A DNA stretch of 64,000 nt from the IMG/VR virus record IMGVR_UViG_3300042519_001676, positions 20,295 through 84,294 of that record; one strand, written 5' to 3'. The stretch is from a virus. The notes under the pieces are model-generated. The model saw nothing but the letters and a program-made list of their open reading frames with translations. It was not told the DNA's origin and did no database searches. Shown one piece after another: positions 1-64,000 of this stretch (position 1 is the first letter of the stretch; every line of letters begins with the position of its first letter). The translations under genes were made by a program, and so were the position numbers.

Positions 1-1
1 A

Positions 2-163
2 TTGGAATCCATCGTTACTGAACAGCACACCACCACGTTTTCTTGTGTCTTGATGATCTCCATTGTGATGGCAACAGACTGCGTTGAAACCTATCCAGCC
101 ACTAGGAGTTGTCTTCCTTTTAGGAGGCAGAAAAGTTTGTACGGAAGCCTGTATGAGATTCAT
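2..163 (-). CDS. Primase-like protein, N-terminal zinc-binding region (partial, runs off left edge)
   Basis: Own translation from ATG at 163: MNLIQASVQTFLPPKRKTTPSGWIGFNAVCCHHNGESQDTRKRGGVLF; Cys/His cluster and position beside replication genes; absent from ORF track. Confidence 0.55.
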   Translation of the reverse strand, partial: MNLIQASVQTFLPPKRKTTPSGWIGFNAVCCHHNGDHQDTRKRGGVLFSNDGFQ

Positions 164-172
164 ACATACAGT

Positions 173-1291
173 TTAGCTTCTTACAAGTACTTTGTCAATT
201 TTTCCGTTTGGATAATAAGCCGAACCAGGAGTAGGATTGCCTGGCATTTCAGGACTGTAGAAGTTTAACAGATTTGGTAAATTTGAATTATCAGGATACC
301 ATTTTACTCTAACATCACTCCAAATGCCTACTGCATTTGCATAATCTACACCGGTAAAATTTGTATAGGTTTTAGTTTCTAATGTTGCATAATTAGCAAA
401 GTTAGAAGGTGCATTGTCCAAGGTTGCTTGCACATCTACGGTGCCAGTGTAATTGGTAAAATACATAGCGATTGTAGTGGCCTGACTCATTTCAGGATTT
501 GCACGTAAGTTTCCAGAATAGAATTCATATCTATTAGGTTCGACGTCCCTATTTGCAAAATATTTAAAGGCAGCAGTTTCTAAACTGTCTTTCAATACTG
601 GTACAAGTTCGCTAGTTAATCTTGCAACTCCGGCAATATTATAATATGTGTTTGAATATGCAGGGATAGATGAACCATCATTGTCAGTCAATGTAACTGA
701 AAAATTATAGTAACCGTTATGTAGTTCTCGAGTGTCGTTTTCAGTCAACGATAATACCGCTAGTCCGCGAGTTGCAGTAGTAACACCGTTGTCAATAACT
801 TCAAGTGTTTTCTGCACAACCATTCTATTTTGTTCTGCATCAAACATAGAAAATACAAAATTATGATTGAAAGTAACCGCGGTGCCCGATGTTATAGTTT
901 CAGTAATGGGTGATAGGAATTGTCCTAGATCAGCATCGTATTGTGGATCTAAGTTATCAAGTGTTAGGGTATTTGAATTAATTGCAGAAATATAAGTGCC
1001 GTTAGTTACACTATCACTGTTCACTAGCATACCTACTTGGACATTGGTAGCATCGGCTACTGTGAGTAAATTAGAAGCAGATGTTGCAGCCCCAACAGTA
1101 CTAGATGCAGCTAAAATTCTAACTAATTTTTGATCAGAGTTTTTAAACTGTAGCTGTACCTTGTTTTTAAGTCCTCTTTGTAATTTTAACTCTCGTTGGT
1201 ACATAGTTTCATGTGTCCTTGTTATATCGTCGTCCAGATCTAATTGTACACTGAACAAATTGGAGTATAAATAGATTGGTAATTTCTGCAT
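173..1291 (-). CDS. Hypothetical virion structural protein (beta-rich)
   Basis: Start moved to MQKLPIY (ATG 1291), TAAATA 5 nt upstream; Thr/Asn-rich beta segments of fibre type. Confidence 0.6.
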   Translation of the reverse strand: MQKLPIYLYSNLFSVQLDLDDDITRTHETMYQRELKLQRGLKNKVQLQFKNSDQKLVRILAASSTVGAATSASNLLTVADATNVQVGMLVNSDSVTNGTYISAINSNTLTLDNLDPQYDADLGQFLSPITETITSGTAVTFNHNFVFSMFDAEQNRMVVQKTLEVIDNGVTTATRGLAVLSLTENDTRELHNGYYNFSVTLTDNDGSSIPAYSNTYYNIAGVARLTSELVPVLKDSLETAAFKYFANRDVEPNRYEFYSGNLRANPEMSQATTIAMYFTNYTGTVDVQATLDNAPSNFANYATLETKTYTNFTGVDYANAVGIWSDVRVKWYPDNSNLPNLLNFYSPEMPGNPTPGSAYYPNGKIDKVLVRS

Positions 1292-1302
1292 ACATATATT
1301 TA
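1266..1302. promoter_or_regulatory. Overlapping divergent late promoters: TATAAATA (+, 1266-1273) and TAAATA (-, 1297-1302)
   Basis: Exact T4 late consensus on + strand upstream of ATG 1306; minus-strand copy upstream of ATG 1291. Confidence 0.6.
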
Positions 1303-1305
1303 TTA

Positions 1306-1689
1306 ATGACCAACAAGGACGAGTTTCAACAAAAGTTTCCATTCATAACCTGCATCAAAACCTCAGATAATGAGTATATAGGTATCATTGTAAATCACGA
1401 TGATAACGTTACTAGCATATACAACTATGCTGATATACGCAACGAAGAACATAAACACTTGTTCTTAGAAATGGGAGAAGTTTGGTGGTGGGAAAGTAAT
1501 AGGAAAATCCCTATCAACATTTTTCTAAAACAAGAAATGGTGGCTTTCAGGCCTTTTATAAAAACATTCAACAGCAAAGATGTTGAAATTATTTTTGGGC
1601 CAATTGTTAATCTAGGTGAGATTGCTGAAAAGCGTGTCAAACGCAAGAGCATTCAACTGGTTAGAAGTGTTAAGAAAAAGGGTAGCTAA
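1306..1689 (+). CDS. Hypothetical phage protein
   Basis: ORF from MTNKDEF; WWWESNRKIPINIFL motif; preceded by TATAAATA. Confidence 0.65.
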   Translation: MTNKDEFQQKFPFITCIKTSDNEYIGIIVNHDDNVTSIYNYADIRNEEHKHLFLEMGEVWWWESNRKIPINIFLKQEMVAFRPFIKTFNSKDVEIIFGPIVNLGEIAEKRVKRKSIQLVRSVKKKGS

Positions 1690-2248
1690 CCCGTTCGCAA
1701 ATCAAGTTAAGTTGAACAACAATAACGTGAGCATAAGCAACAGCATGAGCCTTCTTAAAGAAATAAGCATCATCCGTTTTAGTCCATATCTCCTGTTGGA
1801 TACCTTGGAAACCTTCTTTCTCGCATACTGGGATGAGATGTTTTTTACCCGGGCGGAGAAGTGCAAGGAACATGGATAATTCTTCAATGCTCTTAGGCTT
1901 TAATTTTGCAATCAATTGATGATACCCATTGATATGAAACAGCTGGTCACATACCGCCGGATCTTCTAATAAGTCCCAAAGCGGCTCAGCTGCTAATAAT
2001 TCTTTAAGATGTTCTTCATTACGGACACCTTCATATGCACTAACATTTAAAAAATCAATTTTAAAGTAGCCTCGAGATTCTGCTTCTTTATAATTGATAT
2101 TGGCATTGCCGGTTAATGAGTTAACAGGAATTGCATGACAATACGCACCTGTGTTATGTTTCTTTCCGTCTTCAAGACAAGCAGGCACATGCTGAATTAT
2201 ATCCAACACATTTGAACGATTTAAGAAATCTATATCAATATCAGGCAA
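1670..2248 (-). CDS. DNA polymerase III alpha (DnaE)-like catalytic core, miniature or split
   Basis: PDIDIDF, KHNTG, KIDFL, ALLRPG and FKKAHAVAYA match DnaE motifs in order; only 192 aa. Confidence 0.8.
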   Translation of the reverse strand: MPDIDIDFLNRSNVLDIIQHVPACLEDGKKHNTGAYCHAIPVNSLTGNANINYKEAESRGYFKIDFLNVSAYEGVRNEEHLKELLAAEPLWDLLEDPAVCDQLFHINGYHQLIAKLKPKSIEELSMFLALLRPGKKHLIPVCEKEGFQGIQQEIWTKTDDAYFFKKAHAVAYAHVIVVQLNLICERVSYPFS

Positions 2249-2933
2249 TTCCAGTCTCCCTACAAATTTCTTTTACAAACGCCACATCCGCCGGGCAGTC
2301 TCTAAATTTCTTTGACCAAAAAGATAAATCTAATGTTTGATTAATCATATCCAATTGCTCGTCATTAAACATTCTCATTAGTTCAACTCCGCTCCCAGAA
2401 TTTAGAACTAACCAGGGACTGACTTTTCCATCTCTAATATGATGTACTGCACGATTTACATTTACGTATTTGAAGTAATGTGCAAAATTTGCATTTTGTT
2501 CTTCGCCCCATTCCATCATATATTGCAAGCTTCTTTCAATAGCACTTTCTACAGGCTCTATTTTGATCAGCTCACTTAGATATTTGTCATACAGATCATC
2601 TCTACACCAATGATCTAATTTAATTCCGCTCTTAACTACGTAGTCGATAAATCGTTCTGGATACAAAGGATTTACATTGTTAATAAAGCTACCAAATTTT
2701 ACAAAGGCATTATAGTATGCACTCTTACAAAAGTCACTATAGGGTTTTTGTTTTTTTGCAGCCTGAGTAAGTTGATAAAATCTGTTGTAGGCAAAGAATC
2801 CCATCTGGACTCTTTTTTCATCCTTTTGTAGCACTCGCCTTTTTCGTTCACACATATGAGCAACAAGAGTTTTCTCTTGCATAAAACTCTTGTTACAATG
2901 CACACATGTAAAAGGTTGGTCAACTAACTCCAT
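2241..2933 (-). CDS. Hypothetical protein with N-terminal zinc finger
   Basis: CVHCNKSF...LVAHMC; overlaps neighbours in an operon-like arrangement. Confidence 0.65.
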   Translation of the reverse strand: MELVDQPFTCVHCNKSFMQEKTLVAHMCERKRRVLQKDEKRVQMGFFAYNRFYQLTQAAKKQKPYSDFCKSAYYNAFVKFGSFINNVNPLYPERFIDYVVKSGIKLDHWCRDDLYDKYLSELIKIEPVESAIERSLQYMMEWGEEQNANFAHYFKYVNVNRAVHHIRDGKVSPWLVLNSGSGVELMRMFNDEQLDMINQTLDLSFWSKKFRDCPADVAFVKEICRETGIA

Positions 2934-3394
2934 TACTCGTATTCTTTCCGTTGTTTCTTATCAAATCCCATTTTATCAAACAATTCTTGTTTGTCTTTAT
3001 CGTCCATCAATGATGCTAACACTTTGATATCACTTAACTTCATTGCAGGATATAATTCTTCAAGAAGCTTCTCAATCTTGTTTGCTTTGCCTTTGGCACC
3101 TGACTTCAGGTATGTGTATTTGACAGGCACACCAACTCCGCAACTGGCAAATAATTGCCAAAGAAGTTGCTTATGACCTTTACTTAAAGTCCAGTGATTG
3201 ATATTGACAAGATCATTAACTCGTTCGAGAATGAACTGATATGTTTCGGGATCAACTTGAGGATTGCTTACATATCTCATTAAAATATACGGACTAAAAA
3301 CTTTCTTCTCTTCGTCAGTTAAGTTCTTATAAAAATCGTGGTCTCTACGATTTACCGCTGTTAATTCTCTGCCAATGTCTAGTTTTGCTGCCAT
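2933..3394 (-). CDS. Putative clamp-loader small subunit (T4 gp62-like)
   Basis: FSPYILMRYVS and HKQLLWQL segments, size 153 aa, replication context. Confidence 0.5.
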   Translation of the reverse strand: MAAKLDIGRELTAVNRRDHDFYKNLTDEEKKVFSPYILMRYVSNPQVDPETYQFILERVNDLVNINHWTLSKGHKQLLWQLFASCGVGVPVKYTYLKSGAKGKANKIEKLLEELYPAMKLSDIKVLASLMDDKDKQELFDKMGFDKKQRKEYE

Positions 3395-3396
3395 GT

Positions 3397-3684
3397 TTAT
3401 ACCGGATGATGAGGAACTTTATATTCTTTGTCTTTGCTTAGATAGTACAATATTTTAACACGTTCTAAGGCGTTTTCCAATTCTTTATTGTCCAAGGCTG
3501 CTTGTCTAATATCATGCCATAACTGAGATTCGCTAGGCGTACTCATATAATTTCTGTGATCTAACGGATCCCTATGATAGTCGTATCCCACAACGGTCCT
3601 TTCAGTGCTACCTTGTTCGCGGGCATATACAGTGCCGCCTACTCGTTCGTAAATTAGCTTAACGTTCGGAGTCAGACTGCCCAT
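3397..3684 (-). CDS. Hypothetical protein
   Basis: ORF, probable start MGSLTP; LIYERVGGTVYARE motif. Confidence 0.6.
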   Translation of the reverse strand: MGSLTPNVKLIYERVGGTVYAREQGSTERTVVGYDYHRDPLDHRNYMSTPSESQLWHDIRQAALDNKELENALERVKILYYLSKDKEYKVPHHPV

Positions 3685-3817
3685 ACGTATATCCATATTG
3701 TGAATGTGCCCAGCGAGAAAATCGTTCTAATCCTTCTCGATCATTCGGATAACTCTCTGAATAGATTCTAATTAGTCTATTCAATGTTTCAAATATTTGC
3801 GGTTCAGTATACGGCAT
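3659..3817 (-). CDS. Small hypothetical protein, 52 aa (not in ORF track)
   Basis: MPYTEPQIFETLNRLIRIYSESYPNDREGLERFSRWAHSQYGYTYGQSDSER*; fills the gap, ATG 1 nt after the upstream stop. Confidence 0.6.
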   Translation of the reverse strand: MPYTEPQIFETLNRLIRIYSESYPNDREGLERFSRWAHSQYGYTYGQSDSER

Positions 3818-3818
3818 A

Positions 3819-4322
3819 TTACCAGCACCTTGAGTAATCTACTAGTTCACTTTGACGACTGACTTCTTTAACAAAGTATGCACACGGAGGTTTAGGATCG
3901 TTGTTTAACGGAGTACATAACAGTTGTCCTGGCTTCATTTTAGGAAAATACCAACGAACATCTTGATACACATCAACAATATCAATATCGTAAAACTCGG
4001 GTCTAAATGAGCTCAATGGATTAAAAATAAATGTTCTAAAGCCGCGATCATTCAAACTAGTCAGAGGTATAATTTCCATATCGGGACCCTCTGGGTCTCC
4101 TACAATAGTACACCAATCTAATGGCATGTTTACAGTATATGGCCCGACTTTAAGTACCGCAGCAGGTGCAGTGAACGACTCTAAGAATATTAGAGGAATA
4201 TAAAAATAGTCAGGATTTTGTGGATCGCTATTGTCCATAACACTGAATCTGAGATCTTCATCAACCTCATCTGGTAGGTCGTTTAGATGATAAATCTTAT
4301 TATCAAGTGTGAGAATTTGCAT
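3819..4322 (-). CDS. Hypothetical phage protein
   Basis: 167-aa ORF coupled (TAATG) to the helicase gene. Confidence 0.7.
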   Translation of the reverse strand: MQILTLDNKIYHLNDLPDEVDEDLRFSVMDNSDPQNPDYFYIPLIFLESFTAPAAVLKVGPYTVNMPLDWCTIVGDPEGPDMEIIPLTSLNDRGFRTFIFNPLSSFRPEFYDIDIVDVYQDVRWYFPKMKPGQLLCTPLNNDPKPPCAYFVKEVSRQSELVDYSRCW

Positions 4323-5779
4323 TAATATTTTACCTTTTCAATTGTGAACGGATACTTGGCGTCTTTGTAGAACTTCTTTCGTTCAGTAAGGTGTCTCTTC
4401 GCATACTTCGTCGACGCTGTAATATCCCAGATTTGTACAAAGTCTTTGTCGTCTGCTTTTCTAATGCCTCGCCCAATGCTTTGTATAACCCTTGTAAAGC
4501 TCTTTCCGGACTCAACCATAACCAAATTAAAAATACGGGGGATATTAAGACCCACAGCGGCCACACCATAAGTCGCCACAATAATCTTTTTATCAGCAGT
4601 TCTAACTTCGTCATACTCAGTCTTCCGGTCTTTAGTTTTTACTTCTCCCGAGATAAAGACACTATCTGGGATGTTGTCTACTATTATACGTCCTGTTTCA
4701 ATCCTGTCAACCAGTACTAACGTATTTCCACTTTCTGCAATTCCTGCAACCAGTTTACTAATCCATGCAACTCGATCTTCATCGGTCACTAGATACTTTA
4801 GTTCTTCAGGATAACTGCCAAATTCTTTCCACTCAGCAGTTTGGATAACATTTACATGGCAGGTGCTTAGTACTCCTGCCTCTTGCAGAGTATGTGCCTT
4901 AACTGTGTGTACTACTTCGCCTAATGCACATTTAATATTTTGAAAATCTATATCTTCTTTAGGCACAGTTCCGGTTAGTCCCCAACGAATGGGTGCATTG
5001 GCAAGATTGTTGGTTAACAGTTTCTTCAACACTTCTGCCTTGGCCATATGCACCTCATCAACCATTACTGTTTGAACACCTTCAAGTAATTCTGCCAGTG
5101 TTAATAACTCTTCGTCGGTGGTATTTTTAGATCTCTTGTCAAGAATATTCAAACTTTGCCAAGTACAGATAGTATGTGTCTTATCAAGATTTTTTCTATC
5201 TCCGTAGTACACTCCGACGTCTAATCCGCAGTTAATGAAGTCTTCTTCAGTTTGTTCAACTAGACTTTTGTTAGGAACAATGGTCACAGTTCGACCATAT
5301 TTTTCACAGATTTTTGCCAACGTGGCTGTGGTAATTGTCTTACCAAAGCCCGTGGCAATTTCTTGAATGCACTGAGGATTTTCTAGAAACTTGTTAACAA
5401 CTTCAACTTGATCATCACGCAGTCTAATCTTTGATCCGGCAAACCGATGACCTTCAGGCCATGTTTGGTCACCCCAAAAATCTTCAGCAACTAGGTCAAA
5501 GCTCAAGGCCATAGGAACACGATGATCTTCTAGTACAGGATCGTAACCCTGATGTACTAATTCCTCAATAACATCAGGTAACATACTCATATAGGTAGTG
5601 CCACCAAGTCCAAAGAAGCTAGTGCAACCGTCCCAACGACCTAATTTATAAGCAGGCAAGTAGCGAGCTTTTTGATCAAAATATTTGAATTTTGTAACCA
5701 GTTTTTTTCTTGTGTCAAGGTCTAAGTTTTCAATTTTTACATTGACTTCATCCTTGATTATAATTTTACAATAGGCCAA
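4322..5779 (-). CDS. uvsW: SF2 DNA helicase, UvsW-like
   Basis: ATGFGKT Walker A, DEVH, GLTGT, QSIGRGIR motif VI; near uvsX/uvsY. Confidence 0.88.
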   Translation of the reverse strand: MAYCKIIIKDEVNVKIENLDLDTRKKLVTKFKYFDQKARYLPAYKLGRWDGCTSFFGLGGTTYMSMLPDVIEELVHQGYDPVLEDHRVPMALSFDLVAEDFWGDQTWPEGHRFAGSKIRLRDDQVEVVNKFLENPQCIQEIATGFGKTITTATLAKICEKYGRTVTIVPNKSLVEQTEEDFINCGLDVGVYYGDRKNLDKTHTICTWQSLNILDKRSKNTTDEELLTLAELLEGVQTVMVDEVHMAKAEVLKKLLTNNLANAPIRWGLTGTVPKEDIDFQNIKCALGEVVHTVKAHTLQEAGVLSTCHVNVIQTAEWKEFGSYPEELKYLVTDEDRVAWISKLVAGIAESGNTLVLVDRIETGRIIVDNIPDSVFISGEVKTKDRKTEYDEVRTADKKIIVATYGVAAVGLNIPRIFNLVMVESGKSFTRVIQSIGRGIRKADDKDFVQIWDITASTKYAKRHLTERKKFYKDAKYPFTIEKVKY

Positions 5780-6968
5780 ACTGGTATCCTGATTTAGTTT
5801 TATCTGTATATCTAATTACGTCTGCCCTACCATCCAAGTATGTAGAAACACTATAGTGAACTCCGGACAGACTTCCTAGATTTACAATTAGTTTAAATTC
5901 TATGCCACTTTTAATCAATGGTTTAGGAATCTTTTGGCTGACAAATACAATTTTAGTGTTATCGTTAATAGGGTTGTTTAAGTTGTTCTGTTTTACTAGT
6001 TCGTTAAACATGCCACCGGTGTCACTGTCTAGTCTAAACAATACACTAATGTCTTTTTCTTTAAATCCTTGAGATTTTAACCAGGTAGTCCATGTTTTTA
6101 AAGTGAAGAATTCGCCGTAGCCGGGAATGATGATCAATGCGGGAACATTATGCTTGAACAGCTCAGTAAACTGATCAATACTATTTTCATTGACGTCAAA
6201 TTCTGGCTTATTCGATATCGATTCTTCTAAAAACGATGTCAGAACTGGTGAAAAATTTGCATTTTTTATCAGATTTTCAACAGTTTCGTCCCATGTACTA
6301 ATGCCGTAGTGCTTGGCCAGTAACAGAGTCTCAATTAGATCATTAGATTCAGGTTGAGGTACTGTTCGATATACATTCTTGAACAAGTACTGGTTATTTT
6401 CGTAAGCCACTGTGGGTACATAGTTTTCCATATTTTCAAGAATTTCGGAAATTTGACCAGAAAATTCAAGAAATTCAGGATCCACTATAAAACTATCATT
6501 TAGGATATGTTGAGTGATCCATAGTACATTATTTTCTTCTAAGGCAAACTTCCATGCCTTAGAGTCACCGTTCCACTCCACAGTTTTAACTTTTACTTCT
6601 GATTTGAATTTTCTAATTTTTTCAACAATTTCCTCAGAAAATGGAAATTTTATCAAAATTTCCTTCCCTTCTATTTTAATGGACTTTTCTTGAAGTGCAG
6701 GTTCTATTAAATTAAATTTAAACTCAGGAGCATCAAGGGCCACGGTAACTGCGGTGCCGAGGTCAGCGGTAAGCTGGCCTTGGTATTTTTTACAAAGACG
6801 TAAAACCAGTGATCGTTGCTTCTCTGTGAAGCCTCGGCCAGCTGATGGATTGGCCGCAAGGCTGTGTACTACTTTTTCATCCATTGCCCATAAAGAGATT
6901 GGATTAGAAAATAGATAGCTTCCGGTGTTACCGAGCCTACAGATGAGATCTTCAATGTAGAGTTTCAT
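5766..6968 (-). CDS. Hypothetical protein
   Basis: 400-aa ORF; FPFSEEIVEKIR...WNGDSKAW resembles a HARP-like segment (weak). Confidence 0.65.
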   Translation of the reverse strand: MKLYIEDLICRLGNTGSYLFSNPISLWAMDEKVVHSLAANPSAGRGFTEKQRSLVLRLCKKYQGQLTADLGTAVTVALDAPEFKFNLIEPALQEKSIKIEGKEILIKFPFSEEIVEKIRKFKSEVKVKTVEWNGDSKAWKFALEENNVLWITQHILNDSFIVDPEFLEFSGQISEILENMENYVPTVAYENNQYLFKNVYRTVPQPESNDLIETLLLAKHYGISTWDETVENLIKNANFSPVLTSFLEESISNKPEFDVNENSIDQFTELFKHNVPALIIIPGYGEFFTLKTWTTWLKSQGFKEKDISVLFRLDSDTGGMFNELVKQNNLNNPINDNTKIVFVSQKIPKPLIKSGIEFKLIVNLGSLSGVHYSVSTYLDGRADVIRYTDKTKSGYQFGLL

Positions 6969-6969
6969 T

Positions 6970-7425
6970 TTATATTGACACGTCTTCCATACCGGCGGTA
7001 CGGAGTTTAATGATGTTACTAACTTGCCACTGTTTTATGTCTAATCCCTTGATAATACCCAACCATTGATTACGCAAGAGTGCAAACTCATTAATGATCT
7101 TTTCCATATCAACTACGTCTGCTTCGCCGTCGACATATTTTTCAACATCTCTAGAACTAAGAGCCCTAGCATAGTTTTCTAAATATTTTTTAAAGGTCTT
7201 TGATCTGATTCTGCGAAGTTCAATGTTCAGGTATTCGAGGATACCTTCAATTTCTTGAAGTTGATTAAATCGATGTGCTACAATTCCTGGTAAGGCGGCA
7301 GAAGTTTTTTCTATGTTGCCATAGACTTTAACCTCGCCCCTTGCCTGTTCTAATTCGGAATAGTAATGATCGATACAGCCTGGTAAGTGAGCAATATCAT
7401 TGCTAACTTTGCTGTACCAGTTCAT
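6970..7425 (-). CDS. uvsY: Recombination mediator, UvsY-like
   Basis: 151-aa helical protein, RDVEKYVDGE and IKGLDIKQWQVSNIIKLR; between recA and uvsW. Confidence 0.7.
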   Translation of the reverse strand: MNWYSKVSNDIAHLPGCIDHYYSELEQARGEVKVYGNIEKTSAALPGIVAHRFNQLQEIEGILEYLNIELRRIRSKTFKKYLENYARALSSRDVEKYVDGEADVVDMEKIINEFALLRNQWLGIIKGLDIKQWQVSNIIKLRTAGMEDVSI

Positions 7426-7673
7426 TAATAGTCCTCGTCTTCTTCGGAATAACCGTCGTCTTCTTCGTCTTCGAATTCTTTTTCTTCATCAACCACTGCC
7501 TTAACAGCAATGTCTAGATGAGGATCATATCCCATAAGAGCTTCAAGTGCGGCAATTTCGACATCCTTGCCTAACAAGAAATCAACGTACTGATGAGCAG
7601 CCAATTCTTTGTTTTTGTCTGGGATATATTCTCGGAAGGTATCCCATACCTCCATAATCAATGCTTCTTCCAT
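7425..7673 (-). CDS. Small acidic hypothetical protein
   Basis: 82-aa ORF with D/E tail, TAATG-coupled on both sides. Confidence 0.65.
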   Translation of the reverse strand: MEEALIMEVWDTFREYIPDKNKELAAHQYVDFLLGKDVEIAALEALMGYDPHLDIAVKAVVDEEKEFEDEEDDGYSEEDEDY

Positions 7674-8731
7674 TATGCTTCCTCAGTATCTTCAGCAACT
7701 ACTGCCGCAATATCCATTGCAGCTTCGTCCCATTCATCCATAATAATTTTTAACTTGTCTTCAGTCCAACCTTTTCGGAAAAAAGAATGAACTTCGCCAG
7801 TTTCTTTACTTATATATTGTAGCTTATTTCCGCTCTTTGTCAAAACGTTTTTAGCTTCAAATAAGTCCACTAATCCGGACGTCGGTGCCATACCTGTTGC
7901 ATACGGGATCTCAACTTGTACTGACTCAAATGGTTTTGCATAACGAGTTTTCATAATCTTACAAGCAGAACGGATACCGTTAACTGTTGTAGTCTTATTA
8001 CCATCTGCGTCTGTTTTCAATTTCAATTTACGCATAGCAACTACAATAGAGCTAGCATAAATGAAGCCTTGGCCTCCACTGATCTTGTCATCAGGGTCAA
8101 ACATATCCTGGCTAGCATAGGTGTGGTTAGTACAAACTAACCCAACGTTATAGCTACCAAACATGTTGACACAATTACGAACAAGAGATGTAAGTGCTTT
8201 GGGTTTACGGCCCATGTCACCTTTCATTTCGCCTGCTTCAAACTGATTTACGTCAGTAGGAGTCAACAACATGCCTAAAGAATCAATTACAAACAAAATT
8301 TTTGGACGTTCTTCCAACGGCATTGTTTTATATTCTTTCATGAATTCACTAATGGTTTTTGCCACGTCGTCAATCATAGCCATGTTAAGTTTTAGAAGTT
8401 TTTTCTCTGAAGTATCAACACCAAGTGCGTGTAGCCATGCTTCGTCAAGTGCATTTTCGCTATCAACTAGGATAACATACATGTCTTGCTCTTGTGCATG
8501 TTTAATAATGTTGCCTGAACAAATATAACTCTTACCTGCACCGCTTTCGCCTGCGAAAACAGTAACTTTACCAAGGGGGACCCCTTTATTAAAGTCCCCC
8601 GAGATCAAGTAGTTAAGAGCAAAGTTGCCAGTTGAAATCCAGTCAGTAGGATCGTTGAAGCCAATACCTAAGCCTTCAATAGACTTAGTGATGGACTTGC
8701 GAAACTTAGAAATATCAAATGATTTTGCCAT
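7673..8731 (-). CDS. uvsX: RecA/UvsX recombinase
   Basis: GESGAGKS Walker A, DSENALD, FVIDSLG Walker B, ISGGQG. Confidence 0.93.
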   Translation of the reverse strand: MAKSFDISKFRKSITKSIEGLGIGFNDPTDWISTGNFALNYLISGDFNKGVPLGKVTVFAGESGAGKSYICSGNIIKHAQEQDMYVILVDSENALDEAWLHALGVDTSEKKLLKLNMAMIDDVAKTISEFMKEYKTMPLEERPKILFVIDSLGMLLTPTDVNQFEAGEMKGDMGRKPKALTSLVRNCVNMFGSYNVGLVCTNHTYASQDMFDPDDKISGGQGFIYASSIVVAMRKLKLKTDADGNKTTTVNGIRSACKIMKTRYAKPFESVQVEIPYATGMAPTSGLVDLFEAKNVLTKSGNKLQYISKETGEVHSFFRKGWTEDKLKIIMDEWDEAAMDIAAVVAEDTEEA

Positions 8732-8745
8732 TATGATCTCCTAAA

Positions 8746-9765
8746 TTAAGCGGTTGCGTTACGTGCTTTAATCTTAGCTAAGATATCTTGAGCTCGTGAA
8801 CTTGCTTCGCTTCCACCTGCTGGTGCAGTCGGTGCAGGAGTGAATGACTTTTCAGCTACTTGAACTTCTTCTTCCCACGGTGCCGCTTCTGCTACCGGAG
8901 TAGCAGCCATTGGAGCCGCCGGTGCTGGACGAGCAGCTGGGGCAGCAGATGCTGTACCCGAGGCGTTGTCACGACCACCATAACCTGCTGGCTTGAAGTA
9001 TTGACCCCAACGTTCCATGTCAAATGCTTCACCGTCTACTGACGCTTCAAACATTTCTTTCATGACTTTGAGTTCAACATCGCCGGGCTTTTTAGGCAAG
9101 AATGACTTTAAGTCAAACGCACCGTATTGTGTCAAAGCTGCCTGTTCAGCATCACCTAGAGCACGTTCACGACGAGCCCATTGTGATGTAGAGTAGTCTG
9201 CATATCCGCCCTTGCTAGTTTTAACAATGCGGAAGTCCACACCGCGAAGTGTGTCAGTTGGCAATTCTTCCATATCAGGATCTAGCAAAGCTGCCTTGAT
9301 AATGTTAAAGATTTGACTGCCGATAATGAATCGACGAATTGGATTTTCAGGAGTTTTGCCATCTTCTTTGTACTGGCTATCTACTACATAACCTTGGAAC
9401 AGGTATGACTTCTTTTTCCAGTACTTACGACCCATGTCTTCCAAAGACTTGTCTTTAAACCAAGGGCGAACCTCAGTAAGAATTGGACATGTCTCGCCCC
9501 ACATTTCCATACAAGGAACTTGCACAGTCACGGGCTTGGAATTTGCTTCACCTTTGACACCGGCGAAAGGCAATTTGATCATTGCACGTTCGATCCAGAA
9601 GAAGGTGTTGTTTGGATCAGCGTCAGGCAAGAAACGAACCGTTGCGGTTTGTCCTTCTGCGATGTTCCAATGGGGGTAAATTGCGTTGTCTCCACCGGAT
9701 GAGCCACCAGTGTTTTGTTGAGATGATGCTTGAAGTTTTGCTCTAATTTCTGCTAACGTTGCCAT
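8746..9765 (-). CDS. Single-stranded DNA-binding protein (T4 gp32-like)
   Basis: VRFLPD, C-x7-CPI, GYADYSTS, Ala/Pro-rich tail; SD AAGGA; adjacent to recA. Confidence 0.85.
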   Translation of the reverse strand: MATLAEIRAKLQASSQQNTGGSSGGDNAIYPHWNIAEGQTATVRFLPDADPNNTFFWIERAMIKLPFAGVKGEANSKPVTVQVPCMEMWGETCPILTEVRPWFKDKSLEDMGRKYWKKKSYLFQGYVVDSQYKEDGKTPENPIRRFIIGSQIFNIIKAALLDPDMEELPTDTLRGVDFRIVKTSKGGYADYSTSQWARRERALGDAEQAALTQYGAFDLKSFLPKKPGDVELKVMKEMFEASVDGEAFDMERWGQYFKPAGYGGRDNASGTASAAPAARPAPAAPMAATPVAEAAPWEEEVQVAEKSFTPAPTAPAGGSEASSRAQDILAKIKARNATA

Positions 9766-9819
9766 AATGTTTTTCCTTAATGTTGATTTATTATGCCTCT
9801 TCTTTAAAGCCCACTGACT

Positions 9820-9865
9820 AAAAAGAAAAACTGTGCATACGGTTAAGTATACACAGCTTTATTTA
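9820..9865 (-). terminator. Hairpin plus U-tract overlapping a TAAATA promoter upstream of the SSB gene
   Basis: Minus strand: TAAATA-aag-CTGTGTATAC-ttaacc-GTATGCACAG-TTTTTCTTTTT. Confidence 0.6.
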
Positions 9866-9889
9866 TCACTGCAACCTATTTGGTTGAAA

Positions 9890-10552
9890 TTATTGAGCGA
9901 GTTCTGCCAACATGTGATAATGTAGATCGTACATTTCTAGGCCGTTGTGCTTGCCGTCAAAAATTCTATAGGGCTCGCCGCGGTACCCTGAAAACTTGTG
10001 TTCAGTTACTACATAGCCTTGTTCATTTAAGAAATTTACCACTTCTTCATATTTGACTTCATCAAAATACATGTGAAAATGGAACTCAATTGCTAGTGTA
10101 GGTTTAAACTTTTGAATAAATTCTTTGCCGCCTAGTATGACATCTAAGTCACTGCCTTCGGTGTCAATTTTTACAAGAATATTGTCACCAACTTTTGCTT
10201 CGTCAGATAGACTATCAAGAGTTATTGTCCTGATTCCTTCTTCTGTGCGGTCAATATTTTCGTATAAGTCTTTACCAAATACCGTAAATTGTCCCGAATC
10301 TGCAGAAGGGGTAGAAATTGATTTTACCTGATCTAACTCATTTGAACAGATATTTTTTAAGAATTTTACCTTGTTCTGTTGATCATTTATTTTGATTTTT
10401 GCAGCATCCAGTGCTTCAGTTGATGGCTCAACAAAGATAATTTTAGAATAGTCGTTGTATAACTGCGACGACCACATACCTACGTTCCCACCAATATCGA
10501 TGAATAAATCACCTTGGAAATCGTATTCAAATGATTCAATTTTTTTTAACAT
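9890..10552 (-). CDS. FkbM-family SAM-dependent methyltransferase
   Basis: FIDIGGNVG, FVEP, TITLDSL, VKIDTEGSDLDVILG, LAIEFH. Confidence 0.85.
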   Translation of the reverse strand: MLKKIESFEYDFQGDLFIDIGGNVGMWSSQLYNDYSKIIFVEPSTEALDAAKIKINDQQNKVKFLKNICSNELDQVKSISTPSADSGQFTVFGKDLYENIDRTEEGIRTITLDSLSDEAKVGDNILVKIDTEGSDLDVILGGKEFIQKFKPTLAIEFHFHMYFDEVKYEEVVNFLNEQGYVVTEHKFSGYRGEPYRIFDGKHNGLEMYDLHYHMLAELAQ

Positions 10553-10601
10553 TGCAACCTCATTAGCTAATCAATTAATTATCTATTAAGGTTGCTGTGA
10601 C

Positions 10602-12542
10602 TTAAATTCTTGAAAGACCTGCTAGTTTTTTAATAGCTTCGAACTGCATTGTGGCTTCTTGTTGACTACGCATTGCTTCAGTTTTGGCCTGCATTTCTTC
10701 AACATACTTCTCTACAAGTTTGCCAACATGATCGCCAAATTGCTTGCCAGCCATAATGCCTAACTCAGTAGGACCTTTACGCCACTCGCCTAAACCCTGT
10801 TCTTGGGCGTGTTTATTATAGAAAGGTTTGATAAATTCTACAATTTCTTTCATTGACGGGCTACGACCTTCTGGCTTGCTTTCTTGATTTTCCATGTCTT
10901 CACCTTCTTCAGGCGTGTTATCCATGTTTCTCAATTCTGATAATGTATCACCTACAAAGTCTTCGTCATAGCTGATCATGTGACGTGCATGTTTTGGACT
11001 CATGTCAAGATGTTTAACTAATATCATGCCAATAGCACTGATCAATTCGTTTTCTTTTGCAGAATCGTATTTGATACCTTTATCAAAAAGAATTTTAGCA
11101 ACCTGATAGCTTGTGCGATCTTCTGGGGCTTCCGCAACAGGTTGATCGACTGGCATTTCTGCAGGAGGTGCGGCTGGAGGCATTTCTGCAGGTGCAGGTG
11201 CAGGTTCAGCCGGCTGCTCTCCGCTTAGTTCTTGTGCAGCTTCTGGATCATCTTTCATCAGCCAAGATAAAATTGTGCCTTTAGGATCACCCTCTGGGTT
11301 TAATTGTGCGGCTGCTGTTAGTGCATTCTCTAGTGCATCATTAAACACTCCAATACCTTGCAGTGCTTCAATAGCACCGGTTGCATCTGGGCCGCCAAAT
11401 GTTAAACCGTTGTCTAATAGATCTTTCAATGCCATAATAGTGTCAGGCTCTAGTGTACCTTCAGATACAGAGGTTGCCCAAGACTCAAATGCAGCAAAGT
11501 CATCAACTGGCATTGTTTCTTCACTAATATCTTCTTCAACTTCACCAAAACTTTCAAGATCAATTTCACTTGTTTCTTGCATAATTTTGTGGATCAGTGG
11601 AAAGTATTGTGCCAAGTCTTCTTTGAAATTCTTAACTGTAAACTTACTCTTGTAGTCTTCCATAGTGGCTTGATCTAACACAAAGCCGTCATCTTCATTA
11701 GATGGTTGAAGAGATTCTACCCATGATTCATAAAATTTCTGTCCGCCAAGTCCTTCGATTACTTTACGAATTTGTTCAAGTTTTACTTGACTGCGTTCAA
11801 GAATTTCATTTACTTCTTGATTCATGCCGTCGTGGTGTCCTACATGTCTTTTAAATGCAACTAGCTGACTTACTTTTTCGCTTAGAGAAATAATTTCTTT
11901 GCCTGCATCGTCGTACGGTCTGCCACCATTTGATACATGACGTTGCATTGCTTTAGCACCAGCCAAGTGGATGAAAGGATACTTAAAACGTTCACCGTCG
12001 GAGTTTTCAATATATAAGGAATTAATATTTCTACTTCTTGCACCCTTCTGTGTTTCGTCAACTACTTTAGAGTGACGTACAATCAGTCTAGTGTTTTCTA
12101 GTTTTCTCATGCTGGTCTTTGGACCTCTACCAATCATTGCAGACTCGTTCATATTGTTTTCCTTCGTTCCTGTTTGTGCAAGATATTGAAAATCATTCTT
12201 GTTTAAATTGCTTTTTGTAATGTCTCTAGTGTCAAATCGTAGCATTCTACGTTTGGCAAAATAACGCATTTCTCTTAAAAATTCATACCACTCATTAAGA
12301 GTAATAGTGTCTACGTCCTCAGTAATACCTTGACTATAGAAAACTTTTAAGCTGCCTAAATCGTTAATTGAAACACTAACACGACCTAAATTGTTGCCTT
12401 CAATGACAAAATCAAAGTCAAAAAATCGTGCATCTTTCGGTGCGGTGGTTATTGTGCCCTCGGCGTCACCCATCTCAACATTAGTGAAACGGCCGCGTAC
12501 TTTGTCAAAGACGTCTTGTGCAATAAATTCGATGATATTCAT
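10602..12542 (-). CDS. Hypothetical protein, probable head-associated
   Basis: Start moved to MNIIEF, TAAATA 7 nt upstream; acidic, Pro/Ala linker, ends FEAIKKLAGLSRI; follows terminase. Confidence 0.7.
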   Translation of the reverse strand: MNIIEFIAQDVFDKVRGRFTNVEMGDAEGTITTAPKDARFFDFDFVIEGNNLGRVSVSINDLGSLKVFYSQGITEDVDTITLNEWYEFLREMRYFAKRRMLRFDTRDITKSNLNKNDFQYLAQTGTKENNMNESAMIGRGPKTSMRKLENTRLIVRHSKVVDETQKGARSRNINSLYIENSDGERFKYPFIHLAGAKAMQRHVSNGGRPYDDAGKEIISLSEKVSQLVAFKRHVGHHDGMNQEVNEILERSQVKLEQIRKVIEGLGGQKFYESWVESLQPSNEDDGFVLDQATMEDYKSKFTVKNFKEDLAQYFPLIHKIMQETSEIDLESFGEVEEDISEETMPVDDFAAFESWATSVSEGTLEPDTIMALKDLLDNGLTFGGPDATGAIEALQGIGVFNDALENALTAAAQLNPEGDPKGTILSWLMKDDPEAAQELSGEQPAEPAPAPAEMPPAAPPAEMPVDQPVAEAPEDRTSYQVAKILFDKGIKYDSAKENELISAIGMILVKHLDMSPKHARHMISYDEDFVGDTLSELRNMDNTPEEGEDMENQESKPEGRSPSMKEIVEFIKPFYNKHAQEQGLGEWRKGPTELGIMAGKQFGDHVGKLVEKYVEEMQAKTEAMRSQQEATMQFEAIKKLAGLSRI

Positions 12543-12555
12543 ATTAGCGTATTTA

Positions 12556-14142
12556 TTAATAATGTGATACAAATATCGGCATGGGCAGATCAATATCGTC
12601 CATTGCCCTATCTTCTACCATTCGATCGTACACTGTAGGATCCCAATCACCTAACTGGCTGATCATCCGTACTGCTAGTAGCGTAGAAGATACTAGATCG
12701 TCGTGTTCATTGGTTTTTGCTTCAAAACTAATGCCTTTTGCAATATAAGTTTTAAGCTCACTGATTAGGGCTTTACTTTTAATTTTTAAACGTTTTTGTT
12801 CAATTAACTGCTTGAGCTTTGCACACGCGGATATTTTGCTTACATTTGTAGTGTTAAAACCTCTGCGGAATCGTCTCACGTGCCCTTTCTTAATGGGCTC
12901 GCTCATAAACATTCCGGGTATAGTTTCTTCGCCCATTTCGTTAATTGCAACTAGAGCAGCTTCTCCAACAGTATTGTTTTCTACTGAGTAATAGATCTGG
13001 CCTCTATTTTCGCTCTTTGAGCATTCATTATCGATGTGCTTGCAAATATCTCGCATGATTCTAACCTGCTGTTGAACTGGAGTAGTATTGTGATTCCACT
13101 CGCCTACTTGTTCAAAGCTAGGTACTTCAAATATCTGAAGTGCTGCATAATCCCCGCCCGTGCCCAGGCTTGGATCAAGAGACACAACATATATACTGTT
13201 AGGATCTATCTTCTTGTACCACCTTACCTGACCCATTTTCATGATCGGGTCAACACCTTCTAGATCAGATAATGTAATACTATTAATCAGAGTTTCGTCA
13301 AAAATCAAGAATTCGCAATCGTGTTCTCGACGGAATCTCTCCTCACCAATACGGGATTTTTCAGTGTCAGCCCACTCTTGGTCTCTGTCTGGATGCTCTC
13401 TCCAAAATGCTCTAAAGGGGAAGAATCCGTTACGACCAACTTCTTGTTCGTTCCCGTATTCGTCAAATTTCTTGTTTGCTTCTTTCCAGATCTGTGCAAA
13501 CTGATCTTCGTCACTGTTTGGCGTAGAAGTAATAATCGCCTTACCACCAGTAGCTAGTGTAGGGCTAATAGACGTCCAGAATTCTGTAGCAATGTTAGGT
13601 TCAACGAATGCAAACTCATCAGCGTATAGTAAGGACAAAGATAAACCTCGACCAGTAGTCGGAGTAGTTGTCTGTGCAATAATACGTGAACCGTTGTCAA
13701 ATTCAATGCTCTGTTTATTGTAACTCTTTACACCGCAACGAATATGATCGGGACATAATTCGTATGCATAACGAATACGCGACATAATTTCCTGGGCACC
13801 TGTATACTTGTGAGCTGCAACTAAGATAGTTGAATCAGGAATAAACATAGCGTACCATAACAGGTAGCCCGCCGCGGTAGTAGTTTTACCTGTTTGACGT
13901 GGTAGTAAATTTACATTAAATCGATGATCGTGATAACTGTCGATTAATCTTATCTGATATTCGAACGGTACATACTTCATCTTACCCTTAACTGGATGTT
14001 GGATGTAGAAGAAATTATCAAGAAAATAATGAGGGCCAATTACTGAATCAGTACATTTCATTAAATCTTCGATGTCCTGTTCTGTCCATTTCTGTGTAGA
14101 ATAGGGCTTCTTGATTAAGTTATCGTATTTGTTAGCTGACAT
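12556..14142 (-). CDS. Terminase large subunit (T4 gp17-like)
   Basis: LPRQTGKTT Walker A, LLYADEFAF Walker B, ITSTPN, VSLDPS and HDDLV nuclease motifs. Confidence 0.95.
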   Translation of the reverse strand: MSANKYDNLIKKPYSTQKWTEQDIEDLMKCTDSVIGPHYFLDNFFYIQHPVKGKMKYVPFEYQIRLIDSYHDHRFNVNLLPRQTGKTTTAAGYLLWYAMFIPDSTILVAAHKYTGAQEIMSRIRYAYELCPDHIRCGVKSYNKQSIEFDNGSRIIAQTTTPTTGRGLSLSLLYADEFAFVEPNIATEFWTSISPTLATGGKAIITSTPNSDEDQFAQIWKEANKKFDEYGNEQEVGRNGFFPFRAFWREHPDRDQEWADTEKSRIGEERFRREHDCEFLIFDETLINSITLSDLEGVDPIMKMGQVRWYKKIDPNSIYVVSLDPSLGTGGDYAALQIFEVPSFEQVGEWNHNTTPVQQQVRIMRDICKHIDNECSKSENRGQIYYSVENNTVGEAALVAINEMGEETIPGMFMSEPIKKGHVRRFRRGFNTTNVSKISACAKLKQLIEQKRLKIKSKALISELKTYIAKGISFEAKTNEHDDLVSSTLLAVRMISQLGDWDPTVYDRMVEDRAMDDIDLPMPIFVSHY

Positions 14143-14147
14143 GTGAA

Positions 14148-14153
14148 TATTTA
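14148..14153 (-). promoter_or_regulatory. Late promoter TAAATA
   Basis: TAAATA-ttcac-ATG, no Shine-Dalgarno. Confidence 0.65.
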
Positions 14154-14156
14154 CCG

Positions 14157-14184
14157 AAAAAAATAGCCTCCTAAGAGGCTATTT
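14157..14184 (-). terminator. Rho-independent terminator
   Basis: AAATAGCCTC-ttag-GAGGCTATTT then T-run, after the stop at 14201. Confidence 0.85.
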
Positions 14185-14200
14185 GGTTAATCCAAATGGA

Positions 14201-15190
14201 TTACTTTCTTGGGCTAGAGAAAACTTTAGCACCAACCCTTTCGTTTCGTTTGTCGTTAGCTTCTTTATTAGCGGCCTTGCCGGGCTCTTTTGACTTACGG
14301 ATAAACGCAGGAACGTCTTCAGGTTTCGGACCTTCTGCAACAAACTTTCTATAATCATCCATTAGCTTAGATTCAAATGCAGCCACCGGGCTAGCAGTCT
14401 CTTCCTTCTTTTTTGCGTTCGGATCGGGCATTGGATTAGAACCACTGTTCGGCGGAGTATAATCAAAATCACGAACTTTGTTTACTACATGTGCAAAGTC
14501 GTTAGGGTTATAATCGCGTGTCTTTGGATCAGGTGTATTATCATACCCTTCGTCTTCTGGCTTTCCGTTATCACGTGCATTTAACTTGTCAGTTGTGCTG
14601 CCTTTAATAGGTTCGTCGCTAGTAACCTTAACTGGCATATCTGTGGAGATTTTTACTGGTTGCCCTGTGCGAATCTTTTTAATAATGTCAGCTAATTCGT
14701 CTGCACCGCTATCGTCTATGTTTGCAGGAGGCTCAGCAGTTAATGGGCCATCATCTGGTTGCTCAAGATCGTGATCCGTCATATCATGATCACCATCCAT
14801 GTCAACATCGCCCAATGCTTTCATCATAGGATCCATTCCTGGCATACCCATTGTAGCACTAGGAGTATCAGTTTTAGCCAGATCCATAATGCCACGCATC
14901 ATAGAAACAATTTCTTGTGCATTGCCAGCACTCATGTTAATACTAGCTGGCATCTGAGGTGCCATATTCATTGGAGACCCCATGCCCATCATACCGCATT
15001 CTGCAAGTGCAGACTCATTAAGTTGTTTCTTAAAACCGCTTAATGCTCTTAGCTCGGACATATCTGGCTCAGGTAGATTCAATTCTACTTCTTTGCTTTC
15101 TGTTAAGACTGCTGGCTTTTCAACTAGTGCAGGCTGTGCGTTGCTGCCGTTTAGGCTAGACAATTTTTTAAGTATGTTTAACATTTCCAT
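14201..15190 (-). CDS. Hypothetical low-complexity protein, probable internal head protein
   Basis: Start MEMLNIL with SD AAGGA; Met/Pro/Asp-rich; LTES, LNES, FES motifs. Confidence 0.65.
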   Translation of the reverse strand: MEMLNILKKLSSLNGSNAQPALVEKPAVLTESKEVELNLPEPDMSELRALSGFKKQLNESALAECGMMGMGSPMNMAPQMPASINMSAGNAQEIVSMMRGIMDLAKTDTPSATMGMPGMDPMMKALGDVDMDGDHDMTDHDLEQPDDGPLTAEPPANIDDSGADELADIIKKIRTGQPVKISTDMPVKVTSDEPIKGSTTDKLNARDNGKPEDEGYDNTPDPKTRDYNPNDFAHVVNKVRDFDYTPPNSGSNPMPDPNAKKKEETASPVAAFESKLMDDYRKFVAEGPKPEDVPAFIRKSKEPGKAANKEANDKRNERVGAKVFSSPRK

Positions 15191-15203
15191 ATTCGTATTT
15201 CCT

Positions 15204-15722
15204 TTATTGACCCGAAGTAGGGATCTGTTCCCCACGCTCTTTGCGTCTAGCTGCGGCATCTGCATTTAACTGTTTCAAAAATGATGTATTATATTTTTCA
15301 CCGTAGTAATCATCAAACTTTGCATTAGGCAATTCTTTGTACTCACTATCTGTTAGTAACGCACCTTCTCTCTTTTCTACGGGTTCTTGATATTCTTCCG
15401 ACGGCTCTAATGGGCTACGTACTACCATGTAGTTTTCGTTAATGCCTAATTCTGCTGTCAGATATTTGTGTAATTCATTTGCAGTAGTTGGGTAATTAAG
15501 AGAGATTTCGTAGATACTAACTTCTGCATTTTTAATTTTTGGAAAGTCTAGTGGTAATTGCTGGATAGGAGTTTTGCCTTTTTTGCTAAACTCAGCTACG
15601 CTGAAACGTTCTAATAAACCCTTCATCTTTGCTTCTGATTCAGAGGTGCATTCTTGTGCGACTTTAATTTTAAAATCGTATTTTTTTACAGACTCTGTAA
15701 GATATTCTTTAAATGATCTCAT
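15204..15722 (-). CDS. Hypothetical virion protein
   Basis: MRSFKEYLTES N-terminus typical of processed T4-like head proteins; SD AGGA and TAAATA at 15740-15745. Confidence 0.7.
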   Translation of the reverse strand: MRSFKEYLTESVKKYDFKIKVAQECTSESEAKMKGLLERFSVAEFSKKGKTPIQQLPLDFPKIKNAEVSIYEISLNYPTTANELHKYLTAELGINENYMVVRSPLEPSEEYQEPVEKREGALLTDSEYKELPNAKFDDYYGEKYNTSFLKQLNADAAARRKERGEQIPTSGQ

Positions 15723-15738
15723 GGTGATTTCCTATGCT

Positions 15739-16206
15739 TTATTTATCCAGATTTTTAAGTTTTGCAATGAGGCTGTTACGGTCTGTAATCAGCACTCCTT
15801 CAGCTTGTACTGACTCAGGATTTGCATTACCTTCTTTTTTATCTACAGCATATTTTTTTAGCTGTAATTCTACCATTTTTAACTTTTTATCAATTTTTGC
15901 ACTTTTGGCAGTGATTGCGGCATTTAGCATATTGCCTGCAACTTCAAACATGCGGGCACCGTAACGTGCTTCGACGTTCATACCTAGATCCATTAGATCG
16001 TCGTAGGCTTTTTCAGCTTTGTTTGCTAGTGCATCTAATTCACTATCGCTAATGTCGCCAAGTCCTTTAACACGAGGTAAGGCTGCTGAAATTTTGTCAA
16101 ATTCTTCTAGTTTTTCTTGTAAGGAAATTGTTATAGGTTCGGCAGGAATAACTACTTCCTCGTTATCTTGCGGCAAATTAAAAAGTTCTTCAAGTTTCTT
16201 TGTCAT
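15739..16206 (-). CDS. Probable terminase small subunit
   Basis: 155-aa helical protein, ARMFEVAGNML, ITDRNSLI; near large terminase; TAAGTA 5 nt upstream. Confidence 0.55.
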   Translation of the reverse strand: MTKKLEELFNLPQDNEEVVIPAEPITISLQEKLEEFDKISAALPRVKGLGDISDSELDALANKAEKAYDDLMDLGMNVEARYGARMFEVAGNMLNAAITAKSAKIDKKLKMVELQLKKYAVDKKEGNANPESVQAEGVLITDRNSLIAKLKNLDK

Positions 16207-16214
16207 AATATTAC

Positions 16215-16655
16215 TTATCGCTTTTTACTGCCATTATGGAAAATATCACGCTCGCTTACTACTCTAAACTGTATTCCACGGGCTTTACACCATGCACTGG
16301 CTGCTTCCCATTTTGCCATATTTTTTACATAAGCTGCTTGATTATGGGGGTTCTTGCCCACAGATTCTTTTACTGCTTGATTGTTGGGTTTAATTTCTAT
16401 CATTTCCGCATGACGTTTTTGATTCTTATCCGAATAGACGATTAAAAAATCCGGAACGTATACTGTATTCTTTCCGGTGAGCGGATCTCTATAAGGAATC
16501 TTAACAGCTTCACTAGCCCACTGCTCTATTGCAGGGTTGTTGTCGCAGAACAGCATAAACGTATGTTCCCAACTTGATCTATAAACAGGATCATGTTGCC
16601 CCACAAATTTTTCAGGATTTTTGGGAATGTATCGACCTTTAGCTGTGTTTCTCAT
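16215..16655 (-). CDS. Head completion nuclease (T4 gp4-like, TnsA-type PD-(D/E)xK)
   Basis: PKNPEKF, YRSSWE, WASE, YVPDF, IEIKP, KWEAA. Confidence 0.85.
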   Translation of the reverse strand: MRNTAKGRYIPKNPEKFVGQHDPVYRSSWEHTFMLFCDNNPAIEQWASEAVKIPYRDPLTGKNTVYVPDFLIVYSDKNQKRHAEMIEIKPNNQAVKESVGKNPHNQAAYVKNMAKWEAASAWCKARGIQFRVVSERDIFHNGSKKR

Positions 16656-17026
16656 TAGGGTAAAATGTTACGTTTAACCACTTCAACGGGTGTAATGTTT
16701 TGTGTTGTGCCCAATACACTGGTCTTAAATCTATTGAAATTTAATATTTCCGATACTAACTGGCTCAGCTCAACATTTCCTAAATTTTTCATAGAATCGA
16801 GAACGTTCATCGGATTAAAGCTGTCACGCTTGGCCTGCATCATAATTGTTATGGCAATATTTTCTGCAGATTCGTCGCTGAATCCTTTGTTAGACAATAG
16901 CCCTTTCATTGCGGTCAACGTGTCGTTATGTAATTGAACAGGTAAATCATTATATTGATTTAAGTTCTTGTTTGATAAATCACTTGCAGACCTTGCTGCT
17001 TGTTTAGGTGGTATATTGGTATACAT
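16655..17026 (-). CDS. Hypothetical protein
   Basis: 123-aa ORF TAATG-coupled on both sides. Confidence 0.65.
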   Translation of the reverse strand: MYTNIPPKQAARSASDLSNKNLNQYNDLPVQLHNDTLTAMKGLLSNKGFSDESAENIAITIMMQAKRDSFNPMNVLDSMKNLGNVELSQLVSEILNFNRFKTSVLGTTQNITPVEVVKRNILP

Positions 17027-18642
17027 TATGCAAAATATGTAGTTGTTGAATCGTCGTCATCTTCTTGGACTTCGTATACTTCTGCTTCTGAAACATCTAT
17101 GTCTTCTGTGTCTGAGAATCGAGTTTCGGCATTTAGCCTTTCAGTTTCGAACGGATCGTCGGCACCTATTGTTTCATCTGAATTTTCAGAAGCTTCTGCC
17201 TCTGCTAGTAATGTTTCTAATTCTGCATCTTCTAAAGCAATAGTGTTTAAACTTGATGTTAATTTATCAGGATCTGTGTAGCCAAGCTCATCAAATTCTG
17301 CATAGATTGCTTCTACTGCTTCAGGGTCCCCGTCTGCTGCTGCAATCCTTGCATCTAGTTCGCCTTTTAAACTGCGACTTTGTGCAATCTGTGCGGAAAT
17401 ATCTGAGGCCAATGCTGCTTTTTCTGCACGAGCAGTTGCAATTGCGGCAGATGTGCCGGCAGCACTAGACGGCAACAATCCTTTGATTGCGTTTCCGATC
17501 TTATCAGTTAATCCGCCAACTGCTCCGCCGATGCCTGCCGCTAATCCGCCTAAATTAAAGCCACCGCCACCGGCCTGCTGCGACCTAGGTACTGCGGTAG
17601 TAGGCATCTCTCCTGGTAATGTTGCTAGAGAAAGTCCAGCAGGACTTTTTCCAGTTAACACATCAGGTAACTTTCCAGTTCTTGCAACTTTGTCTAAAAT
17701 TCCGTAACCTTCTGATAAGATACTTGCCTTGGAGATATTCTTAGCATTGTTAAAAATTGCAGCGGCACCTCTTGCAGTTTTGAATAATCCTAACGGACTT
17801 GCATCACCTGCACCGCCAAATATTTCTCCAATTCCGGGGATAATGCCGCCTGGCCCTAATATACTATTGTTGCCGCCGCCAAAAATACTCAATGGGCCGG
17901 GAGTTGTATCGTAATGTATAGTAGCAAACCCAGTAGGGCTATCTCTTTTAATTTGCCCAGTTCCGTACAGTACTGTTTCAAATTGCACAGTCATATTATT
18001 TTCTAACAATTTACTCTGTGTTTGATCTAGTTTATCGTGACTGAAATCTGTAATAATAGGATTGACTAGTACAAACGCTGTAAACTGTTTTCTATTGAGC
18101 TGATAAATTTCAATAGATCTAAAGAAAGGATCTGTTTGCCCATTGTTTAGACCAAACGCTGTGCTTTCGTTAACATTGGTTCCTATCTTTTTATATTTTG
18201 TATCTGCAAATCCTGGGGCAATGGTCAATGCAGAAGTGTTCTTTCCGTCAACAAAATAATAGTTGTAATAGGCTTTCCACATACCAGTAGTGGTGTTATT
18301 GTGATCATCATGAAACGCCATAGCCACTGGTTGATATTCAATTTTACTCTGTACAATAGCTTTTCTATTGTACTGATTAATTGTTTCTGTAGCAATTCTG
18401 TATTTAGGTAGGTCGATATTTTTTACCAGCAAACCTAACTCAGCACCGTTCTTTGTTAAAAACTGTTCAGTGATAGGATTGTTATTTCTGTTGATGTTAA
18501 ACACAACATAATACATGAACCCAGACTTGGGTGCTAGTCTAAAATAGTCATCAACATACAATCTACTCGCATGTTGGTAGTCTTTAACCTGCGTAGTGGT
18601 CGTAAGTGCTTGACCTAGAAAATTAGTGAATGCATTTGCCAT
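17026..18642 (-). CDS. Baseplate/tail-tube initiator-like protein (tube-fold N-terminus, gp48/gp54-like)
   Basis: LVKNIDLPKY..ETINQYNRK..YQPVAMAFHDD resembles tube-family motifs; Gly-rich then acidic C-terminus; next to tube gene. Confidence 0.6.
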   Translation of the reverse strand: MANAFTNFLGQALTTTTQVKDYQHASRLYVDDYFRLAPKSGFMYYVVFNINRNNNPITEQFLTKNGAELGLLVKNIDLPKYRIATETINQYNRKAIVQSKIEYQPVAMAFHDDHNNTTTGMWKAYYNYYFVDGKNTSALTIAPGFADTKYKKIGTNVNESTAFGLNNGQTDPFFRSIEIYQLNRKQFTAFVLVNPIITDFSHDKLDQTQSKLLENNMTVQFETVLYGTGQIKRDSPTGFATIHYDTTPGPLSIFGGGNNSILGPGGIIPGIGEIFGGAGDASPLGLFKTARGAAAIFNNAKNISKASILSEGYGILDKVARTGKLPDVLTGKSPAGLSLATLPGEMPTTAVPRSQQAGGGGFNLGGLAAGIGGAVGGLTDKIGNAIKGLLPSSAAGTSAAIATARAEKAALASDISAQIAQSRSLKGELDARIAAADGDPEAVEAIYAEFDELGYTDPDKLTSSLNTIALEDAELETLLAEAEASENSDETIGADDPFETERLNAETRFSDTEDIDVSEAEVYEVQEDDDDSTTTYFA

Positions 18643-18658
18643 AGTAATATTTAGCCGT

Positions 18659-18681
18659 AAAAAAAGGCCCCCTAAAGGGCC
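18659..18681 (-). terminator. Rho-independent terminator after tail tube gene
   Basis: GGCCC-tttagg-GGGCC then T7; followed by TAAATA at 18648-18653. Confidence 0.8.
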
Positions 18682-18699
18682 AATCTTTGAACAGGTTAA

Positions 18700-19338
18700 T
18701 TAACCTGTTGCTAAGGAAGATAATGTTCTTCCTACAGTAGCTCCTAAGCCAACTGGTTGACCTGAAGGTCCGATCTGTAGTGCGTTATCGTATTGGATTG
18801 TAAGTGCAATCTCCATCGGAGCACTCTCAGCATATGCCAATTCGTTATAGTTTACTGACTGCAAATAGCAACCATAAACTTCCCATGTTTCTAATACGTT
18901 AGCTGCCCAATTTGCATTGTCGCCATTGCCGCCGTCAAGCATCTCAATACGAGTTAAGAACTTGTATTCAGCACCTGCTGCTGCACTTGCTTGTTCAAAG
19001 AAATCAAACTGCTTCTGTAGTTGTTCGCCAACTAACTTAGTAACGTTGCCTTGAGCATCGTCGCGAAGAGTCAAGTTCATTGGTTGCCATGTGTGCTTAC
19101 CGGCATAGTTAATCTGGCTGTTATACACGTGAATTGTTTGATTTTCAAACTGAACTTGCGGTCTAGCTGCCGTTACAACTTGCTTGGTTAGCTCAGTGGT
19201 AGGTTTTGTAACACCAAAATTTTCTAGTGATACACGGAAGCGATACTTCAACTTCGGCATCAATAGACCTTGAACGGTACTACTTTGTCCACCACCTGCT
19301 AGTGGAACTGTGAATCTGCTTAAACTTGCGATTGCCAT
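18700..19338 (-). CDS. Tail tube protein (T4 gp19-like)
   Basis: PKLKYRFRV, YAGKHTWQPMNLTLRDD, WEVYGCY, LTIQYDNA; follows sheath; SD AGGAG. Confidence 0.88.
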   Translation of the reverse strand: MAIASLSRFTVPLAGGGQSSTVQGLLMPKLKYRFRVSLENFGVTKPTTELTKQVVTAARPQVQFENQTIHVYNSQINYAGKHTWQPMNLTLRDDAQGNVTKLVGEQLQKQFDFFEQASAAAGAEYKFLTRIEMLDGGNGDNANWAANVLETWEVYGCYLQSVNYNELAYAESAPMEIALTIQYDNALQIGPSGQPVGLGATVGRTLSSLATG

Positions 19339-19370
19339 CTTATGTGCTCCTTGTCCTTAATATTTACCAA

Positions 19371-22300
19371 TTATAGTCCAGCTTGAATATCGCCAGTGTT
19401 TTTCAAGCGTAGTGGAATATAGATAAATTCAACTGCTTTTACTGGTTCAATAGCAATGTCTAACCATAGTTCTGAACGGTCTACTCTTGTAGGTGTGTTG
19501 TTTGTTTCATCACACACTACTAAGAAGTCGTACAGTGCTCGCTGTCCTACTAACTCTAGTAAGAAGCTTTCTGTTGCTTGTTTGATCTCGTTACGAGTAA
19601 TTCTATCGTTAGGTTCAAACAAGAACGGCTTAACTAATAGACTTAACTGTCTACGTAAGTATGCAACTAAACGTGCAACGTTAATTCTGTCTAATGCACT
19701 GGCGTTTCTTGCACGAGTGTATTGACCAAAGTTAACAATGCCAGCACCTGGAATTGTAGCGATTGGGTTAACTTTAACTCCTGCTAGTACATCACGTAAG
19801 CTCTGTGGCAAGCTAGTTGTTTTAAACTCGCCTTCACTAGTAATGTAACCAACACTGGTAGCATTGTCAACACCGCCGCGACGTGTGCCAGCCGGAGCAA
19901 ACCACTGGAAGCTCTTAGCATCGCTGTTAACGATAGTACGTAGCATCATGTGGCTTGGTGGAACAACAATAGCATTTCCTAAGTTGTCATTTGTATAACC
20001 GCTTGGATAGAACATAGCCATATATTCGTCATAGCTAACTGCACCTTCTTCACTGTTGTCAAATGCCAACGCTGTGTTGAAGCCCCAGTTGTTTAGTTCT
20101 GTTCCGTTAGGTTGTAATCTAAACGGTGTATCACCAACAACAAATGCTGTTAATCCGCGATCTGTGTTGAATGCAATCATATTTTGAATTGCTTCTGGAT
20201 ATCCAGGAGCTGCAATCAAATTAAAGATTACAGTGTCAGTGTCACGAATACTTTGGTTAGTGTCAATTAGGGCTTTGAATGCTTCTACAACAAAACCTCG
20301 TTGAGCCCAACGACCAAAGCTGCCCTGGCCGGTTGGTTGGTTAGGACTTACTGTGATCCAACGGTTAGCAACATAAGGAGTAGAGCTGTTAGATCCGTCC
20401 ATTTGCTCGTCGTTGTAACGTGGGTTCTTACCGTCGTTTGCATCAATGTTGATGTGTGTTGTAACATACTTCTTAACGTTGAATCCTGAACGGCGTAGGT
20501 TCCACAAATGCATACCACGTGGGTATAATGCTGGATCTGGTGCGTCTGGGTCTAAGTAGTCACTGGCTAGTAGATCAACAATGTCTGCCATCTCTTCGCT
20601 TGTTCCTGCTGTGCTCCAACGTGCATCTGCAAACAACCATCCGTCTGGAGTTGTTTGATCTGTAGTGTCTTGTAAAATCCATTTTCCGCCTGTACGGATA
20701 TAAACTACTCTGCCATAGTTACTGACGTCAGCTGTGCTGATCCAAATGTCGTTATCAACTAATGGATCACCGTTGCTCTGTGTAGTAGGTGCTACACTGG
20801 CAACAATTGGACCTGCAGGATCAGTTAAAGGATATACATTCTTATAACCTTTCCATGTTGTTCCGTTGTGAACCATAATATCTACTTCGTCAACAACACT
20901 GCTATACCATAATTGACCATCAATTGGGTCTGTAAATGGTGTTTGTGCTGCTGCTTCGTATACTAAAGGCTTCCAGTTACTTGCATAGAACGTGATGTCT
21001 CTGCTGTCGTATGTAGCTTTTGCGTATAAATTCTTTGTTCCAGTTTCAATACCGGTAGTGCTGTTTCTGCTCCAACCGGAGAATCCTAACACACTAGTCA
21101 ATGGTGAACCTGTACCATTCTTAAGATTGATCTGGCCGCCTATTGCGTGTTGAATTGTTAAACTTGTAGCTGCTCCGCTAGCGTTTGAACTAGCAACACT
21201 AGCAGTTACATGCGTCATATTCAGTGCGTTAATCTTGCTGATAATATCATCAACATCGTCGCCTGCTACTAAGTTAACAGTGTATGCAGTGCTATAATTA
21301 GCAACGCCAGCAGTGGATGTGTCTAAACCTTCGTAAATTACAAAGTTAGATGTTGTAGAAACTGTTCCAGTTGTAGCAACGCTGGTAATCTTTGTTGCAC
21401 CGCTGGCGTTTCTTCTGTAGGCTTTGAATGCAGCAACCTGCGGACTAGATGTAGAAGTTGTTGCACTTCCTGCACCCATTGTAAAGTTCTGCTGAATATA
21501 GACTCTGCCAACTGGAATATCACCAGTAGCATCGATAGTATTAATAGCTGTTTGATGCTCATCAAAAATACTAGCAGATTGCAAGCTAAATGCACCTTGT
21601 GCTTCGCTGTACAACTTAACATACCAATCTGCACCGCTGTTAGGCACAGTTGTTTTAACATATACAGAACCTGTTGGCTTATCGCCAAAATCTGGATACT
21701 TAGTGTGAGGTGCTTGATATAGAGTTACTGCATCATAAGTAGCTGCTGGTAAACCAATAGCAGTTAACATTAATGCTAATCCAGTACCTTCTACAATTCT
21801 AATCTTTCCGTCAGATACAGAACCGTCACTCTTTGCACGAGCATCTGCATATAGCTCTAAGAACCCGCCGGCATTTACTCTAGAACCAACTCCATGCACT
21901 CTCATAGCAGTGTTAATGCTAGTTGCTAGTGCAGTTAGTGTAGTTCCGCTTAGGGTAACAGTTTGACCGTTGATGATCAATGTGTTGCCATTATAAGCAG
22001 TTAATGCAGGGTTAGATGCAGTAGATACCACAACAGGGTGGCTTGTCTGCCAGCATGTGCTAGAGAATGTTGCAGCAGAAGCAAAACCTGCTTCAAAGTT
22101 TGTACCGACTACTACCCAATTTCCGCTGCTGTTTTTGTACCATACAGTGTTGGCATTATCGCTAGTTACTACTATTGCATACTGACCGTTAGAGCCAAAA
22201 CTTGCTTTTGGAGTAACGCCAGTACCGCCATCAGTTACTGTGGCATAGTTATCGTTATCAATTACTAGAGGAACTTTGTTAGTAAAGCTGTCTGTAGAAG

Positions 22301-22751
22301 TGTTCCACTCAAAAATACCCCAACGTGTGTTAGATGTATCAAGCCAGTATGTTCCGTCTACTGGTTCGCCCACTGGCATAGAACTTGCTGCACTAATTTG
22401 ACTTAGATCTAAATCTGCACGAACAACATATGCACGTGAACTTACACCTAATACAGAATATGCTGCTTGTAAGCCGTATTCGTTTTGTTCACCACCGTGT
22501 ACTGGATTTCCGCTTGCATCTTGATAGAATTGCGGAGTTCCGAATGTATCAGTTAGATCACGTTGGCTAGTAATTAAATAAACTCGACCAGCATTTGCTG
22601 ATAGTGTTCCGGGTGCCGTACCTGTACCGCTAGCATTCTGCTTGTTGGATGCGGTTGCCACAAAAATCAAAGGTACAGTCGACGGTGCTGCCGGTAAGTA
22701 AAAACTCTCGTCAATTACGCTAACTTGTACGCCTGGTGAATTTAAAGCCAT
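19371..22751 (-). CDS. Tail sheath protein (T4 gp18-like), enlarged
   Basis: SPGVQVSVIDES, WFAPAGTRRG, DRINVARL, FLFEPND, VCDETNNT, IEPVKAVEFIYIP. Confidence 0.95.
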   Translation of the reverse strand: MALNSPGVQVSVIDESFYLPAAPSTVPLIFVATASNKQNASGTGTAPGTLSANAGRVYLITSQRDLTDTFGTPQFYQDASGNPVHGGEQNEYGLQAAYSVLGVSSRAYVVRADLDLSQISAASSMPVGEPVDGTYWLDTSNTRWGIFEWNTSTDSFTNKVPLVIDNDNYATVTDGGTGVTPKASFGSNGQYAIVVTSDNANTVWYKNSSGNWVVVGTNFEAGFASAATFSSTCWQTSHPVVVSTASNPALTAYNGNTLIINGQTVTLSGTTLTALATSINTAMRVHGVGSRVNAGGFLELYADARAKSDGSVSDGKIRIVEGTGLALMLTAIGLPAATYDAVTLYQAPHTKYPDFGDKPTGSVYVKTTVPNSGADWYVKLYSEAQGAFSLQSASIFDEHQTAINTIDATGDIPVGRVYIQQNFTMGAGSATTSTSSPQVAAFKAYRRNASGATKITSVATTGTVSTTSNFVIYEGLDTSTAGVANYSTAYTVNLVAGDDVDDIISKINALNMTHVTASVASSNASGAATSLTIQHAIGGQINLKNGTGSPLTSVLGFSGWSRNSTTGIETGTKNLYAKATYDSRDITFYASNWKPLVYEAAAQTPFTDPIDGQLWYSSVVDEVDIMVHNGTTWKGYKNVYPLTDPAGPIVASVAPTTQSNGDPLVDNDIWISTADVSNYGRVVYIRTGGKWILQDTTDQTTPDGWLFADARWSTAGTSEEMADIVDLLASDYLDPDAPDPALYPRGMHLWNLRRSGFNVKKYVTTHINIDANDGKNPRYNDEQMDGSNSSTPYVANRWITVSPNQPTGQGSFGRWAQRGFVVEAFKALIDTNQSIRDTDTVIFNLIAAPGYPEAIQNMIAFNTDRGLTAFVVGDTPFRLQPNGTELNNWGFNTALAFDNSEEGAVSYDEYMAMFYPSGYTNDNLGNAIVVPPSHMMLRTIVNSDAKSFQWFAPAGTRRGGVDNATSVGYITSEGEFKTTSLPQSLRDVLAGVKVNPIATIPGAGIVNFGQYTRARNASALDRINVARLVAYLRRQLSLLVKPFLFEPNDRITRNEIKQATESFLLELVGQRALYDFLVVCDETNNTPTRVDRSELWLDIAIEPVKAVEFIYIPLRLKNTGDIQAGL

Positions 22752-22784
22752 TTGTTATCTCCCATATAATGGTTTTCTTTTGTA

Positions 22785-22822
22785 TATTTAGTACCAATGG
22801 CTAAAAACTACCGGGTTAAATA
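22785..22822. promoter_or_regulatory. Divergent TAAATA late promoters (- 22785-22790; + 22817-22822)
   Basis: Motif on each strand in the sheath/HNH intergenic gap. Confidence 0.6.
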
Positions 22823-22853
22823 CTGAACAAAAGGGAACTAAAAGGGCGGTCGT

Positions 22854-23189
22854 ATGCGTGATCTATGTAAAAAATGTCAAAGAAGGCCTGTTGCTATCAA
22901 TTATCTTAAAGAAGGCAGGATATACTATAGGTCAATGTGCGATCATTGTTCTAAGAGTTACAAGACAGCTCGCCCTACCTGGTCAAGTAGTGGGTACAAA
23001 AAGAAAGCCGCATGTGATAGATGCGGCTTTAAAGGTGAAGACTCGGAGCAGTTCGATGTGTATCACATAGACGGTGACATCAGTAATTGCAAGTATTCAA
23101 ATTTAAAAACAGTCTGTGCTAACTGTCAACGAATATTACACAAGCTCAAACAACCTTGGAGGCGTGGGGATCTAACACCAGATTTTTAA
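22854..23189 (+). CDS. HNH-like zinc-binding protein
   Basis: Four CxxC pairs, VYHIDGDISN...NLKTVCANC. Confidence 0.75.
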   Translation: MRDLCKKCQRRPVAINYLKEGRIYYRSMCDHCSKSYKTARPTWSSSGYKKKAACDRCGFKGEDSEQFDVYHIDGDISNCKYSNLKTVCANCQRILHKLKQPWRRGDLTPDF

Positions 23190-23802
23190 TCTGTTCGAAT
23201 AGTGCATCGATGGTAGTATCATTGTAGACTGTGTGGTCAATATCTCTACCAACCCAAGCAGTTTCACTAGCGTGTATCTTAAGTTTGTCTAAATGACTCT
23301 TGCTTAGACTCCAAGTAGAGTTACCATCGGGGCCTCTATTGTAGCTAACTGCGGCGTCATACCATTCAGGATCATCTCCCCGCTTAATACGAACCACAAT
23401 ACCTCCAGCATTGTGAATAGCTTTAATTTCGTTAGGAAAACGTACATCTGAGATAACAATATTATCACCAGTTTTTCGCATTTTATTTTCTAATGAAGCA
23501 ATCCAGATATCGTCGTGGAAGCCAGTGCGGCAAACTTCTGTACCCCATAACTGTAGCATAAGTCTAGGAGTAAGATTAGGCATTTTTAAGCGTTCTGCCC
23601 ACCAAGTATCTACTTGTTCACGCCATTCGCGGGCTTCTTTTGTGCGGCCTTCTAACAGAGTGCGATCCCATCCAAATACGCAGGCCACTGCATCTTTAAG
23701 AGTATTTGCAAATGAGTCTCGTCGATAACCGTGAAAATTTACCAAATAATCTGCGGCAGTGTCTTTGCCTGAGCCAATAAAACCAACGAAACCTACTATC
23801 AT
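23146..23802 (-). CDS. Deoxynucleoside monophosphate kinase (T4 gp1-like)
   Basis: GFIGSGKDT, FANTLKD, PRLMLQLWGTEV, ISDVRFPNE, HASE. Confidence 0.9.
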   Translation of the reverse strand: MIVGFVGFIGSGKDTAADYLVNFHGYRRDSFANTLKDAVACVFGWDRTLLEGRTKEAREWREQVDTWWAERLKMPNLTPRLMLQLWGTEVCRTGFHDDIWIASLENKMRKTGDNIVISDVRFPNEIKAIHNAGGIVVRIKRGDDPEWYDAAVSYNRGPDGNSTWSLSKSHLDKLKIHASETAWVGRDIDHTVYNDTTIDALFEQIKNLVLDPHASKVV

Positions 23803-23830
23803 AGTATCTCCTGCGATACTATAATTTACA

Positions 23831-24589
23831 TTATCCTATGACAAATGTCAACGGTGTTTGGTTATCTTTGTAGTTGATTAGATCCATTTCTAAGGCTTCC
23901 ATTTCGGCTTTGCCTTCTGATTTTAATGCAGTACCGTTTAGGTTGGTGCCGCCTTGCGGACTTGCAATAGTTGCAAACTTTTCACGTGCTTCACCTAGCA
24001 TGACTTTACAGTTTGCCAGTGCATAGTCCTTGATCCATATGCCAGAGTAAGGGTCTTGAATGATGGTAAAATCAGGCTTCTGATTATACATCCACAATAG
24101 AACGTTTTCTTCTCCGCGAGGGCGTTGAGTAATTCTCAAACGCTTTGCAGTAGGATTCCAATCAAAGTTAATGTAGCTACCAAACATTTTACCAACTTCT
24201 TTCTGGTAGCTAGCAAACATATAATAGGTAGCAATCCCACCCATCTGTGTGCTGGCCATTAGATAAGTGTTAGTATAGGCCAAGTTAAACGGTTCAAATA
24301 GCGTACCGCCATCGCCACCGCCTGTTCTACTGCCTACGCTTCTACGAAATACTTGACGAACTTGCATAACTTCTGGTGCAAGTATGTAATCATTAACATC
24401 TGTTTGCAAGGTTAAGAAGCCAAAACTTTCTTCAACAGCATTGCTGCTACGTTGACGATATTTTGCTAGGGCACGATCAATAGCAGTATTGTAGTGTTTA
24501 GGGTCTAATTCAACATCGACCATCCCGTCACCTAGCATGGTACGGATATATTCAACTACGTTTTGTCTTTGGGTGTCAAGTTCGTTCAT
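23831..24589 (-). CDS. Neck protein (T4 gp13-like)
   Basis: LGDGMVDVELD, WIKDYALA..K..LGEAREKF, GGTNLNG; start MNELD. Confidence 0.8.
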   Translation of the reverse strand: MNELDTQRQNVVEYIRTMLGDGMVDVELDPKHYNTAIDRALAKYRQRSSNAVEESFGFLTLQTDVNDYILAPEVMQVRQVFRRSVGSRTGGGDGGTLFEPFNLAYTNTYLMASTQMGGIATYYMFASYQKEVGKMFGSYINFDWNPTAKRLRITQRPRGEENVLLWMYNQKPDFTIIQDPYSGIWIKDYALANCKVMLGEAREKFATIASPQGGTNLNGTALKSEGKAEMEALEMDLINYKDNQTPLTFVIG

Positions 24590-24594
24590 ACCAA

Positions 24595-24610
24595 TATTTA
24601 GCAATAAATA
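24595..24610. promoter_or_regulatory. Back-to-back late promoters TATTTA-gcaa-TAAATA
   Basis: TAAATA on both strands 4 nt apart, each 5-7 nt before an ATG. Confidence 0.7.
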
Positions 24611-24617
24611 TATGACT

Positions 24618-25823
24618 ATGCCAAGACTATCACTTTACCGCCCTGAAAAAGGCAATGATTTCCGTATGATTGACCGTGTCATTTATGAACAGTTTCAAGT
24701 CGGCGGTACTGATATCATTATTCACAAATACCTAGGTCCTGCTGACCCTTTAGAGGGCGAGGCAACTCCTACCACTCCTGTAAACACTAACCCTATTCCT
24801 GAACTAGGAATACAAGATGTGTTGTTTATGGAAAATAGAGACAGAAAATATGAACCCGATGTGTATGTTTCTCGAGGAATCTACACAATGCAGGATATTG
24901 ATTTTAATCTTCAGCAGTTTGGTTTCTTCTTATCTAACGATAACATTATGATTACTTTCCACCTACGTGGTATTGTAGAACTGTTAGGTAGAAAATTAAT
25001 GGCAGGAGATGTGTTAGAACTGCCGCACTTAAAAGACGAATATGCACTAGGCGACGATATGGTTGCACTAAAACGATTTTATGTAGTGTCGGATGTTGCT
25101 CGTCCTGCATCAGGTTATAGCCAAACATGGTATCCACATTTGCTCCGTGCAAAATGTGAGCCACTAGTTGACAGTCAAGAATACAAACAGATATTGGATC
25201 AAGACAGCGGTGATGGACAGAACAGCCTTCGAGACATCCTTTCAACATACAATCAAAACATTGCCATTAACAATCAAATTATTGCACAGGCAGAATCAGA
25301 TGCTGGGTTAAGTGGATACGACACTGATCAATATTATATTTTGCCTTTACAAGAAGATGGCAAATTAGATATTCGAGACACTACTGATACAGATGTTGAT
25401 GCTAGCTATGACGGTAATGCAGCAGATGCAAGTTCTGTATTTGTAACTCCTGAAAAAGACGTTTACATTAGCTATCTTCAAGGAGACGGCAAACCACCAA
25501 ATGGAGCACCTTACAGTTTCGGCATTGAATACCCAGCTAACCCCGGTATAGGTGCATATCATTTACGCACAGATTACATGCCAAATAGATTGTTTAGATT
25601 TAGCGGCAACGGTTGGGTTTATGTAGAAAGCAATGTTAGAATGACTATGACTAACAAGCCAGTTGACGGAATTCCTGCACCAGATGCATTAACTAGACAT
25701 ACTCAACTTGGCAGTTTTATTAACAATAACAACACTGCAACTATTGCAGGCCGAGTTATTGAAGAGAGACAGAGTCTAAGTAAGGCTTTAAAGAAACGAC
25801 AGGGGCCTGAAGCAGATTTATGA
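24618..25823 (+). CDS. Neck/head-closure protein (T4 gp14-like) with extension
   Basis: Start MPRLSLY; LQQFGFFL, GDVLELPHL; between gp13-like and gp15-like genes. Confidence 0.6.
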   Translation: MPRLSLYRPEKGNDFRMIDRVIYEQFQVGGTDIIIHKYLGPADPLEGEATPTTPVNTNPIPELGIQDVLFMENRDRKYEPDVYVSRGIYTMQDIDFNLQQFGFFLSNDNIMITFHLRGIVELLGRKLMAGDVLELPHLKDEYALGDDMVALKRFYVVSDVARPASGYSQTWYPHLLRAKCEPLVDSQEYKQILDQDSGDGQNSLRDILSTYNQNIAINNQIIAQAESDAGLSGYDTDQYYILPLQEDGKLDIRDTTDTDVDASYDGNAADASSVFVTPEKDVYISYLQGDGKPPNGAPYSFGIEYPANPGIGAYHLRTDYMPNRLFRFSGNGWVYVESNVRMTMTNKPVDGIPAPDALTRHTQLGSFINNNNTATIAGRVIEERQSLSKALKKRQGPEADL

Positions 25824-25834
25824 TAGAGGTATAT

Positions 25835-25981
25835 ATGGACGATTATCAAAATTACAAAAGATTTACATCTAAATGCAAATGCGGATGTCCTGCACACTGT
25901 GATCATAGTTGTACTGAGTGCGAATACTGTCCGGACTGCGAATGCCCTGAATGCAAAGAGCTTGACAAATCTAGAGGATAA
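25835..25981 (+). CDS. Cys-rich metallothionein-like peptide, 48 aa (not in ORF track)
   Basis: SD GAGGT at 25826-25830; MDDYQNYKRFTSKCKCGCPAHCDHSCTECEYCPDCECPECKELDKSRG*. Confidence 0.7.
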   Translation: MDDYQNYKRFTSKCKCGCPAHCDHSCTECEYCPDCECPECKELDKSRG

Positions 25982-25986
25982 AATTA

Positions 25987-27417
25987 ATGGAACATTTTTA
26001 CGACGGCCAAATACGCCGTTACTTGACACAATTTATGCGACTAATGAGTAATTTTACTTACAAAGATGGTCGTGGAAATGTGATTCAAATACCAGTTAGA
26101 TATGGAGATATGTCTAGGCAAGTAGCCAGCACATTGAAAAAGAACAGTGAGAACGTGCTTAACTCTGCACCTTTCATTGCCTGCTATATTAAAAGTCTAG
26201 ACATAGCCCGCGATAGGTTACAAGATCCTAGCTTTGTGGGCAAAATGCACATTAGAGAAAGGCAGTTTGGTTACGTTGATGAAAACCCAGATAGCCCTAC
26301 ATTTGGACAAACTATTCAAGACTACGCAAATGTGCAAGGTGAAAATTATACAGTTGAACGATTAATGCCAACACCGTTTAATTTACAATTTGTTGCAGAC
26401 GTGTGGAGTACCAACACTGAACAGAAACTACAAATTCTAGAACAAATTTTAGTATTGTTTCGTCCTGCAATGGAAATACAGACTACTAGTAACTATATTG
26501 ATTGGACCAGTCTCAGCTATGTAGAGCTTACCGGAATGAATTGGTCTAGCAGAACTATTCCGCAAGGTACTGAAAACGACATTGACATTGCCACCATGAA
26601 TTTCTTAACTCCTATATGGTTAAGTCCTCCTGCTAAAGTTAAAAAGTTAGGTATCATTACTAAAATTATTGCTAACATTTTTGCAGAGGAACAAGGTACA
26701 AGTGCAATGGGTCCTGAATTTAGTTTCTCTAATCCAGTATCTAGAGTCACGGTAACTCCGGGCAACTTTTCGATCTTGTTAACAAATAACACAGCTAAAC
26801 TAATGGCAGCATCTGAAAACTTGTTAGTAAATGACTTAGAACAGATTCCAATTAAAGCTGGCACTAAAATTAACTGGAAGGCATTATTAGATCTATATCC
26901 TGGCAAGTTTAGAACAGGACTGAGCCACATCGAACTTACAAAACTTGATGGTGGGAAAATTGTAGGCTACCTAAGTATTAATCCATTTGACGAAGCAGAC
27001 ATGGATGTTTTAAACATTCAGTTTGACGGAGAAACTTTGCTGAACACTGCAATTTCTGATCTTACAAATACTGTAAGTAGGGGCACAGTCAATGCTATTG
27101 TAAATCCAAAAACATTTAATCCAGGTACACCTAGTGTTGATGCACGTTATTTGATACTAGAAGATATTGTTACAACAGAAGAGGATGGACCTAATGCATG
27201 GGCCAACAGTAATAGCACCAACTTTACTGCATCTGCAAATGATATTATTCAATGGGACGGAGTGCAGTGGAATATAATTCTCAGTTCTGCAGATACAACT
27301 GAAACAACATATATAACTAATTCATATACAGGAATACAATACAAGTGGGATGGCACCCAGTGGTCTAAGAGTGTAGACGGTATGTATTATCCTAGTGAAT
27401 GGCGTTTAGTTTTATGA
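25987..27417 (+). CDS. Tail terminator/sheath stabilizer (T4 gp15-like) with C-terminal extension
   Basis: HFYDGQIRRY, IPVRYG, PTPFNL, QILEQILVLF. Confidence 0.75.
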   Translation: MEHFYDGQIRRYLTQFMRLMSNFTYKDGRGNVIQIPVRYGDMSRQVASTLKKNSENVLNSAPFIACYIKSLDIARDRLQDPSFVGKMHIRERQFGYVDENPDSPTFGQTIQDYANVQGENYTVERLMPTPFNLQFVADVWSTNTEQKLQILEQILVLFRPAMEIQTTSNYIDWTSLSYVELTGMNWSSRTIPQGTENDIDIATMNFLTPIWLSPPAKVKKLGIITKIIANIFAEEQGTSAMGPEFSFSNPVSRVTVTPGNFSILLTNNTAKLMAASENLLVNDLEQIPIKAGTKINWKALLDLYPGKFRTGLSHIELTKLDGGKIVGYLSINPFDEADMDVLNIQFDGETLLNTAISDLTNTVSRGTVNAIVNPKTFNPGTPSVDARYLILEDIVTTEEDGPNAWANSNSTNFTASANDIIQWDGVQWNIILSSADTTETTYITNSYTGIQYKWDGTQWSKSVDGMYYPSEWRLVL

Positions 27418-27848
27418 TACGTGAAGACATTGTATGCAGTGGAGGTTTATTCTTTGCTAAAGATACAAAAAGATTTTTATTTTTGTTAAGAAATCAAGGC
27501 AAAACTGCGGGCACATGGGGCATTGTTGGCGGCAAGAAAGAGCCTGCTGATGCTACTCCGTATGCCGCATTAGAAAGAGAAATCACAGAAGAAGTTGGAT
27601 CTCTGCCTAAAATAAAGAAAGTAATTCCGCTAGAGCTGTTTACTAGTGAAGATCAACGATTTTATTTTAACACATACATGTTAATTGTTGACAAAGAGTT
27701 TATTCCTGTGCTTAATGACGAACACGTGGGATACGCATGGTGCAGTTTAAATCAGTGGCCAAAGCCTCTGCATCAAGGTGTTAAGAGAAGCCTATCTAAT
27801 CGAACTAACAAAACTAAAATAGAATTGCTAATTGAAATAGTCAGCTGA
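27414..27848 (+). CDS. Nudix hydrolase
   Basis: GGKKE..TPYAALEREITEEVG Nudix box, LNDEH; ATGA overlap with upstream stop. Confidence 0.88.
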   Translation: MIREDIVCSGGLFFAKDTKRFLFLLRNQGKTAGTWGIVGGKKEPADATPYAALEREITEEVGSLPKIKKVIPLELFTSEDQRFYFNTYMLIVDKEFIPVLNDEHVGYAWCSLNQWPKPLHQGVKRSLSNRTNKTKIELLIEIVS

Positions 27849-28172
27849 TTACCAAGGCTTGTTTAGAGTAACAACAGCAGGTGCCTTTTGTTGCTCAATT
27901 TGATTTTCTAAATTTAGTTTATAATCTGCAAGGACTTCTTCACCCATTGCAGTTTCAACCCAGGCCTGCACAGCATCTTGAGTCAATAGATTAAATGGCT
28001 TATATGTTTCTGGATCAGGTTCCGAAAGGCCAACTGAACCAAAAATTTGAGATCCGTGCCCTTCACCGTCTGTTGCAGATAAGATAAACTCTACATTATA
28101 CACGACATTTGTCAAGCCGTTTAATGTAGGGTGTGCAGCAAATCTAGGAAATTCCCAAGTATATGTAATCAT
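27849..28172 (-). CDS. Small fibre-associated protein, TYTW family (paralog 1)
   Basis: MITYTW..., PFNLLTQDAVQAWV, ends KPW; TAAATA 5 nt upstream. Confidence 0.65.
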   Translation of the reverse strand: MITYTWEFPRFAAHPTLNGLTNVVYNVEFILSATDGEGHGSQIFGSVGLSEPDPETYKPFNLLTQDAVQAWVETAMGEEVLADYKLNLENQIEQQKAPAVVTLNKPW

Positions 28173-28180
28173 AATAATAT

Positions 28181-28744
28181 TTATCTCCAATGCGGTCCTT
28201 CGTACCATCCTGCTAAACTATGTCGTACACCGCTAATTAACGGTGTAACTTCATGAAAAATGATACTAGGAAATACACAAACTGTTCCTCTAGCACGAAG
28301 ATTTTCCGAGTTAGGATAATGCCCAACATCTAAAAACTTTAAATCACCGCCTTCGTATGCGTCAGGATCACTAAGTTGTACAGTTACACTCAGCTTTCTT
28401 TGCGTAGGTAACGGTGCTAAAAATACATCCTGATGCCGTTTGTAAAAACTCTGTTCTTCACCAGTGTAGGTAGCAAACTGTATTGCAGGTAAAAATTTAT
28501 AATCTACCTGAAACCATTCTTTATTAATTTGATCAACTACCTTGTCTAATTCATTAAACAAGTATGACCATGTGGAGTTTCTTACTATACCGCGAATTGA
28601 GCTTCTACGCCATTCGTTGTTAACCCTATCACTAGAAGGCCCTAATTTTGCTTCTTGTTCTGGCAAAATTAGGGCCTCTTGAATTATTCTATCACATTGT
28701 TCGGGCGTAAAATAACTTTTAATATAAGCCCACTCACCTATCAT
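28181..28744 (-). CDS. 2OG-Fe(II) oxygenase (prolyl-hydroxylase/PKHD-like)
   Basis: HQD, RKLSVTVQLSDP..YEGGDL, FPS..FHEVTP...GVRHSL. Confidence 0.9.
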   Translation of the reverse strand: MIGEWAYIKSYFTPEQCDRIIQEALILPEQEAKLGPSSDRVNNEWRRSSIRGIVRNSTWSYLFNELDKVVDQINKEWFQVDYKFLPAIQFATYTGEEQSFYKRHQDVFLAPLPTQRKLSVTVQLSDPDAYEGGDLKFLDVGHYPNSENLRARGTVCVFPSIIFHEVTPLISGVRHSLAGWYEGPHWR

Positions 28745-29124
28745 GTATTATTTGGGTCAGGAGTTGCTGTTCGTTTTGCAATAGTGCTAGCCATTGCTTC
28801 GGCTACTGTAGTGGCTGTTGTGGTATCTGTTCCTGAAAAAGTAATAGTAGTAACATTAGGCAGTAAGTCTCTTTCAATTACAGAAACTGCTACAGTATTT
28901 TTAACCCAGCCAATAATATCTTGTTTAGTTACGTTGTCAATTGACACAAATACTTCAGAATTCACATTAGGGTTAAGTTCTACAATTCCTACCTGATACT
29001 TAGAATTTCCTTCACCGTCGTCTGCTGTGCATTTCCATGTGACACGAAATACTACGTTTTCATTTCCGTTGTGAGAACTTATTAAATCTACGTTCTCAAT
29101 ATCCCAGGTATAAGTTGTTGCCAT
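28741..29124 (-). CDS. Small fibre-associated protein, TYTW family (paralog 2)
   Basis: MATTYTW, NVVFRVTW, FVSIDNVTKQDIIGWV; SD GGAG. Confidence 0.65.
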   Translation of the reverse strand: MATTYTWDIENVDLISSHNGNENVVFRVTWKCTADDGEGNSKYQVGIVELNPNVNSEVFVSIDNVTKQDIIGWVKNTVAVSVIERDLLPNVTTITFSGTDTTTATTVAEAMASTIAKRTATPDPNNT

Positions 29125-29152
29125 TGTTTTCTCCGCTGTACTAAACTAGTAT

Positions 29153-29335
29153 TTATTCTTTACCAGGTCCCATTGCACCTTGGCCGCCTGCGGCCTGTTG
29201 TTCTTGAAGTTGCGGTGCGACTTGCTGACGGATTGAGTCAACAACAGCAAAGCATTGTTCGTAAGGTAGTTTGCCTAAACCCGCCATGATGGTGTTTAGT
29301 TCGTTCATATCTAAAGTTAAATTAATCTTGTTCAT
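29153..29335 (-). CDS. Small hypothetical protein
   Basis: 60 aa, LGKLPY motif; SD GGAG and TATAAATA at 29357-29364. Confidence 0.7.
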   Translation of the reverse strand: MNKINLTLDMNELNTIMAGLGKLPYEQCFAVVDSIRQQVAPQLQEQQAAGGQGAMGPGKE

Positions 29336-29395
29336 AAAAGCTCCGTTAAGGTATATTATTTATATACCAATATAATCTATTGGTATTTTCTGAGT

Positions 29396-29788
29396 TTAAG
29401 GTTGTAAAGACGGGTCGGCAACAGATGCTGCTCCCGGTTCAGCAATAGACGCTGTTCCTTTACCTGGTGCCCACGGCAATTCTGGTTGAGAAATTGCGGC
29501 ACTGTTTATTTTATCTTGTATTCTTGCATTAACATGCTGTTCGTAATCGCCCACTACTACTGCTTTAATCCAATTTAACACAGTTTCTTCAGTCAGTTGT
29601 TCAAAAGCAATAAACTCTCCTGCTGGCACACTGGCTGCAGAAAAAGGTGTTGCACCTTCAAACGTTCCAGAATTACCGTTCTCGTCAGTGCCGGTCTTTT
29701 TCCAATAAGTTTGCACTACTGCATTAAGATTTTCGCCTTCAGTTCTAGTTCTAAGAGAAGTAATTTGCCATGTGTAAGTAACTGCCAT
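29396..29788 (-). CDS. Small fibre-associated protein, TYTW family (paralog 3)
   Basis: MAVTYTW, NAVVQTYW, FIAFEQLTEETVLNWI, LPW; SD GAGGA. Confidence 0.65.
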   Translation of the reverse strand: MAVTYTWQITSLRTRTEGENLNAVVQTYWKKTGTDENGNSGTFEGATPFSAASVPAGEFIAFEQLTEETVLNWIKAVVVGDYEQHVNARIQDKINSAAISQPELPWAPGKGTASIAEPGAASVADPSLQP

Positions 29789-29790
29789 AA

Positions 29791-30189
29791 TCAATCCTCT
29801 ACTGCATCGCTATAGTAATTTAGAGTTTTTAAGAAATCATATGCTTGTTCTACCACTGTTTTTGTAGATGCCATGTCAATAGACATCCAGAAATTAGTTT
29901 CTGATTTGGTTTCAACTCGCATGTCTGCAGGTACATCTGTAGGATAAACTCCAATATGTGCAATTGGTAATTTGCCTGCATCTCTTGCAGCTTTATTATA
30001 AAATACCTGTACGCATACTCTACCGTAGTATCCTTTTTTCCACTGCCAATCAGGACAGTTAGCCGGTCTAACACCTCCCGGATCCGGAATATCTGTTGGA
30101 ATCTTATGTGTTATAACTTGACTTATTACATGGTACGCAGAGTCGGCGTCAATACCATTAGCAAGTTCATACCTTTTAATTAGTGCCAT
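29791..30189 (-). CDS. Hypothetical fibre-associated protein
   Basis: MALIK..., [10 protein letters not shown]-terminus; overlaps the end of the fibre gene. Confidence 0.65.
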
Positions 30190-33100
30190 TTTTTATTATT
30201 TCCTTGAGTTCATCAATTTCAGCTTTTAGATCTTTAATCGCCTGGATTAAGAACGGCGTAATCTTGTCGTATTTAACAGTTAGGTAACTCTCGATGTTAG
30301 AATCTTTGCCAGCACATCTACCTGCTTTGTTTTCAGCTACGGCAATTGGTAAAATTTCTTGTACTTCTTGTGCAATCAGTGCAGTTTCGACCTGCCCTTC
30401 GTAGAAACCGTCATTGACTTTGGTTGCTAATTCGTTCCATTCGAAGCTAGACGGTACTAGACGATCAACTAATGCTAAACCGGATCCTTTTTCTAGAGGT
30501 TTGATGTTCTGCTTTAATCTACGATCGGACCAGTAGGCGGTAACTTCACCACGTGCGTACAGGTTATTTCCGCTGTGATAAATTCTCCAACCGTTGCCCG
30601 AACGATGAATACCTCCGTCACCGTCGTTCATCATCAGTGTAGAACCAGATGCAAAATAGATACCATACCAGCCGTTACGAGTTCCGTCCATACGCCAAGA
30701 ACCGTAGTCACCGTTGTTTGGATATATGTGAGCACCGTTTGTATCGGAATAAATTCCTTGATGTCCGGAAACGTTTATCCAGCGATCTATAAAGATGTAA
30801 TTGCTGCTACCGTTGACCTGCATAACACGACCACTCATATCGTAGTCTGTGTAGAAACGCATACCTTCGTAGCTAAGGTTTGCACCAAACTTTAGACCAG
30901 TATGGAATGCAATTCTTAAGTCAGGGTATGGGAATCCCCAGCCGCCGCCTTCTTGGAATATCGAGTAAGCACGAGTTCCGTTACCGCTATCCCCGCCTTC
31001 GCCTTTAAAGCTCAACCAACGAACTGTGGTACCTTCTGTGTTAAGTACGTTTACGTTACTGGTACTTGCAGGGTCAGTATAGTAACCAGTATTGTTTCTA
31101 TCATAATAGATATAGGCTCTTGCATCGTCTAAGTATGTAATACGATACAGTTCCATGTTGGCATTGCCAGCTTCCATACGCAACTGCCAGTTACCTGAAC
31201 TGTTTAATAAACCAAATTCATTACCAGTAGTACCATATAGGTAACCCATAACGGTGCCTTGATAACCGTTACGTAATCTAATACCACCAGTGCCTTGCTG
31301 GCCTGCATCCCAATAGTTTCCGTTGATACTGTACCAATGGTTAGCCGTTGCTTGATTATATAGACCCTGGCCGGCATTATTATTACGGAACCAGCCGTTG
31401 TTATAGATATCACTAAATGTAACACTGCCTTGGCCGTTGACCACATAACCAGGTCCGTTACTCAACTGACTTAGGTTGGATAAGTTTCCTGCATGCCATA
31501 CTAAATGTTGGCTGTCAGTTGCATAGAAATTACCATCTGCATATACGTTAACTTGGCCGCCAGTTGATGAGAATCCCCAATTAACTGTACCACCACTGTA
31601 TTGATAACCAAATGCCGCACTTGGCCATACACTAGGTCCTATAAAGTTAGCACCGTTTTGTATGCTGCTTACTGCACCGCCTGAGGTAATAAATCCAGGT
31701 CCGTTGGTTAACTGACTTAGGTTAGTTAAATTACCACTATCCCATACAGTATATTGTGTACCAGCACCGTAAGTTGAACGGTTAACGTAAATTGTTCCCT
31801 GATCCCATCTCCACTGCCATCCGTAACTGTTGTTATGGAATCCAGTAGTATTTGAGTTTATCATTAACGATACGTTACCGCTAATATATCCTGTAAATTC
31901 AATACCACCCCAACCGTTTTTACGTCCTTCAGAATACCATGAACCGTAGCTGTTAGGGTTTGGATAAAAATGTGGTGCATTATTAAAGCCGCCAATTGGT
32001 GCGTACAGACCATGATTGCCTGTTAACTGCAACCAAGTGTCTACTTGATAATATGCATTACCAAACTTGCCTAAGAATCCAGGTCCGTTAGTCAACTGAC
32101 TCAGATTTGTTAAGTTGAAGTTGTTCCAAATTCTACGCCATGTACCGTAACTGCCGTTTTCAATACGTCTGTTGTAAATTTCACCGTCGTCATAGAAACT
32201 AGCAGCCCACTGATTACCAAAGTTATTACCGGTGTTGGTATGACGAGTATGTAATGCGGTATACCAAGTACCGGTCGGTGTGCCGTTGTTATAGGCGTTA
32301 TAGAATCCGGATGGTAACGCTGCTGTTAATCCTGTTTCTCTAGTCTTAGTTGAGTTATCACCGTAGACAAACCTGTCGTAATAAATTCCACCTAGGTTAT
32401 CAACACTACCGCTGCTGGTAATAAATCCGGGTCCGTTAGTTAACTGACTTAGGTTAGTTAAGTTGCCGCTATCCCAGTTGGTAAATGCACTACCTCTAGT
32501 ATAGATAGGTCGACCACTGTAATAGTTTAAGTATAGATCGTAACCGTTGGCTGCATCAATGTGCAGGTTGCCGTTAGTTGCTGCCACAGTAGCACGAGTC
32601 GCATCAGTGCGGCCGTTACCGCCAATAATTAAATCGGCACCCCAGGAACTGTTTGGTCCAAAATATGATCTACTATCGCCTTGGTGTCTAGTATCTCCGT
32701 TAATATGTAATCTTGTTGTAGGATCAGTAACGTTAATACCCACAAATCCATCAACTGGATCGATGGTCATGCGTTCGATAGGAAGATCAGTTCCGCCACC
32801 AGTTGTACCTGTACCTGGCTTAGTTGCAAATACCAAGAAGCTACGCTCGCTACCCGGAGTATCGTGCAGTCTTAAACCTACCCAGGCATGTGGTGAAATA
32901 TTATAGCTGGTATTGTCTGCATTCAGTGTTCCGCCTGAGTAGTTTAGCAAGTGGTTAAATGCAATGCCGCCGTAGTAACTGTTTGCAGTTGTTACACGAC
33001 TAGTTGCAGGGCCAACTTGCAGTGCATAAGAATCACTGTTAATAGTGCTTGCCCCAGTTCCGCTTGAATGGAACATGTGCTTACCGCCGCGGAAATCTAG

Positions 33101-36100
33101 CGGGCTAGTGTAGTACGCAGTAATGTATCCCGGACCGTTGCTTAACTGACTTAGGTTAGTTAAACTGTAATTAGTGTGTGCTCGTGCCGCAGTAACTGGG
33201 CCGGTTTCCACAGTGTCAAATGCTGTTGGGAAAGTAATTGCCCAATCATCATTCCAGTCTGTATTACCGTAGGCATTATATCCAGCTTGGAATTCAGTAA
33301 TGAATACCTGAGGATACGTCCATGCTGTGCTAGTTTCACCAATCCAAATTGCATTTCTTGTGCCGTCGTGGCCCCAACGGACATTTAAGTCTCCGCCGCC
33401 ATGTGTGATCTGATGTGCAAAAACGTTGTACCAACCACCTGGTCCGTAGTTGTAACCACCTAGTTCAATTGTTCTACTTGTGCCTGCATTGCCGCCTGCG
33501 TATTCGTAGATCTTGACAGTCATTCGCATCATTGTAGATGATCTAAACTGCGGTAATCTAATCTTAATTGCACCTGTTACTGTGCTTGTGCCAGTAACAT
33601 ATGATCCACCACCCGGTGCGTAAACTTTTAAACCATTATTATTGTCAGTTAAACCACCGTTGGTAGTTAACACATATTGGAATGTGGCTGCACCGCCACC
33701 TGTGACAAATCCCGGGCCGTTGCTTAACTGGTTAACGTTGGTCAGGTTACCGGCATGCCAGATAACGTTAGTACCCACATACGGATTATAACCAAATGTT
33801 GTTCTACCAGTGGACGCACTTATATCAAACGCTGCATCGGCCCTTGCTGCAATACCTCCAGTAAATCCGTTCTTCATAATGACAAAGCCATCATTATAAA
33901 CAGAAGTCGCCATCTTACCAACAAACCATGCAGTTGTACTACCTGCAACTAGTGGGAATAAAATAGCTGAGTATGTATTTGCATTAGGATTAACTCTAAT
34001 ACCTTCTGACCAGTTTCCGGCACCTGTTGTATTAATTGTTAGGGCAGGGACTCCAACTCCGCTGCCGTTTAATGTACTACCTGTAGGAGCCCATGTAGCA
34101 AAATCAGTAATAGTGCCGCCAGTAGTTGTCCAACTGTTTCCGTTACCAAAAGTTAAAGTACCGTTGGCTGCACGGATCACGCTAGGGTTGTTAGCACCCG
34201 AGCTGTCCTGATTACCCATCAACAGACTTTGTACTCCTGATGTTGCAGTAATTCTTACATATCCCTGGAATGCTGCTTCACCAGCAACATCTAATTCAAA
34301 AACAGGTGCCGCAGTACTACCAATTCGCATCTTGCCGCCACCACCGGCAGCATAGACATCAGCATTTACATAGTGATTTAAATATACGCCTTTGCCCGTA
34401 GTAGAGCCGTCAATAATAACTTGACCTTCTCCGTAACCTTTGATGTTAGCTGCACCGGATGCACGATCTAAGTAAAGAATGTCAGTTCGTTGATCAGTTG
34501 CATCATATATTGCTGCGGAGCAGATGTACCATGTTAAAGGAGCACCTGCTGTAGGTGTTGGACTACCAGTAACGTAGAAGAAGTGCGTTGAACTGAATGT
34601 TCCTGAATCACCGCAGATTACTACATATGCGTATTCTTCCCACTTGCCTGTGCCTACATTGTTTGTTGCCCAATAGCTTTGGCCGTTTGTTCCGATAGAA
34701 TTACTTGCCCAGGTTAACGTGTAGCCAGCCGGCAGTCTAGCTTTAAATCTTGCTACTAAAATTGCATTGGCTCTAGTGCCTACAGCAAAGTAGAATCCGC
34801 CGAATCCGGGACTTTGACTGCTGCCTGTATGCTGTACCTGCAACACAAATCCAGAAGTAGTAGGAGTACCCGACGGTGCTGCAATTCGAGTGATAGCAGT
34901 TTGTCCAGAACTTGCGTTATCGTAAACTGCAATACTGTTAGTTCCGTTAAAGAAATTCTCATCAAGATAGTTTGCGTGTTTCTTTCCCGGTGCACCTAGT
35001 GCATTAAATGATAAAGTTGGGCCGCCACTCAGTGTTGTTTCAACATGATCCCACGATGTCTTACCGTCAAATCTTAGGCCACCACCAATGTTTAAATTAG
35101 TACCGTCAAACGTTAAGTTTGCACTGCCTGCAAATAAGTTACCACTGTCTTTATAAACAACCTGATTAGCACTGCCTGCACCAATACCTGCACCTGCTTG
35201 ACCTGTTGCACCAATTTCTCCCATTGCACCAAATGCCACATTAGTAATTGCCACCGCAGTAGTTTGTAAACTAGAGTCAAAATGTAGCGGAGAACTAGAA
35301 ACAGCTCTTGCTGTTGTTTTTAACAGTGTTGCATTTTGCCAGTATCTAACATTGCCACCGTCGTATGTGATTGTAAATTTGTCAGCAGTAGTATATGCAC
35401 CACCAGTTAATACTGATGCACCTGCTTCATAAATTGCCACGGTGCCGGCATTAAAATAGATTGCATAATCAAGTGTGTCAAAGCTGGCGTTGTTTGCTGG
35501 GTCAGAGTTAAGACCAAACATTGCACGACCAGTGGTGTTGTTAACACTGGCACTTGCATATGCACCGCGGACGAATCCTTCCGCTGAATAAACTTGTACA
35601 TCCCAGTTTCCGTTAGTTCCACCAGTTTTAGTGAATAGAGAATAGTTAGTAGATGTAATGCCTGCACTGATAATTGGAGTCCAATATCCTGCACCAGTAA
35701 TACCTGTTGATCCTGTTAGGCCGGTAGCACCTGTTGCACCTGTACTGCCTCCAGTACCTGTTGGGCCAGTAGCACCTGTTGAACCTGTTAGGCCAGTTGC
35801 ACCTGTGGCACCGGTTGCACCTGTAAATCCAGTAGCACCTGTTGATCCTATTGCACCTGTTCCACCGTTTGCACCAGCACCGCCTGTAGGTCCTGTGGCA
35901 CCAGTTGTACCTTGATTTCCTTGTATACCAGTTGCACCTGTAGCACCTGTACCGCCTCCGGTACCTTGTGCTCCGGTAGTTCCTGTTAAACCAGTAGAAC
36001 CTACCGGTCCTGTTGCACCGGTTGAACCAAACATACCAGTAACATCGATAGTCCAGTTTGCATATGGTCCAGCACCGTTAGTCCCACCAACATAGTCTAC

Positions 36101-37186
36101 GTTCACAGTGATTGCTAAACCTACAATGCCTGTAATAGTACCTTCCATGTAGTTAACTGGAATAGCTGGATACACAATGCGAACACGCATACCCACACTG
36201 AACGCACTGGCTTTGTTTACTGTCCAAGTCTTGCTGCCGGTTGCATTAGTGTTTGATGTTGAACTGGTAATATCATATCCTAGTCCAGTAGCACCTGTTC
36301 CACCTATACTACCATTAGAGCCAGCTGCACCAGTTGCACCTTGCAAACCAGTGGCACCAGTTGCACCTTGCAAACCAGTGGCACCAGTTGCACCTGTAAA
36401 GCCAGTAGCACCTGTAGCACCTGTAGAGCCTGCATTACCAACGTTACCCGCAGCACCTGTTGCACCCTGGACACCCGTTGATCCACGCTGTCCTGTTGCA
36501 CCTGTTGCACCAATACCACCTGTAGCACCAGCTTGACCAGTTGCACCTGTAGCACCAAGTTGTCCTGTTGCACCCGTAGCACCTGCATTACCAACACCGC
36601 CCGCACCACCTGTGGCACCAATTGGGCCAGTGGCACCTGTTGCACCCGGATAACCAGTTGCACCCTGAGGACCTGTTGATCCTGTGCTGCCTCGTAGACC
36701 AGTAGCACCTGTACTTCCCGGCAATCCAGTAGCACCTGTTGCACCAGTAGCACCTGTTGGACCAGTAGCACCTGTGCCGCCGCCTACACCTGCTCCACCT
36801 GCAGTACCTGTGGCACCTTGTGGACCTGTGGCACCAGTTGTACCTTGTGGGCCTGTGGCACCAGTTGTACCTCGTAGACCTGTTGCACCGGTTGAACCAG
36901 TAGCACCTGTTGGGCCAGTAGCACCTGTTGCTCCCTGCAGACCAGTAGCACCTGTTGCACCAGTTGCACCTGTAGAACCAACTGGTCCTGTAGCACCTGT
37001 GGCTCCAGAAACGCCGCTTGCACCGGTTCCTGGGGCAATAAATGCCAAAGTTCCCTGTGTATCGACAAGACCAATAAGCCAACCGCTGGTGTTAGCACTC
37101 TGTGGTAAGGTTAAGGTCACTGTACCTGTAGTCGGAGACTTCAGTGTTACATTACCTTGTGGACTGGTATCAAAATTAATTGCCAT
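30176..37186 (-). CDS. Giant collagen-like tail fibre with C-terminal intramolecular chaperone (peptidase S74-type)
   Basis: Long G-X-T triplet tracts, modular middle, [10 protein letters not shown]...[10 protein letters not shown]...[17 protein letters not shown]. Confidence 0.85.
31445..33760 (-). repeat. Six dispersed direct repeats (about 50 bp) encoding W-x-x-x-NL(T/S)NL(S)QL(T/S)NGPG[FY]
   Basis: Copies near 31445, 31691, 32075, 32423, 33125, 33707. Confidence 0.85.
35690..37030 (-). repeat. Collagen-like Gly-X-Y repeat region (GAT/GPT/GST) in two tracts
   Basis: 9-bp periodicity; exact 27-bp tandem duplication at 36327-36380; non-collagen insert at about 36030-36285. Confidence 0.9.
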
Positions 37187-37227
37187 AGTTACTCAATTGT
37201 TATTCAGTATTTATTAGTTCAAAACTA

Positions 37228-40200
37228 TCAGGTCGTAACCTCAACAGTTTCCACTTTTGCCACAAATCGTACACTGCCGCTTGCGACGCCTATTGCTTGA
37301 ACACTTAAACCTCCGTTTACTGCATCAGCTACAACATTCACATCGTATGCCTGACTTGCCCAAATTTTTGTTTTGTTAACTGTGCGTACCACAGTTGTGT
37401 TTGCACCTGCATATCTAGAAATAGATCCGCTAAACTCCCATGCACCTTCATCGTTACTGGTAGTAGACTTTGCAGTGGCAAATACTTTAAACATATAACT
37501 AGAATTATCAGGAAGAATAACTTGATTGTTTGTAGTTGCAGTAGTGTTATTCACAGTCAAAGTAAATGTAGAAGTTGAAGTTGCTAATCCTCGTAAAATG
37601 TATGACCCGGATTGTGCATCTCCTGCTGCTGCAAATGTTCCATTTGAAACTATATTTGCATCTAAAATTCCTCGAGTAGTTGCACCGTCGCCGAGAACAA
37701 TGTTATCGCCAACTGCTAGGCCGCCTGTAATAACTACCGCAGCACTTTGAGTATTAATTGCAGTTTGTGTACTTCTAAAATTAGTCAGTGTACTGCCAAC
37801 AGTTAATACACCCAACGCACCTGTTATGGTAGAACCAATATTAATGTTGGCAATAGATGTAGCAACACCAGCAGTACCAATGTTAACTGTTTTTAGTGTT
37901 GCAGCTAAAGTTGCTGCTGATGCAATGTTTGCAGTCAGTGCCGCAGTATTGTTAGAAATATTAGCAGTTGTACCGCTGTGTGTTAACGTTCCAGCTACTG
38001 TTAAATCTTCAAAAGAGGTAACATCAGGATCGTCAATTGTTGCTGTAGCACCTAAACTTGTAACGCTTGCTGCCCAAGAGCTGTTTACAATCATAGCAGG
38101 TGTAACTGTTTGATATGCTGTGTTTGCTGGAATTTCTTCAGTAATCAGTGTCCAAATACGGCCACCAGCAACAGTTGAACGTCTCCAGTATTCAAAATCA
38201 CCAGATATAGGATCGTATGTTACTGTATGGTTAGTAGTGCCGACACTCAGTGCAGCCTCTCCGCTTTCTGATATCCAATATACTGTACCCAACACAGTTG
38301 ATACTGCATCTTTTACATAGCTAACCCATAGAACATCGTTGTCCATGTTATCACTATAAACTACACTAGCAGTGGCTTTAACTGCACTCTTTATTTTAAA
38401 GGTAGTGCTGTCGCCTACATTAGGCAGTGACCATGTCAAGCATTTAATCCACTGGTTTGTTCCCGGACTTGCACCAGCATATTCGCTGTGTTCAATGTAG
38501 CCAGGTGCACCAAATATGCTGCCTTCGACGTATAAATTCTTTTTAATACTTACACCGCCAGCAACTTGTACTGAGCCAGTTGCAGTGTTTGTGGCCTGAG
38601 ATGTATTATTAAAATATATAATTTGATTAGTTGACGAAGTTCTGCTGGTAATAGAATCTAATGTAGCAGTGCTCCAGATTGTGATTGCACCAAAGTTAGA
38701 CGATACTGCGGTGTCAGTTCCTGCAAAGATTTGACTTACACCAATACCGCCAGAACCTAAACTAGAAGTGGTTAATACTTCTAACCCTGCTGCATAAATT
38801 CTGTTGCCAACATATAAGTCACCGCCAATACCAGCACCGCCGGCAACAGTCAACGCACCAGATACTGTATTAGTTGCACTGGTAGTATTAACTAAATTCA
38901 AGCTGCCAAACTGTGCAGCACCCCAAGTTCCTGTATTAGAAAATAGTGCTGGAAATTCTTGGAAGCCGCCTGGCCAAATATCTGTCTTATAAACCAGCTT
39001 CTTGCTGGCATTGTCCATGCCAAGGAAAGAATGGTTATCGTATGTAGATGAAGATGAAGCCGTCGTACTGTAATGCAATAGTACGCCTCGATCAAAACCG
39101 TCATTGACATTTAAGTTAGTATTGTCAATGCCTGCACCAAGACTCAGAACCGGGTCAATTACGACTGTTTGAGTTGAATTTACATAGGTTTGTGTGCCAA
39201 AAACTTGTAAATTACCGTAAATTGCAGCGTTTCCGCCTACAATTAAATTACGGCCTATACCAACACCACCGGCAACAGTTAATGCACCTGCTGTAGAAGT
39301 ATTTGAATCTGTATTATTACTAATACTGATAGCATTGGTAGTAGTTGCACCTCTATTTGTAACAGATTGCAGGGTGGAAGTATTCCAAACAACTACCGTT
39401 CCAGTAGTTCTACTCACGCTAGTGTCTGTTCCTGCTGTTAGAGTCTGAACACCTAAATTAGTGAACGTCACAATACCAGTGGCCGAACTGACTCCAATGT
39501 AAGTTGATCCGACTGCGGCAATAACACCAGTGTTATTGATAGTAAAGCTGGTTGCGGTTCCGACGCTGATTTCATCAGTTATAGTAATACCAGAACCGGC
39601 AGTTGGATTTACATTGGTAACAACACGATTTCCGCTATCATATAACTCGGCTGCACGTACCTGTTTACCGACTCCCAACCCTCCGTAGATAACCACAGCA
39701 CCATCAGTAGTGGTTGTACTTGCAGTTGTATTTTCAAAGACCGCAGTAGCAGCAGGAGTTCCTTTTAAAGATACTGTAATTAATGCAGTTTCAATTGTTG
39801 CTTGTCCGCCAATACCAACACCACCAGAAACAACCAGTGCACCTGTTGATGTGCTGTTTGATACAGTATTATTGTTAATAATAATTGCGTTAGTTGTAGA
39901 ATTTCCTCTTTCGGTGACTAACTGTAATGTGTCAATAGACTCAATAATCACAGCACCGGTGCTGGTATTAACTGCAATACCAGAACCAGTAGTTAAACTG
40001 GTCACGCCATATGTGCCCAACGAAGCATTGGTGATTACTAAGCTGCCATTTGAATAAATGTTTGCAGCTTTGATATCCCCGCCTACTTCTAGTTGAGCAG
40101 TAGCAGTGGCAGTATTAATTCCAACAAAATTAGAACCTGATGAGCCGCCAGCAATTTTTACAACATCGTTTGCACCCAATGCCAGCGTTTGACTTCCTGC

Positions 40201-43200
40201 AGGTAATAGTTGGAAGTATCCTGTAAGGCCTGTACCAGTCCATAGTAAATCTACAATCCCGCCGACTGGGTCGTACCATGATTGTAGCTGATTTGTTCCG
40301 TTTACAGTTAACGCACTTCTGCTGTCAATTGCTCCCACAATAGGGCTTGACATGAATGTGACAAATTCGTTAACGTAGAGTTTTTTGCCTACATATAAGC
40401 CACCACTAATACCTACTGCTTTAGTACTTCCAGAAATTGTTGCCTGCGAAGTATTTGAGAATGTAACAGCATAAGGAGTAATGGCTCCACGCATTGTTAC
40501 ACTTTCTAAAGTGTCTGTTTCAGTAGTTAATACTTGAATACCATTTGAATAGATATTAGCAGCATATACATCGCCAGTAATACCTACTCCGCCGCGGACT
40601 GTTAACGCACCGCTGGTTGTGGAAGTACTAGATGCAGTGTTTAAAATAGTGATTGCCGCAGTGGTTGTTGATCCTCTGTTGGCAACAGTGTCTAGTGTAG
40701 ATGTGTTCCAAACAACTATAACACCAGTAGAAGAAGAAACTGCTGTGTCAGTACCTGCTGTTAGTGCAGTTACACCCAAATCTCCAATACTTGATTCAGT
40801 TACAACTGGACTTCCATTGGAGTATAAGTTGCTAGCATATAAGTTTCCGCCAACTCCTACTCCGCCAGTTACTACTAATGCACCAGTTGTGGTACCGGTT
40901 GAGTTAGTTACATTGGCAAAAGTCAATGCAACAGTGGTTGTTGATCCTCGTTGTGTAACAGTTTGAAGTGTAGATGTATTACTGATTGTAATAACGCCAC
41001 GGCCTGGATATGTAATGCCACTTTCAATATTAATGTCAGCACCGGCCAATGCCTGTGTTACAACATATTGGCCGATTGTTGCAGTTGAAACAATTAATCC
41101 GGTTGAATCAAAATATCTATTAGCGTATAAATCTCCGGCAAAGCTGCCGCCGCCTGCTACTTTTAATGCACCGCTGTTTAGCAACCCGCCGGCGTCGGTC
41201 CTCATTAATTCTAATGTGCCGAACTTTGCTGCACCCCAAGTACCAGAACTTGCAAAGCTAGGAGTATATGCTCCTGCAGGACCTGTTATAACTCCAGTTT
41301 TATAGATTAGAGTTTCACTATTATTATCCATACCCAAGAATGTTCTTGTGTATGTACTAGTTCCTGAGCCTGTGTTGTAATGTAATAATAAACCGCGATC
41401 AAAACCATCGTCAACTGTTAAATCTGTTCCGTCGGGGTTAATACCTAAATCTAGTATAGGGTCAACAATGCTGGTCTGTGTACTGTTAACAATTGTAGTT
41501 GTTCCTCGAACAACTAGATCCCCGACTATAGTTGCCTTACCGCCAACCCATAGGTCTTTAGCAATGCCAACACCGCCCCTAACTACTAATGCACCGGTCG
41601 TTGTGGACACTGCATTTTCAACACTTGTGGCTAAAATTTGTCCAGTAAAGTTTAATGCACCGTTAACTTGCAAATCACTTTCAATTGTGGTTAAACTACC
41701 TGCAGGATTTAAAGTTAAGTTACCGCTAATTGTCTGTATTGTGCTTCCAGAAAGCAACAACTGCCCTACTTGAATACTTGTAGGTTGTAAAACTGATGTG
41801 TTAACACCGTCACTGATTGTTAAGCTAGACAACGGCCCTAATCTAAAGTTAGCTGTACCAAAGTCAACGTTACCTGTACGTTGATTAATACGGAATTCAG
41901 GACCTACTCTAAAGTCACCTAAGTGGTCAACTGTTTGGAAGTATACTTTTGCACCATTTAATCTAACAATTTCATTTGCTTGAATTGCAAGGCTTGGGTC
42001 GTTGGTAAAGTCTTTTCCGCTACCAATGTGACTCATGTTAAAGGCAATTGCTTTAAAGTCAATACCTTCGCCATCTGCATATATACCGTAATTACCGTAG
42101 ACTACAGCAGATCCAATACTACGCAACTCTCCGCCAAACTGTCTGTAATCTGCAAGACTGATTTGTTGAGCACTGGCTACTACTGCCGCAGTATAAGTTC
42201 CAGTAGTGGAGTAAACGTTTTGACTGCCTAATCCGTCATCTGTAAAACTTGTACTTAAATTTGCACCGTCGCAGTGTAATAATACAGTTGTGCTATTGTC
42301 ACTTGCGTAAGCACTAGTTGGAGGTGTAAAAGATCCGGTGTATCTAGGAGTAGTGCTTATTCTAAGTTCGTCTAGATAACCTCGTAAACTTAACGTTGGT
42401 ACACCTGTATAGCCGCCAATTGTCAAACTATCTGCATTGGTTATATTTGCAGACGAAGTAGTAGTTGCTTCAAGGTTACCATTGATAAACAATCTATTAG
42501 TATTGCTTAAATCACGGCTCATCATTACATGATACCATGTGCCAGTGCTTAAGGTATTTGTAGAAGTAAATGCAATAGCACCGTGTTGTCCTGCAAGTTT
42601 GTTGTCTGCACCTACCCAAAGACCAAATGTTGTTGAAGGAGTAAGTCCTTTATTGACAACGTATTGCTTTCTGTTATTCTGTGTTAGGTGAATCCAAGCT
42701 TCAACGGTATAAGAACTAAACCCGTACTGTAAATCAGCATCGCTTACAATGTCTAATAAGTCGCCGTCGGTGGTAAAGTATGCTGCACCTGTTCCGAACT
42801 TGCGTTCAAAACTGCTGATTACTGTGGCATTGTAAACGTTAATTGTTTTACCAGTTCTGTCTGCTGCTTCAACAAACCCAGATGCCTTGCCGTCTAGGTA
42901 AACGTATTCGCTAGTGACTTCGTCAATTAATCCCGAAGCTAATAATGTACCAGTTGAACCAACATAATGTAGATTATGACCAACAGTGAATGTTCCTGTA
43001 CTGTTTGCTAGACGTAGTCTTGTACGGCCTTGACCACCCCAACCAACAGATCCGCTGGTACCAACAATACCCTTATCTGCAAAATAACTAAAACCGTTTA
43101 ATAATTCAACTCTTGTTCCGTTAGTAATATGTACCGCTTCACTGCTAGGAACAATAAAAGTTGCTTCGTTGAATAAAAAGGCTGCTTCGAGACTGGTAGG

Positions 43201-43941
43201 GTCAACATTTGCACCATCTAAGTATGCACCGCCGCCTGCATCATTGCTGTCAAAACCGTAAGGGTCACCTACCGTAGGGTTTGATCCTTTTGTCAGTACT
43301 GAAAATCGTTCTACATACGGGCTACGTGTTGTGATTTTTGCACCCGGTGCAAACTTAAATGCATATCCCGGTTTGTAAAATCCGCCAACAGTAAAGTCGC
43401 TGATTGTGGTTTCACCGTTTAATAAAAATGCACTCTGTGTATTGGTTGCAGTAGTAGGAGAAACGTATACCTGTCTAAGTCCTGCACCTTTAACTGATAC
43501 TCCAGCTGGTACAGTTAGCGGGAATTCTTCAACGTATGTTCCTGCTAAAATGTTAACCGCAGCATTTGCTCCAACGGCATCTGCAAGTTCTAAACCTCGC
43601 TTTACAGTTCTAACAGCAGATTGCGGCAATTTGCCGCTTGCATTATTGTCACCGTCTTCAGAAACATAGAAATGATGATAATCACTTTTTAATAAATTAA
43701 CACCCTGAACAATTAAATCACCTTGAATGCCCACTCCGCCTGCGACCACTAATGCACCTGTTAGTGAACTAGTAGATGTGGTGGTGTTTATTATGAATAG
43801 TGGACCGCCAAACGTGGATCGGCCCGATGTTGCGATGCCCCCGTGTACAACGAGTGCTCCTGTTGTGGTGCTGGTTGATGTGGCTGTTAAACCATTAAGA
43901 ACTACAGCACCGTTTTTAACGATGAAATCAGCTTGTGCCAC
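37228..43941 (-). CDS. Giant fibre/appendage protein: beta-helix-like region, LamG/ConA-like domain, GALxVxGGxG repeats
   Basis: GTG start; YVSEDGDNN..G; YTVEAWI..WYHVMMSR..GYLDELRIS (LamG); repeated STTTGALVVxGGVG. Confidence 0.75.
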   Translation of the reverse strand: MAQADFIVKNGAVVLNGLTATSTSTTTGALVVHGGIATSGRSTFGGPLFIINTTTSTSSLTGALVVAGGVGIQGDLIVQGVNLLKSDYHHFYVSEDGDNNASGKLPQSAVRTVKRGLELADAVGANAAVNILAGTYVEEFPLTVPAGVSVKGAGLRQVYVSPTTATNTQSAFLLNGETTISDFTVGGFYKPGYAFKFAPGAKITTRSPYVERFSVLTKGSNPTVGDPYGFDSNDAGGGAYLDGANVDPTSLEAAFLFNEATFIVPSSEAVHITNGTRVELLNGFSYFADKGIVGTSGSVGWGGQGRTRLRLANSTGTFTVGHNLHYVGSTGTLLASGLIDEVTSEYVYLDGKASGFVEAADRTGKTINVYNATVISSFERKFGTGAAYFTTDGDLLDIVSDADLQYGFSSYTVEAWIHLTQNNRKQYVVNKGLTPSTTFGLWVGADNKLAGQHGAIAFTSTNTLSTGTWYHVMMSRDLSNTNRLFINGNLEATTTSSANITNADSLTIGGYTGVPTLSLRGYLDELRISTTPRYTGSFTPPTSAYASDNSTTVLLHCDGANLSTSFTDDGLGSQNVYSTTGTYTAAVVASAQQISLADYRQFGGELRSIGSAVVYGNYGIYADGEGIDFKAIAFNMSHIGSGKDFTNDPSLAIQANEIVRLNGAKVYFQTVDHLGDFRVGPEFRINQRTGNVDFGTANFRLGPLSSLTISDGVNTSVLQPTSIQVGQLLLSGSTIQTISGNLTLNPAGSLTTIESDLQVNGALNFTGQILATSVENAVSTTTGALVVRGGVGIAKDLWVGGKATIVGDLVVRGTTTIVNSTQTSIVDPILDLGINPDGTDLTVDDGFDRGLLLHYNTGSGTSTYTRTFLGMDNNSETLIYKTGVITGPAGAYTPSFASSGTWGAAKFGTLELMRTDAGGLLNSGALKVAGGGSFAGDLYANRYFDSTGLIVSTATIGQYVVTQALAGADINIESGITYPGRGVITISNTSTLQTVTQRGSTTTVALTFANVTNSTGTTTGALVVTGGVGVGGNLYASNLYSNGSPVVTESSIGDLGVTALTAGTDTAVSSSTGVIVVWNTSTLDTVANRGSTTTAAITILNTASSTSTTSGALTVRGGVGITGDVYAANIYSNGIQVLTTETDTLESVTMRGAITPYAVTFSNTSQATISGSTKAVGISGGLYVGKKLYVNEFVTFMSSPIVGAIDSRSALTVNGTNQLQSWYDPVGGIVDLLWTGTGLTGYFQLLPAGSQTLALGANDVVKIAGGSSGSNFVGINTATATAQLEVGGDIKAANIYSNGSLVITNASLGTYGVTSLTTGSGIAVNTSTGAVIIESIDTLQLVTERGNSTTNAIIINNNTVSNSTSTGALVVSGGVGIGGQATIETALITVSLKGTPAATAVFENTTASTTTTDGAVVIYGGLGVGKQVRAAELYDSGNRVVTNVNPTAGSGITITDEISVGTATSFTINNTGVIAAVGSTYIGVSSATGIVTFTNLGVQTLTAGTDTSVSRTTGTVVVWNTSTLQSVTNRGATTTNAISISNNTDSNTSTAGALTVAGGVGIGRNLIVGGNAAIYGNLQVFGTQTYVNSTQTVVIDPVLSLGAGIDNTNLNVNDGFDRGVLLHYSTTASSSSTYDNHSFLGMDNASKKLVYKTDIWPGGFQEFPALFSNTGTWGAAQFGSLNLVNTTSATNTVSGALTVAGGAGIGGDLYVGNRIYAAGLEVLTTSSLGSGGIGVSQIFAGTDTAVSSNFGAITIWSTATLDSITSRTSSTNQIIYFNNTSQATNTATGSVQVAGGVSIKKNLYVEGSIFGAPGYIEHSEYAGASPGTNQWIKCLTWSLPNVGDSTTFKIKSAVKATASVVYSDNMDNDVLWVSYVKDAVSTVLGTVYWISESGEAALSVGTTNHTVTYDPISGDFEYWRRSTVAGGRIWTLITEEIPANTAYQTVTPAMIVNSSWAASVTSLGATATIDDPDVTSFEDLTVAGTLTHSGTTANISNNTAALTANIASAATLAATLKTVNIGTAGVATSIANINIGSTITGALGVLTVGSTLTNFRSTQTAINTQSAAVVITGGLAVGDNIVLGDGATTRGILDANIVSNGTFAAAGDAQSGSYILRGLATSTSTFTLTVNNTTATTNNQVILPDNSSYMFKVFATAKSTTSNDEGAWEFSGSISRYAGANTTVVRTVNKTKIWASQAYDVNVVADAVNGGLSVQAIGVASGSVRFVAKVETVEVTT

Positions 43942-43985
43942 TCAGTTTCCCTTTCCACTTGACGGCTTTAAATTTTTAGTATTTA

Positions 43986-46900
43986 TTAAGTCACTATTGC
44001 CATACGCAAAGCTCTAAGATTCATACTTACCGGAGTATAGTTTGGTGTAAAGATAACATTAATATTGCCTGTATTATAAGTAACATCAAAGGTACCTAAT
44101 TCACCCGTGTTTGTAATAATACCATATTGACTGATGTAGACTCCGCTAGTGGCGTTGGACCCGTCGTATGTTACCATTAATTCAACCACATGGAATTTAT
44201 TAGGAGTTCCCAAGTCAACTATCTGTACAAGATACTTAGCTGTAGTAAATTCATTACCTACATATGTGTCAATTGTCACAGCAGAATCATTGCTCTTACC
44301 AATAACGGTTGCAGAACTAATCTGGTTATCAACAACTTTAAAAGTCTGTGCTCTAACTTCGCCGCCTGAAGTAATATTTCCGCCAACTCCAACTCCACCA
44401 ACTACCTGCAATGCCCCTGAAGTAGTTGTGCCTACGTTAGAGTTTGTACCGCCTAGCTTAACTTTGCCGTTGTTAACCTGCAATGCCCACTTGTTAGTAG
44501 CATCAGAACCACCTGTAAATAGTGGTTCGTTATCAATGAATACTGTAGCAGCATTAGTCCATACTGGATTCAATACACCTTGAATAGTTGGACGACCAAT
44601 ACTGTGAATAGCTAACGAATTAGGAGTACCAGATGTTAAAGAATCAACGTAGGTTGATGAACTTAGTATTAAGCCTGCACCTAATGCATTGATTACATCT
44701 TGTGTTACCTGTCCAGATCGAATTAGCTTTCCGCCGATGAATACATCTTTAGCAACGCCAACTCCGCCCTTGACTACTATTGCCCCTGTTGAAGTGTTAA
44801 TTGCAGTGTCAGTGCTTAATACCTGTAGTTCTTTACCTACAAATACTGCACCACCAATGCCAACTCCGCCAACAACTGTTAAGTCACCTGTAGTAGTTGA
44901 TGTAGAACTTGTTCCGCTATTAATACTTGCAGTTTGAATATTAATTCTATTTGCATTAATAGTTTTGCCAACACCTAAGCCACCTGCAATTACCACAGCA
45001 CCGTTATTTGTTGCAGTGCTGTCTATTTCACTAGTAACAACTAGAGTTTCAACAGTTAATGTGTTTACAACAGTTACAAGACCACCAACAGTTAAGTCAC
45101 CTGCAATACCTGCACCGCCACCTACCACTAATGCACCGGTGTCAGTACTGGTACTCTGTGTAGTGTCATATATTTTTGTTTGGCCGCCAATATTGACATT
45201 TTTGCCAATACCAACTCCACCAACAACAGTTAACGCACCCGTGTCAGTGCTGTCAGATTGGGTATCATTTAAGATTCGTAGCGTGCCGCCTAGTGTTTGA
45301 TTGCCACCAACATTAAGATTGCCACCAATGCCCACACCGCCAGATACTGTAACTGCACCAGTGTCAGTACCGTCCGATTGTGTTAAATTAATAAATGCAA
45401 AACTTAATGTAAAGATACCGCCAATATTGTCGTTAACTGTACCAGTTGTAAGGATTCTAGCATTACCAATATAGCCTTCTTCTTCAACATAAAGATATCT
45501 AGTTCCAAGTCCACCTGTAGGAATTTGAACTGCATTGTTAACAATGTTAGTTAACGAGAATGCACCGCTGGTAAATGTTACTGTTGAGCTGGCAAAAGTA
45601 CTGTTACCACTAACAGCAATACCACCTTCAACAATCAATGCACCAGTATCTGCATCAACAGATTCAGTAGCATCGCGTAAAATTAAGCTACCAGCTTCTA
45701 ATGTGCTCCATGTTCCACTATTGTAATAGTTGCCAAATGGGTCGCTACCGGAAACACCAGGAAGAATTTCTTGTTTAAAGATGAATCTTTCTGTGGTATT
45801 TTCTAAGCCAATAAATGCACGATAATCAGTAGCTGTGCTTACAGAATTTTGATAGTGAATCAATAATCCCTTGTCATACACATCTGGAATTGTCAGCATT
45901 GAGCCGTCAATTCCGCCACCAATTTCAATAACAGGATCAACAATATATGTGTTTGTTGAATTAATAGTTACCTGAGTACCTGTGCCCAATAAGAACAAGT
46001 CTCCTTTGATCACAGTTGATCCGTCAACTGTTAATGATCCGCCAAAATATCCGCCGCCCCCAACTATTAATGCATTAGTTGCAGTTGTTCCTGTAGAACT
46101 TCCAACAGCACCAATAATTAAATTCTTTCCAATGCCAACACCGCCGACTACAGTAAATGCCGCAGTGTCAGTGGAGCTTGCTGCTGTGTTATCTAATATT
46201 TCGGCAGTGTTTGCAGACAAGTTACGTTCAACTGTTGCACCGCCTTGAACAATCAATGCACCTGTTCCAAAACCTGTGCTGTCAGTTAAACTAGCTAGCC
46301 ATACTTGATTGTCAAATCTTGCAACACCGGTTACGCCTAATCCGCCGCCGTTTGTTACTTGTAAACTGTTGCCGCCAACTGTGGCAGTGTTAGAGTTGCC
46401 GCTGACAAAGAAACCGTTTTGTGCATAAATGTCTTTGCCTACACCTAAACCGCCCTTGACAGTCAATGCCCCCGTTGATGTAGATAATGAATTAATAGTA
46501 CTTAGGAAAGTTCCTGTAGTTTCACCTACAAAATAACCACCTAAGTATAAGTTTCCGCCAATACCAGCACCGCCATTATTGTCAACTACTAACGCACCCG
46601 TTACTGTGCTGTAGGACTGTGTAGAAGTAGTAATACGAATTCCGTCTGGGAATTCAACAAGTCCTACGTTTTGTGTTGCACGAGTTAAAATTTCGCTGCT
46701 ATTTAATGCCCACGGTCCAAATAAACTACCGCCGCCATAACCGACCATACCGTTATTAAAGCTAATTCCGCCAGCAACCTGCAGGGCTTGACTAGAAGTA
46801 GTTGAAGTATTGCCGCTTGTTTCTCCCAAGAACATTGTTCCAGAAGTAATATACAATGACCATGCTTTTTCAATTGTTAAATTAGTACCAGCTGCTGGTG

Positions 46901-47240
46901 CACCTTTAACGTATATACTGGCAGCATTTGTATATGTTGCATTTTCACTGATTGTATCAAGTACTGAACTACCAAAATAGTTTACAATACCCCAAGTAGT
47001 TCTACCGGTGATTAATTCATCGGTGAATGTAGCATCTCTTAAAGAAAGTTGAGCACCTATACTGTGTTCACGCCCTTGTGCGACATTGCCGTGTCGTTTA
47101 ATAGATCCGCCGACGTTGATGTTTCCGCCTACGCCCGCACCGCCGGCGACAATTAAAGCACCGGAAGAAGTTGCTAGTGACTGTGCAATTCCTTCTGCTA
47201 CTATGCCTTGCTTGACGACGAAATCTTTTATTTGTGCCAT
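43986..47240 (-). CDS. Fibre-like structural protein with GALxVxGGxGIG repeats
   Basis: More than 12 repeats; C-terminal IDT..TAKYLVQI..SQYGIIT domain. Confidence 0.75.
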   Translation of the reverse strand: MAQIKDFVVKQGIVAEGIAQSLATSSGALIVAGGAGVGGNINVGGSIKRHGNVAQGREHSIGAQLSLRDATFTDELITGRTTWGIVNYFGSSVLDTISENATYTNAASIYVKGAPAAGTNLTIEKAWSLYITSGTMFLGETSGNTSTTSSQALQVAGGISFNNGMVGYGGGSLFGPWALNSSEILTRATQNVGLVEFPDGIRITTSTQSYSTVTGALVVDNNGGAGIGGNLYLGGYFVGETTGTFLSTINSLSTSTGALTVKGGLGVGKDIYAQNGFFVSGNSNTATVGGNSLQVTNGGGLGVTGVARFDNQVWLASLTDSTGFGTGALIVQGGATVERNLSANTAEILDNTAASSTDTAAFTVVGGVGIGKNLIIGAVGSSTGTTATNALIVGGGGYFGGSLTVDGSTVIKGDLFLLGTGTQVTINSTNTYIVDPVIEIGGGIDGSMLTIPDVYDKGLLIHYQNSVSTATDYRAFIGLENTTERFIFKQEILPGVSGSDPFGNYYNSGTWSTLEAGSLILRDATESVDADTGALIVEGGIAVSGNSTFASSTVTFTSGAFSLTNIVNNAVQIPTGGLGTRYLYVEEEGYIGNARILTTGTVNDNIGGIFTLSFAFINLTQSDGTDTGAVTVSGGVGIGGNLNVGGNQTLGGTLRILNDTQSDSTDTGALTVVGGVGIGKNVNIGGQTKIYDTTQSTSTDTGALVVGGGAGIAGDLTVGGLVTVVNTLTVETLVVTSEIDSTATNNGAVVIAGGLGVGKTINANRINIQTASINSGTSSTSTTTGDLTVVGGVGIGGAVFVGKELQVLSTDTAINTSTGAIVVKGGVGVAKDVFIGGKLIRSGQVTQDVINALGAGLILSSSTYVDSLTSGTPNSLAIHSIGRPTIQGVLNPVWTNAATVFIDNEPLFTGGSDATNKWALQVNNGKVKLGGTNSNVGTTTSGALQVVGGVGVGGNITSGGEVRAQTFKVVDNQISSATVIGKSNDSAVTIDTYVGNEFTTAKYLVQIVDLGTPNKFHVVELMVTYDGSNATSGVYISQYGIITNTGELGTFDVTYNTGNINVIFTPNYTPVSMNLRALRMAIVT

Positions 47241-47254
47241 CTGTTGTTCCTTTG

Positions 47255-49000
47255 TTACCTACTGATGCTAGTTCTTACTGTTTTAACTTGCTTAGCCGAT
47301 GTAGCGTCTGCTGTGAATAACAATCGTACTAGACCATTGCCTCCTATATTATAATCCACATCAAACTCTCCCACTGTGCCTCCTGTAGTAATAATACCGT
47401 ATTCTGATTTGTAAACGTTTCCATTATTATCCACTAATACAACTATTTCTACCACATGAAACTTTGCACTTGTTCCTACTCCGTCAGCTATCTGAATTAA
47501 AAGCTTCGCAGTCCTATAATTTGCAGCAGGAAAACTGTCTATTACCGTAGTACTTGTGTTATTTATGCTGGTACTGCGTGTAAACAGTTGACCGTCTCCA
47601 AAACGGACACTTCCTGCTACTTGTAATTTGTCTACGCCGTTGTCGGTTTGGGCTCCTACAAGCAAATTTCCTGTGCTTTTTGTAATAGCCAATCGATAAA
47701 CGTTTTGTGTGTCATTATATAAAGTTAGGCCACCTTCGTTTAAGTTAGCACCTGCCTGACCTTCAAAGTTATTTCCGCCTACTCTCCATGTGTAGCTCTG
47801 GCCGTTAGTGGCCGTGTTACGCATTCTAAAATAAACGCTATCCGTCTGTACTCGAGATTCTAAAGTAATGCTCTCGCCAACATATAAGTCGCCGCCAATA
47901 CCTGCACCGCCCCACACTTGTAACGCACCGGAATAGGTGTTTGTGGCTTCTGCTGGATTTCTAATTCTCAACGGTGCTGATATTTCGCCGCCGTTCCAAT
48001 ACAGATTATCAAGCGGTTCGCCTTCGGCAAAGTATCTTTGTGCATAGATATCACCATTAAATCCTGCACCGCCCTGAACAATCAATGCACCAGTGAACGT
48101 ACTAGTTGCGGAAGTTAGATCGTATATTCTTACAGGGCCGCCAATGTTCATATTGTCGCCAATACCAACACCGCCTGCAACTACAAGAGCACCGCTGTCT
48201 GTAGTTGTAGAAGTTTCTGTGCTAGTTAATCTTAATTTGTTTGCAACAAACGATCCAGTGCTTTCAATTTCTGTAAAAACGCCTTTACCCGGAATACGAG
48301 TACCAATATCAGTTGCATCAATTAACTTATTTGTGATATCTTGATTTTTAGTATCAGCAATAATCTGATACCAATTTACCGGAGCAGTACCTAATGTACT
48401 AGTGGCTTTAAAATCGTTATAAAAATAACGACCAGATAACGTATCACCGTTAATAACGCTAACGATGGCTGCTGCCATTTCTTCAGCAGTATTGGTATCT
48501 GCTGATCTTGCCCATGTGCCATTACTGCCTGATCCTAAGAAACTGACCACATATATACCGTTAGTTGCAGTATTAGTCTGTGCTCTGACCAAAACACGAT
48601 CATTTAATTCTAAAGCGTAGCCATCAGCCTCAATTGGTGCACCTCCAATTAAATCAATGTTAGCTGTAGTTGCTGCCTGCACTGGTCCTTTAAATGCAGT
48701 TTGTGCATCTAAGCTAGGAATAACCACTTCGCCGTATAGATATAATGTGCCAGTTCCGTTGGGTCTGTAGATTACATCGCCATCGGGTATTGTACTTGAA
48801 ATAAAGTTTGCTGTATTAGTAAATGTAAACTCAATTCGACCTAGACTAGAAGAATATGTTGTTTGACTGTTTGCAGTTATTAGCGTGTAACCAGTTGAAG
48901 TTGTAGGAGTATTACCCAACGCGGCCTGGGCTTGACCTAATGTGATATAGCCCGACGGGGAGGTCGGGTTTCTAACTGCTCCGCTTAATAATGATGCCAC
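47255..49000 (-). CDS. Fibre-like structural protein
   Basis: GTG start; VQAATTANI..DRVLVRAQT..NGIYVV fibre domain; three GAL repeats; same C-terminal domain as the 1084-aa protein. Confidence 0.75.
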   Translation of the reverse strand: MASLLSGAVRNPTSPSGYITLGQAQAALGNTPTTSTGYTLITANSQTTYSSSLGRIEFTFTNTANFISSTIPDGDVIYRPNGTGTLYLYGEVVIPSLDAQTAFKGPVQAATTANIDLIGGAPIEADGYALELNDRVLVRAQTNTATNGIYVVSFLGSGSNGTWARSADTNTAEEMAAAIVSVINGDTLSGRYFYNDFKATSTLGTAPVNWYQIIADTKNQDITNKLIDATDIGTRIPGKGVFTEIESTGSFVANKLRLTSTETSTTTDSGALVVAGGVGIGDNMNIGGPVRIYDLTSATSTFTGALIVQGGAGFNGDIYAQRYFAEGEPLDNLYWNGGEISAPLRIRNPAEATNTYSGALQVWGGAGIGGDLYVGESITLESRVQTDSVYFRMRNTATNGQSYTWRVGGNNFEGQAGANLNEGGLTLYNDTQNVYRLAITKSTGNLLVGAQTDNGVDKLQVAGSVRFGDGQLFTRSTSINNTSTTVIDSFPAANYRTAKLLIQIADGVGTSAKFHVVEIVVLVDNNGNVYKSEYGIITTGGTVGEFDVDYNIGGNGLVRLLFTADATSAKQVKTVRTSISR

Positions 49001-49001
49001 G

Positions 49002-52000
49002 TTATGCTCCTACAACCAAGATAAACGGTGTCATTTCAGCATACAAACTCTTTTGGAAAGTTCGTCCGCTTAGAACGCCTGTACTCTGGCTAATAACCAG
49101 TGTAGGTCCGATTCGGAAGTCGCCATTTTGATCTGTTGAAGTAAAGAACACCTTACCATTATTTAACTGAACTACTTCTTTGCTCTGTTGAGGGTCAGCA
49201 GTACCAACTTGAGGCAATGCCCCGTACTGTGTACCTGCACCAACATATTCAAACAAATAGCCAGAAGCAGAAATATAACTCTGTTGATAGAATCTAACAC
49301 TTGCACCATCAATAAACAATGTTGGGTCAGTTACGTTCTGTTCTAGTCTCACTAAATGATACTGCCCTTTACGCAAGAAGTATCCATTACCAGTGTTTAC
49401 AGAATTATAGTTTCCGCCATAGATTAGATCGTATCCCACTGCGTCTACAATTGCACCAGTGTCTCTAAAACATTTTGCTCTATCATAATTTGTTGCATCA
49501 GTAAACACTGCATCAATATATGCCACAACTTCTGCTTGAACAAAAGCTCTGTTTGCTAACAAGATACTAAACGAGTTTACAACCGCAGTGCTAGTGCTTG
49601 CTACTGCACTGATCGGCTCTTGTGTAGGTGCAACGCCTGGACCATTTTCAATGATGTTTGTGATATTATCAATTTTTGCCTGCACTAAACTTACTTCAGC
49701 AGGAGTACCTACTGCTGAAGACAATACTTGTGGAACTTTCTTTTGATAAGTTACTGGAATTGCAGTACCTTGAATTATTTTATCAACCAGTTCTCTAATG
49801 TAATTGTATGCCGCAGTTGTCTGAGGAATCTGATCGTCAATAGCAGTGTCAGCTGCATTAAATCCGTAGTAGTAAACTCCGGAAGTAACACTTTGTCTGT
49901 TACCTCCGTGTTGTAAATCAAAACCAATGCTGTCAACAATATAGCCTATATCTCTTCTGCATTTTGTTCTGTCGTATTCAAATTCAGTATTGTCTAAATC
50001 AATTCTTGCAATAACTTCATCTTTAATAAAATTTGCATTTGCTTCTAATAAATCAATCGCTGTTACAATATCGGTACTAGTTTGAACCACACCGTTAGGC
50101 ACAATTATGTCAGTTACTCCGCCTGTCCCATTTGATAAGATGTTGAGAATAACATCTACATTGCCAGTTAACACGCCCGCAATGCCTTCAGTGCTGGATG
50201 GAAGATTTGTTACTTGTACAGTATTATTTCCAGTAGTTGCAACAACAGTGTTATTCAACACAATATCTCCAACTACTTGTTTTAGGTATCTAATAGCGTT
50301 AGTTGTAGTGGTAATTTCACCTCGAATGGTTCCTACGTATGTATCTTGATTCCAATATTGCAGACCTGCAAATGTGCTTTCAGTAGTACCTTCATATAAT
50401 AGGTCAAAAGCAATACTGTCAACAATCAATCCTGTGTCTCTTCGACACTTAGTTTTATCGTATAAGAATCCAGTGTTATATTCGTTGTTGATAAATGCGA
50501 TTGTTTCTGCACGAATAAAATCTCTGTTAGCATTTAATAAATTTGCCGCATTAATTACAGAAGTGCTAGTGCTTCTTGTGAGTGCAATTGGTTCTTTTGC
50601 TAATACTTCGTCTGGACCGTATTCAATTATATTGTTAATTAAATTAACATTACTCTTTATTAGGTCTGCTTCAACGGTAGTACCTGTTAGTGTTGATACT
50701 ACCTGTACTACTGTACTTTGTTGGGGCTCAGCAATTAAGGTACCTGTAACGATATCAGAGACAATTTGTTCAATAAAATTGTAAGCACTGGTTGTCTGAG
50801 GAATTTCATTTGGAATAGCTGTGCTATCTTCTAGGTAGCCGTAGTAATAAACTCCGCTTTGAACCGATTGTTTATTGCCGCCATATAGAACGTCAAAGCT
50901 GACGCTATCAATCATATAACCAACATCTCTAAAACACTTGTCTTTGTCGTATACGAACCCTGTGAATGTGCTATCAATATAAGCAATGATTTCGTCTTTG
51001 ATAAATTCTCTGTTAGCTACTAACAAATCGTATGCACGATCTGCATTTGTATCAGTGCTTGGAGTTAGACTAATAGGAAATAGTTCGCTTGCTGCTGCTG
51101 GACCGTTGTTAATAATGTTTGTAATTTTATCAACTTTAGCTTGTGCCGCAGTAATCTGTGCAGTACTTGAAGGCAGCATATAGGTAACTTGGATAGTGCT
51201 GTTACCTAAACTTGGAGTAATAGTAACTCCAGTTAAAATACTTGGTAATATTTCTTTTATTCTATTATATGCTGCGGTAGTCTGCGGAATTTCATTTGGT
51301 ACCGCAGTAGAGGTGCTATCATAACCGTAGTAAAGAACTCCGCTTTGAACAGCTTGTTTATTACCGCCGTGCAACAAGTCAAATGCAACACTGTCAACCA
51401 TGTAGCCTACATCTCTTGCACACTTAGTTTGATCGTATTCAAACTCAGCAGTTTTTGTATCTTCAACATATGCAATTGCTTCTGCTACTAGATACGGTTT
51501 ATTTGCTATCAATAAATTATAAGCATTAACGGTAGCAGTAGTAATGCTTCTTCTGCCATTAGGAACAATTATATCAGTAACGCCAGCAGTACCAGTTGAA
51601 AGGATATTTAAAATAACTCCAAAATCAGTGCCTACTGCTACTGCATCTAAAATTCCGCCCGATGCTGTAGAAGTAGTTTGTGTCACAGTGCTTTGATATC
51701 TAGTACCCGATAGGTCACCAACTACAACTTTTTGTGCTATTGAACTGACATGTATAATTGCATTAGTGGTAGTGGTAATTTCTTCAGCAATTGACCCAAC
51801 ATAATTGCTTTGATTCCAATATTGCAGTCCAGCAAAATTGCTTTGGCTATCAGTGGCTGTTGGATATAATAAATCTAATGCAATACTGTCAACAATAAGA
51901 CCTGTGTCTCTTGCACACTTAACAGAATCGTAAACAAAGTTTGCATTGGCTTCAACCCATGCTACCGTTTCGTGCTGTAGATAATTTCTATTTTGTTGCA

Positions 52001-55000
52001 ATAAATTATATGCAGCTAATCTAGCAGATGCCGTTGATGCAGATAATGCGTTAGGAACAATCTTATCAGTAATTCCATCTGTACCGTTATCTAAAATATC
52101 AACAATTACATTAAAGTTAGTTCCTACCACAGCAGAAATCAAACTTGTAGAACTTGTAATAGTACTTACTACTTGAGTTACTGTGCTTTGATAGTTATAT
52201 GTTGAAGTAGTATTTGTTACTACTTTCTGTGCAAGTGATTTTAAGTACTTAACTGCATTAGTAGTAGTTGTCTGCTCGCCCGGTATAACAGTTAGACCTT
52301 GATTCCAGTATTGAATTCCGGCAAAAGTACTTTGACTTGTTCCGTTGAATAATAAATCTTGTGCTAAACTGTCAACAATTAATCCAGTGTCTCTACTACA
52401 CTTCACTGGGTCGTAACTAAATTTACTTGGCCAGATACTGTCCACAAATGCCACTGTTTCGTTTTGAATAAACAGTCTATTCTTATCAAGTAACTTCTTA
52501 GCGTTTAAAATATTTTGATTTGTGTCAACATATTGTCTCGGACGTTGGATAGCCGGACTAGAGTCAGCACCATTTATAATGATGTCAGCAATTATATCAA
52601 ATTTTTCGCCTAGACTAGGCACAGCGTCGATGCCACCTGTTAAGGATGCGTCAAATATCTGTTGATATTCTGATTGGTATGTTCCAGAGTCGTAAGTTTC
52701 GTTAATGTATGCAATTACTTCTTCCTGAATAAATGCTCTATTAGCGTTTAGTAATCGATAAGCATTGTACACATTAGGATCGACTGACTCAGTTAAACTA
52801 ATTGGAACTTTAATTTCGGCAACTGATGGTCCACTGTTGATAATATTAGTAATATGGTCAATTAAAGTCTCAACCACAAGAACTTCGGTATCGGTAGCTG
52901 CATCTAAATTAGTAACTTGATCAAGGTACGTTTGGTATGTTGAAGTGGTAACACCTTTAAGAACAAACGGCATTAACTGCTTGATATAATTATAAGCCGC
53001 AGTAGTCTGAGGAATTTCTCCTTCAATGGCTGTGCTAGATGCATTGTATCCGTAATAATAAACACCGCTTTGAATTGCCTGCCTATTGCTTGCCTGATTT
53101 CCATTAGGATGTATTAAATCAAATGCAACACTGTCAACCATATAGCCAACATCTCTGTAGCATTTTACAGAATCATATGTAAATCCCGGAGCTTTTGTAT
53201 ATTCTACAAACGCAACTGCTTCTGTTTGAATATATGATCTGTTTGCAACTAACAGTGAGTACGCATTAACTATGTTTGTTGCAGTAGATTGATCTCCGTT
53301 TGGCACAATTCTATCACTTACTCCTGCAATTCCATCTATAATAATATCAATAATAACTTCAAAATCGTCAGATACAATACCAGCTTCAACTGCGGTTGCA
53401 AAATCTCCTACAACATTTTGAGAAACAGTACTTTGGTATCTTGTTCCTGTTGTAATTCCTTGTACAATTTCTCGTGTAAGTTCCTGCACGTATCGAATTG
53501 CATTTGTGGTTGTGGTAATTTCGTCTGTAATTTCGTTAATGTAGTTTTCTTGATTCCAATATTGTAATCCTGCAAAATTACTTTGACTTAATTCAGGTGT
53601 TGGGTATAACAAGTCAAGTGCTAGTGCATCTACAATTAGTCCAGTATCTCGTTTACATTTGGCCTGATTATAAACTAGACCAGTAATTTCTTCGTTTTGT
53701 ATTATTTTCAATGCTAGTTTTTTAGCATAGCTGATTGCTAAACTAGTAGTAGTTTCTTGTCCAGGAACCAACGTCACTTCTGTAGTAACAGTTGACGACA
53801 GACTAGTATCAATAGAACTAGACAGTACTGTATAATAGGCATTGCCGCAGAAATACAAATTAAAATAGTTAGCATTAGCTAAGTCAGTATAACCTGTTAA
53901 GATAGGTGTGTCTAATGTTATAGAACGATAATTAACGTCAACTACCTGTGTTCCGGTAGTAATGTACGGCTGTCCAGTAACTGGATGTGTTTCCATTCCT
54001 AGTACATCTCGAACATACAAAGTATGACCAACTGCAATACTAGTAACATCGATGTCGTTAATAGTATAACTACCAGTTGTGATAGTAGAGGTGTTGGAAG
54101 TAACCGCTAGATATCCCGGATATCCTGCTTCGTTAACATACGGAACACGATTACCTTCATAATTTATATATGTGTCAGGTGGAACAACTTCCATAACCTG
54201 ACCAATGTGAGGACGATCGCGGTCATTAGGAATGAATACTTCCATTATCTGTTTTTGAGGCCAGTAACCTAAAGGATAGTATTCACCGTTTGGTACGTTG
54301 GTAGGGTATGCAGGGTTTCTAATAAATCCCTGGAAGGCCAGTTTTCCTAATCCCTTTGCAGTTAAACAAGTGTCGCCGAAGTTGGCGTTAGAGTTAGTAA
54401 TAGAAGCAATGCCTCCGTTCTCAACAATAACAGCCTGACTACACATAATCGTAAACACAGATACAAGCTGTGCGTATCCGTTGTTAATAATATGAATGCC
54501 GATGCCGCCTTGATTCAACTGTGTAAACGCATCAAAAACAAACGACTGAATAGGCGAACGTAAGCTAGGAGCATTACCGTCAACAAGGGCACCGCCTCCA
54601 GATCCTTCTGGGTTTAATCGACGGTCAACATATTTGTCGCCGTCGTCAGCGGTCCATATTGCAGGAATGTCTGCATCTAAGTAAGGATAGGTTGTGGTAT
54701 ATCCAAAATATACAGTTGCATTATCGCTTGGACTTACTGTAGAAGTACTAAGAGTGATAACATAGGTGTTGGTAGTCAACTGTGTTATTTCAGTAACAGT
54801 ACTTGCAACGTTTACGTTATTTGGACTTAGCCCGGTTGGATAAATCAATCCTAGTAAATCTGCTGTAGGTGTGTCTGGTGCTGCTGCTTCTCCATCTACA
54901 ATAATATTTTTAATCAAATCATAACTTGATGCAGCTCTAGTATAGACTACTTGTCCTTTATCAAGGTTTAAATTAATAACTTGATTTGATAATGTACTGT

Positions 55001-56315
55001 AAATATTTGTTACTGTGGTATTAGTAATAACTTCTAGAGAAATTTCTTTCAAATAGTTAATTGCGTCAACTGTTTGAGTAACTTCGTTTGCTATTAACGA
55101 ACTATTTCCACTCCAGTATGCAAGTCCGGCCTCAATACTACGTTTATTACCACCTAATCTTGCATCTCCTGCTACAGCATCAACAATGTAACCCACATCA
55201 CGATAGCATTTTGCTTGGTCGTATACTAAGTCTGGAAAAGTAGCTTCTACATATGCAACAGTTTGACTTTGTAAGAAAGTTCTATTTTGTTTTAAAAGTA
55301 CCTGTGCATTTCTATAACCTTCGTTTGCTGCATCATTTAATGCCATGCCTACAGCAATAGTTCCTGTATATAAAGTAACTGTAATTTGATTTTGATCAGC
55401 AATCCATGTACTAGTTCCTGCCGCTAATGGAATTTGAACTGTTTGGTTTGGCACCATCATTGTGCCATCTTTTAACCAAGGACCTGATTGATTAGTACAG
55501 TTCTGAATGTACGGAGAATAATAAATGTCAATCGGATTTTCTAAGTTAGGAGGAAATGCACAGCAATATGCACCAGTGGTATATGTGCCAGCACCGCCCG
55601 GTGCATATCTTTCGACTGCACCTCTACGTAGGTTACGCATCTGCATCTGTGCAATATAAACACCAGAGTTAACATGGAATAAGTCTAAGTCTTTGTTTAA
55701 AGGTTCAACGAATGTTGTACGTAAGTCGTTTCCAACCACGGATGTATACGGCTTCAACGGAATAGGATTATCTTCAAAGTATGTACCTGCCATAACTTTA
55801 ATAGCAGTACCCGATTGATAGAACGGGCTTCTTACAACTCCACTAATAGTACGGCAAGCACGGGTTGAGTCCATTGATGTCCCGTCGTTTTCGTCGTTAC
55901 CGTCAGGAGTTACATACAATGTATTACTGACCAGCGGTGCAGTTCCTTGGGGGATTCCTCTAACTGTAAAGTCACCATCTATAATTGCGTCTTGTTCAAC
56001 ACTAAAATTTCCGGCAACTCTAGCAGATTGATACGGAGTTAGAACAATGTCGCCATTATTGACCGATCCGTTGATTTCGATGTCAACCCCTGCCTGTGTG
56101 CCGGATATTACTTGTTCATCAAATTCTAATTTGCCAAGTGTATTGGTAAAAGTTACTCTGCCACTTTCATCTGTTTGTAAAGTAAAACCAGTATTTGCTT
56201 CAGGTGCGAGACCCAAAGCAGGTTGTGCTTGCTGAAGATTTAAATATTCGAATCTATTTTCTTTTAAATCTTCCGGACGCGATACGGGTTTTCGATTACT
56301 TAATAAACGTGGCAT
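49002..56315 (-). CDS. Giant probable virion protein: beta-helix-like scaffold with 10 KCxRD phycobiliprotein-like repeats
   Basis: LYVTPDGNDENDG, SPYIQNCT, FTSTDQNGDFRIG scaffold; 10 Y[DN]xxKCxRDxG repeats. Confidence 0.75.
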   Translation of the reverse strand: MPRLLSNRKPVSRPEDLKENRFEYLNLQQAQPALGLAPEANTGFTLQTDESGRVTFTNTLGKLEFDEQVISGTQAGVDIEINGSVNNGDIVLTPYQSARVAGNFSVEQDAIIDGDFTVRGIPQGTAPLVSNTLYVTPDGNDENDGTSMDSTRACRTISGVVRSPFYQSGTAIKVMAGTYFEDNPIPLKPYTSVVGNDLRTTFVEPLNKDLDLFHVNSGVYIAQMQMRNLRRGAVERYAPGGAGTYTTGAYCCAFPPNLENPIDIYYSPYIQNCTNQSGPWLKDGTMMVPNQTVQIPLAAGTSTWIADQNQITVTLYTGTIAVGMALNDAANEGYRNAQVLLKQNRTFLQSQTVAYVEATFPDLVYDQAKCYRDVGYIVDAVAGDARLGGNKRSIEAGLAYWSGNSSLIANEVTQTVDAINYLKEISLEVITNTTVTNIYSTLSNQVINLNLDKGQVVYTRAASSYDLIKNIIVDGEAAAPDTPTADLLGLIYPTGLSPNNVNVASTVTEITQLTTNTYVITLSTSTVSPSDNATVYFGYTTTYPYLDADIPAIWTADDGDKYVDRRLNPEGSGGGALVDGNAPSLRSPIQSFVFDAFTQLNQGGIGIHIINNGYAQLVSVFTIMCSQAVIVENGGIASITNSNANFGDTCLTAKGLGKLAFQGFIRNPAYPTNVPNGEYYPLGYWPQKQIMEVFIPNDRDRPHIGQVMEVVPPDTYINYEGNRVPYVNEAGYPGYLAVTSNTSTITTGSYTINDIDVTSIAVGHTLYVRDVLGMETHPVTGQPYITTGTQVVDVNYRSITLDTPILTGYTDLANANYFNLYFCGNAYYTVLSSSIDTSLSSTVTTEVTLVPGQETTTSLAISYAKKLALKIIQNEEITGLVYNQAKCKRDTGLIVDALALDLLYPTPELSQSNFAGLQYWNQENYINEITDEITTTTNAIRYVQELTREIVQGITTGTRYQSTVSQNVVGDFATAVEAGIVSDDFEVIIDIIIDGIAGVSDRIVPNGDQSTATNIVNAYSLLVANRSYIQTEAVAFVEYTKAPGFTYDSVKCYRDVGYMVDSVAFDLIHPNGNQASNRQAIQSGVYYYGYNASSTAIEGEIPQTTAAYNYIKQLMPFVLKGVTTSTYQTYLDQVTNLDAATDTEVLVVETLIDHITNIINSGPSVAEIKVPISLTESVDPNVYNAYRLLNANRAFIQEEVIAYINETYDSGTYQSEYQQIFDASLTGGIDAVPSLGEKFDIIADIIINGADSSPAIQRPRQYVDTNQNILNAKKLLDKNRLFIQNETVAFVDSIWPSKFSYDPVKCSRDTGLIVDSLAQDLLFNGTSQSTFAGIQYWNQGLTVIPGEQTTTTNAVKYLKSLAQKVVTNTTSTYNYQSTVTQVVSTITSSTSLISAVVGTNFNVIVDILDNGTDGITDKIVPNALSASTASARLAAYNLLQQNRNYLQHETVAWVEANANFVYDSVKCARDTGLIVDSIALDLLYPTATDSQSNFAGLQYWNQSNYVGSIAEEITTTTNAIIHVSSIAQKVVVGDLSGTRYQSTVTQTTSTASGGILDAVAVGTDFGVILNILSTGTAGVTDIIVPNGRRSITTATVNAYNLLIANKPYLVAEAIAYVEDTKTAEFEYDQTKCARDVGYMVDSVAFDLLHGGNKQAVQSGVLYYGYDSTSTAVPNEIPQTTAAYNRIKEILPSILTGVTITPSLGNSTIQVTYMLPSSTAQITAAQAKVDKITNIINNGPAAASELFPISLTPSTDTNADRAYDLLVANREFIKDEIIAYIDSTFTGFVYDKDKCFRDVGYMIDSVSFDVLYGGNKQSVQSGVYYYGYLEDSTAIPNEIPQTTSAYNFIEQIVSDIVTGTLIAEPQQSTVVQVVSTLTGTTVEADLIKSNVNLINNIIEYGPDEVLAKEPIALTRSTSTSVINAANLLNANRDFIRAETIAFINNEYNTGFLYDKTKCRRDTGLIVDSIAFDLLYEGTTESTFAGLQYWNQDTYVGTIRGEITTTTNAIRYLKQVVGDIVLNNTVVATTGNNTVQVTNLPSSTEGIAGVLTGNVDVILNILSNGTGGVTDIIVPNGVVQTSTDIVTAIDLLEANANFIKDEVIARIDLDNTEFEYDRTKCRRDIGYIVDSIGFDLQHGGNRQSVTSGVYYYGFNAADTAIDDQIPQTTAAYNYIRELVDKIIQGTAIPVTYQKKVPQVLSSAVGTPAEVSLVQAKIDNITNIIENGPGVAPTQEPISAVASTSTAVVNSFSILLANRAFVQAEVVAYIDAVFTDATNYDRAKCFRDTGAIVDAVGYDLIYGGNYNSVNTGNGYFLRKGQYHLVRLEQNVTDPTLFIDGASVRFYQQSYISASGYLFEYVGAGTQYGALPQVGTADPQQSKEVVQLNNGKVFFTSTDQNGDFRIGPTLVISQSTGVLSGRTFQKSLYAEMTPFILVVGA

Positions 56316-56335
56316 TGCTTTCTCTTTAAAATATT

Positions 56336-56722
56336 TTAGTTGTTAGCTGTTTCGAGAATACTCAATACTAACTTCATAGTGCCGTTAGCATCTGTGAACG
56401 CTCGAATACTATCTTGTGCTTCTAAAATCATTTTACCAGTGATCAAACTTGCTGAATCGTTTGGCGGTACTTCAAAGTTCTGAACTAGTTCTGTAGTAAT
56501 GTTAGGTTCTTGTGAGTTGTTGCCCTGTGCATCTGGCAGCACTCTAAAACGTCTGTGATGACTGAATGTAATAGTGTGCGATGCAGTAGGGTCAACGTTT
56601 GCAACCTGAGCCATTAGTACAATTGAAGTAACACCAATAGGTGCAACATATACTGTCGCTGTTGAATTTGTATCTAATACTTTTGTTTTTGTTTTAAACG
56701 TGTTTAATGGAATTAATGCCAT
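56336..56722 (-). CDS. Small structural/adaptor protein
   Basis: 128-aa beta-rich ORF (YVAPIGVTSIVLMAQVAN...LSILETAN) between the two giant paralogs; SD AGGAG. Confidence 0.7.
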   Translation of the reverse strand: MALIPLNTFKTKTKVLDTNSTATVYVAPIGVTSIVLMAQVANVDPTASHTITFSHHRRFRVLPDAQGNNSQEPNITTELVQNFEVPPNDSASLITGKMILEAQDSIRAFTDANGTMKLVLSILETANN

Positions 56723-56733
56723 ATATTTCTCCT

Positions 56734-59700
56734 TTATTCTCCGCCCGTCTCAACTGCTAAGATGAAGGGCGTCATCTGAGCGAATAAACTCTTTTCAAAT
56801 GTTCTTCCTGATAATACACCAGTTGCCTGACTAATTACCAACGTTGGTCCAATTCGGAAATCTCCGTTCTGATCCGTTGAAGTAAAGAACACCTTACCAT
56901 TATTTAACTGAACTACTTCTTTGCTCTGTACAGGATCAACACGACCTACTTGAGGTAATGCACCGTACTGTGTGCCGGCACCGCAGTATTCAAACAAATA
57001 ACCAGATGCACTTTGATAACTTCTTTGATAGAAATTAACAGTACTACCGTCAATATATAACAACGGGTTCCTCACGTTGTCTTCAATTGTAACTATATGA
57101 TAAGTTCCGTCTCTTGTGTAATATGTTTTAGCTGCTTCAACTGCACGGAAGTTTCCGCCAGTTGCTAAATCAGCAACTATTGCATCAATCATCAAACCAA
57201 CGTCTCTTCGACATTTTTGTCTGTTGTATTCAAAGCCACCAAACTCATTTGCAATGTATGCAATGACTTCTGCTTTGATAAAATCTTTGTTTGCATTTAA
57301 TAATGCAAATGCTCGTGCTACCGCCTGACTAGTATCCATTACTAAACCAATTGCTTTTCTTTCTTCTGCAACAGACGGACCATTAGATAAAATATTAGTA
57401 ATAACATCAATCTTAGATTGTAATGTAACGGCCTCTGCATCAGTTGCAGGCAATAGATTAGTAATCTGTGCTATTGCATTTTGATACTTAGGACTAATCG
57501 GAGTTCCGGTTATAATATCTCCTACTAGTCCTTTGATAAAGTTATATGCCGCAGTAGTCTGAGGAATCTCTCCTACAATAGTAGAACTAGTTGCATCAAA
57601 GTTATAGTAATATACCCCAGCCATTATACTCTGTCTGTTACCACCGTGTACTAGGTCAATAGAAACGCTGTCAATAATGTAGCCAACATCACGAGAGCAT
57701 TTGGCTTGATCGTATGTAAATCCAGGATGGTTAGCAGTGATCCAACTAATTACCTGAGCCTGTATAGTTGACTTGCTAGCCTGTAGAGAATCAAATGATG
57801 CTAACGCACCGGCGTCTGTTGTTTTGTATCCGTTAGCTACAATAATATCTGATACGCCAACTGTTCCATTCTCTAAAATTTCTAGTATTTCGTCAAATCG
57901 TTGTCCAACTACTACTCCACCACTACCTGCTGCCGACACTGCTAGACCTTTTGCATATTCAATCGCAGCAGTAGTTGTGGTAATTTGGCCGCCAATGCCG
58001 TCAACGTAATTAGTTTGACTCCAGTATTGTAAGCCTGCAAATGTACTCTGTGAAGTATCGTCATACAACATGTCCATAGCAATACTGTCAATAATTAATC
58101 CAGTATCTCTCCTACACTTATTCTCATCGTATGTGAATCCGCCAAATATATCATCAGTGTATCCAACTACTTCGTTCTGAATAAAAATTTTATTTAATTT
58201 TAGTAATTCAATTGCACTTTCATAATAATCTGCTCTAGTGCCAGTTGATTGTACAGCCGGTGCAACTTGTGGGCCAGATAAAATTACATTGGTGATAATA
58301 TTAAGACGATCTCTAATGAAAGAAATAGTATTTTCACCACCTTGATAACTTGTATTAATATTTTGACTAACCGTAGTAGTATATGTTCCAGTGAATGCTA
58401 CATTGGAAACTACTGCACTTGCTAATTTCTTTAAGTGATTAATAGCATCAATAGTTTCTGTTTCTTGTCCAAGAATTTTACTTTGTCCTGTTGGGTACGG
58501 GCTTTCTGCTACTACACTGGTCAACACATTATAATATGCATTTCCACAGCAATAGATATTGAAGTAGAAACCGTTTCCGTATTCTCCGCCGCCCGTTTCA
58601 ATGGGATTACTTAAAGTAATAGATTGATAGTTTACTTCTACAATTGTTGTACCAGTAGAAAGATATCTAGTACCTTCTCCGTTGTCAGGTGCTTCGTAAC
58701 CAAATTGATCTTTAATAAAAACTTCTTGCCCTACGCTTGCACCAGTGACGTCAATTCCAGAAATAGTGTAGCTGCCAGTTGTTATCGAGCTAGTGTTAAT
58801 AATTGCTGTTAAGAATCCAGGATAGCCTTGTTCATTTCTGTATGGCACTACCTCGCCGTCATAGTTTACATACTGATCCGGGGGCTCTACCTCCATTACT
58901 AAACTAATGTGTGGCCTGTTGAGTGGGTCTGGAACAAATACACCAACTTGCTGTCGGTATGGGAAGAACCCCTGCGGATAATATTCGTTTGGTTCAAATT
59001 CGTTCGTCAGCTCATTGTAAGCAATGTTTGCTGGGTTATAGATTGTACCGCCAAACTTTCTTTTGCCGTAACCTGTTGATAATAAACATAAATCGCCAAA
59101 GTTATTGTTAGAGTTAGTAATAGAAGCAATGCCTCCACTAGCAGTTTCGACAGCAACATTACAGAAAATTGTAAACACAGAAACTAACTGTGCATAACCT
59201 TCGTTAATAATGTGAATGCCGCGGCCGCCTTGTGTAATTTGCGTAAACGCATCAAACACAAACGACTGAATCGGACTTCTACGGCTTGGAGCATTTCCGT
59301 CAACTAGAGCTCCGCCACCCGAACCGTTTGGATCAATACGACGATCTGCATAACCGTTTTCACTCCACTCGCCTGGCATATTTTTATCTTCAACTGGGTA
59401 TACTGATGTATATCCAATATAGATAGTGTCGTTTACGGCTGCACTAACTGTAGAAGTGCTTAGATTAATAATGAATTGTGTTAGGGTACTATTTGTACTA
59501 AACGGAGCATAAGCCGGGCCGTTGTTAATAATAGTAGTAATAGCATTAAAATTACTGTCAACTAGATCTCTTGCAACATCGCCGCTTGGTAACTGACTAT
59601 TGATAATCTGAGAAACTACCGCTGTCATTGTGGTAGAACTTGTTCCAGGAATAATTGTTTCCATCGATTCTTGATAGAAAGATGTAACTGGATTGTTAGC

Positions 59701-62700
59701 AATAACGTCAAGTGCAATGCTCTTGATATATTGAATTGCACCGGCAGTTTCTTTTAATTGTCCTTCAATTACACTAACAGCACCGTCCCAATACGATAGT
59801 CCTGCTTCAAGAGAGTTCACATTTGACCTACGAATAATATCATTTGCAATTGCATCAACAATTAATCCAACATCTCTAAAACATTTTTCTTCGTTGTAAT
59901 TAAATTCGTAGGGTTGGATAAATGTCTTGTTTACAAACTCAACAGTTTCAGCAACGATAAAAGCTCTGTTGTCTTTTAATATCTGGTATGCACGAGCAAT
60001 ATTAGTTGAAGTACTAGCTGCCAATGTGATAGGCACTTGGACCGGAGCTTCGCTTGGTCCTTTCTTAATTATTCTTTTAATTAAGTTTATATTTTCAGTA
60101 ATTGCTTTGGCTTCATTAATACTTGCACCCAAGTAGTCAAAATTTTGTTCAACTTCAGTTTGATAAACTTTTGTAGCTGGAATACGTTGAACTACCTTCT
60201 CAATCAATGTGCCCATAAATTTATATGCTGCCATTGTTTGTGGAACTTCGTTAACTAATACGGTACTAGTACTATTATATCCGTAGTAATATACACCAGC
60301 CTGAACGCTTTGTCTATTGCCACCACGTAACAAGTCCATAGCCACACTGTCAATTACATAAGTAACATCTCTTCGACATTTTGTTTGATCGTATGTAAAA
60401 CCTGGATTGTTTGTGTTTATCCATGCAATAACTTCGTCTGCAATAAAATCTTTATTTCCTATTAAATTATTAATTGCATTAGTTATGGAAGTACCTGTGT
60501 TAATATCACCGTTAGGCACTATTATGTCAGTTACTCCAATAGTCCCGTCAGTGATAATATCAATTACCGTATCAAATTTTAACCCTAAAATATCTGCGGT
60601 GGTAATATCAGTTCCTGTACTAATATATTGTGTTAACGTGCCCTGCGGAGAAATTGCAATTCCTTGAACAATATCTTTAGAAATGTCTCTTGCAAAAGTG
60701 AAGGCGTTAGTTGTAGTAGTTTCTTCACCTGGAATAACTGTATTAGTTTGATTCCAGTATTGTAGTCCTGCAAAAGTACTTTGACTAGATCCGCCATGTA
60801 CTAAATCTAAGACCAAGCCGTCCAAAATTAGTCCAGTATCTCGTCCACACTTTTCTTCATTATATTCAAAATCTAAGTTAGTAAAGGTAACATCGATATA
60901 GTTAACTACTTCGTGCTGTAAAAATGCTTTGTTAGCAACTAATAGATTGTAAGCAGCAACAATTCCAGGAATGGAACTGATACTTCCGTTGTTTACAATT
61001 GTTGGGACTAATAGTCCATCATTAATCAGTGCGTTAATTAACTCTATATTTCTAGTAGTAAGTTCTACAGCAGCGTTTGTACCTGTAACTAAGTTAGTCA
61101 CTTGAGTTACCGTAGTTTGATAGCCGTCGTTTATCTCTTGTTGGAGAATAACATCTCTTACTATCATGCCTAAATAATTAAATGCTGCAATTGTTTCATC
61201 TACTTCGTCAGCTATAGCAATACCGCCAAGGTAAGCACTTCCGGCAGCAACTGATTGTTCATTGCCACCGTACAACAAATCTGTAGCAATGGCATCAATA
61301 ATGTAGCCAGTATCTCTAAAACATTTTGCTCTGTCGTATTCAAAACTAGGAATTGGTTGTCCAACGTATGTGTTATTAACAAACGCTACTGTTTCAGCTT
61401 GTAAGAATCCTCTATTTGCATTTAACAATGCTGCGGCATTTTCATAACCGGTATTGTTTCTTATAATGTCAATTAATAAATCCATCAACATGACAATATT
61501 GTCTTCGGCAATATCACCGTCAACTAATTCTATGTCTACTACTTGATTAGCAATATTTCCTGCACTCTGTATAGTTGACAGATCTGCATTATTAACAATC
61601 CCTACCGCAAATGTTTTAATTCTTTCAAATGCTGCAATAGTTGGAATTGTTTCTTCGCCGAGAATTTGTACATTGCCAAGATAGTAAGAACGACCCGTGT
61701 CAACAATTTTTTCATTACCGCCAAGTACTGCATCGTTTATCAATGCATCTATAACATATCCTGCATCTCTTCGACATTTTGTTTGATCGTAAACCAGTTC
61801 TGGATAAGCAACATTAATATATGCAAGTACTTCTTCTTGCATATAAGATTTATTCAAAGTCAATAATTGTTTTGCGTTCCTAAAGCCGGGATCTGGGTTT
61901 TCAACTGACTCAATCGTAGCAATCGGTGCATCGTCTTCAATTAGAATGCCTGAGCCGTTCACTGCCATACCAATCTTAGGCATCTGTGCAGTTACTTCAG
62001 GTTGAATATTAATTGTAATTGTAGTAGTACTGGACGCATAGGTTGCAGTTGCTACTACTAACGGAATTTGAACAATCTGATTTGGCACAAACATTGTGCC
62101 ATCATATAGCCACGGACCTGACTGGTTAGTACAGTTTTGAATATACGGACTATGGAATAGATCAATAGGATTATCTAGTCGAGGAGGAAATGCAACACAA
62201 TATGCACCAGTGGTATATGTGCCAGCACCGCCTGGTTGATAGCGAGTAACTTCACCACGTCGCAGATTTAACATGGTCATACCTGTGATATAAACACCAG
62301 AGTTTACATGGAACAAGTCAACTGTTTTATTCAACGGCTCTACAAACACACCTCGCAAGCTATCGCCGTATACTGACGTATACGGTAATAATGGAATAGG
62401 ATTATCTTCTGCATAATAACCCGGTGCTATTTTAATAACTGTGCCTTGTTTAAAATAAGGACTGCGTGTAGCTCCAGTAATTGTGCGGCAAGCACGAGTT
62501 GCATCCATTGCACGGCCATCGTTGTCGTCGCTTCCGTTTTCGTTTACATACAAAATATTATTAACAACAGGTGCAGTACCCAAAGGACTGCCACCATACA
62601 CACGGATGTCTCCGTTAATCTGTACGCTCTTGTTTAAAGTTCTTTCTAACAACGGAATATCAGGAAAGAACTGTATGCTAGTAGCAGTTCCAGCAGTGTC

Positions 62701-63297
62701 AATCTGTTTTGTGTAGATATTTTCTAAGTATGCACTTTGCCAATAGCTAGCAGTGTTACCTAAACTGTATTCAGAAACAATTTCTGTACTGGTGTAAAAA
62801 TCAGTTACTGTTAAGCCAGTAGTTGTACTGATGTATGTTGAGAAAGTTCCACTACTAATATAAGGAAGTATATCGCTTTCTACTTCACCAAACAATTGAA
62901 TAGTGTCTGTAGATGTAGTATCACCTAATTTGATATTTCCTTGTGCAAAGAAATTACCTGTGGCAAAAACATCGCCGTCTACTCTTAGATCAGATTCAAC
63001 AAATGTATCGTCGTCGCCGCCTGGAGCAATTGTGAACGGTCCAAAGATTGTGGAAAGTGTGCTACTTGAAGTAGAGCTTTCAATAGTAACTAGTCCGATA
63101 GTTGCAGTATCTGCTATCAGAACTTTTGTTGTGAGTGTGCCGTTTACTTCTAATTCAGTACGAGGAGCATCGGTTCGAATACCTATGCGGCCATTAACAA
63201 CATCAATGTATAGCAGATCGGTTTCGACTGCAATGTTGACTCCATCCCTAAGCAGATTTTGTGCTAAGAGTGGGCCCGTTATACGACCTACGGCCAT
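56734..63297 (-). CDS. Giant probable virion protein, paralog of 49002-56315, with 8 KCxRD repeats
   Basis: MAVGRITGPLL start, SD GGGAG; same scaffold motifs and near-identical C-terminus; 8 repeats. Confidence 0.75.
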   Translation of the reverse strand: MAVGRITGPLLAQNLLRDGVNIAVETDLLYIDVVNGRIGIRTDAPRTELEVNGTLTTKVLIADTATIGLVTIESSTSSSTLSTIFGPFTIAPGGDDDTFVESDLRVDGDVFATGNFFAQGNIKLGDTTSTDTIQLFGEVESDILPYISSGTFSTYISTTTGLTVTDFYTSTEIVSEYSLGNTASYWQSAYLENIYTKQIDTAGTATSIQFFPDIPLLERTLNKSVQINGDIRVYGGSPLGTAPVVNNILYVNENGSDDNDGRAMDATRACRTITGATRSPYFKQGTVIKIAPGYYAEDNPIPLLPYTSVYGDSLRGVFVEPLNKTVDLFHVNSGVYITGMTMLNLRRGEVTRYQPGGAGTYTTGAYCVAFPPRLDNPIDLFHSPYIQNCTNQSGPWLYDGTMFVPNQIVQIPLVVATATYASSTTTITINIQPEVTAQMPKIGMAVNGSGILIEDDAPIATIESVENPDPGFRNAKQLLTLNKSYMQEEVLAYINVAYPELVYDQTKCRRDAGYVIDALINDAVLGGNEKIVDTGRSYYLGNVQILGEETIPTIAAFERIKTFAVGIVNNADLSTIQSAGNIANQVVDIELVDGDIAEDNIVMLMDLLIDIIRNNTGYENAAALLNANRGFLQAETVAFVNNTYVGQPIPSFEYDRAKCFRDTGYIIDAIATDLLYGGNEQSVAAGSAYLGGIAIADEVDETIAAFNYLGMIVRDVILQQEINDGYQTTVTQVTNLVTGTNAAVELTTRNIELINALINDGLLVPTIVNNGSISSIPGIVAAYNLLVANKAFLQHEVVNYIDVTFTNLDFEYNEEKCGRDTGLILDGLVLDLVHGGSSQSTFAGLQYWNQTNTVIPGEETTTTNAFTFARDISKDIVQGIAISPQGTLTQYISTGTDITTADILGLKFDTVIDIITDGTIGVTDIIVPNGDINTGTSITNAINNLIGNKDFIADEVIAWINTNNPGFTYDQTKCRRDVTYVIDSVAMDLLRGGNRQSVQAGVYYYGYNSTSTVLVNEVPQTMAAYKFMGTLIEKVVQRIPATKVYQTEVEQNFDYLGASINEAKAITENINLIKRIIKKGPSEAPVQVPITLAASTSTNIARAYQILKDNRAFIVAETVEFVNKTFIQPYEFNYNEEKCFRDVGLIVDAIANDIIRRSNVNSLEAGLSYWDGAVSVIEGQLKETAGAIQYIKSIALDVIANNPVTSFYQESMETIIPGTSSTTMTAVVSQIINSQLPSGDVARDLVDSNFNAITTIINNGPAYAPFSTNSTLTQFIINLSTSTVSAAVNDTIYIGYTSVYPVEDKNMPGEWSENGYADRRIDPNGSGGGALVDGNAPSRRSPIQSFVFDAFTQITQGGRGIHIINEGYAQLVSVFTIFCNVAVETASGGIASITNSNNNFGDLCLLSTGYGKRKFGGTIYNPANIAYNELTNEFEPNEYYPQGFFPYRQQVGVFVPDPLNRPHISLVMEVEPPDQYVNYDGEVVPYRNEQGYPGFLTAIINTSSITTGSYTISGIDVTGASVGQEVFIKDQFGYEAPDNGEGTRYLSTGTTIVEVNYQSITLSNPIETGGGEYGNGFYFNIYCCGNAYYNVLTSVVAESPYPTGQSKILGQETETIDAINHLKKLASAVVSNVAFTGTYTTTVSQNINTSYQGGENTISFIRDRLNIITNVILSGPQVAPAVQSTGTRADYYESAIELLKLNKIFIQNEVVGYTDDIFGGFTYDENKCRRDTGLIIDSIAMDMLYDDTSQSTFAGLQYWSQTNYVDGIGGQITTTTAAIEYAKGLAVSAAGSGGVVVGQRFDEILEILENGTVGVSDIIVANGYKTTDAGALASFDSLQASKSTIQAQVISWITANHPGFTYDQAKCSRDVGYIIDSVSIDLVHGGNRQSIMAGVYYYNFDATSSTIVGEIPQTTAAYNFIKGLVGDIITGTPISPKYQNAIAQITNLLPATDAEAVTLQSKIDVITNILSNGPSVAEERKAIGLVMDTSQAVARAFALLNANKDFIKAEVIAYIANEFGGFEYNRQKCRRDVGLMIDAIVADLATGGNFRAVEAAKTYYTRDGTYHIVTIEDNVRNPLLYIDGSTVNFYQRSYQSASGYLFEYCGAGTQYGALPQVGRVDPVQSKEVVQLNNGKVFFTSTDQNGDFRIGPTLVISQATGVLSGRTFEKSLFAQMTPFILAVETGGE

Positions 63298-63393
63298 GCT
63301 TGCTCCCTATACCCCGTGTTTCACGGTTAACCACCTTTCATTGCGGGTTTACCACAGTATAATCTGCCGAAACATCCGGCATCGTTATATTTA
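63298..63393 (-). promoter_or_regulatory. TAAATA promoter plus structured 5' leader of about 85 nt
   Basis: TAAATA 63388-63393; stems TGCCG/CGGCA, TATAC/GTATA, GTGG/CCGC, CCGTG/CACGG before the SD. Confidence 0.55.
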
Positions 63394-63424
63394 TCGGGAA
63401 AGAGATTTTTGGGTTACTTAGGTG

Positions 63425-64000
63425 TTAACCTGGAGGATAAAATCCATCAAGCCCTAGCATTACCACAACAGGTTTAGCTGGCACCGCACCTGTAAATTGT
63501 ACATAGGTACCAGTATTAAAATTAAAAGTAAGAGTCGTGCCTATTGATACAGGTGCAGTAACTGGTTCACTTAGTTCAACATTTGTTGTGCCAGTAATTG
63601 TTCCAACTACGGTGGTTGATGAACTAATTCCAGCAGCACCAGTTATTGTCTGGCCTGGTTGTACATTTTGTACAGTATTAAGATACAGTATAAAAGAAGA
63701 TGCACTAGTAGTTGCAGTTGTAGTTGATGTTACTGCACTAGGATCAACTGTTAAATCGTAGTTAGTAAACGGAATTTGAAAAACGTTATCAACGTATACT
63801 TGAATATTAGCAGCACCGCCTAGTGTAGATGCTGAATAAGAAGGCGAATAAGTTGAGTTTAGTGGTCCAAAGATATTGCTATAATAGTTTCCGCTGCCTA
63901 AATTTTGTACTGTAATTCTTGCAGGGCGAACTGTTCTGACTCTTTCCCAACCAGTTCTAACTCTAGTTTCTAAATCAAATAATTGAGTGTTATGTCGTAT
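63425..64000 (-). CDS. Virion structural protein, C-terminal part (partial, runs off right edge)
   Basis: Own translation ...GWERVRTVRP..NIQVYVDNVFQIPFTNY..KPVVVMLGLDGFYPPG*; not in ORF track. Confidence 0.7.
   Translation of the reverse strand: MRHNTQLFDLETRVRTGWERVRTVRPARITVQNLGSGNYYSNIFGPLNSTYSPSYSASTLGGAANIQVYVDNVFQIPFTNYDLTVDPSAVTSTTTATTSASSFILYLNTVQNVQPGQTITGAAGISSSTTVVGTITGTTNVELSEPVTAPVSIGTTLTFNFNTGTYVQFTGAVPAKPVVVMLGLDGFYPPG

Follow-up and report, generated by a model that had tools for sequence, protein, structure and literature searches.

The window analysed here, a 64,000-nucleotide stretch of viral DNA, carries two giant open reading frames (ORFs) on its minus strand: P0001 (49002..56315), which encodes a protein of 2437 aa, and its paralogue P0002 (56734..63297), which encodes one of 2187 aa. 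Both contain arrays of adjoining units of about 162 aa, in which helices a, b and c are predicted to come first, followed by a short F', a hairpin, helix d, a loop and helix e. The motif KCxRD occurs 18 times, 10 in P0001 and 8 in P0002, and hmmsearch shows the units to be contiguous. The proteins match the profiles of PHROG tail-fibre families with E values of about 1e-80 to 1e-102 (3.7e-93 to 3.7e-102 for phrog_4527, phrog_5342 and phrog_17885), and their C-terminal domain aligns to the ends of PHROG tail-fibre profiles. An adjoining ORF of 2237 aa matches baseplate wedge subunit families (E 7e-169) and the other neighbours are structural genes, which places the pair in a baseplate/tail block. 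Matches in BFVD are cyanophage tail or structural proteins, and tblastn finds matches in 343 cyanophage records. From this context, it is probable that the two paralogous ORFs come from an uncultured T4-like cyanophage and encode giant structural proteins that form its tail fibres or are associated with its baseplate. The giant tail-fibre or structural proteins of T4-like cyanophages (for example S-PM2, S-CAM1, S-WAM2 and S-H9-1) share the repeat family and the C-terminal domain with these two, and their baseplate gene neighbourhood matches that of the window. At E ≤ 0.001 the whole family comprises 1499 cluster representatives, and a single protein may hold as many as 40 repeats.

The units were typed by motif, tree and HMM as A, B or other (O), with T for a terminal unit, x for a truncated or partial one and a for a shortened A. 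The order in P0001 is O / A B x A A B B A B T, followed by the C-terminal domain, all features lying on the minus strand. Unit 1, of another type, occupies 54873..55358 (aa 320-481, KC at 369). The main run opens with a type A unit and a preceding partial d-helix remnant (53313..53807, aa 837-1001, KC at 886), continues with a type B unit (52815..53312, aa 1002-1167, KC at 1051), and then has a truncated unit (52551..52814, aa 1168-1255) that retains helices a, b and e without the KCxRD core and recurs in the architectures of homologues. An AABB block comes next, with an outer A (52065..52550, aa 1256-1417, KC at 1305), an inner A (51573..52064, aa 1418-1581, KC at 1466), an inner B (51084..51572, aa 1582-1744, KC at 1631) and an outer B (50598..51083, aa 1745-1906, KC at 1793). 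The AB pair that was modelled consists of the A unit at 50109..50597 (aa 1907-2069, KC at 1956) and the B unit at 49626..50108 (aa 2070-2230, KC at 2118). The terminal unit (49296..49625, KC at 2281) has helices a, b and c only and runs into the conserved C-terminal tail-fibre domain (49014..49307, aa 2337-2434), which corresponds to the profile ends of phrog_3442 and phrog_17885.

In P0002, also entirely on the minus strand, the order is O O A B O / x a B T, again with a C-terminal domain at the end. Units 1 and 2, of other types, lie at 61000..61923 (aa 459-766, KC at 507 and 658) and precede a type A unit (60529..60999, aa 767-923, KC at 816), a type B unit (60040..60528, aa 924-1086, KC at 973) and a further unit of another type (59506..60039, aa 1087-1264, KC at 1138), from which the Pfam Phycobilisome match arises. 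The second array opens with a partial unit of d and e helices only (58261..58494, aa 1602-1679), which is followed by a shortened A (57850..58260, aa 1680-1816, KC at 1727), a B (57361..57849, aa 1817-1979, KC at 1866) and the terminal unit (57037..57360, aa 1980-2087, KC at 2028). The range 49461-60860, given for the repeats in an earlier, sequence-only reading of this DNA, extends from the last KCxRD of P0001 (49461-49475) to just beyond the first A-type KCxRD of P0002 (60838-60852), and so omits the P0002 units at 61312 and 61765.

That reading had divided all the repeats into subtypes A and B, each defined by three consensus strings. The two subtypes are real and separate, but the division is incomplete because only 12 of the 18 window units fit it: six are A, six are B and six belong to other types. 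All three A strings match five of the six A units, and the sixth matches two of the three; the first B string matches every B unit, whereas the second and third match two and three of the six, so the B strings are too strict. None of the A strings matches a B unit, no B string matches an A unit, and the six other units match no string at all. A phylogeny of the repeats together with α and β phycobiliprotein subunits had been proposed as well, and in the trees computed A and B are distinct clades of units. A tree of 500 units places the window A units (five scored) within a clade of 98 and the six window B units within a clade of 96, with no cross-members and with moderate supports of 0.62 and 0.70, respectively.

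The order of the types had been read correctly as A, B, a truncated unit, A, A, B, B, A, B in the 2437-aa protein, and so had the two A, B pairs of the 2187-aa protein. In the window alone this order does not exceed chance, as the P0001 run holds three A-to-B steps (permutation P = 0.16-0.17), and its significance comes from the relatives only. Across 76 loci, the unit that follows an A is a B 77 times, another A 22 times, another type 2 times and the array end once. Looking back from a B, the preceding unit is an A in 77 cases (with 10 partial A units in addition), a B in 22 and another type in 2. The A and B units thus follow each other as opening and closing brackets do, and 65 of 80 A/B runs are balanced. 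A further set of 120 full-length proteins contains 57 distinct arrays, of which 49 are balanced, compared with a mean of 12.4 and a maximum of 24 in 2000 shuffles; typing by the columns of each unit's own type only gives 49 of 60 against a shuffle maximum of 22, and representatives at 50% identity (n = 142) give 43 of 68 segments against a maximum of 25. Many of the unbalanced segments (8 of 57 and 25 of 68) lie at fragments or next to untypable units. These counts overstate independence because the sequences are related, and the type HMMs derive from the same repeat family as the units typed. The balanced forms include AB, ABAB, AABB, AAABBB and others, with nesting up to a depth of 3. Uncultured contigs and metagenome proteins were the only sources of both the A/B subfamilies and the bracket order, and the identity of the AB didomain to cultured phage genomes is at most 38% (79 records).

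An order of this kind suggests that the chain goes out along A units and returns along B units. Contacts between the two types were examined by mean-field direct coupling analysis (DCA) of 462 AB pairs that adjoin in the chain (Neff 295). Covariation connects the last helix of each unit to the c/F' helices of its partner. The second-ranked coupling joins A c69 to B c69 and the third A e147 to B F75, and a reciprocal series links A F72/75/76/79 to B e147/151/150/154 with helical periodicity. Reciprocal e-c/F' couplings number 12 in the top 100 for AB junctions, compared with 4 for BA, 1 for AA, 2 for BB and 0 for B-other. The AB didomain, whose structure prediction the sequence-only reading had called for, was modelled with AlphaFold (pLDDT 91.6, pTM 0.78); together with the covariation, this model and that of the AABB block suggest a defined A:B interface.

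The AABB block was modelled with a pLDDT of 88.8 and a pTM of only 0.56. Structural alignments to phycobiliproteins cover residues 45..319 of the AB model and, in the AABB model, residues 43..644, from helix c of A1 to helix e of B2, with a second range of 206..483 from helix c of A2 to helix e of B1. To judge by the first and last aligned residues, A1 would pack with B2 and A2 with B1.

The explanation that we consider the best, and probably the correct one, is that arrays of a phycobiliprotein-related unit form the fibre shaft, with A and B as complementary halves in an out-and-back, nested packing. The shafts of both proteins would be arrays of the helical unit of about 162 aa, in which an A and a B may lie side by side in a near-symmetric manner, helix e of each resting on the c/F' helices of the partner and the ends of the two c helices touching. 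If the chain runs outward along A units and returns along B units, then in AABB the two outer units, A and B, would meet, and likewise the two inner ones, and arrays with balanced brackets would follow from such pairing. The arrays could then lengthen by the gain of balanced AB blocks. Out-and-back rods are known from the intramolecular antiparallel coiled coils of SMC/Rad50 and from the antiparallel α/β pairing of spectrin, and by analogy the phage rod would likewise have an outward half and a returning complement, with the ends of each excursion meeting. Unlike those rods, it would be modular, with globular helical units of two kinds, and its out-and-back steps may nest or sit side by side in one chain.

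The chief alternative is that history alone is at work, the A-then-B order being a frozen by-product of the tandem duplication of an ancestral AB segment, the units beads on a string whose neighbour contacts are all generic, and the nested packing an artefact of the models. We regard this as rather unlikely, although several observations agree with it. A and B partners do share a history: the distances between A units correlate with those between their adjacent B partners within proteins (Mantel r 0.476, P 0.002; 68 pairs of pairs, 10 proteins). Moreover, the contact from d/loop of unit i to a/b of unit i+1 is generic and occurs at all junction types, the pTM of the AABB model is low, and the covariation energy does not separate the outer pairing A1-B2 (1053) from the crossed pairing A1-B1 (1064; random pairs 981 ± 199). 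However, tandem duplication of an AB pair yields ABAB and not AABB, AAABBB or AAABABBB, which would need separate gains of A and of B through unbalanced intermediates, and such intermediates are rare. The reciprocal couplings of e to c/F', with their helical periodicity, are also concentrated at A-to-B junctions, and the structural alignment joins A1 to B2 over about 600 residues. As to shared history, the nested pairing is better than the crossed one in 14 of 15 AABB quads. Covariation, the two models and the correlated distances speak for a physical pairing of A with B and for the inheritance of AB as one unit. That an A and the B after it act as a unit is supported by the Mantel correlation, the balanced arrays and the interface indicated by covariation and AlphaFold; balanced arrays are what would arise if AB blocks were gained again and again at the borders between units.

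The other component of the nested-shaft explanation, the kinship of the unit with phycobiliproteins, rests on sequence, profile and structure comparisons. The Pfam family PF00502 matches P0002 as a whole with 26.1 bits (cut-off 22.2), no single stretch passing alone, and does not match P0001; when the units were scanned singly, two of the 18 matched at E ≤ 1, the best with 17.2 bits, under the cut-off. Precomputed PF00502 assignments are carried by 62 of the 120 homologues listed. The only PDB sequence matches are three phycocyanin α chains (E 0.0043), and both HMMER and hhalign place the Cys of the unit's K-C-x-R-D-x-G motif on Cys84, the bilin site of phycocyanin α (CpcA), where Cys84-x-Arg86-Asp87 lies in helix E. 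In the unit this site stands at the start of helix c and is kept in 97-99% of 500 units (Cys and Arg in 485 each, Asp in 495). The likeness extends beyond the motif, as the preceding helices align with phycobiliprotein helices A and B and the closing GG of the helix aligns as well. The hhalign probability for α is 91.8% over 58 aligned columns. A VIA wide search with the AB model placed phycoerythrin 5aqd_M first (Z 8.1, rmsd 2.5, 107 residues), and phycobiliproteins or the core-membrane linker ApcE account for six of the eight best structural matches. The best matches of the AABB model are of the same kind; the ApcE entries among the matches of the two models are 4xxi_A (Z 7.0), 7sc7_BD, 7eyd_19 and 9wg7_N2, and the Z values of 6.2-8.1 lie below the level that the tool considers safe for helical proteins.

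Chance convergence, in which an unrelated helical bundle happens to carry a short KCxRDxG motif, would fit the marginal PDB E value, the few aligned columns, the Z values of at most 8.1 and the absence of matches in Foldseek against the PDB and in the ESM Atlas. We hold it to be improbable, since four partly independent lines (Pfam, PDB sequence, profile-profile comparison and structure search) agree on both the family and the register, and the flanking helices and closing GG align along with the motif. The units thus appear to be distant phycobiliprotein relatives, nearest to the α subunit, with A and B as sister subfamilies. Against phycocyanin-type references, the profile comparison to α gives 67% for A, 94% for B and 91% for the other types, versus 1.5%, 1.6% and 33% to β. 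In the joint tree with the same references, the repeats and α stand apart from β (support 0.996), and A and B form one subclade within the repeat family (0.999), while the monophyly of all repeats versus α has a support of only 0.39. Being both α-like, A and B are not counterparts of α and β, and the protomer to which the sequence-only reading had likened the AB pair is an analogy only. That a fused α/β protomer was multiplied in the phage, its halves carrying different chromophores, would accord with two types in A-then-B order, a Cys-x-Arg-Asp site in both and a modelled phycobiliprotein-like fold, but is very improbable given the far better match of both types to α than to β, their common subclade, the existence of further unit types and the lack of any counterpart to the N-terminal X-Y hairpin of the α-β protomer, as alignments begin at α residue 34-39 and the AB model has only about 12 linker residues ahead of helix a.

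The phycobiliprotein-related shaft would differ from phycobiliprotein α in several ways, as its units lack that hairpin, are repeated up to 40 times per chain in structural proteins and probably pair through helix e and c/F' instead of the α-β interface. In ApcE, which attaches its own bilin, a phycobiliprotein-type domain is likewise part of a very large protein of several domains. ApcE belongs to the cellular antenna and has a single such domain followed by linker repeats, whereas in the phage protein, presumably a virion fibre, the phycobiliprotein-like domain is the repeat itself.

Tail fibres determine the host range of phages, and to our knowledge almost nothing is known of the structure of cyanomyovirus fibres, marine or freshwater. 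The present analysis provides a domain-level description for a family of giant fibre proteins and connects a component of the virion, by evolution, with the light-harvesting proteins of the host. The balanced A/B bracket rule is simple and predicts both chain folding and length change. A full-text literature search found neither phycobiliprotein-like tail-fibre repeats nor an A/B order rule, either of which supplementary annotations might hold.

A more speculative reading, which we think improbable, combines a pigmented and possibly light-responsive fibre, in which the KCxRD Cys binds bilin covalently, with the A/B order as a topological folding code. The bilin would come from the host or from phage synthesis and would be attached autocatalytically or by phage-encoded lyases, and the code would let one polypeptide form out-and-back, even branched, rods of set length. 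The 84-kb record, whose estimated completeness is only 23%, showed no genes for CpeT, bilin reductase or haem oxygenase. Cyanophages do carry bilin-synthesis and lyase genes, and these would acquire a new purpose if the Cys-x-Arg-Asp site binds bilin.

The window (bases 20295-84294 of the 84,294-base IMG/VR virus record) holds two minus-strand genes whose products carry the KCxRD repeat, P0001 at 49002..56315 (2437-aa ORF) and P0002 at 56734..63297 (2187-aa ORF). Both proteins match phrog_4527 and phrog_5342, two PHROG families of tail fibres (E 1e-80 to 1e-102), each is closed by a conserved C-terminal domain (phrog_3442, phrog_17885), and they are paralogues with 39% identity over 1147 columns and 49% across the last ~600 residues. 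The next ORF listed downstream of the fibre genes is a baseplate wedge subunit (2237-aa ORF, 37228..43941, minus strand, E 7e-169), and the ORFs between P0001 and its gene are structural. Relatives were found by tblastn in 343 phage records, nearly all from Synechococcus or Prochlorococcus phages and always at less than 60% identity. Megablast of the gene against cultured phages gave no match. From family and context, we infer that P0001 and P0002 serve as fibre proteins of the tail or baseplate in an uncultured T4-like cyanophage. According to PMC2984593, most fibre proteins of cyanomyoviruses are without assignment. The region adjoining the fibre genes (window 30176-47240) is occupied by very large minus-strand structural ORFs of 2336, 2237 and 1084 aa; the repeat HMM, run on the three other large ORFs of 2237, 1084 and 581 aa, found no unit in them. 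A 172-aa plus-strand ORF (window 62903-63421) is located entirely opposite the 5' part of P0002; this frame has probably arisen by chance.

The KC.RD motif occurs ten times in P0001 and eight times in P0002, and an HMM built from these stretches resolves both proteins into contiguous units of ~162 aa, made of helices a to e with KCxRD at the start of helix c. The order in P0001 is other, break, A B (truncated) A A B B A B terminal, and that in P0002 is other other A B other, break, (partial) A B terminal, where A and B are two unit types and "other" is neither. This is the order that had been given by the sequence-only reading, and motif, HMM and typing all bear it out in both proteins. Its consensus strings for A fit well and those for B were too tight, with zero cross-matches between the two types; A and B do exist, yet 6 of the 18 window units belong to neither. 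Taken on its own, the window gives no significant A-then-B order (P 0.16-0.17). The truncated unit (window 52551-52814, minus strand, P0001 aa 1168-1255) keeps helices a, b and e and misses the KCxRD core. It is found at the same site in many homologue architectures (ABxAABBAB..., x being this unit), which gives it the look of a conserved spacer rather than of recent decay.

The status of A and B as separate kinds was assessed in a larger set. Scanning IMG/VR with a pattern taken from the repeat alignment returned at least 597 stretches, of which 565 were confirmed relatives and 76 loci were kept; among the matches listed, these loci and the window provided 684 units, of which 500 were close to full length. 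In a FastTree phylogeny of these 500 units from the matches listed, the five scored A units of the window fall in a clade of 98 (support 0.62) and its six B units in a clade of 96 (support 0.70), with zero cross-members. HMM typing reproduced the tree labels completely (A 98/98, B 96/96). The remaining 306 of the 500 units are of other types, so that the family holds more than two kinds; the expected division of the repeats into two clades thus stands for the A and B units of the window, and further types lie outside both. Columns 56-164, from just after KCxRD to the end of the unit, follow the unit's own type, and columns 3-42 (linker, helices a and b) follow the type of the unit before, with the changeover at the invariant F.YD..KC.RD. 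As an evolutionary module, then, the repeat starts at helix c and closes with helix b of the next unit.

The succession of the two types appears to obey a bracket order, in which A opens and B closes. Among the matches listed from the 76 loci and the window, the unit after an A is a B in 77 cases, another A in 22 and a different type in 2, with one A at the array end; the unit before a B is an A in 77 cases (10 further cases have a partial A), another B in 22 and a different type in 2. Balanced runs make up 65 of the 80 maximal A/B runs from these matches, namely AB (40), AABB (8), ABAB (8), AABBAB (5), ABAABB (2) and AABAABABBB (2) among others, and none of the 80 is BA, BBAA, BAAB or BABA as a whole run. 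A second data set, the best 120 full-length homologues in the protein database, contained 58 distinct architectures and 57 distinct arrays with A or B. There, 49 of the 57 arrays are balanced, whereas 2000 shuffles gave 12.4 on average and never more than 24; nesting within this best-120 set reaches a depth of 3 (AAABBB, AAABABBB, AAABBABB). A third set of 142 further cluster representatives at 50% identity, 60 of which have typed A or B units, gave 43 balanced segments out of 68 (shuffle maximum 25). The unbalanced exceptions concentrate at fragments and next to untypable units.

Biased typing as the source of this order was rejected, since typing from own-type columns alone kept 1122 of the 1124 A/B labels and left 49 of 60 arrays balanced, compared with a shuffle maximum of 22. 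The array counts are not independent trials because the sequences are related; despite this kinship, so many different balanced words speak for a rule. Units of other types (O) can sit within an A...B bracket, often as OO (e.g., xAABABBAOOABABBO; also aOOBxOOOO, a being a shortened A), and in some words (AOBB, ABAABABBAOBBAB) an O takes the place of the A that would make them balanced. These types may follow separate pairing rules, or divergent A units may be counted among them.

Structural models offer a possible basis for the order. AlphaFold2, with an alignment of 56 AB didomains, gave an AB model with pLDDT 91.6 and pTM 0.78, in which each unit runs through helices a and b, a helix c that begins with KCxRD, a short helix (F'), a hairpin, helix d, a long loop and helix e. 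Foldseek searches of this model against the PDB gave no match at E<=0.001, and the ESM Atlas gave no usable match. Compared with every representative chain, the model has phycoerythrin 5aqd_M as its top match (Z 8.1, below the caution level for helical proteins; rmsd 2.5 A over 107 residues), and phycobiliproteins or ApcE account for six of its eight top structural matches. The phycobiliprotein alignments cover model residues 45 to ~320, starting in helix c of A and ending in helix e of B. The AABB model (pLDDT 88.8, pTM 0.56; units A1 A2 B1 B2 along the chain) shows phycobiliprotein-type matches in two registers, again with Z values below the helical-protein caution level: residues 43..644, with helix c of A1 at one end and helix e of B2 at the other, match allophycocyanin 8or7_A (Z 7.2, rmsd 2.1 A, 88 residues), and residues 206..483, bounded by helix c of A2 and helix e of B1, match ApcE 4xxi_A (Z 7.0) along with another five phycobiliprotein entries. 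In both models, numerous small targets with a helical hairpin align to helices a/b of the first unit together with the helix c that follows the balanced block (12..397, 11..721). The models suggest that the chain may come back to its starting point, and from the alignment ranges we infer that the packing would be nested. A regular superhelix behind the long-range alignment ranges was rejected, as the like contact joins units i and i+1 in the inner pair and units i and i+3 in the outer pair. A complex prediction with A-unit and B-unit alignments as separate chains, run without controls, had a median score of 0.29 against a mark of 0.32 and counts neither way.

Mean-field DCA of 462 distinct adjacent AB pairs (Neff 295) recovered the expected contacts within units (the d-e hairpin; a/b on c) and a junction contact between d/loop of A and a/b of B. 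It also returned a near-symmetric set of partners: A c69-B c69 at rank 2, A e147-B F75 at rank 3, and the series in which A F72/75/76/79 couple to B e147/151/150/154 and A e144/151 to B c60/59. Couplings spaced in this way, at i, i+3/4, i+7, are the pattern expected from helix-helix contact. Reciprocal e-c/F' and c/F'-c/F' pairs among the top 100 couplings number 12 for AB, 4 for BA, 1 for AA, 2 for BB and 0 for B-other, a contrast weakened by the lower Neff of the comparison classes (BA 85, AA 68, BB 105, B-other 136; AB 202); the d/loop to a/b contact is present at every junction type. As covariation couplings mark the A:B interface, it is supported independently of the geometry learned by AlphaFold. 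Thus, both the alignment ranges of the predicted models and the reciprocal AB couplings point to a defined A-B interface, as had been looked for in the didomain. In AABB blocks the coupling scores, which have low power, were 1207 for the held-out inner pair, 1053 for the outer, 1064 and 954 for the crossed pairs and 981 +/- 199 at random.

Partners also share part of their history. In proteins with at least three AB pairs (68 pairs of pairs from 10 proteins, some related), the distances between A units correlate with those between their B partners (Mantel r 0.476, P 0.002). Of 15 AABB quads, 14 have distance profiles that agree better under nested pairing (A1-B2, A2-B1) than under crossed pairing, with a mean difference of 0.095 and only about six independent lineages.

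The arrangement considered most likely is that A and B are complementary halves, and that the chain would go out along the A units and return along the B units, placing each A beside its bracket partner B. A balanced block would therefore begin and finish at one point. Such pairing would explain three things: no A stays unclosed; AABB and AAABBB exist although simple AB tandem duplication could not make them; and arrays vary between phages by balanced blocks. The bracket rule would permit the length and shape of the fibre to change without breaking its fold.

The first repeat array is flanked by two conserved non-repeat blocks common to both paralogues. The array and its flanking blocks span window 53676-56000 (aa ~120-835) in P0001 and window 58492-62600 (aa ~235-1600) in P0002, and Pfam has no family in the two blocks. 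The array has one unit in P0001 and five in P0002, and homologues have 1 to ~16 at the same site (e.g., AAABBBOAAABBABBO). If both blocks form one domain, the array would be inserted into it with both ends forced together, in keeping with a closed path of the chain.

The likeness to phycobiliproteins extends to sequence. PF00502 is the sole Pfam family above cut-off, in P0002 (26.1 bits against 22.2), and it is the only precomputed Pfam family in 62 of the best 120 homologues, every named one of which is called hypothetical. A six-frame search of the record with PF00502 yielded no candidate; the loose first step of such a search can overlook weak repeat matches. A profile of the 18 units has three matches only among PDB sequences, all phycocyanin alpha (E 0.0043, 0.12 and 0.71), and the Cys of the unit aligns with Cys84 of phycocyanin alpha. 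The sequence-only reading had likened the AB didomain to the alpha/beta protomer. References for this comparison were phycocyanin-type only, 116 alpha-type and 99 beta-type ORFs from 120 cyanobacterial loci retrieved with an alpha-motif pattern. By hhalign, all units score 91.8% over 58 columns against alpha (B 93.8%, other types 91.3%, A 67.1%) and 37% against beta (B 1.6%, other types 33%, A 1.5%). A joint tree of 87 units with 20 alpha and 20 beta phycocyanin-type references sets repeats and alpha apart from beta (support 0.996) and places A and B in one 60-unit subclade (0.999); monophyly of all repeats has a support of only 0.39. The identification of A with alpha and B with beta was thus rejected, both being nearer to alpha by hhalign and together in the tree with these phycocyanin-type references, and the protomer parallel stands as an analogy only. 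We conclude that the unit is a distant, alpha-like phycobiliprotein relative without the X-Y hairpin, and that A and B originated inside the phage family.

Conservation across the 500 units from the matches listed is high at Cys (485), Arg (485), the next Asp (495), a later Asp (500) and Tyr (494). That Cys-x-Arg-Asp is kept at 97-99%, in units whose likeness is otherwise only 35-50%, suggests a constraint similar to the one on phycobiliproteins. Bilin binding at this motif would be possible, with a rather low probability. No CpeT, bilin reductase (Fe_bilin_red) or Heme_oxygenase gene is present in the 84-kb record, which says little because the record is only 23% complete.

The repeat family is without a name so far. 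We rate fibre proteins of phages, the fold of phycobiliproteins and rods of the out-and-back sort as kinds already known; a full-text literature search, with supplements outside its reach, returned no account of phycobiliprotein-like fibre repeats or of an order rule. The general KCxRD family occurs in 343 cultured or named phage records. The A/B subfamilies come mostly from uncultured viral contigs; in cultured phages (79 records), the highest identity to the AB didomain is 38%, the best match being Synechococcus phage DSL-LC03. The family counts 1499 representatives at E<=0.001 and 674 at 1e-30, and at its largest extends to 40 matched stretches and 6382 aa.
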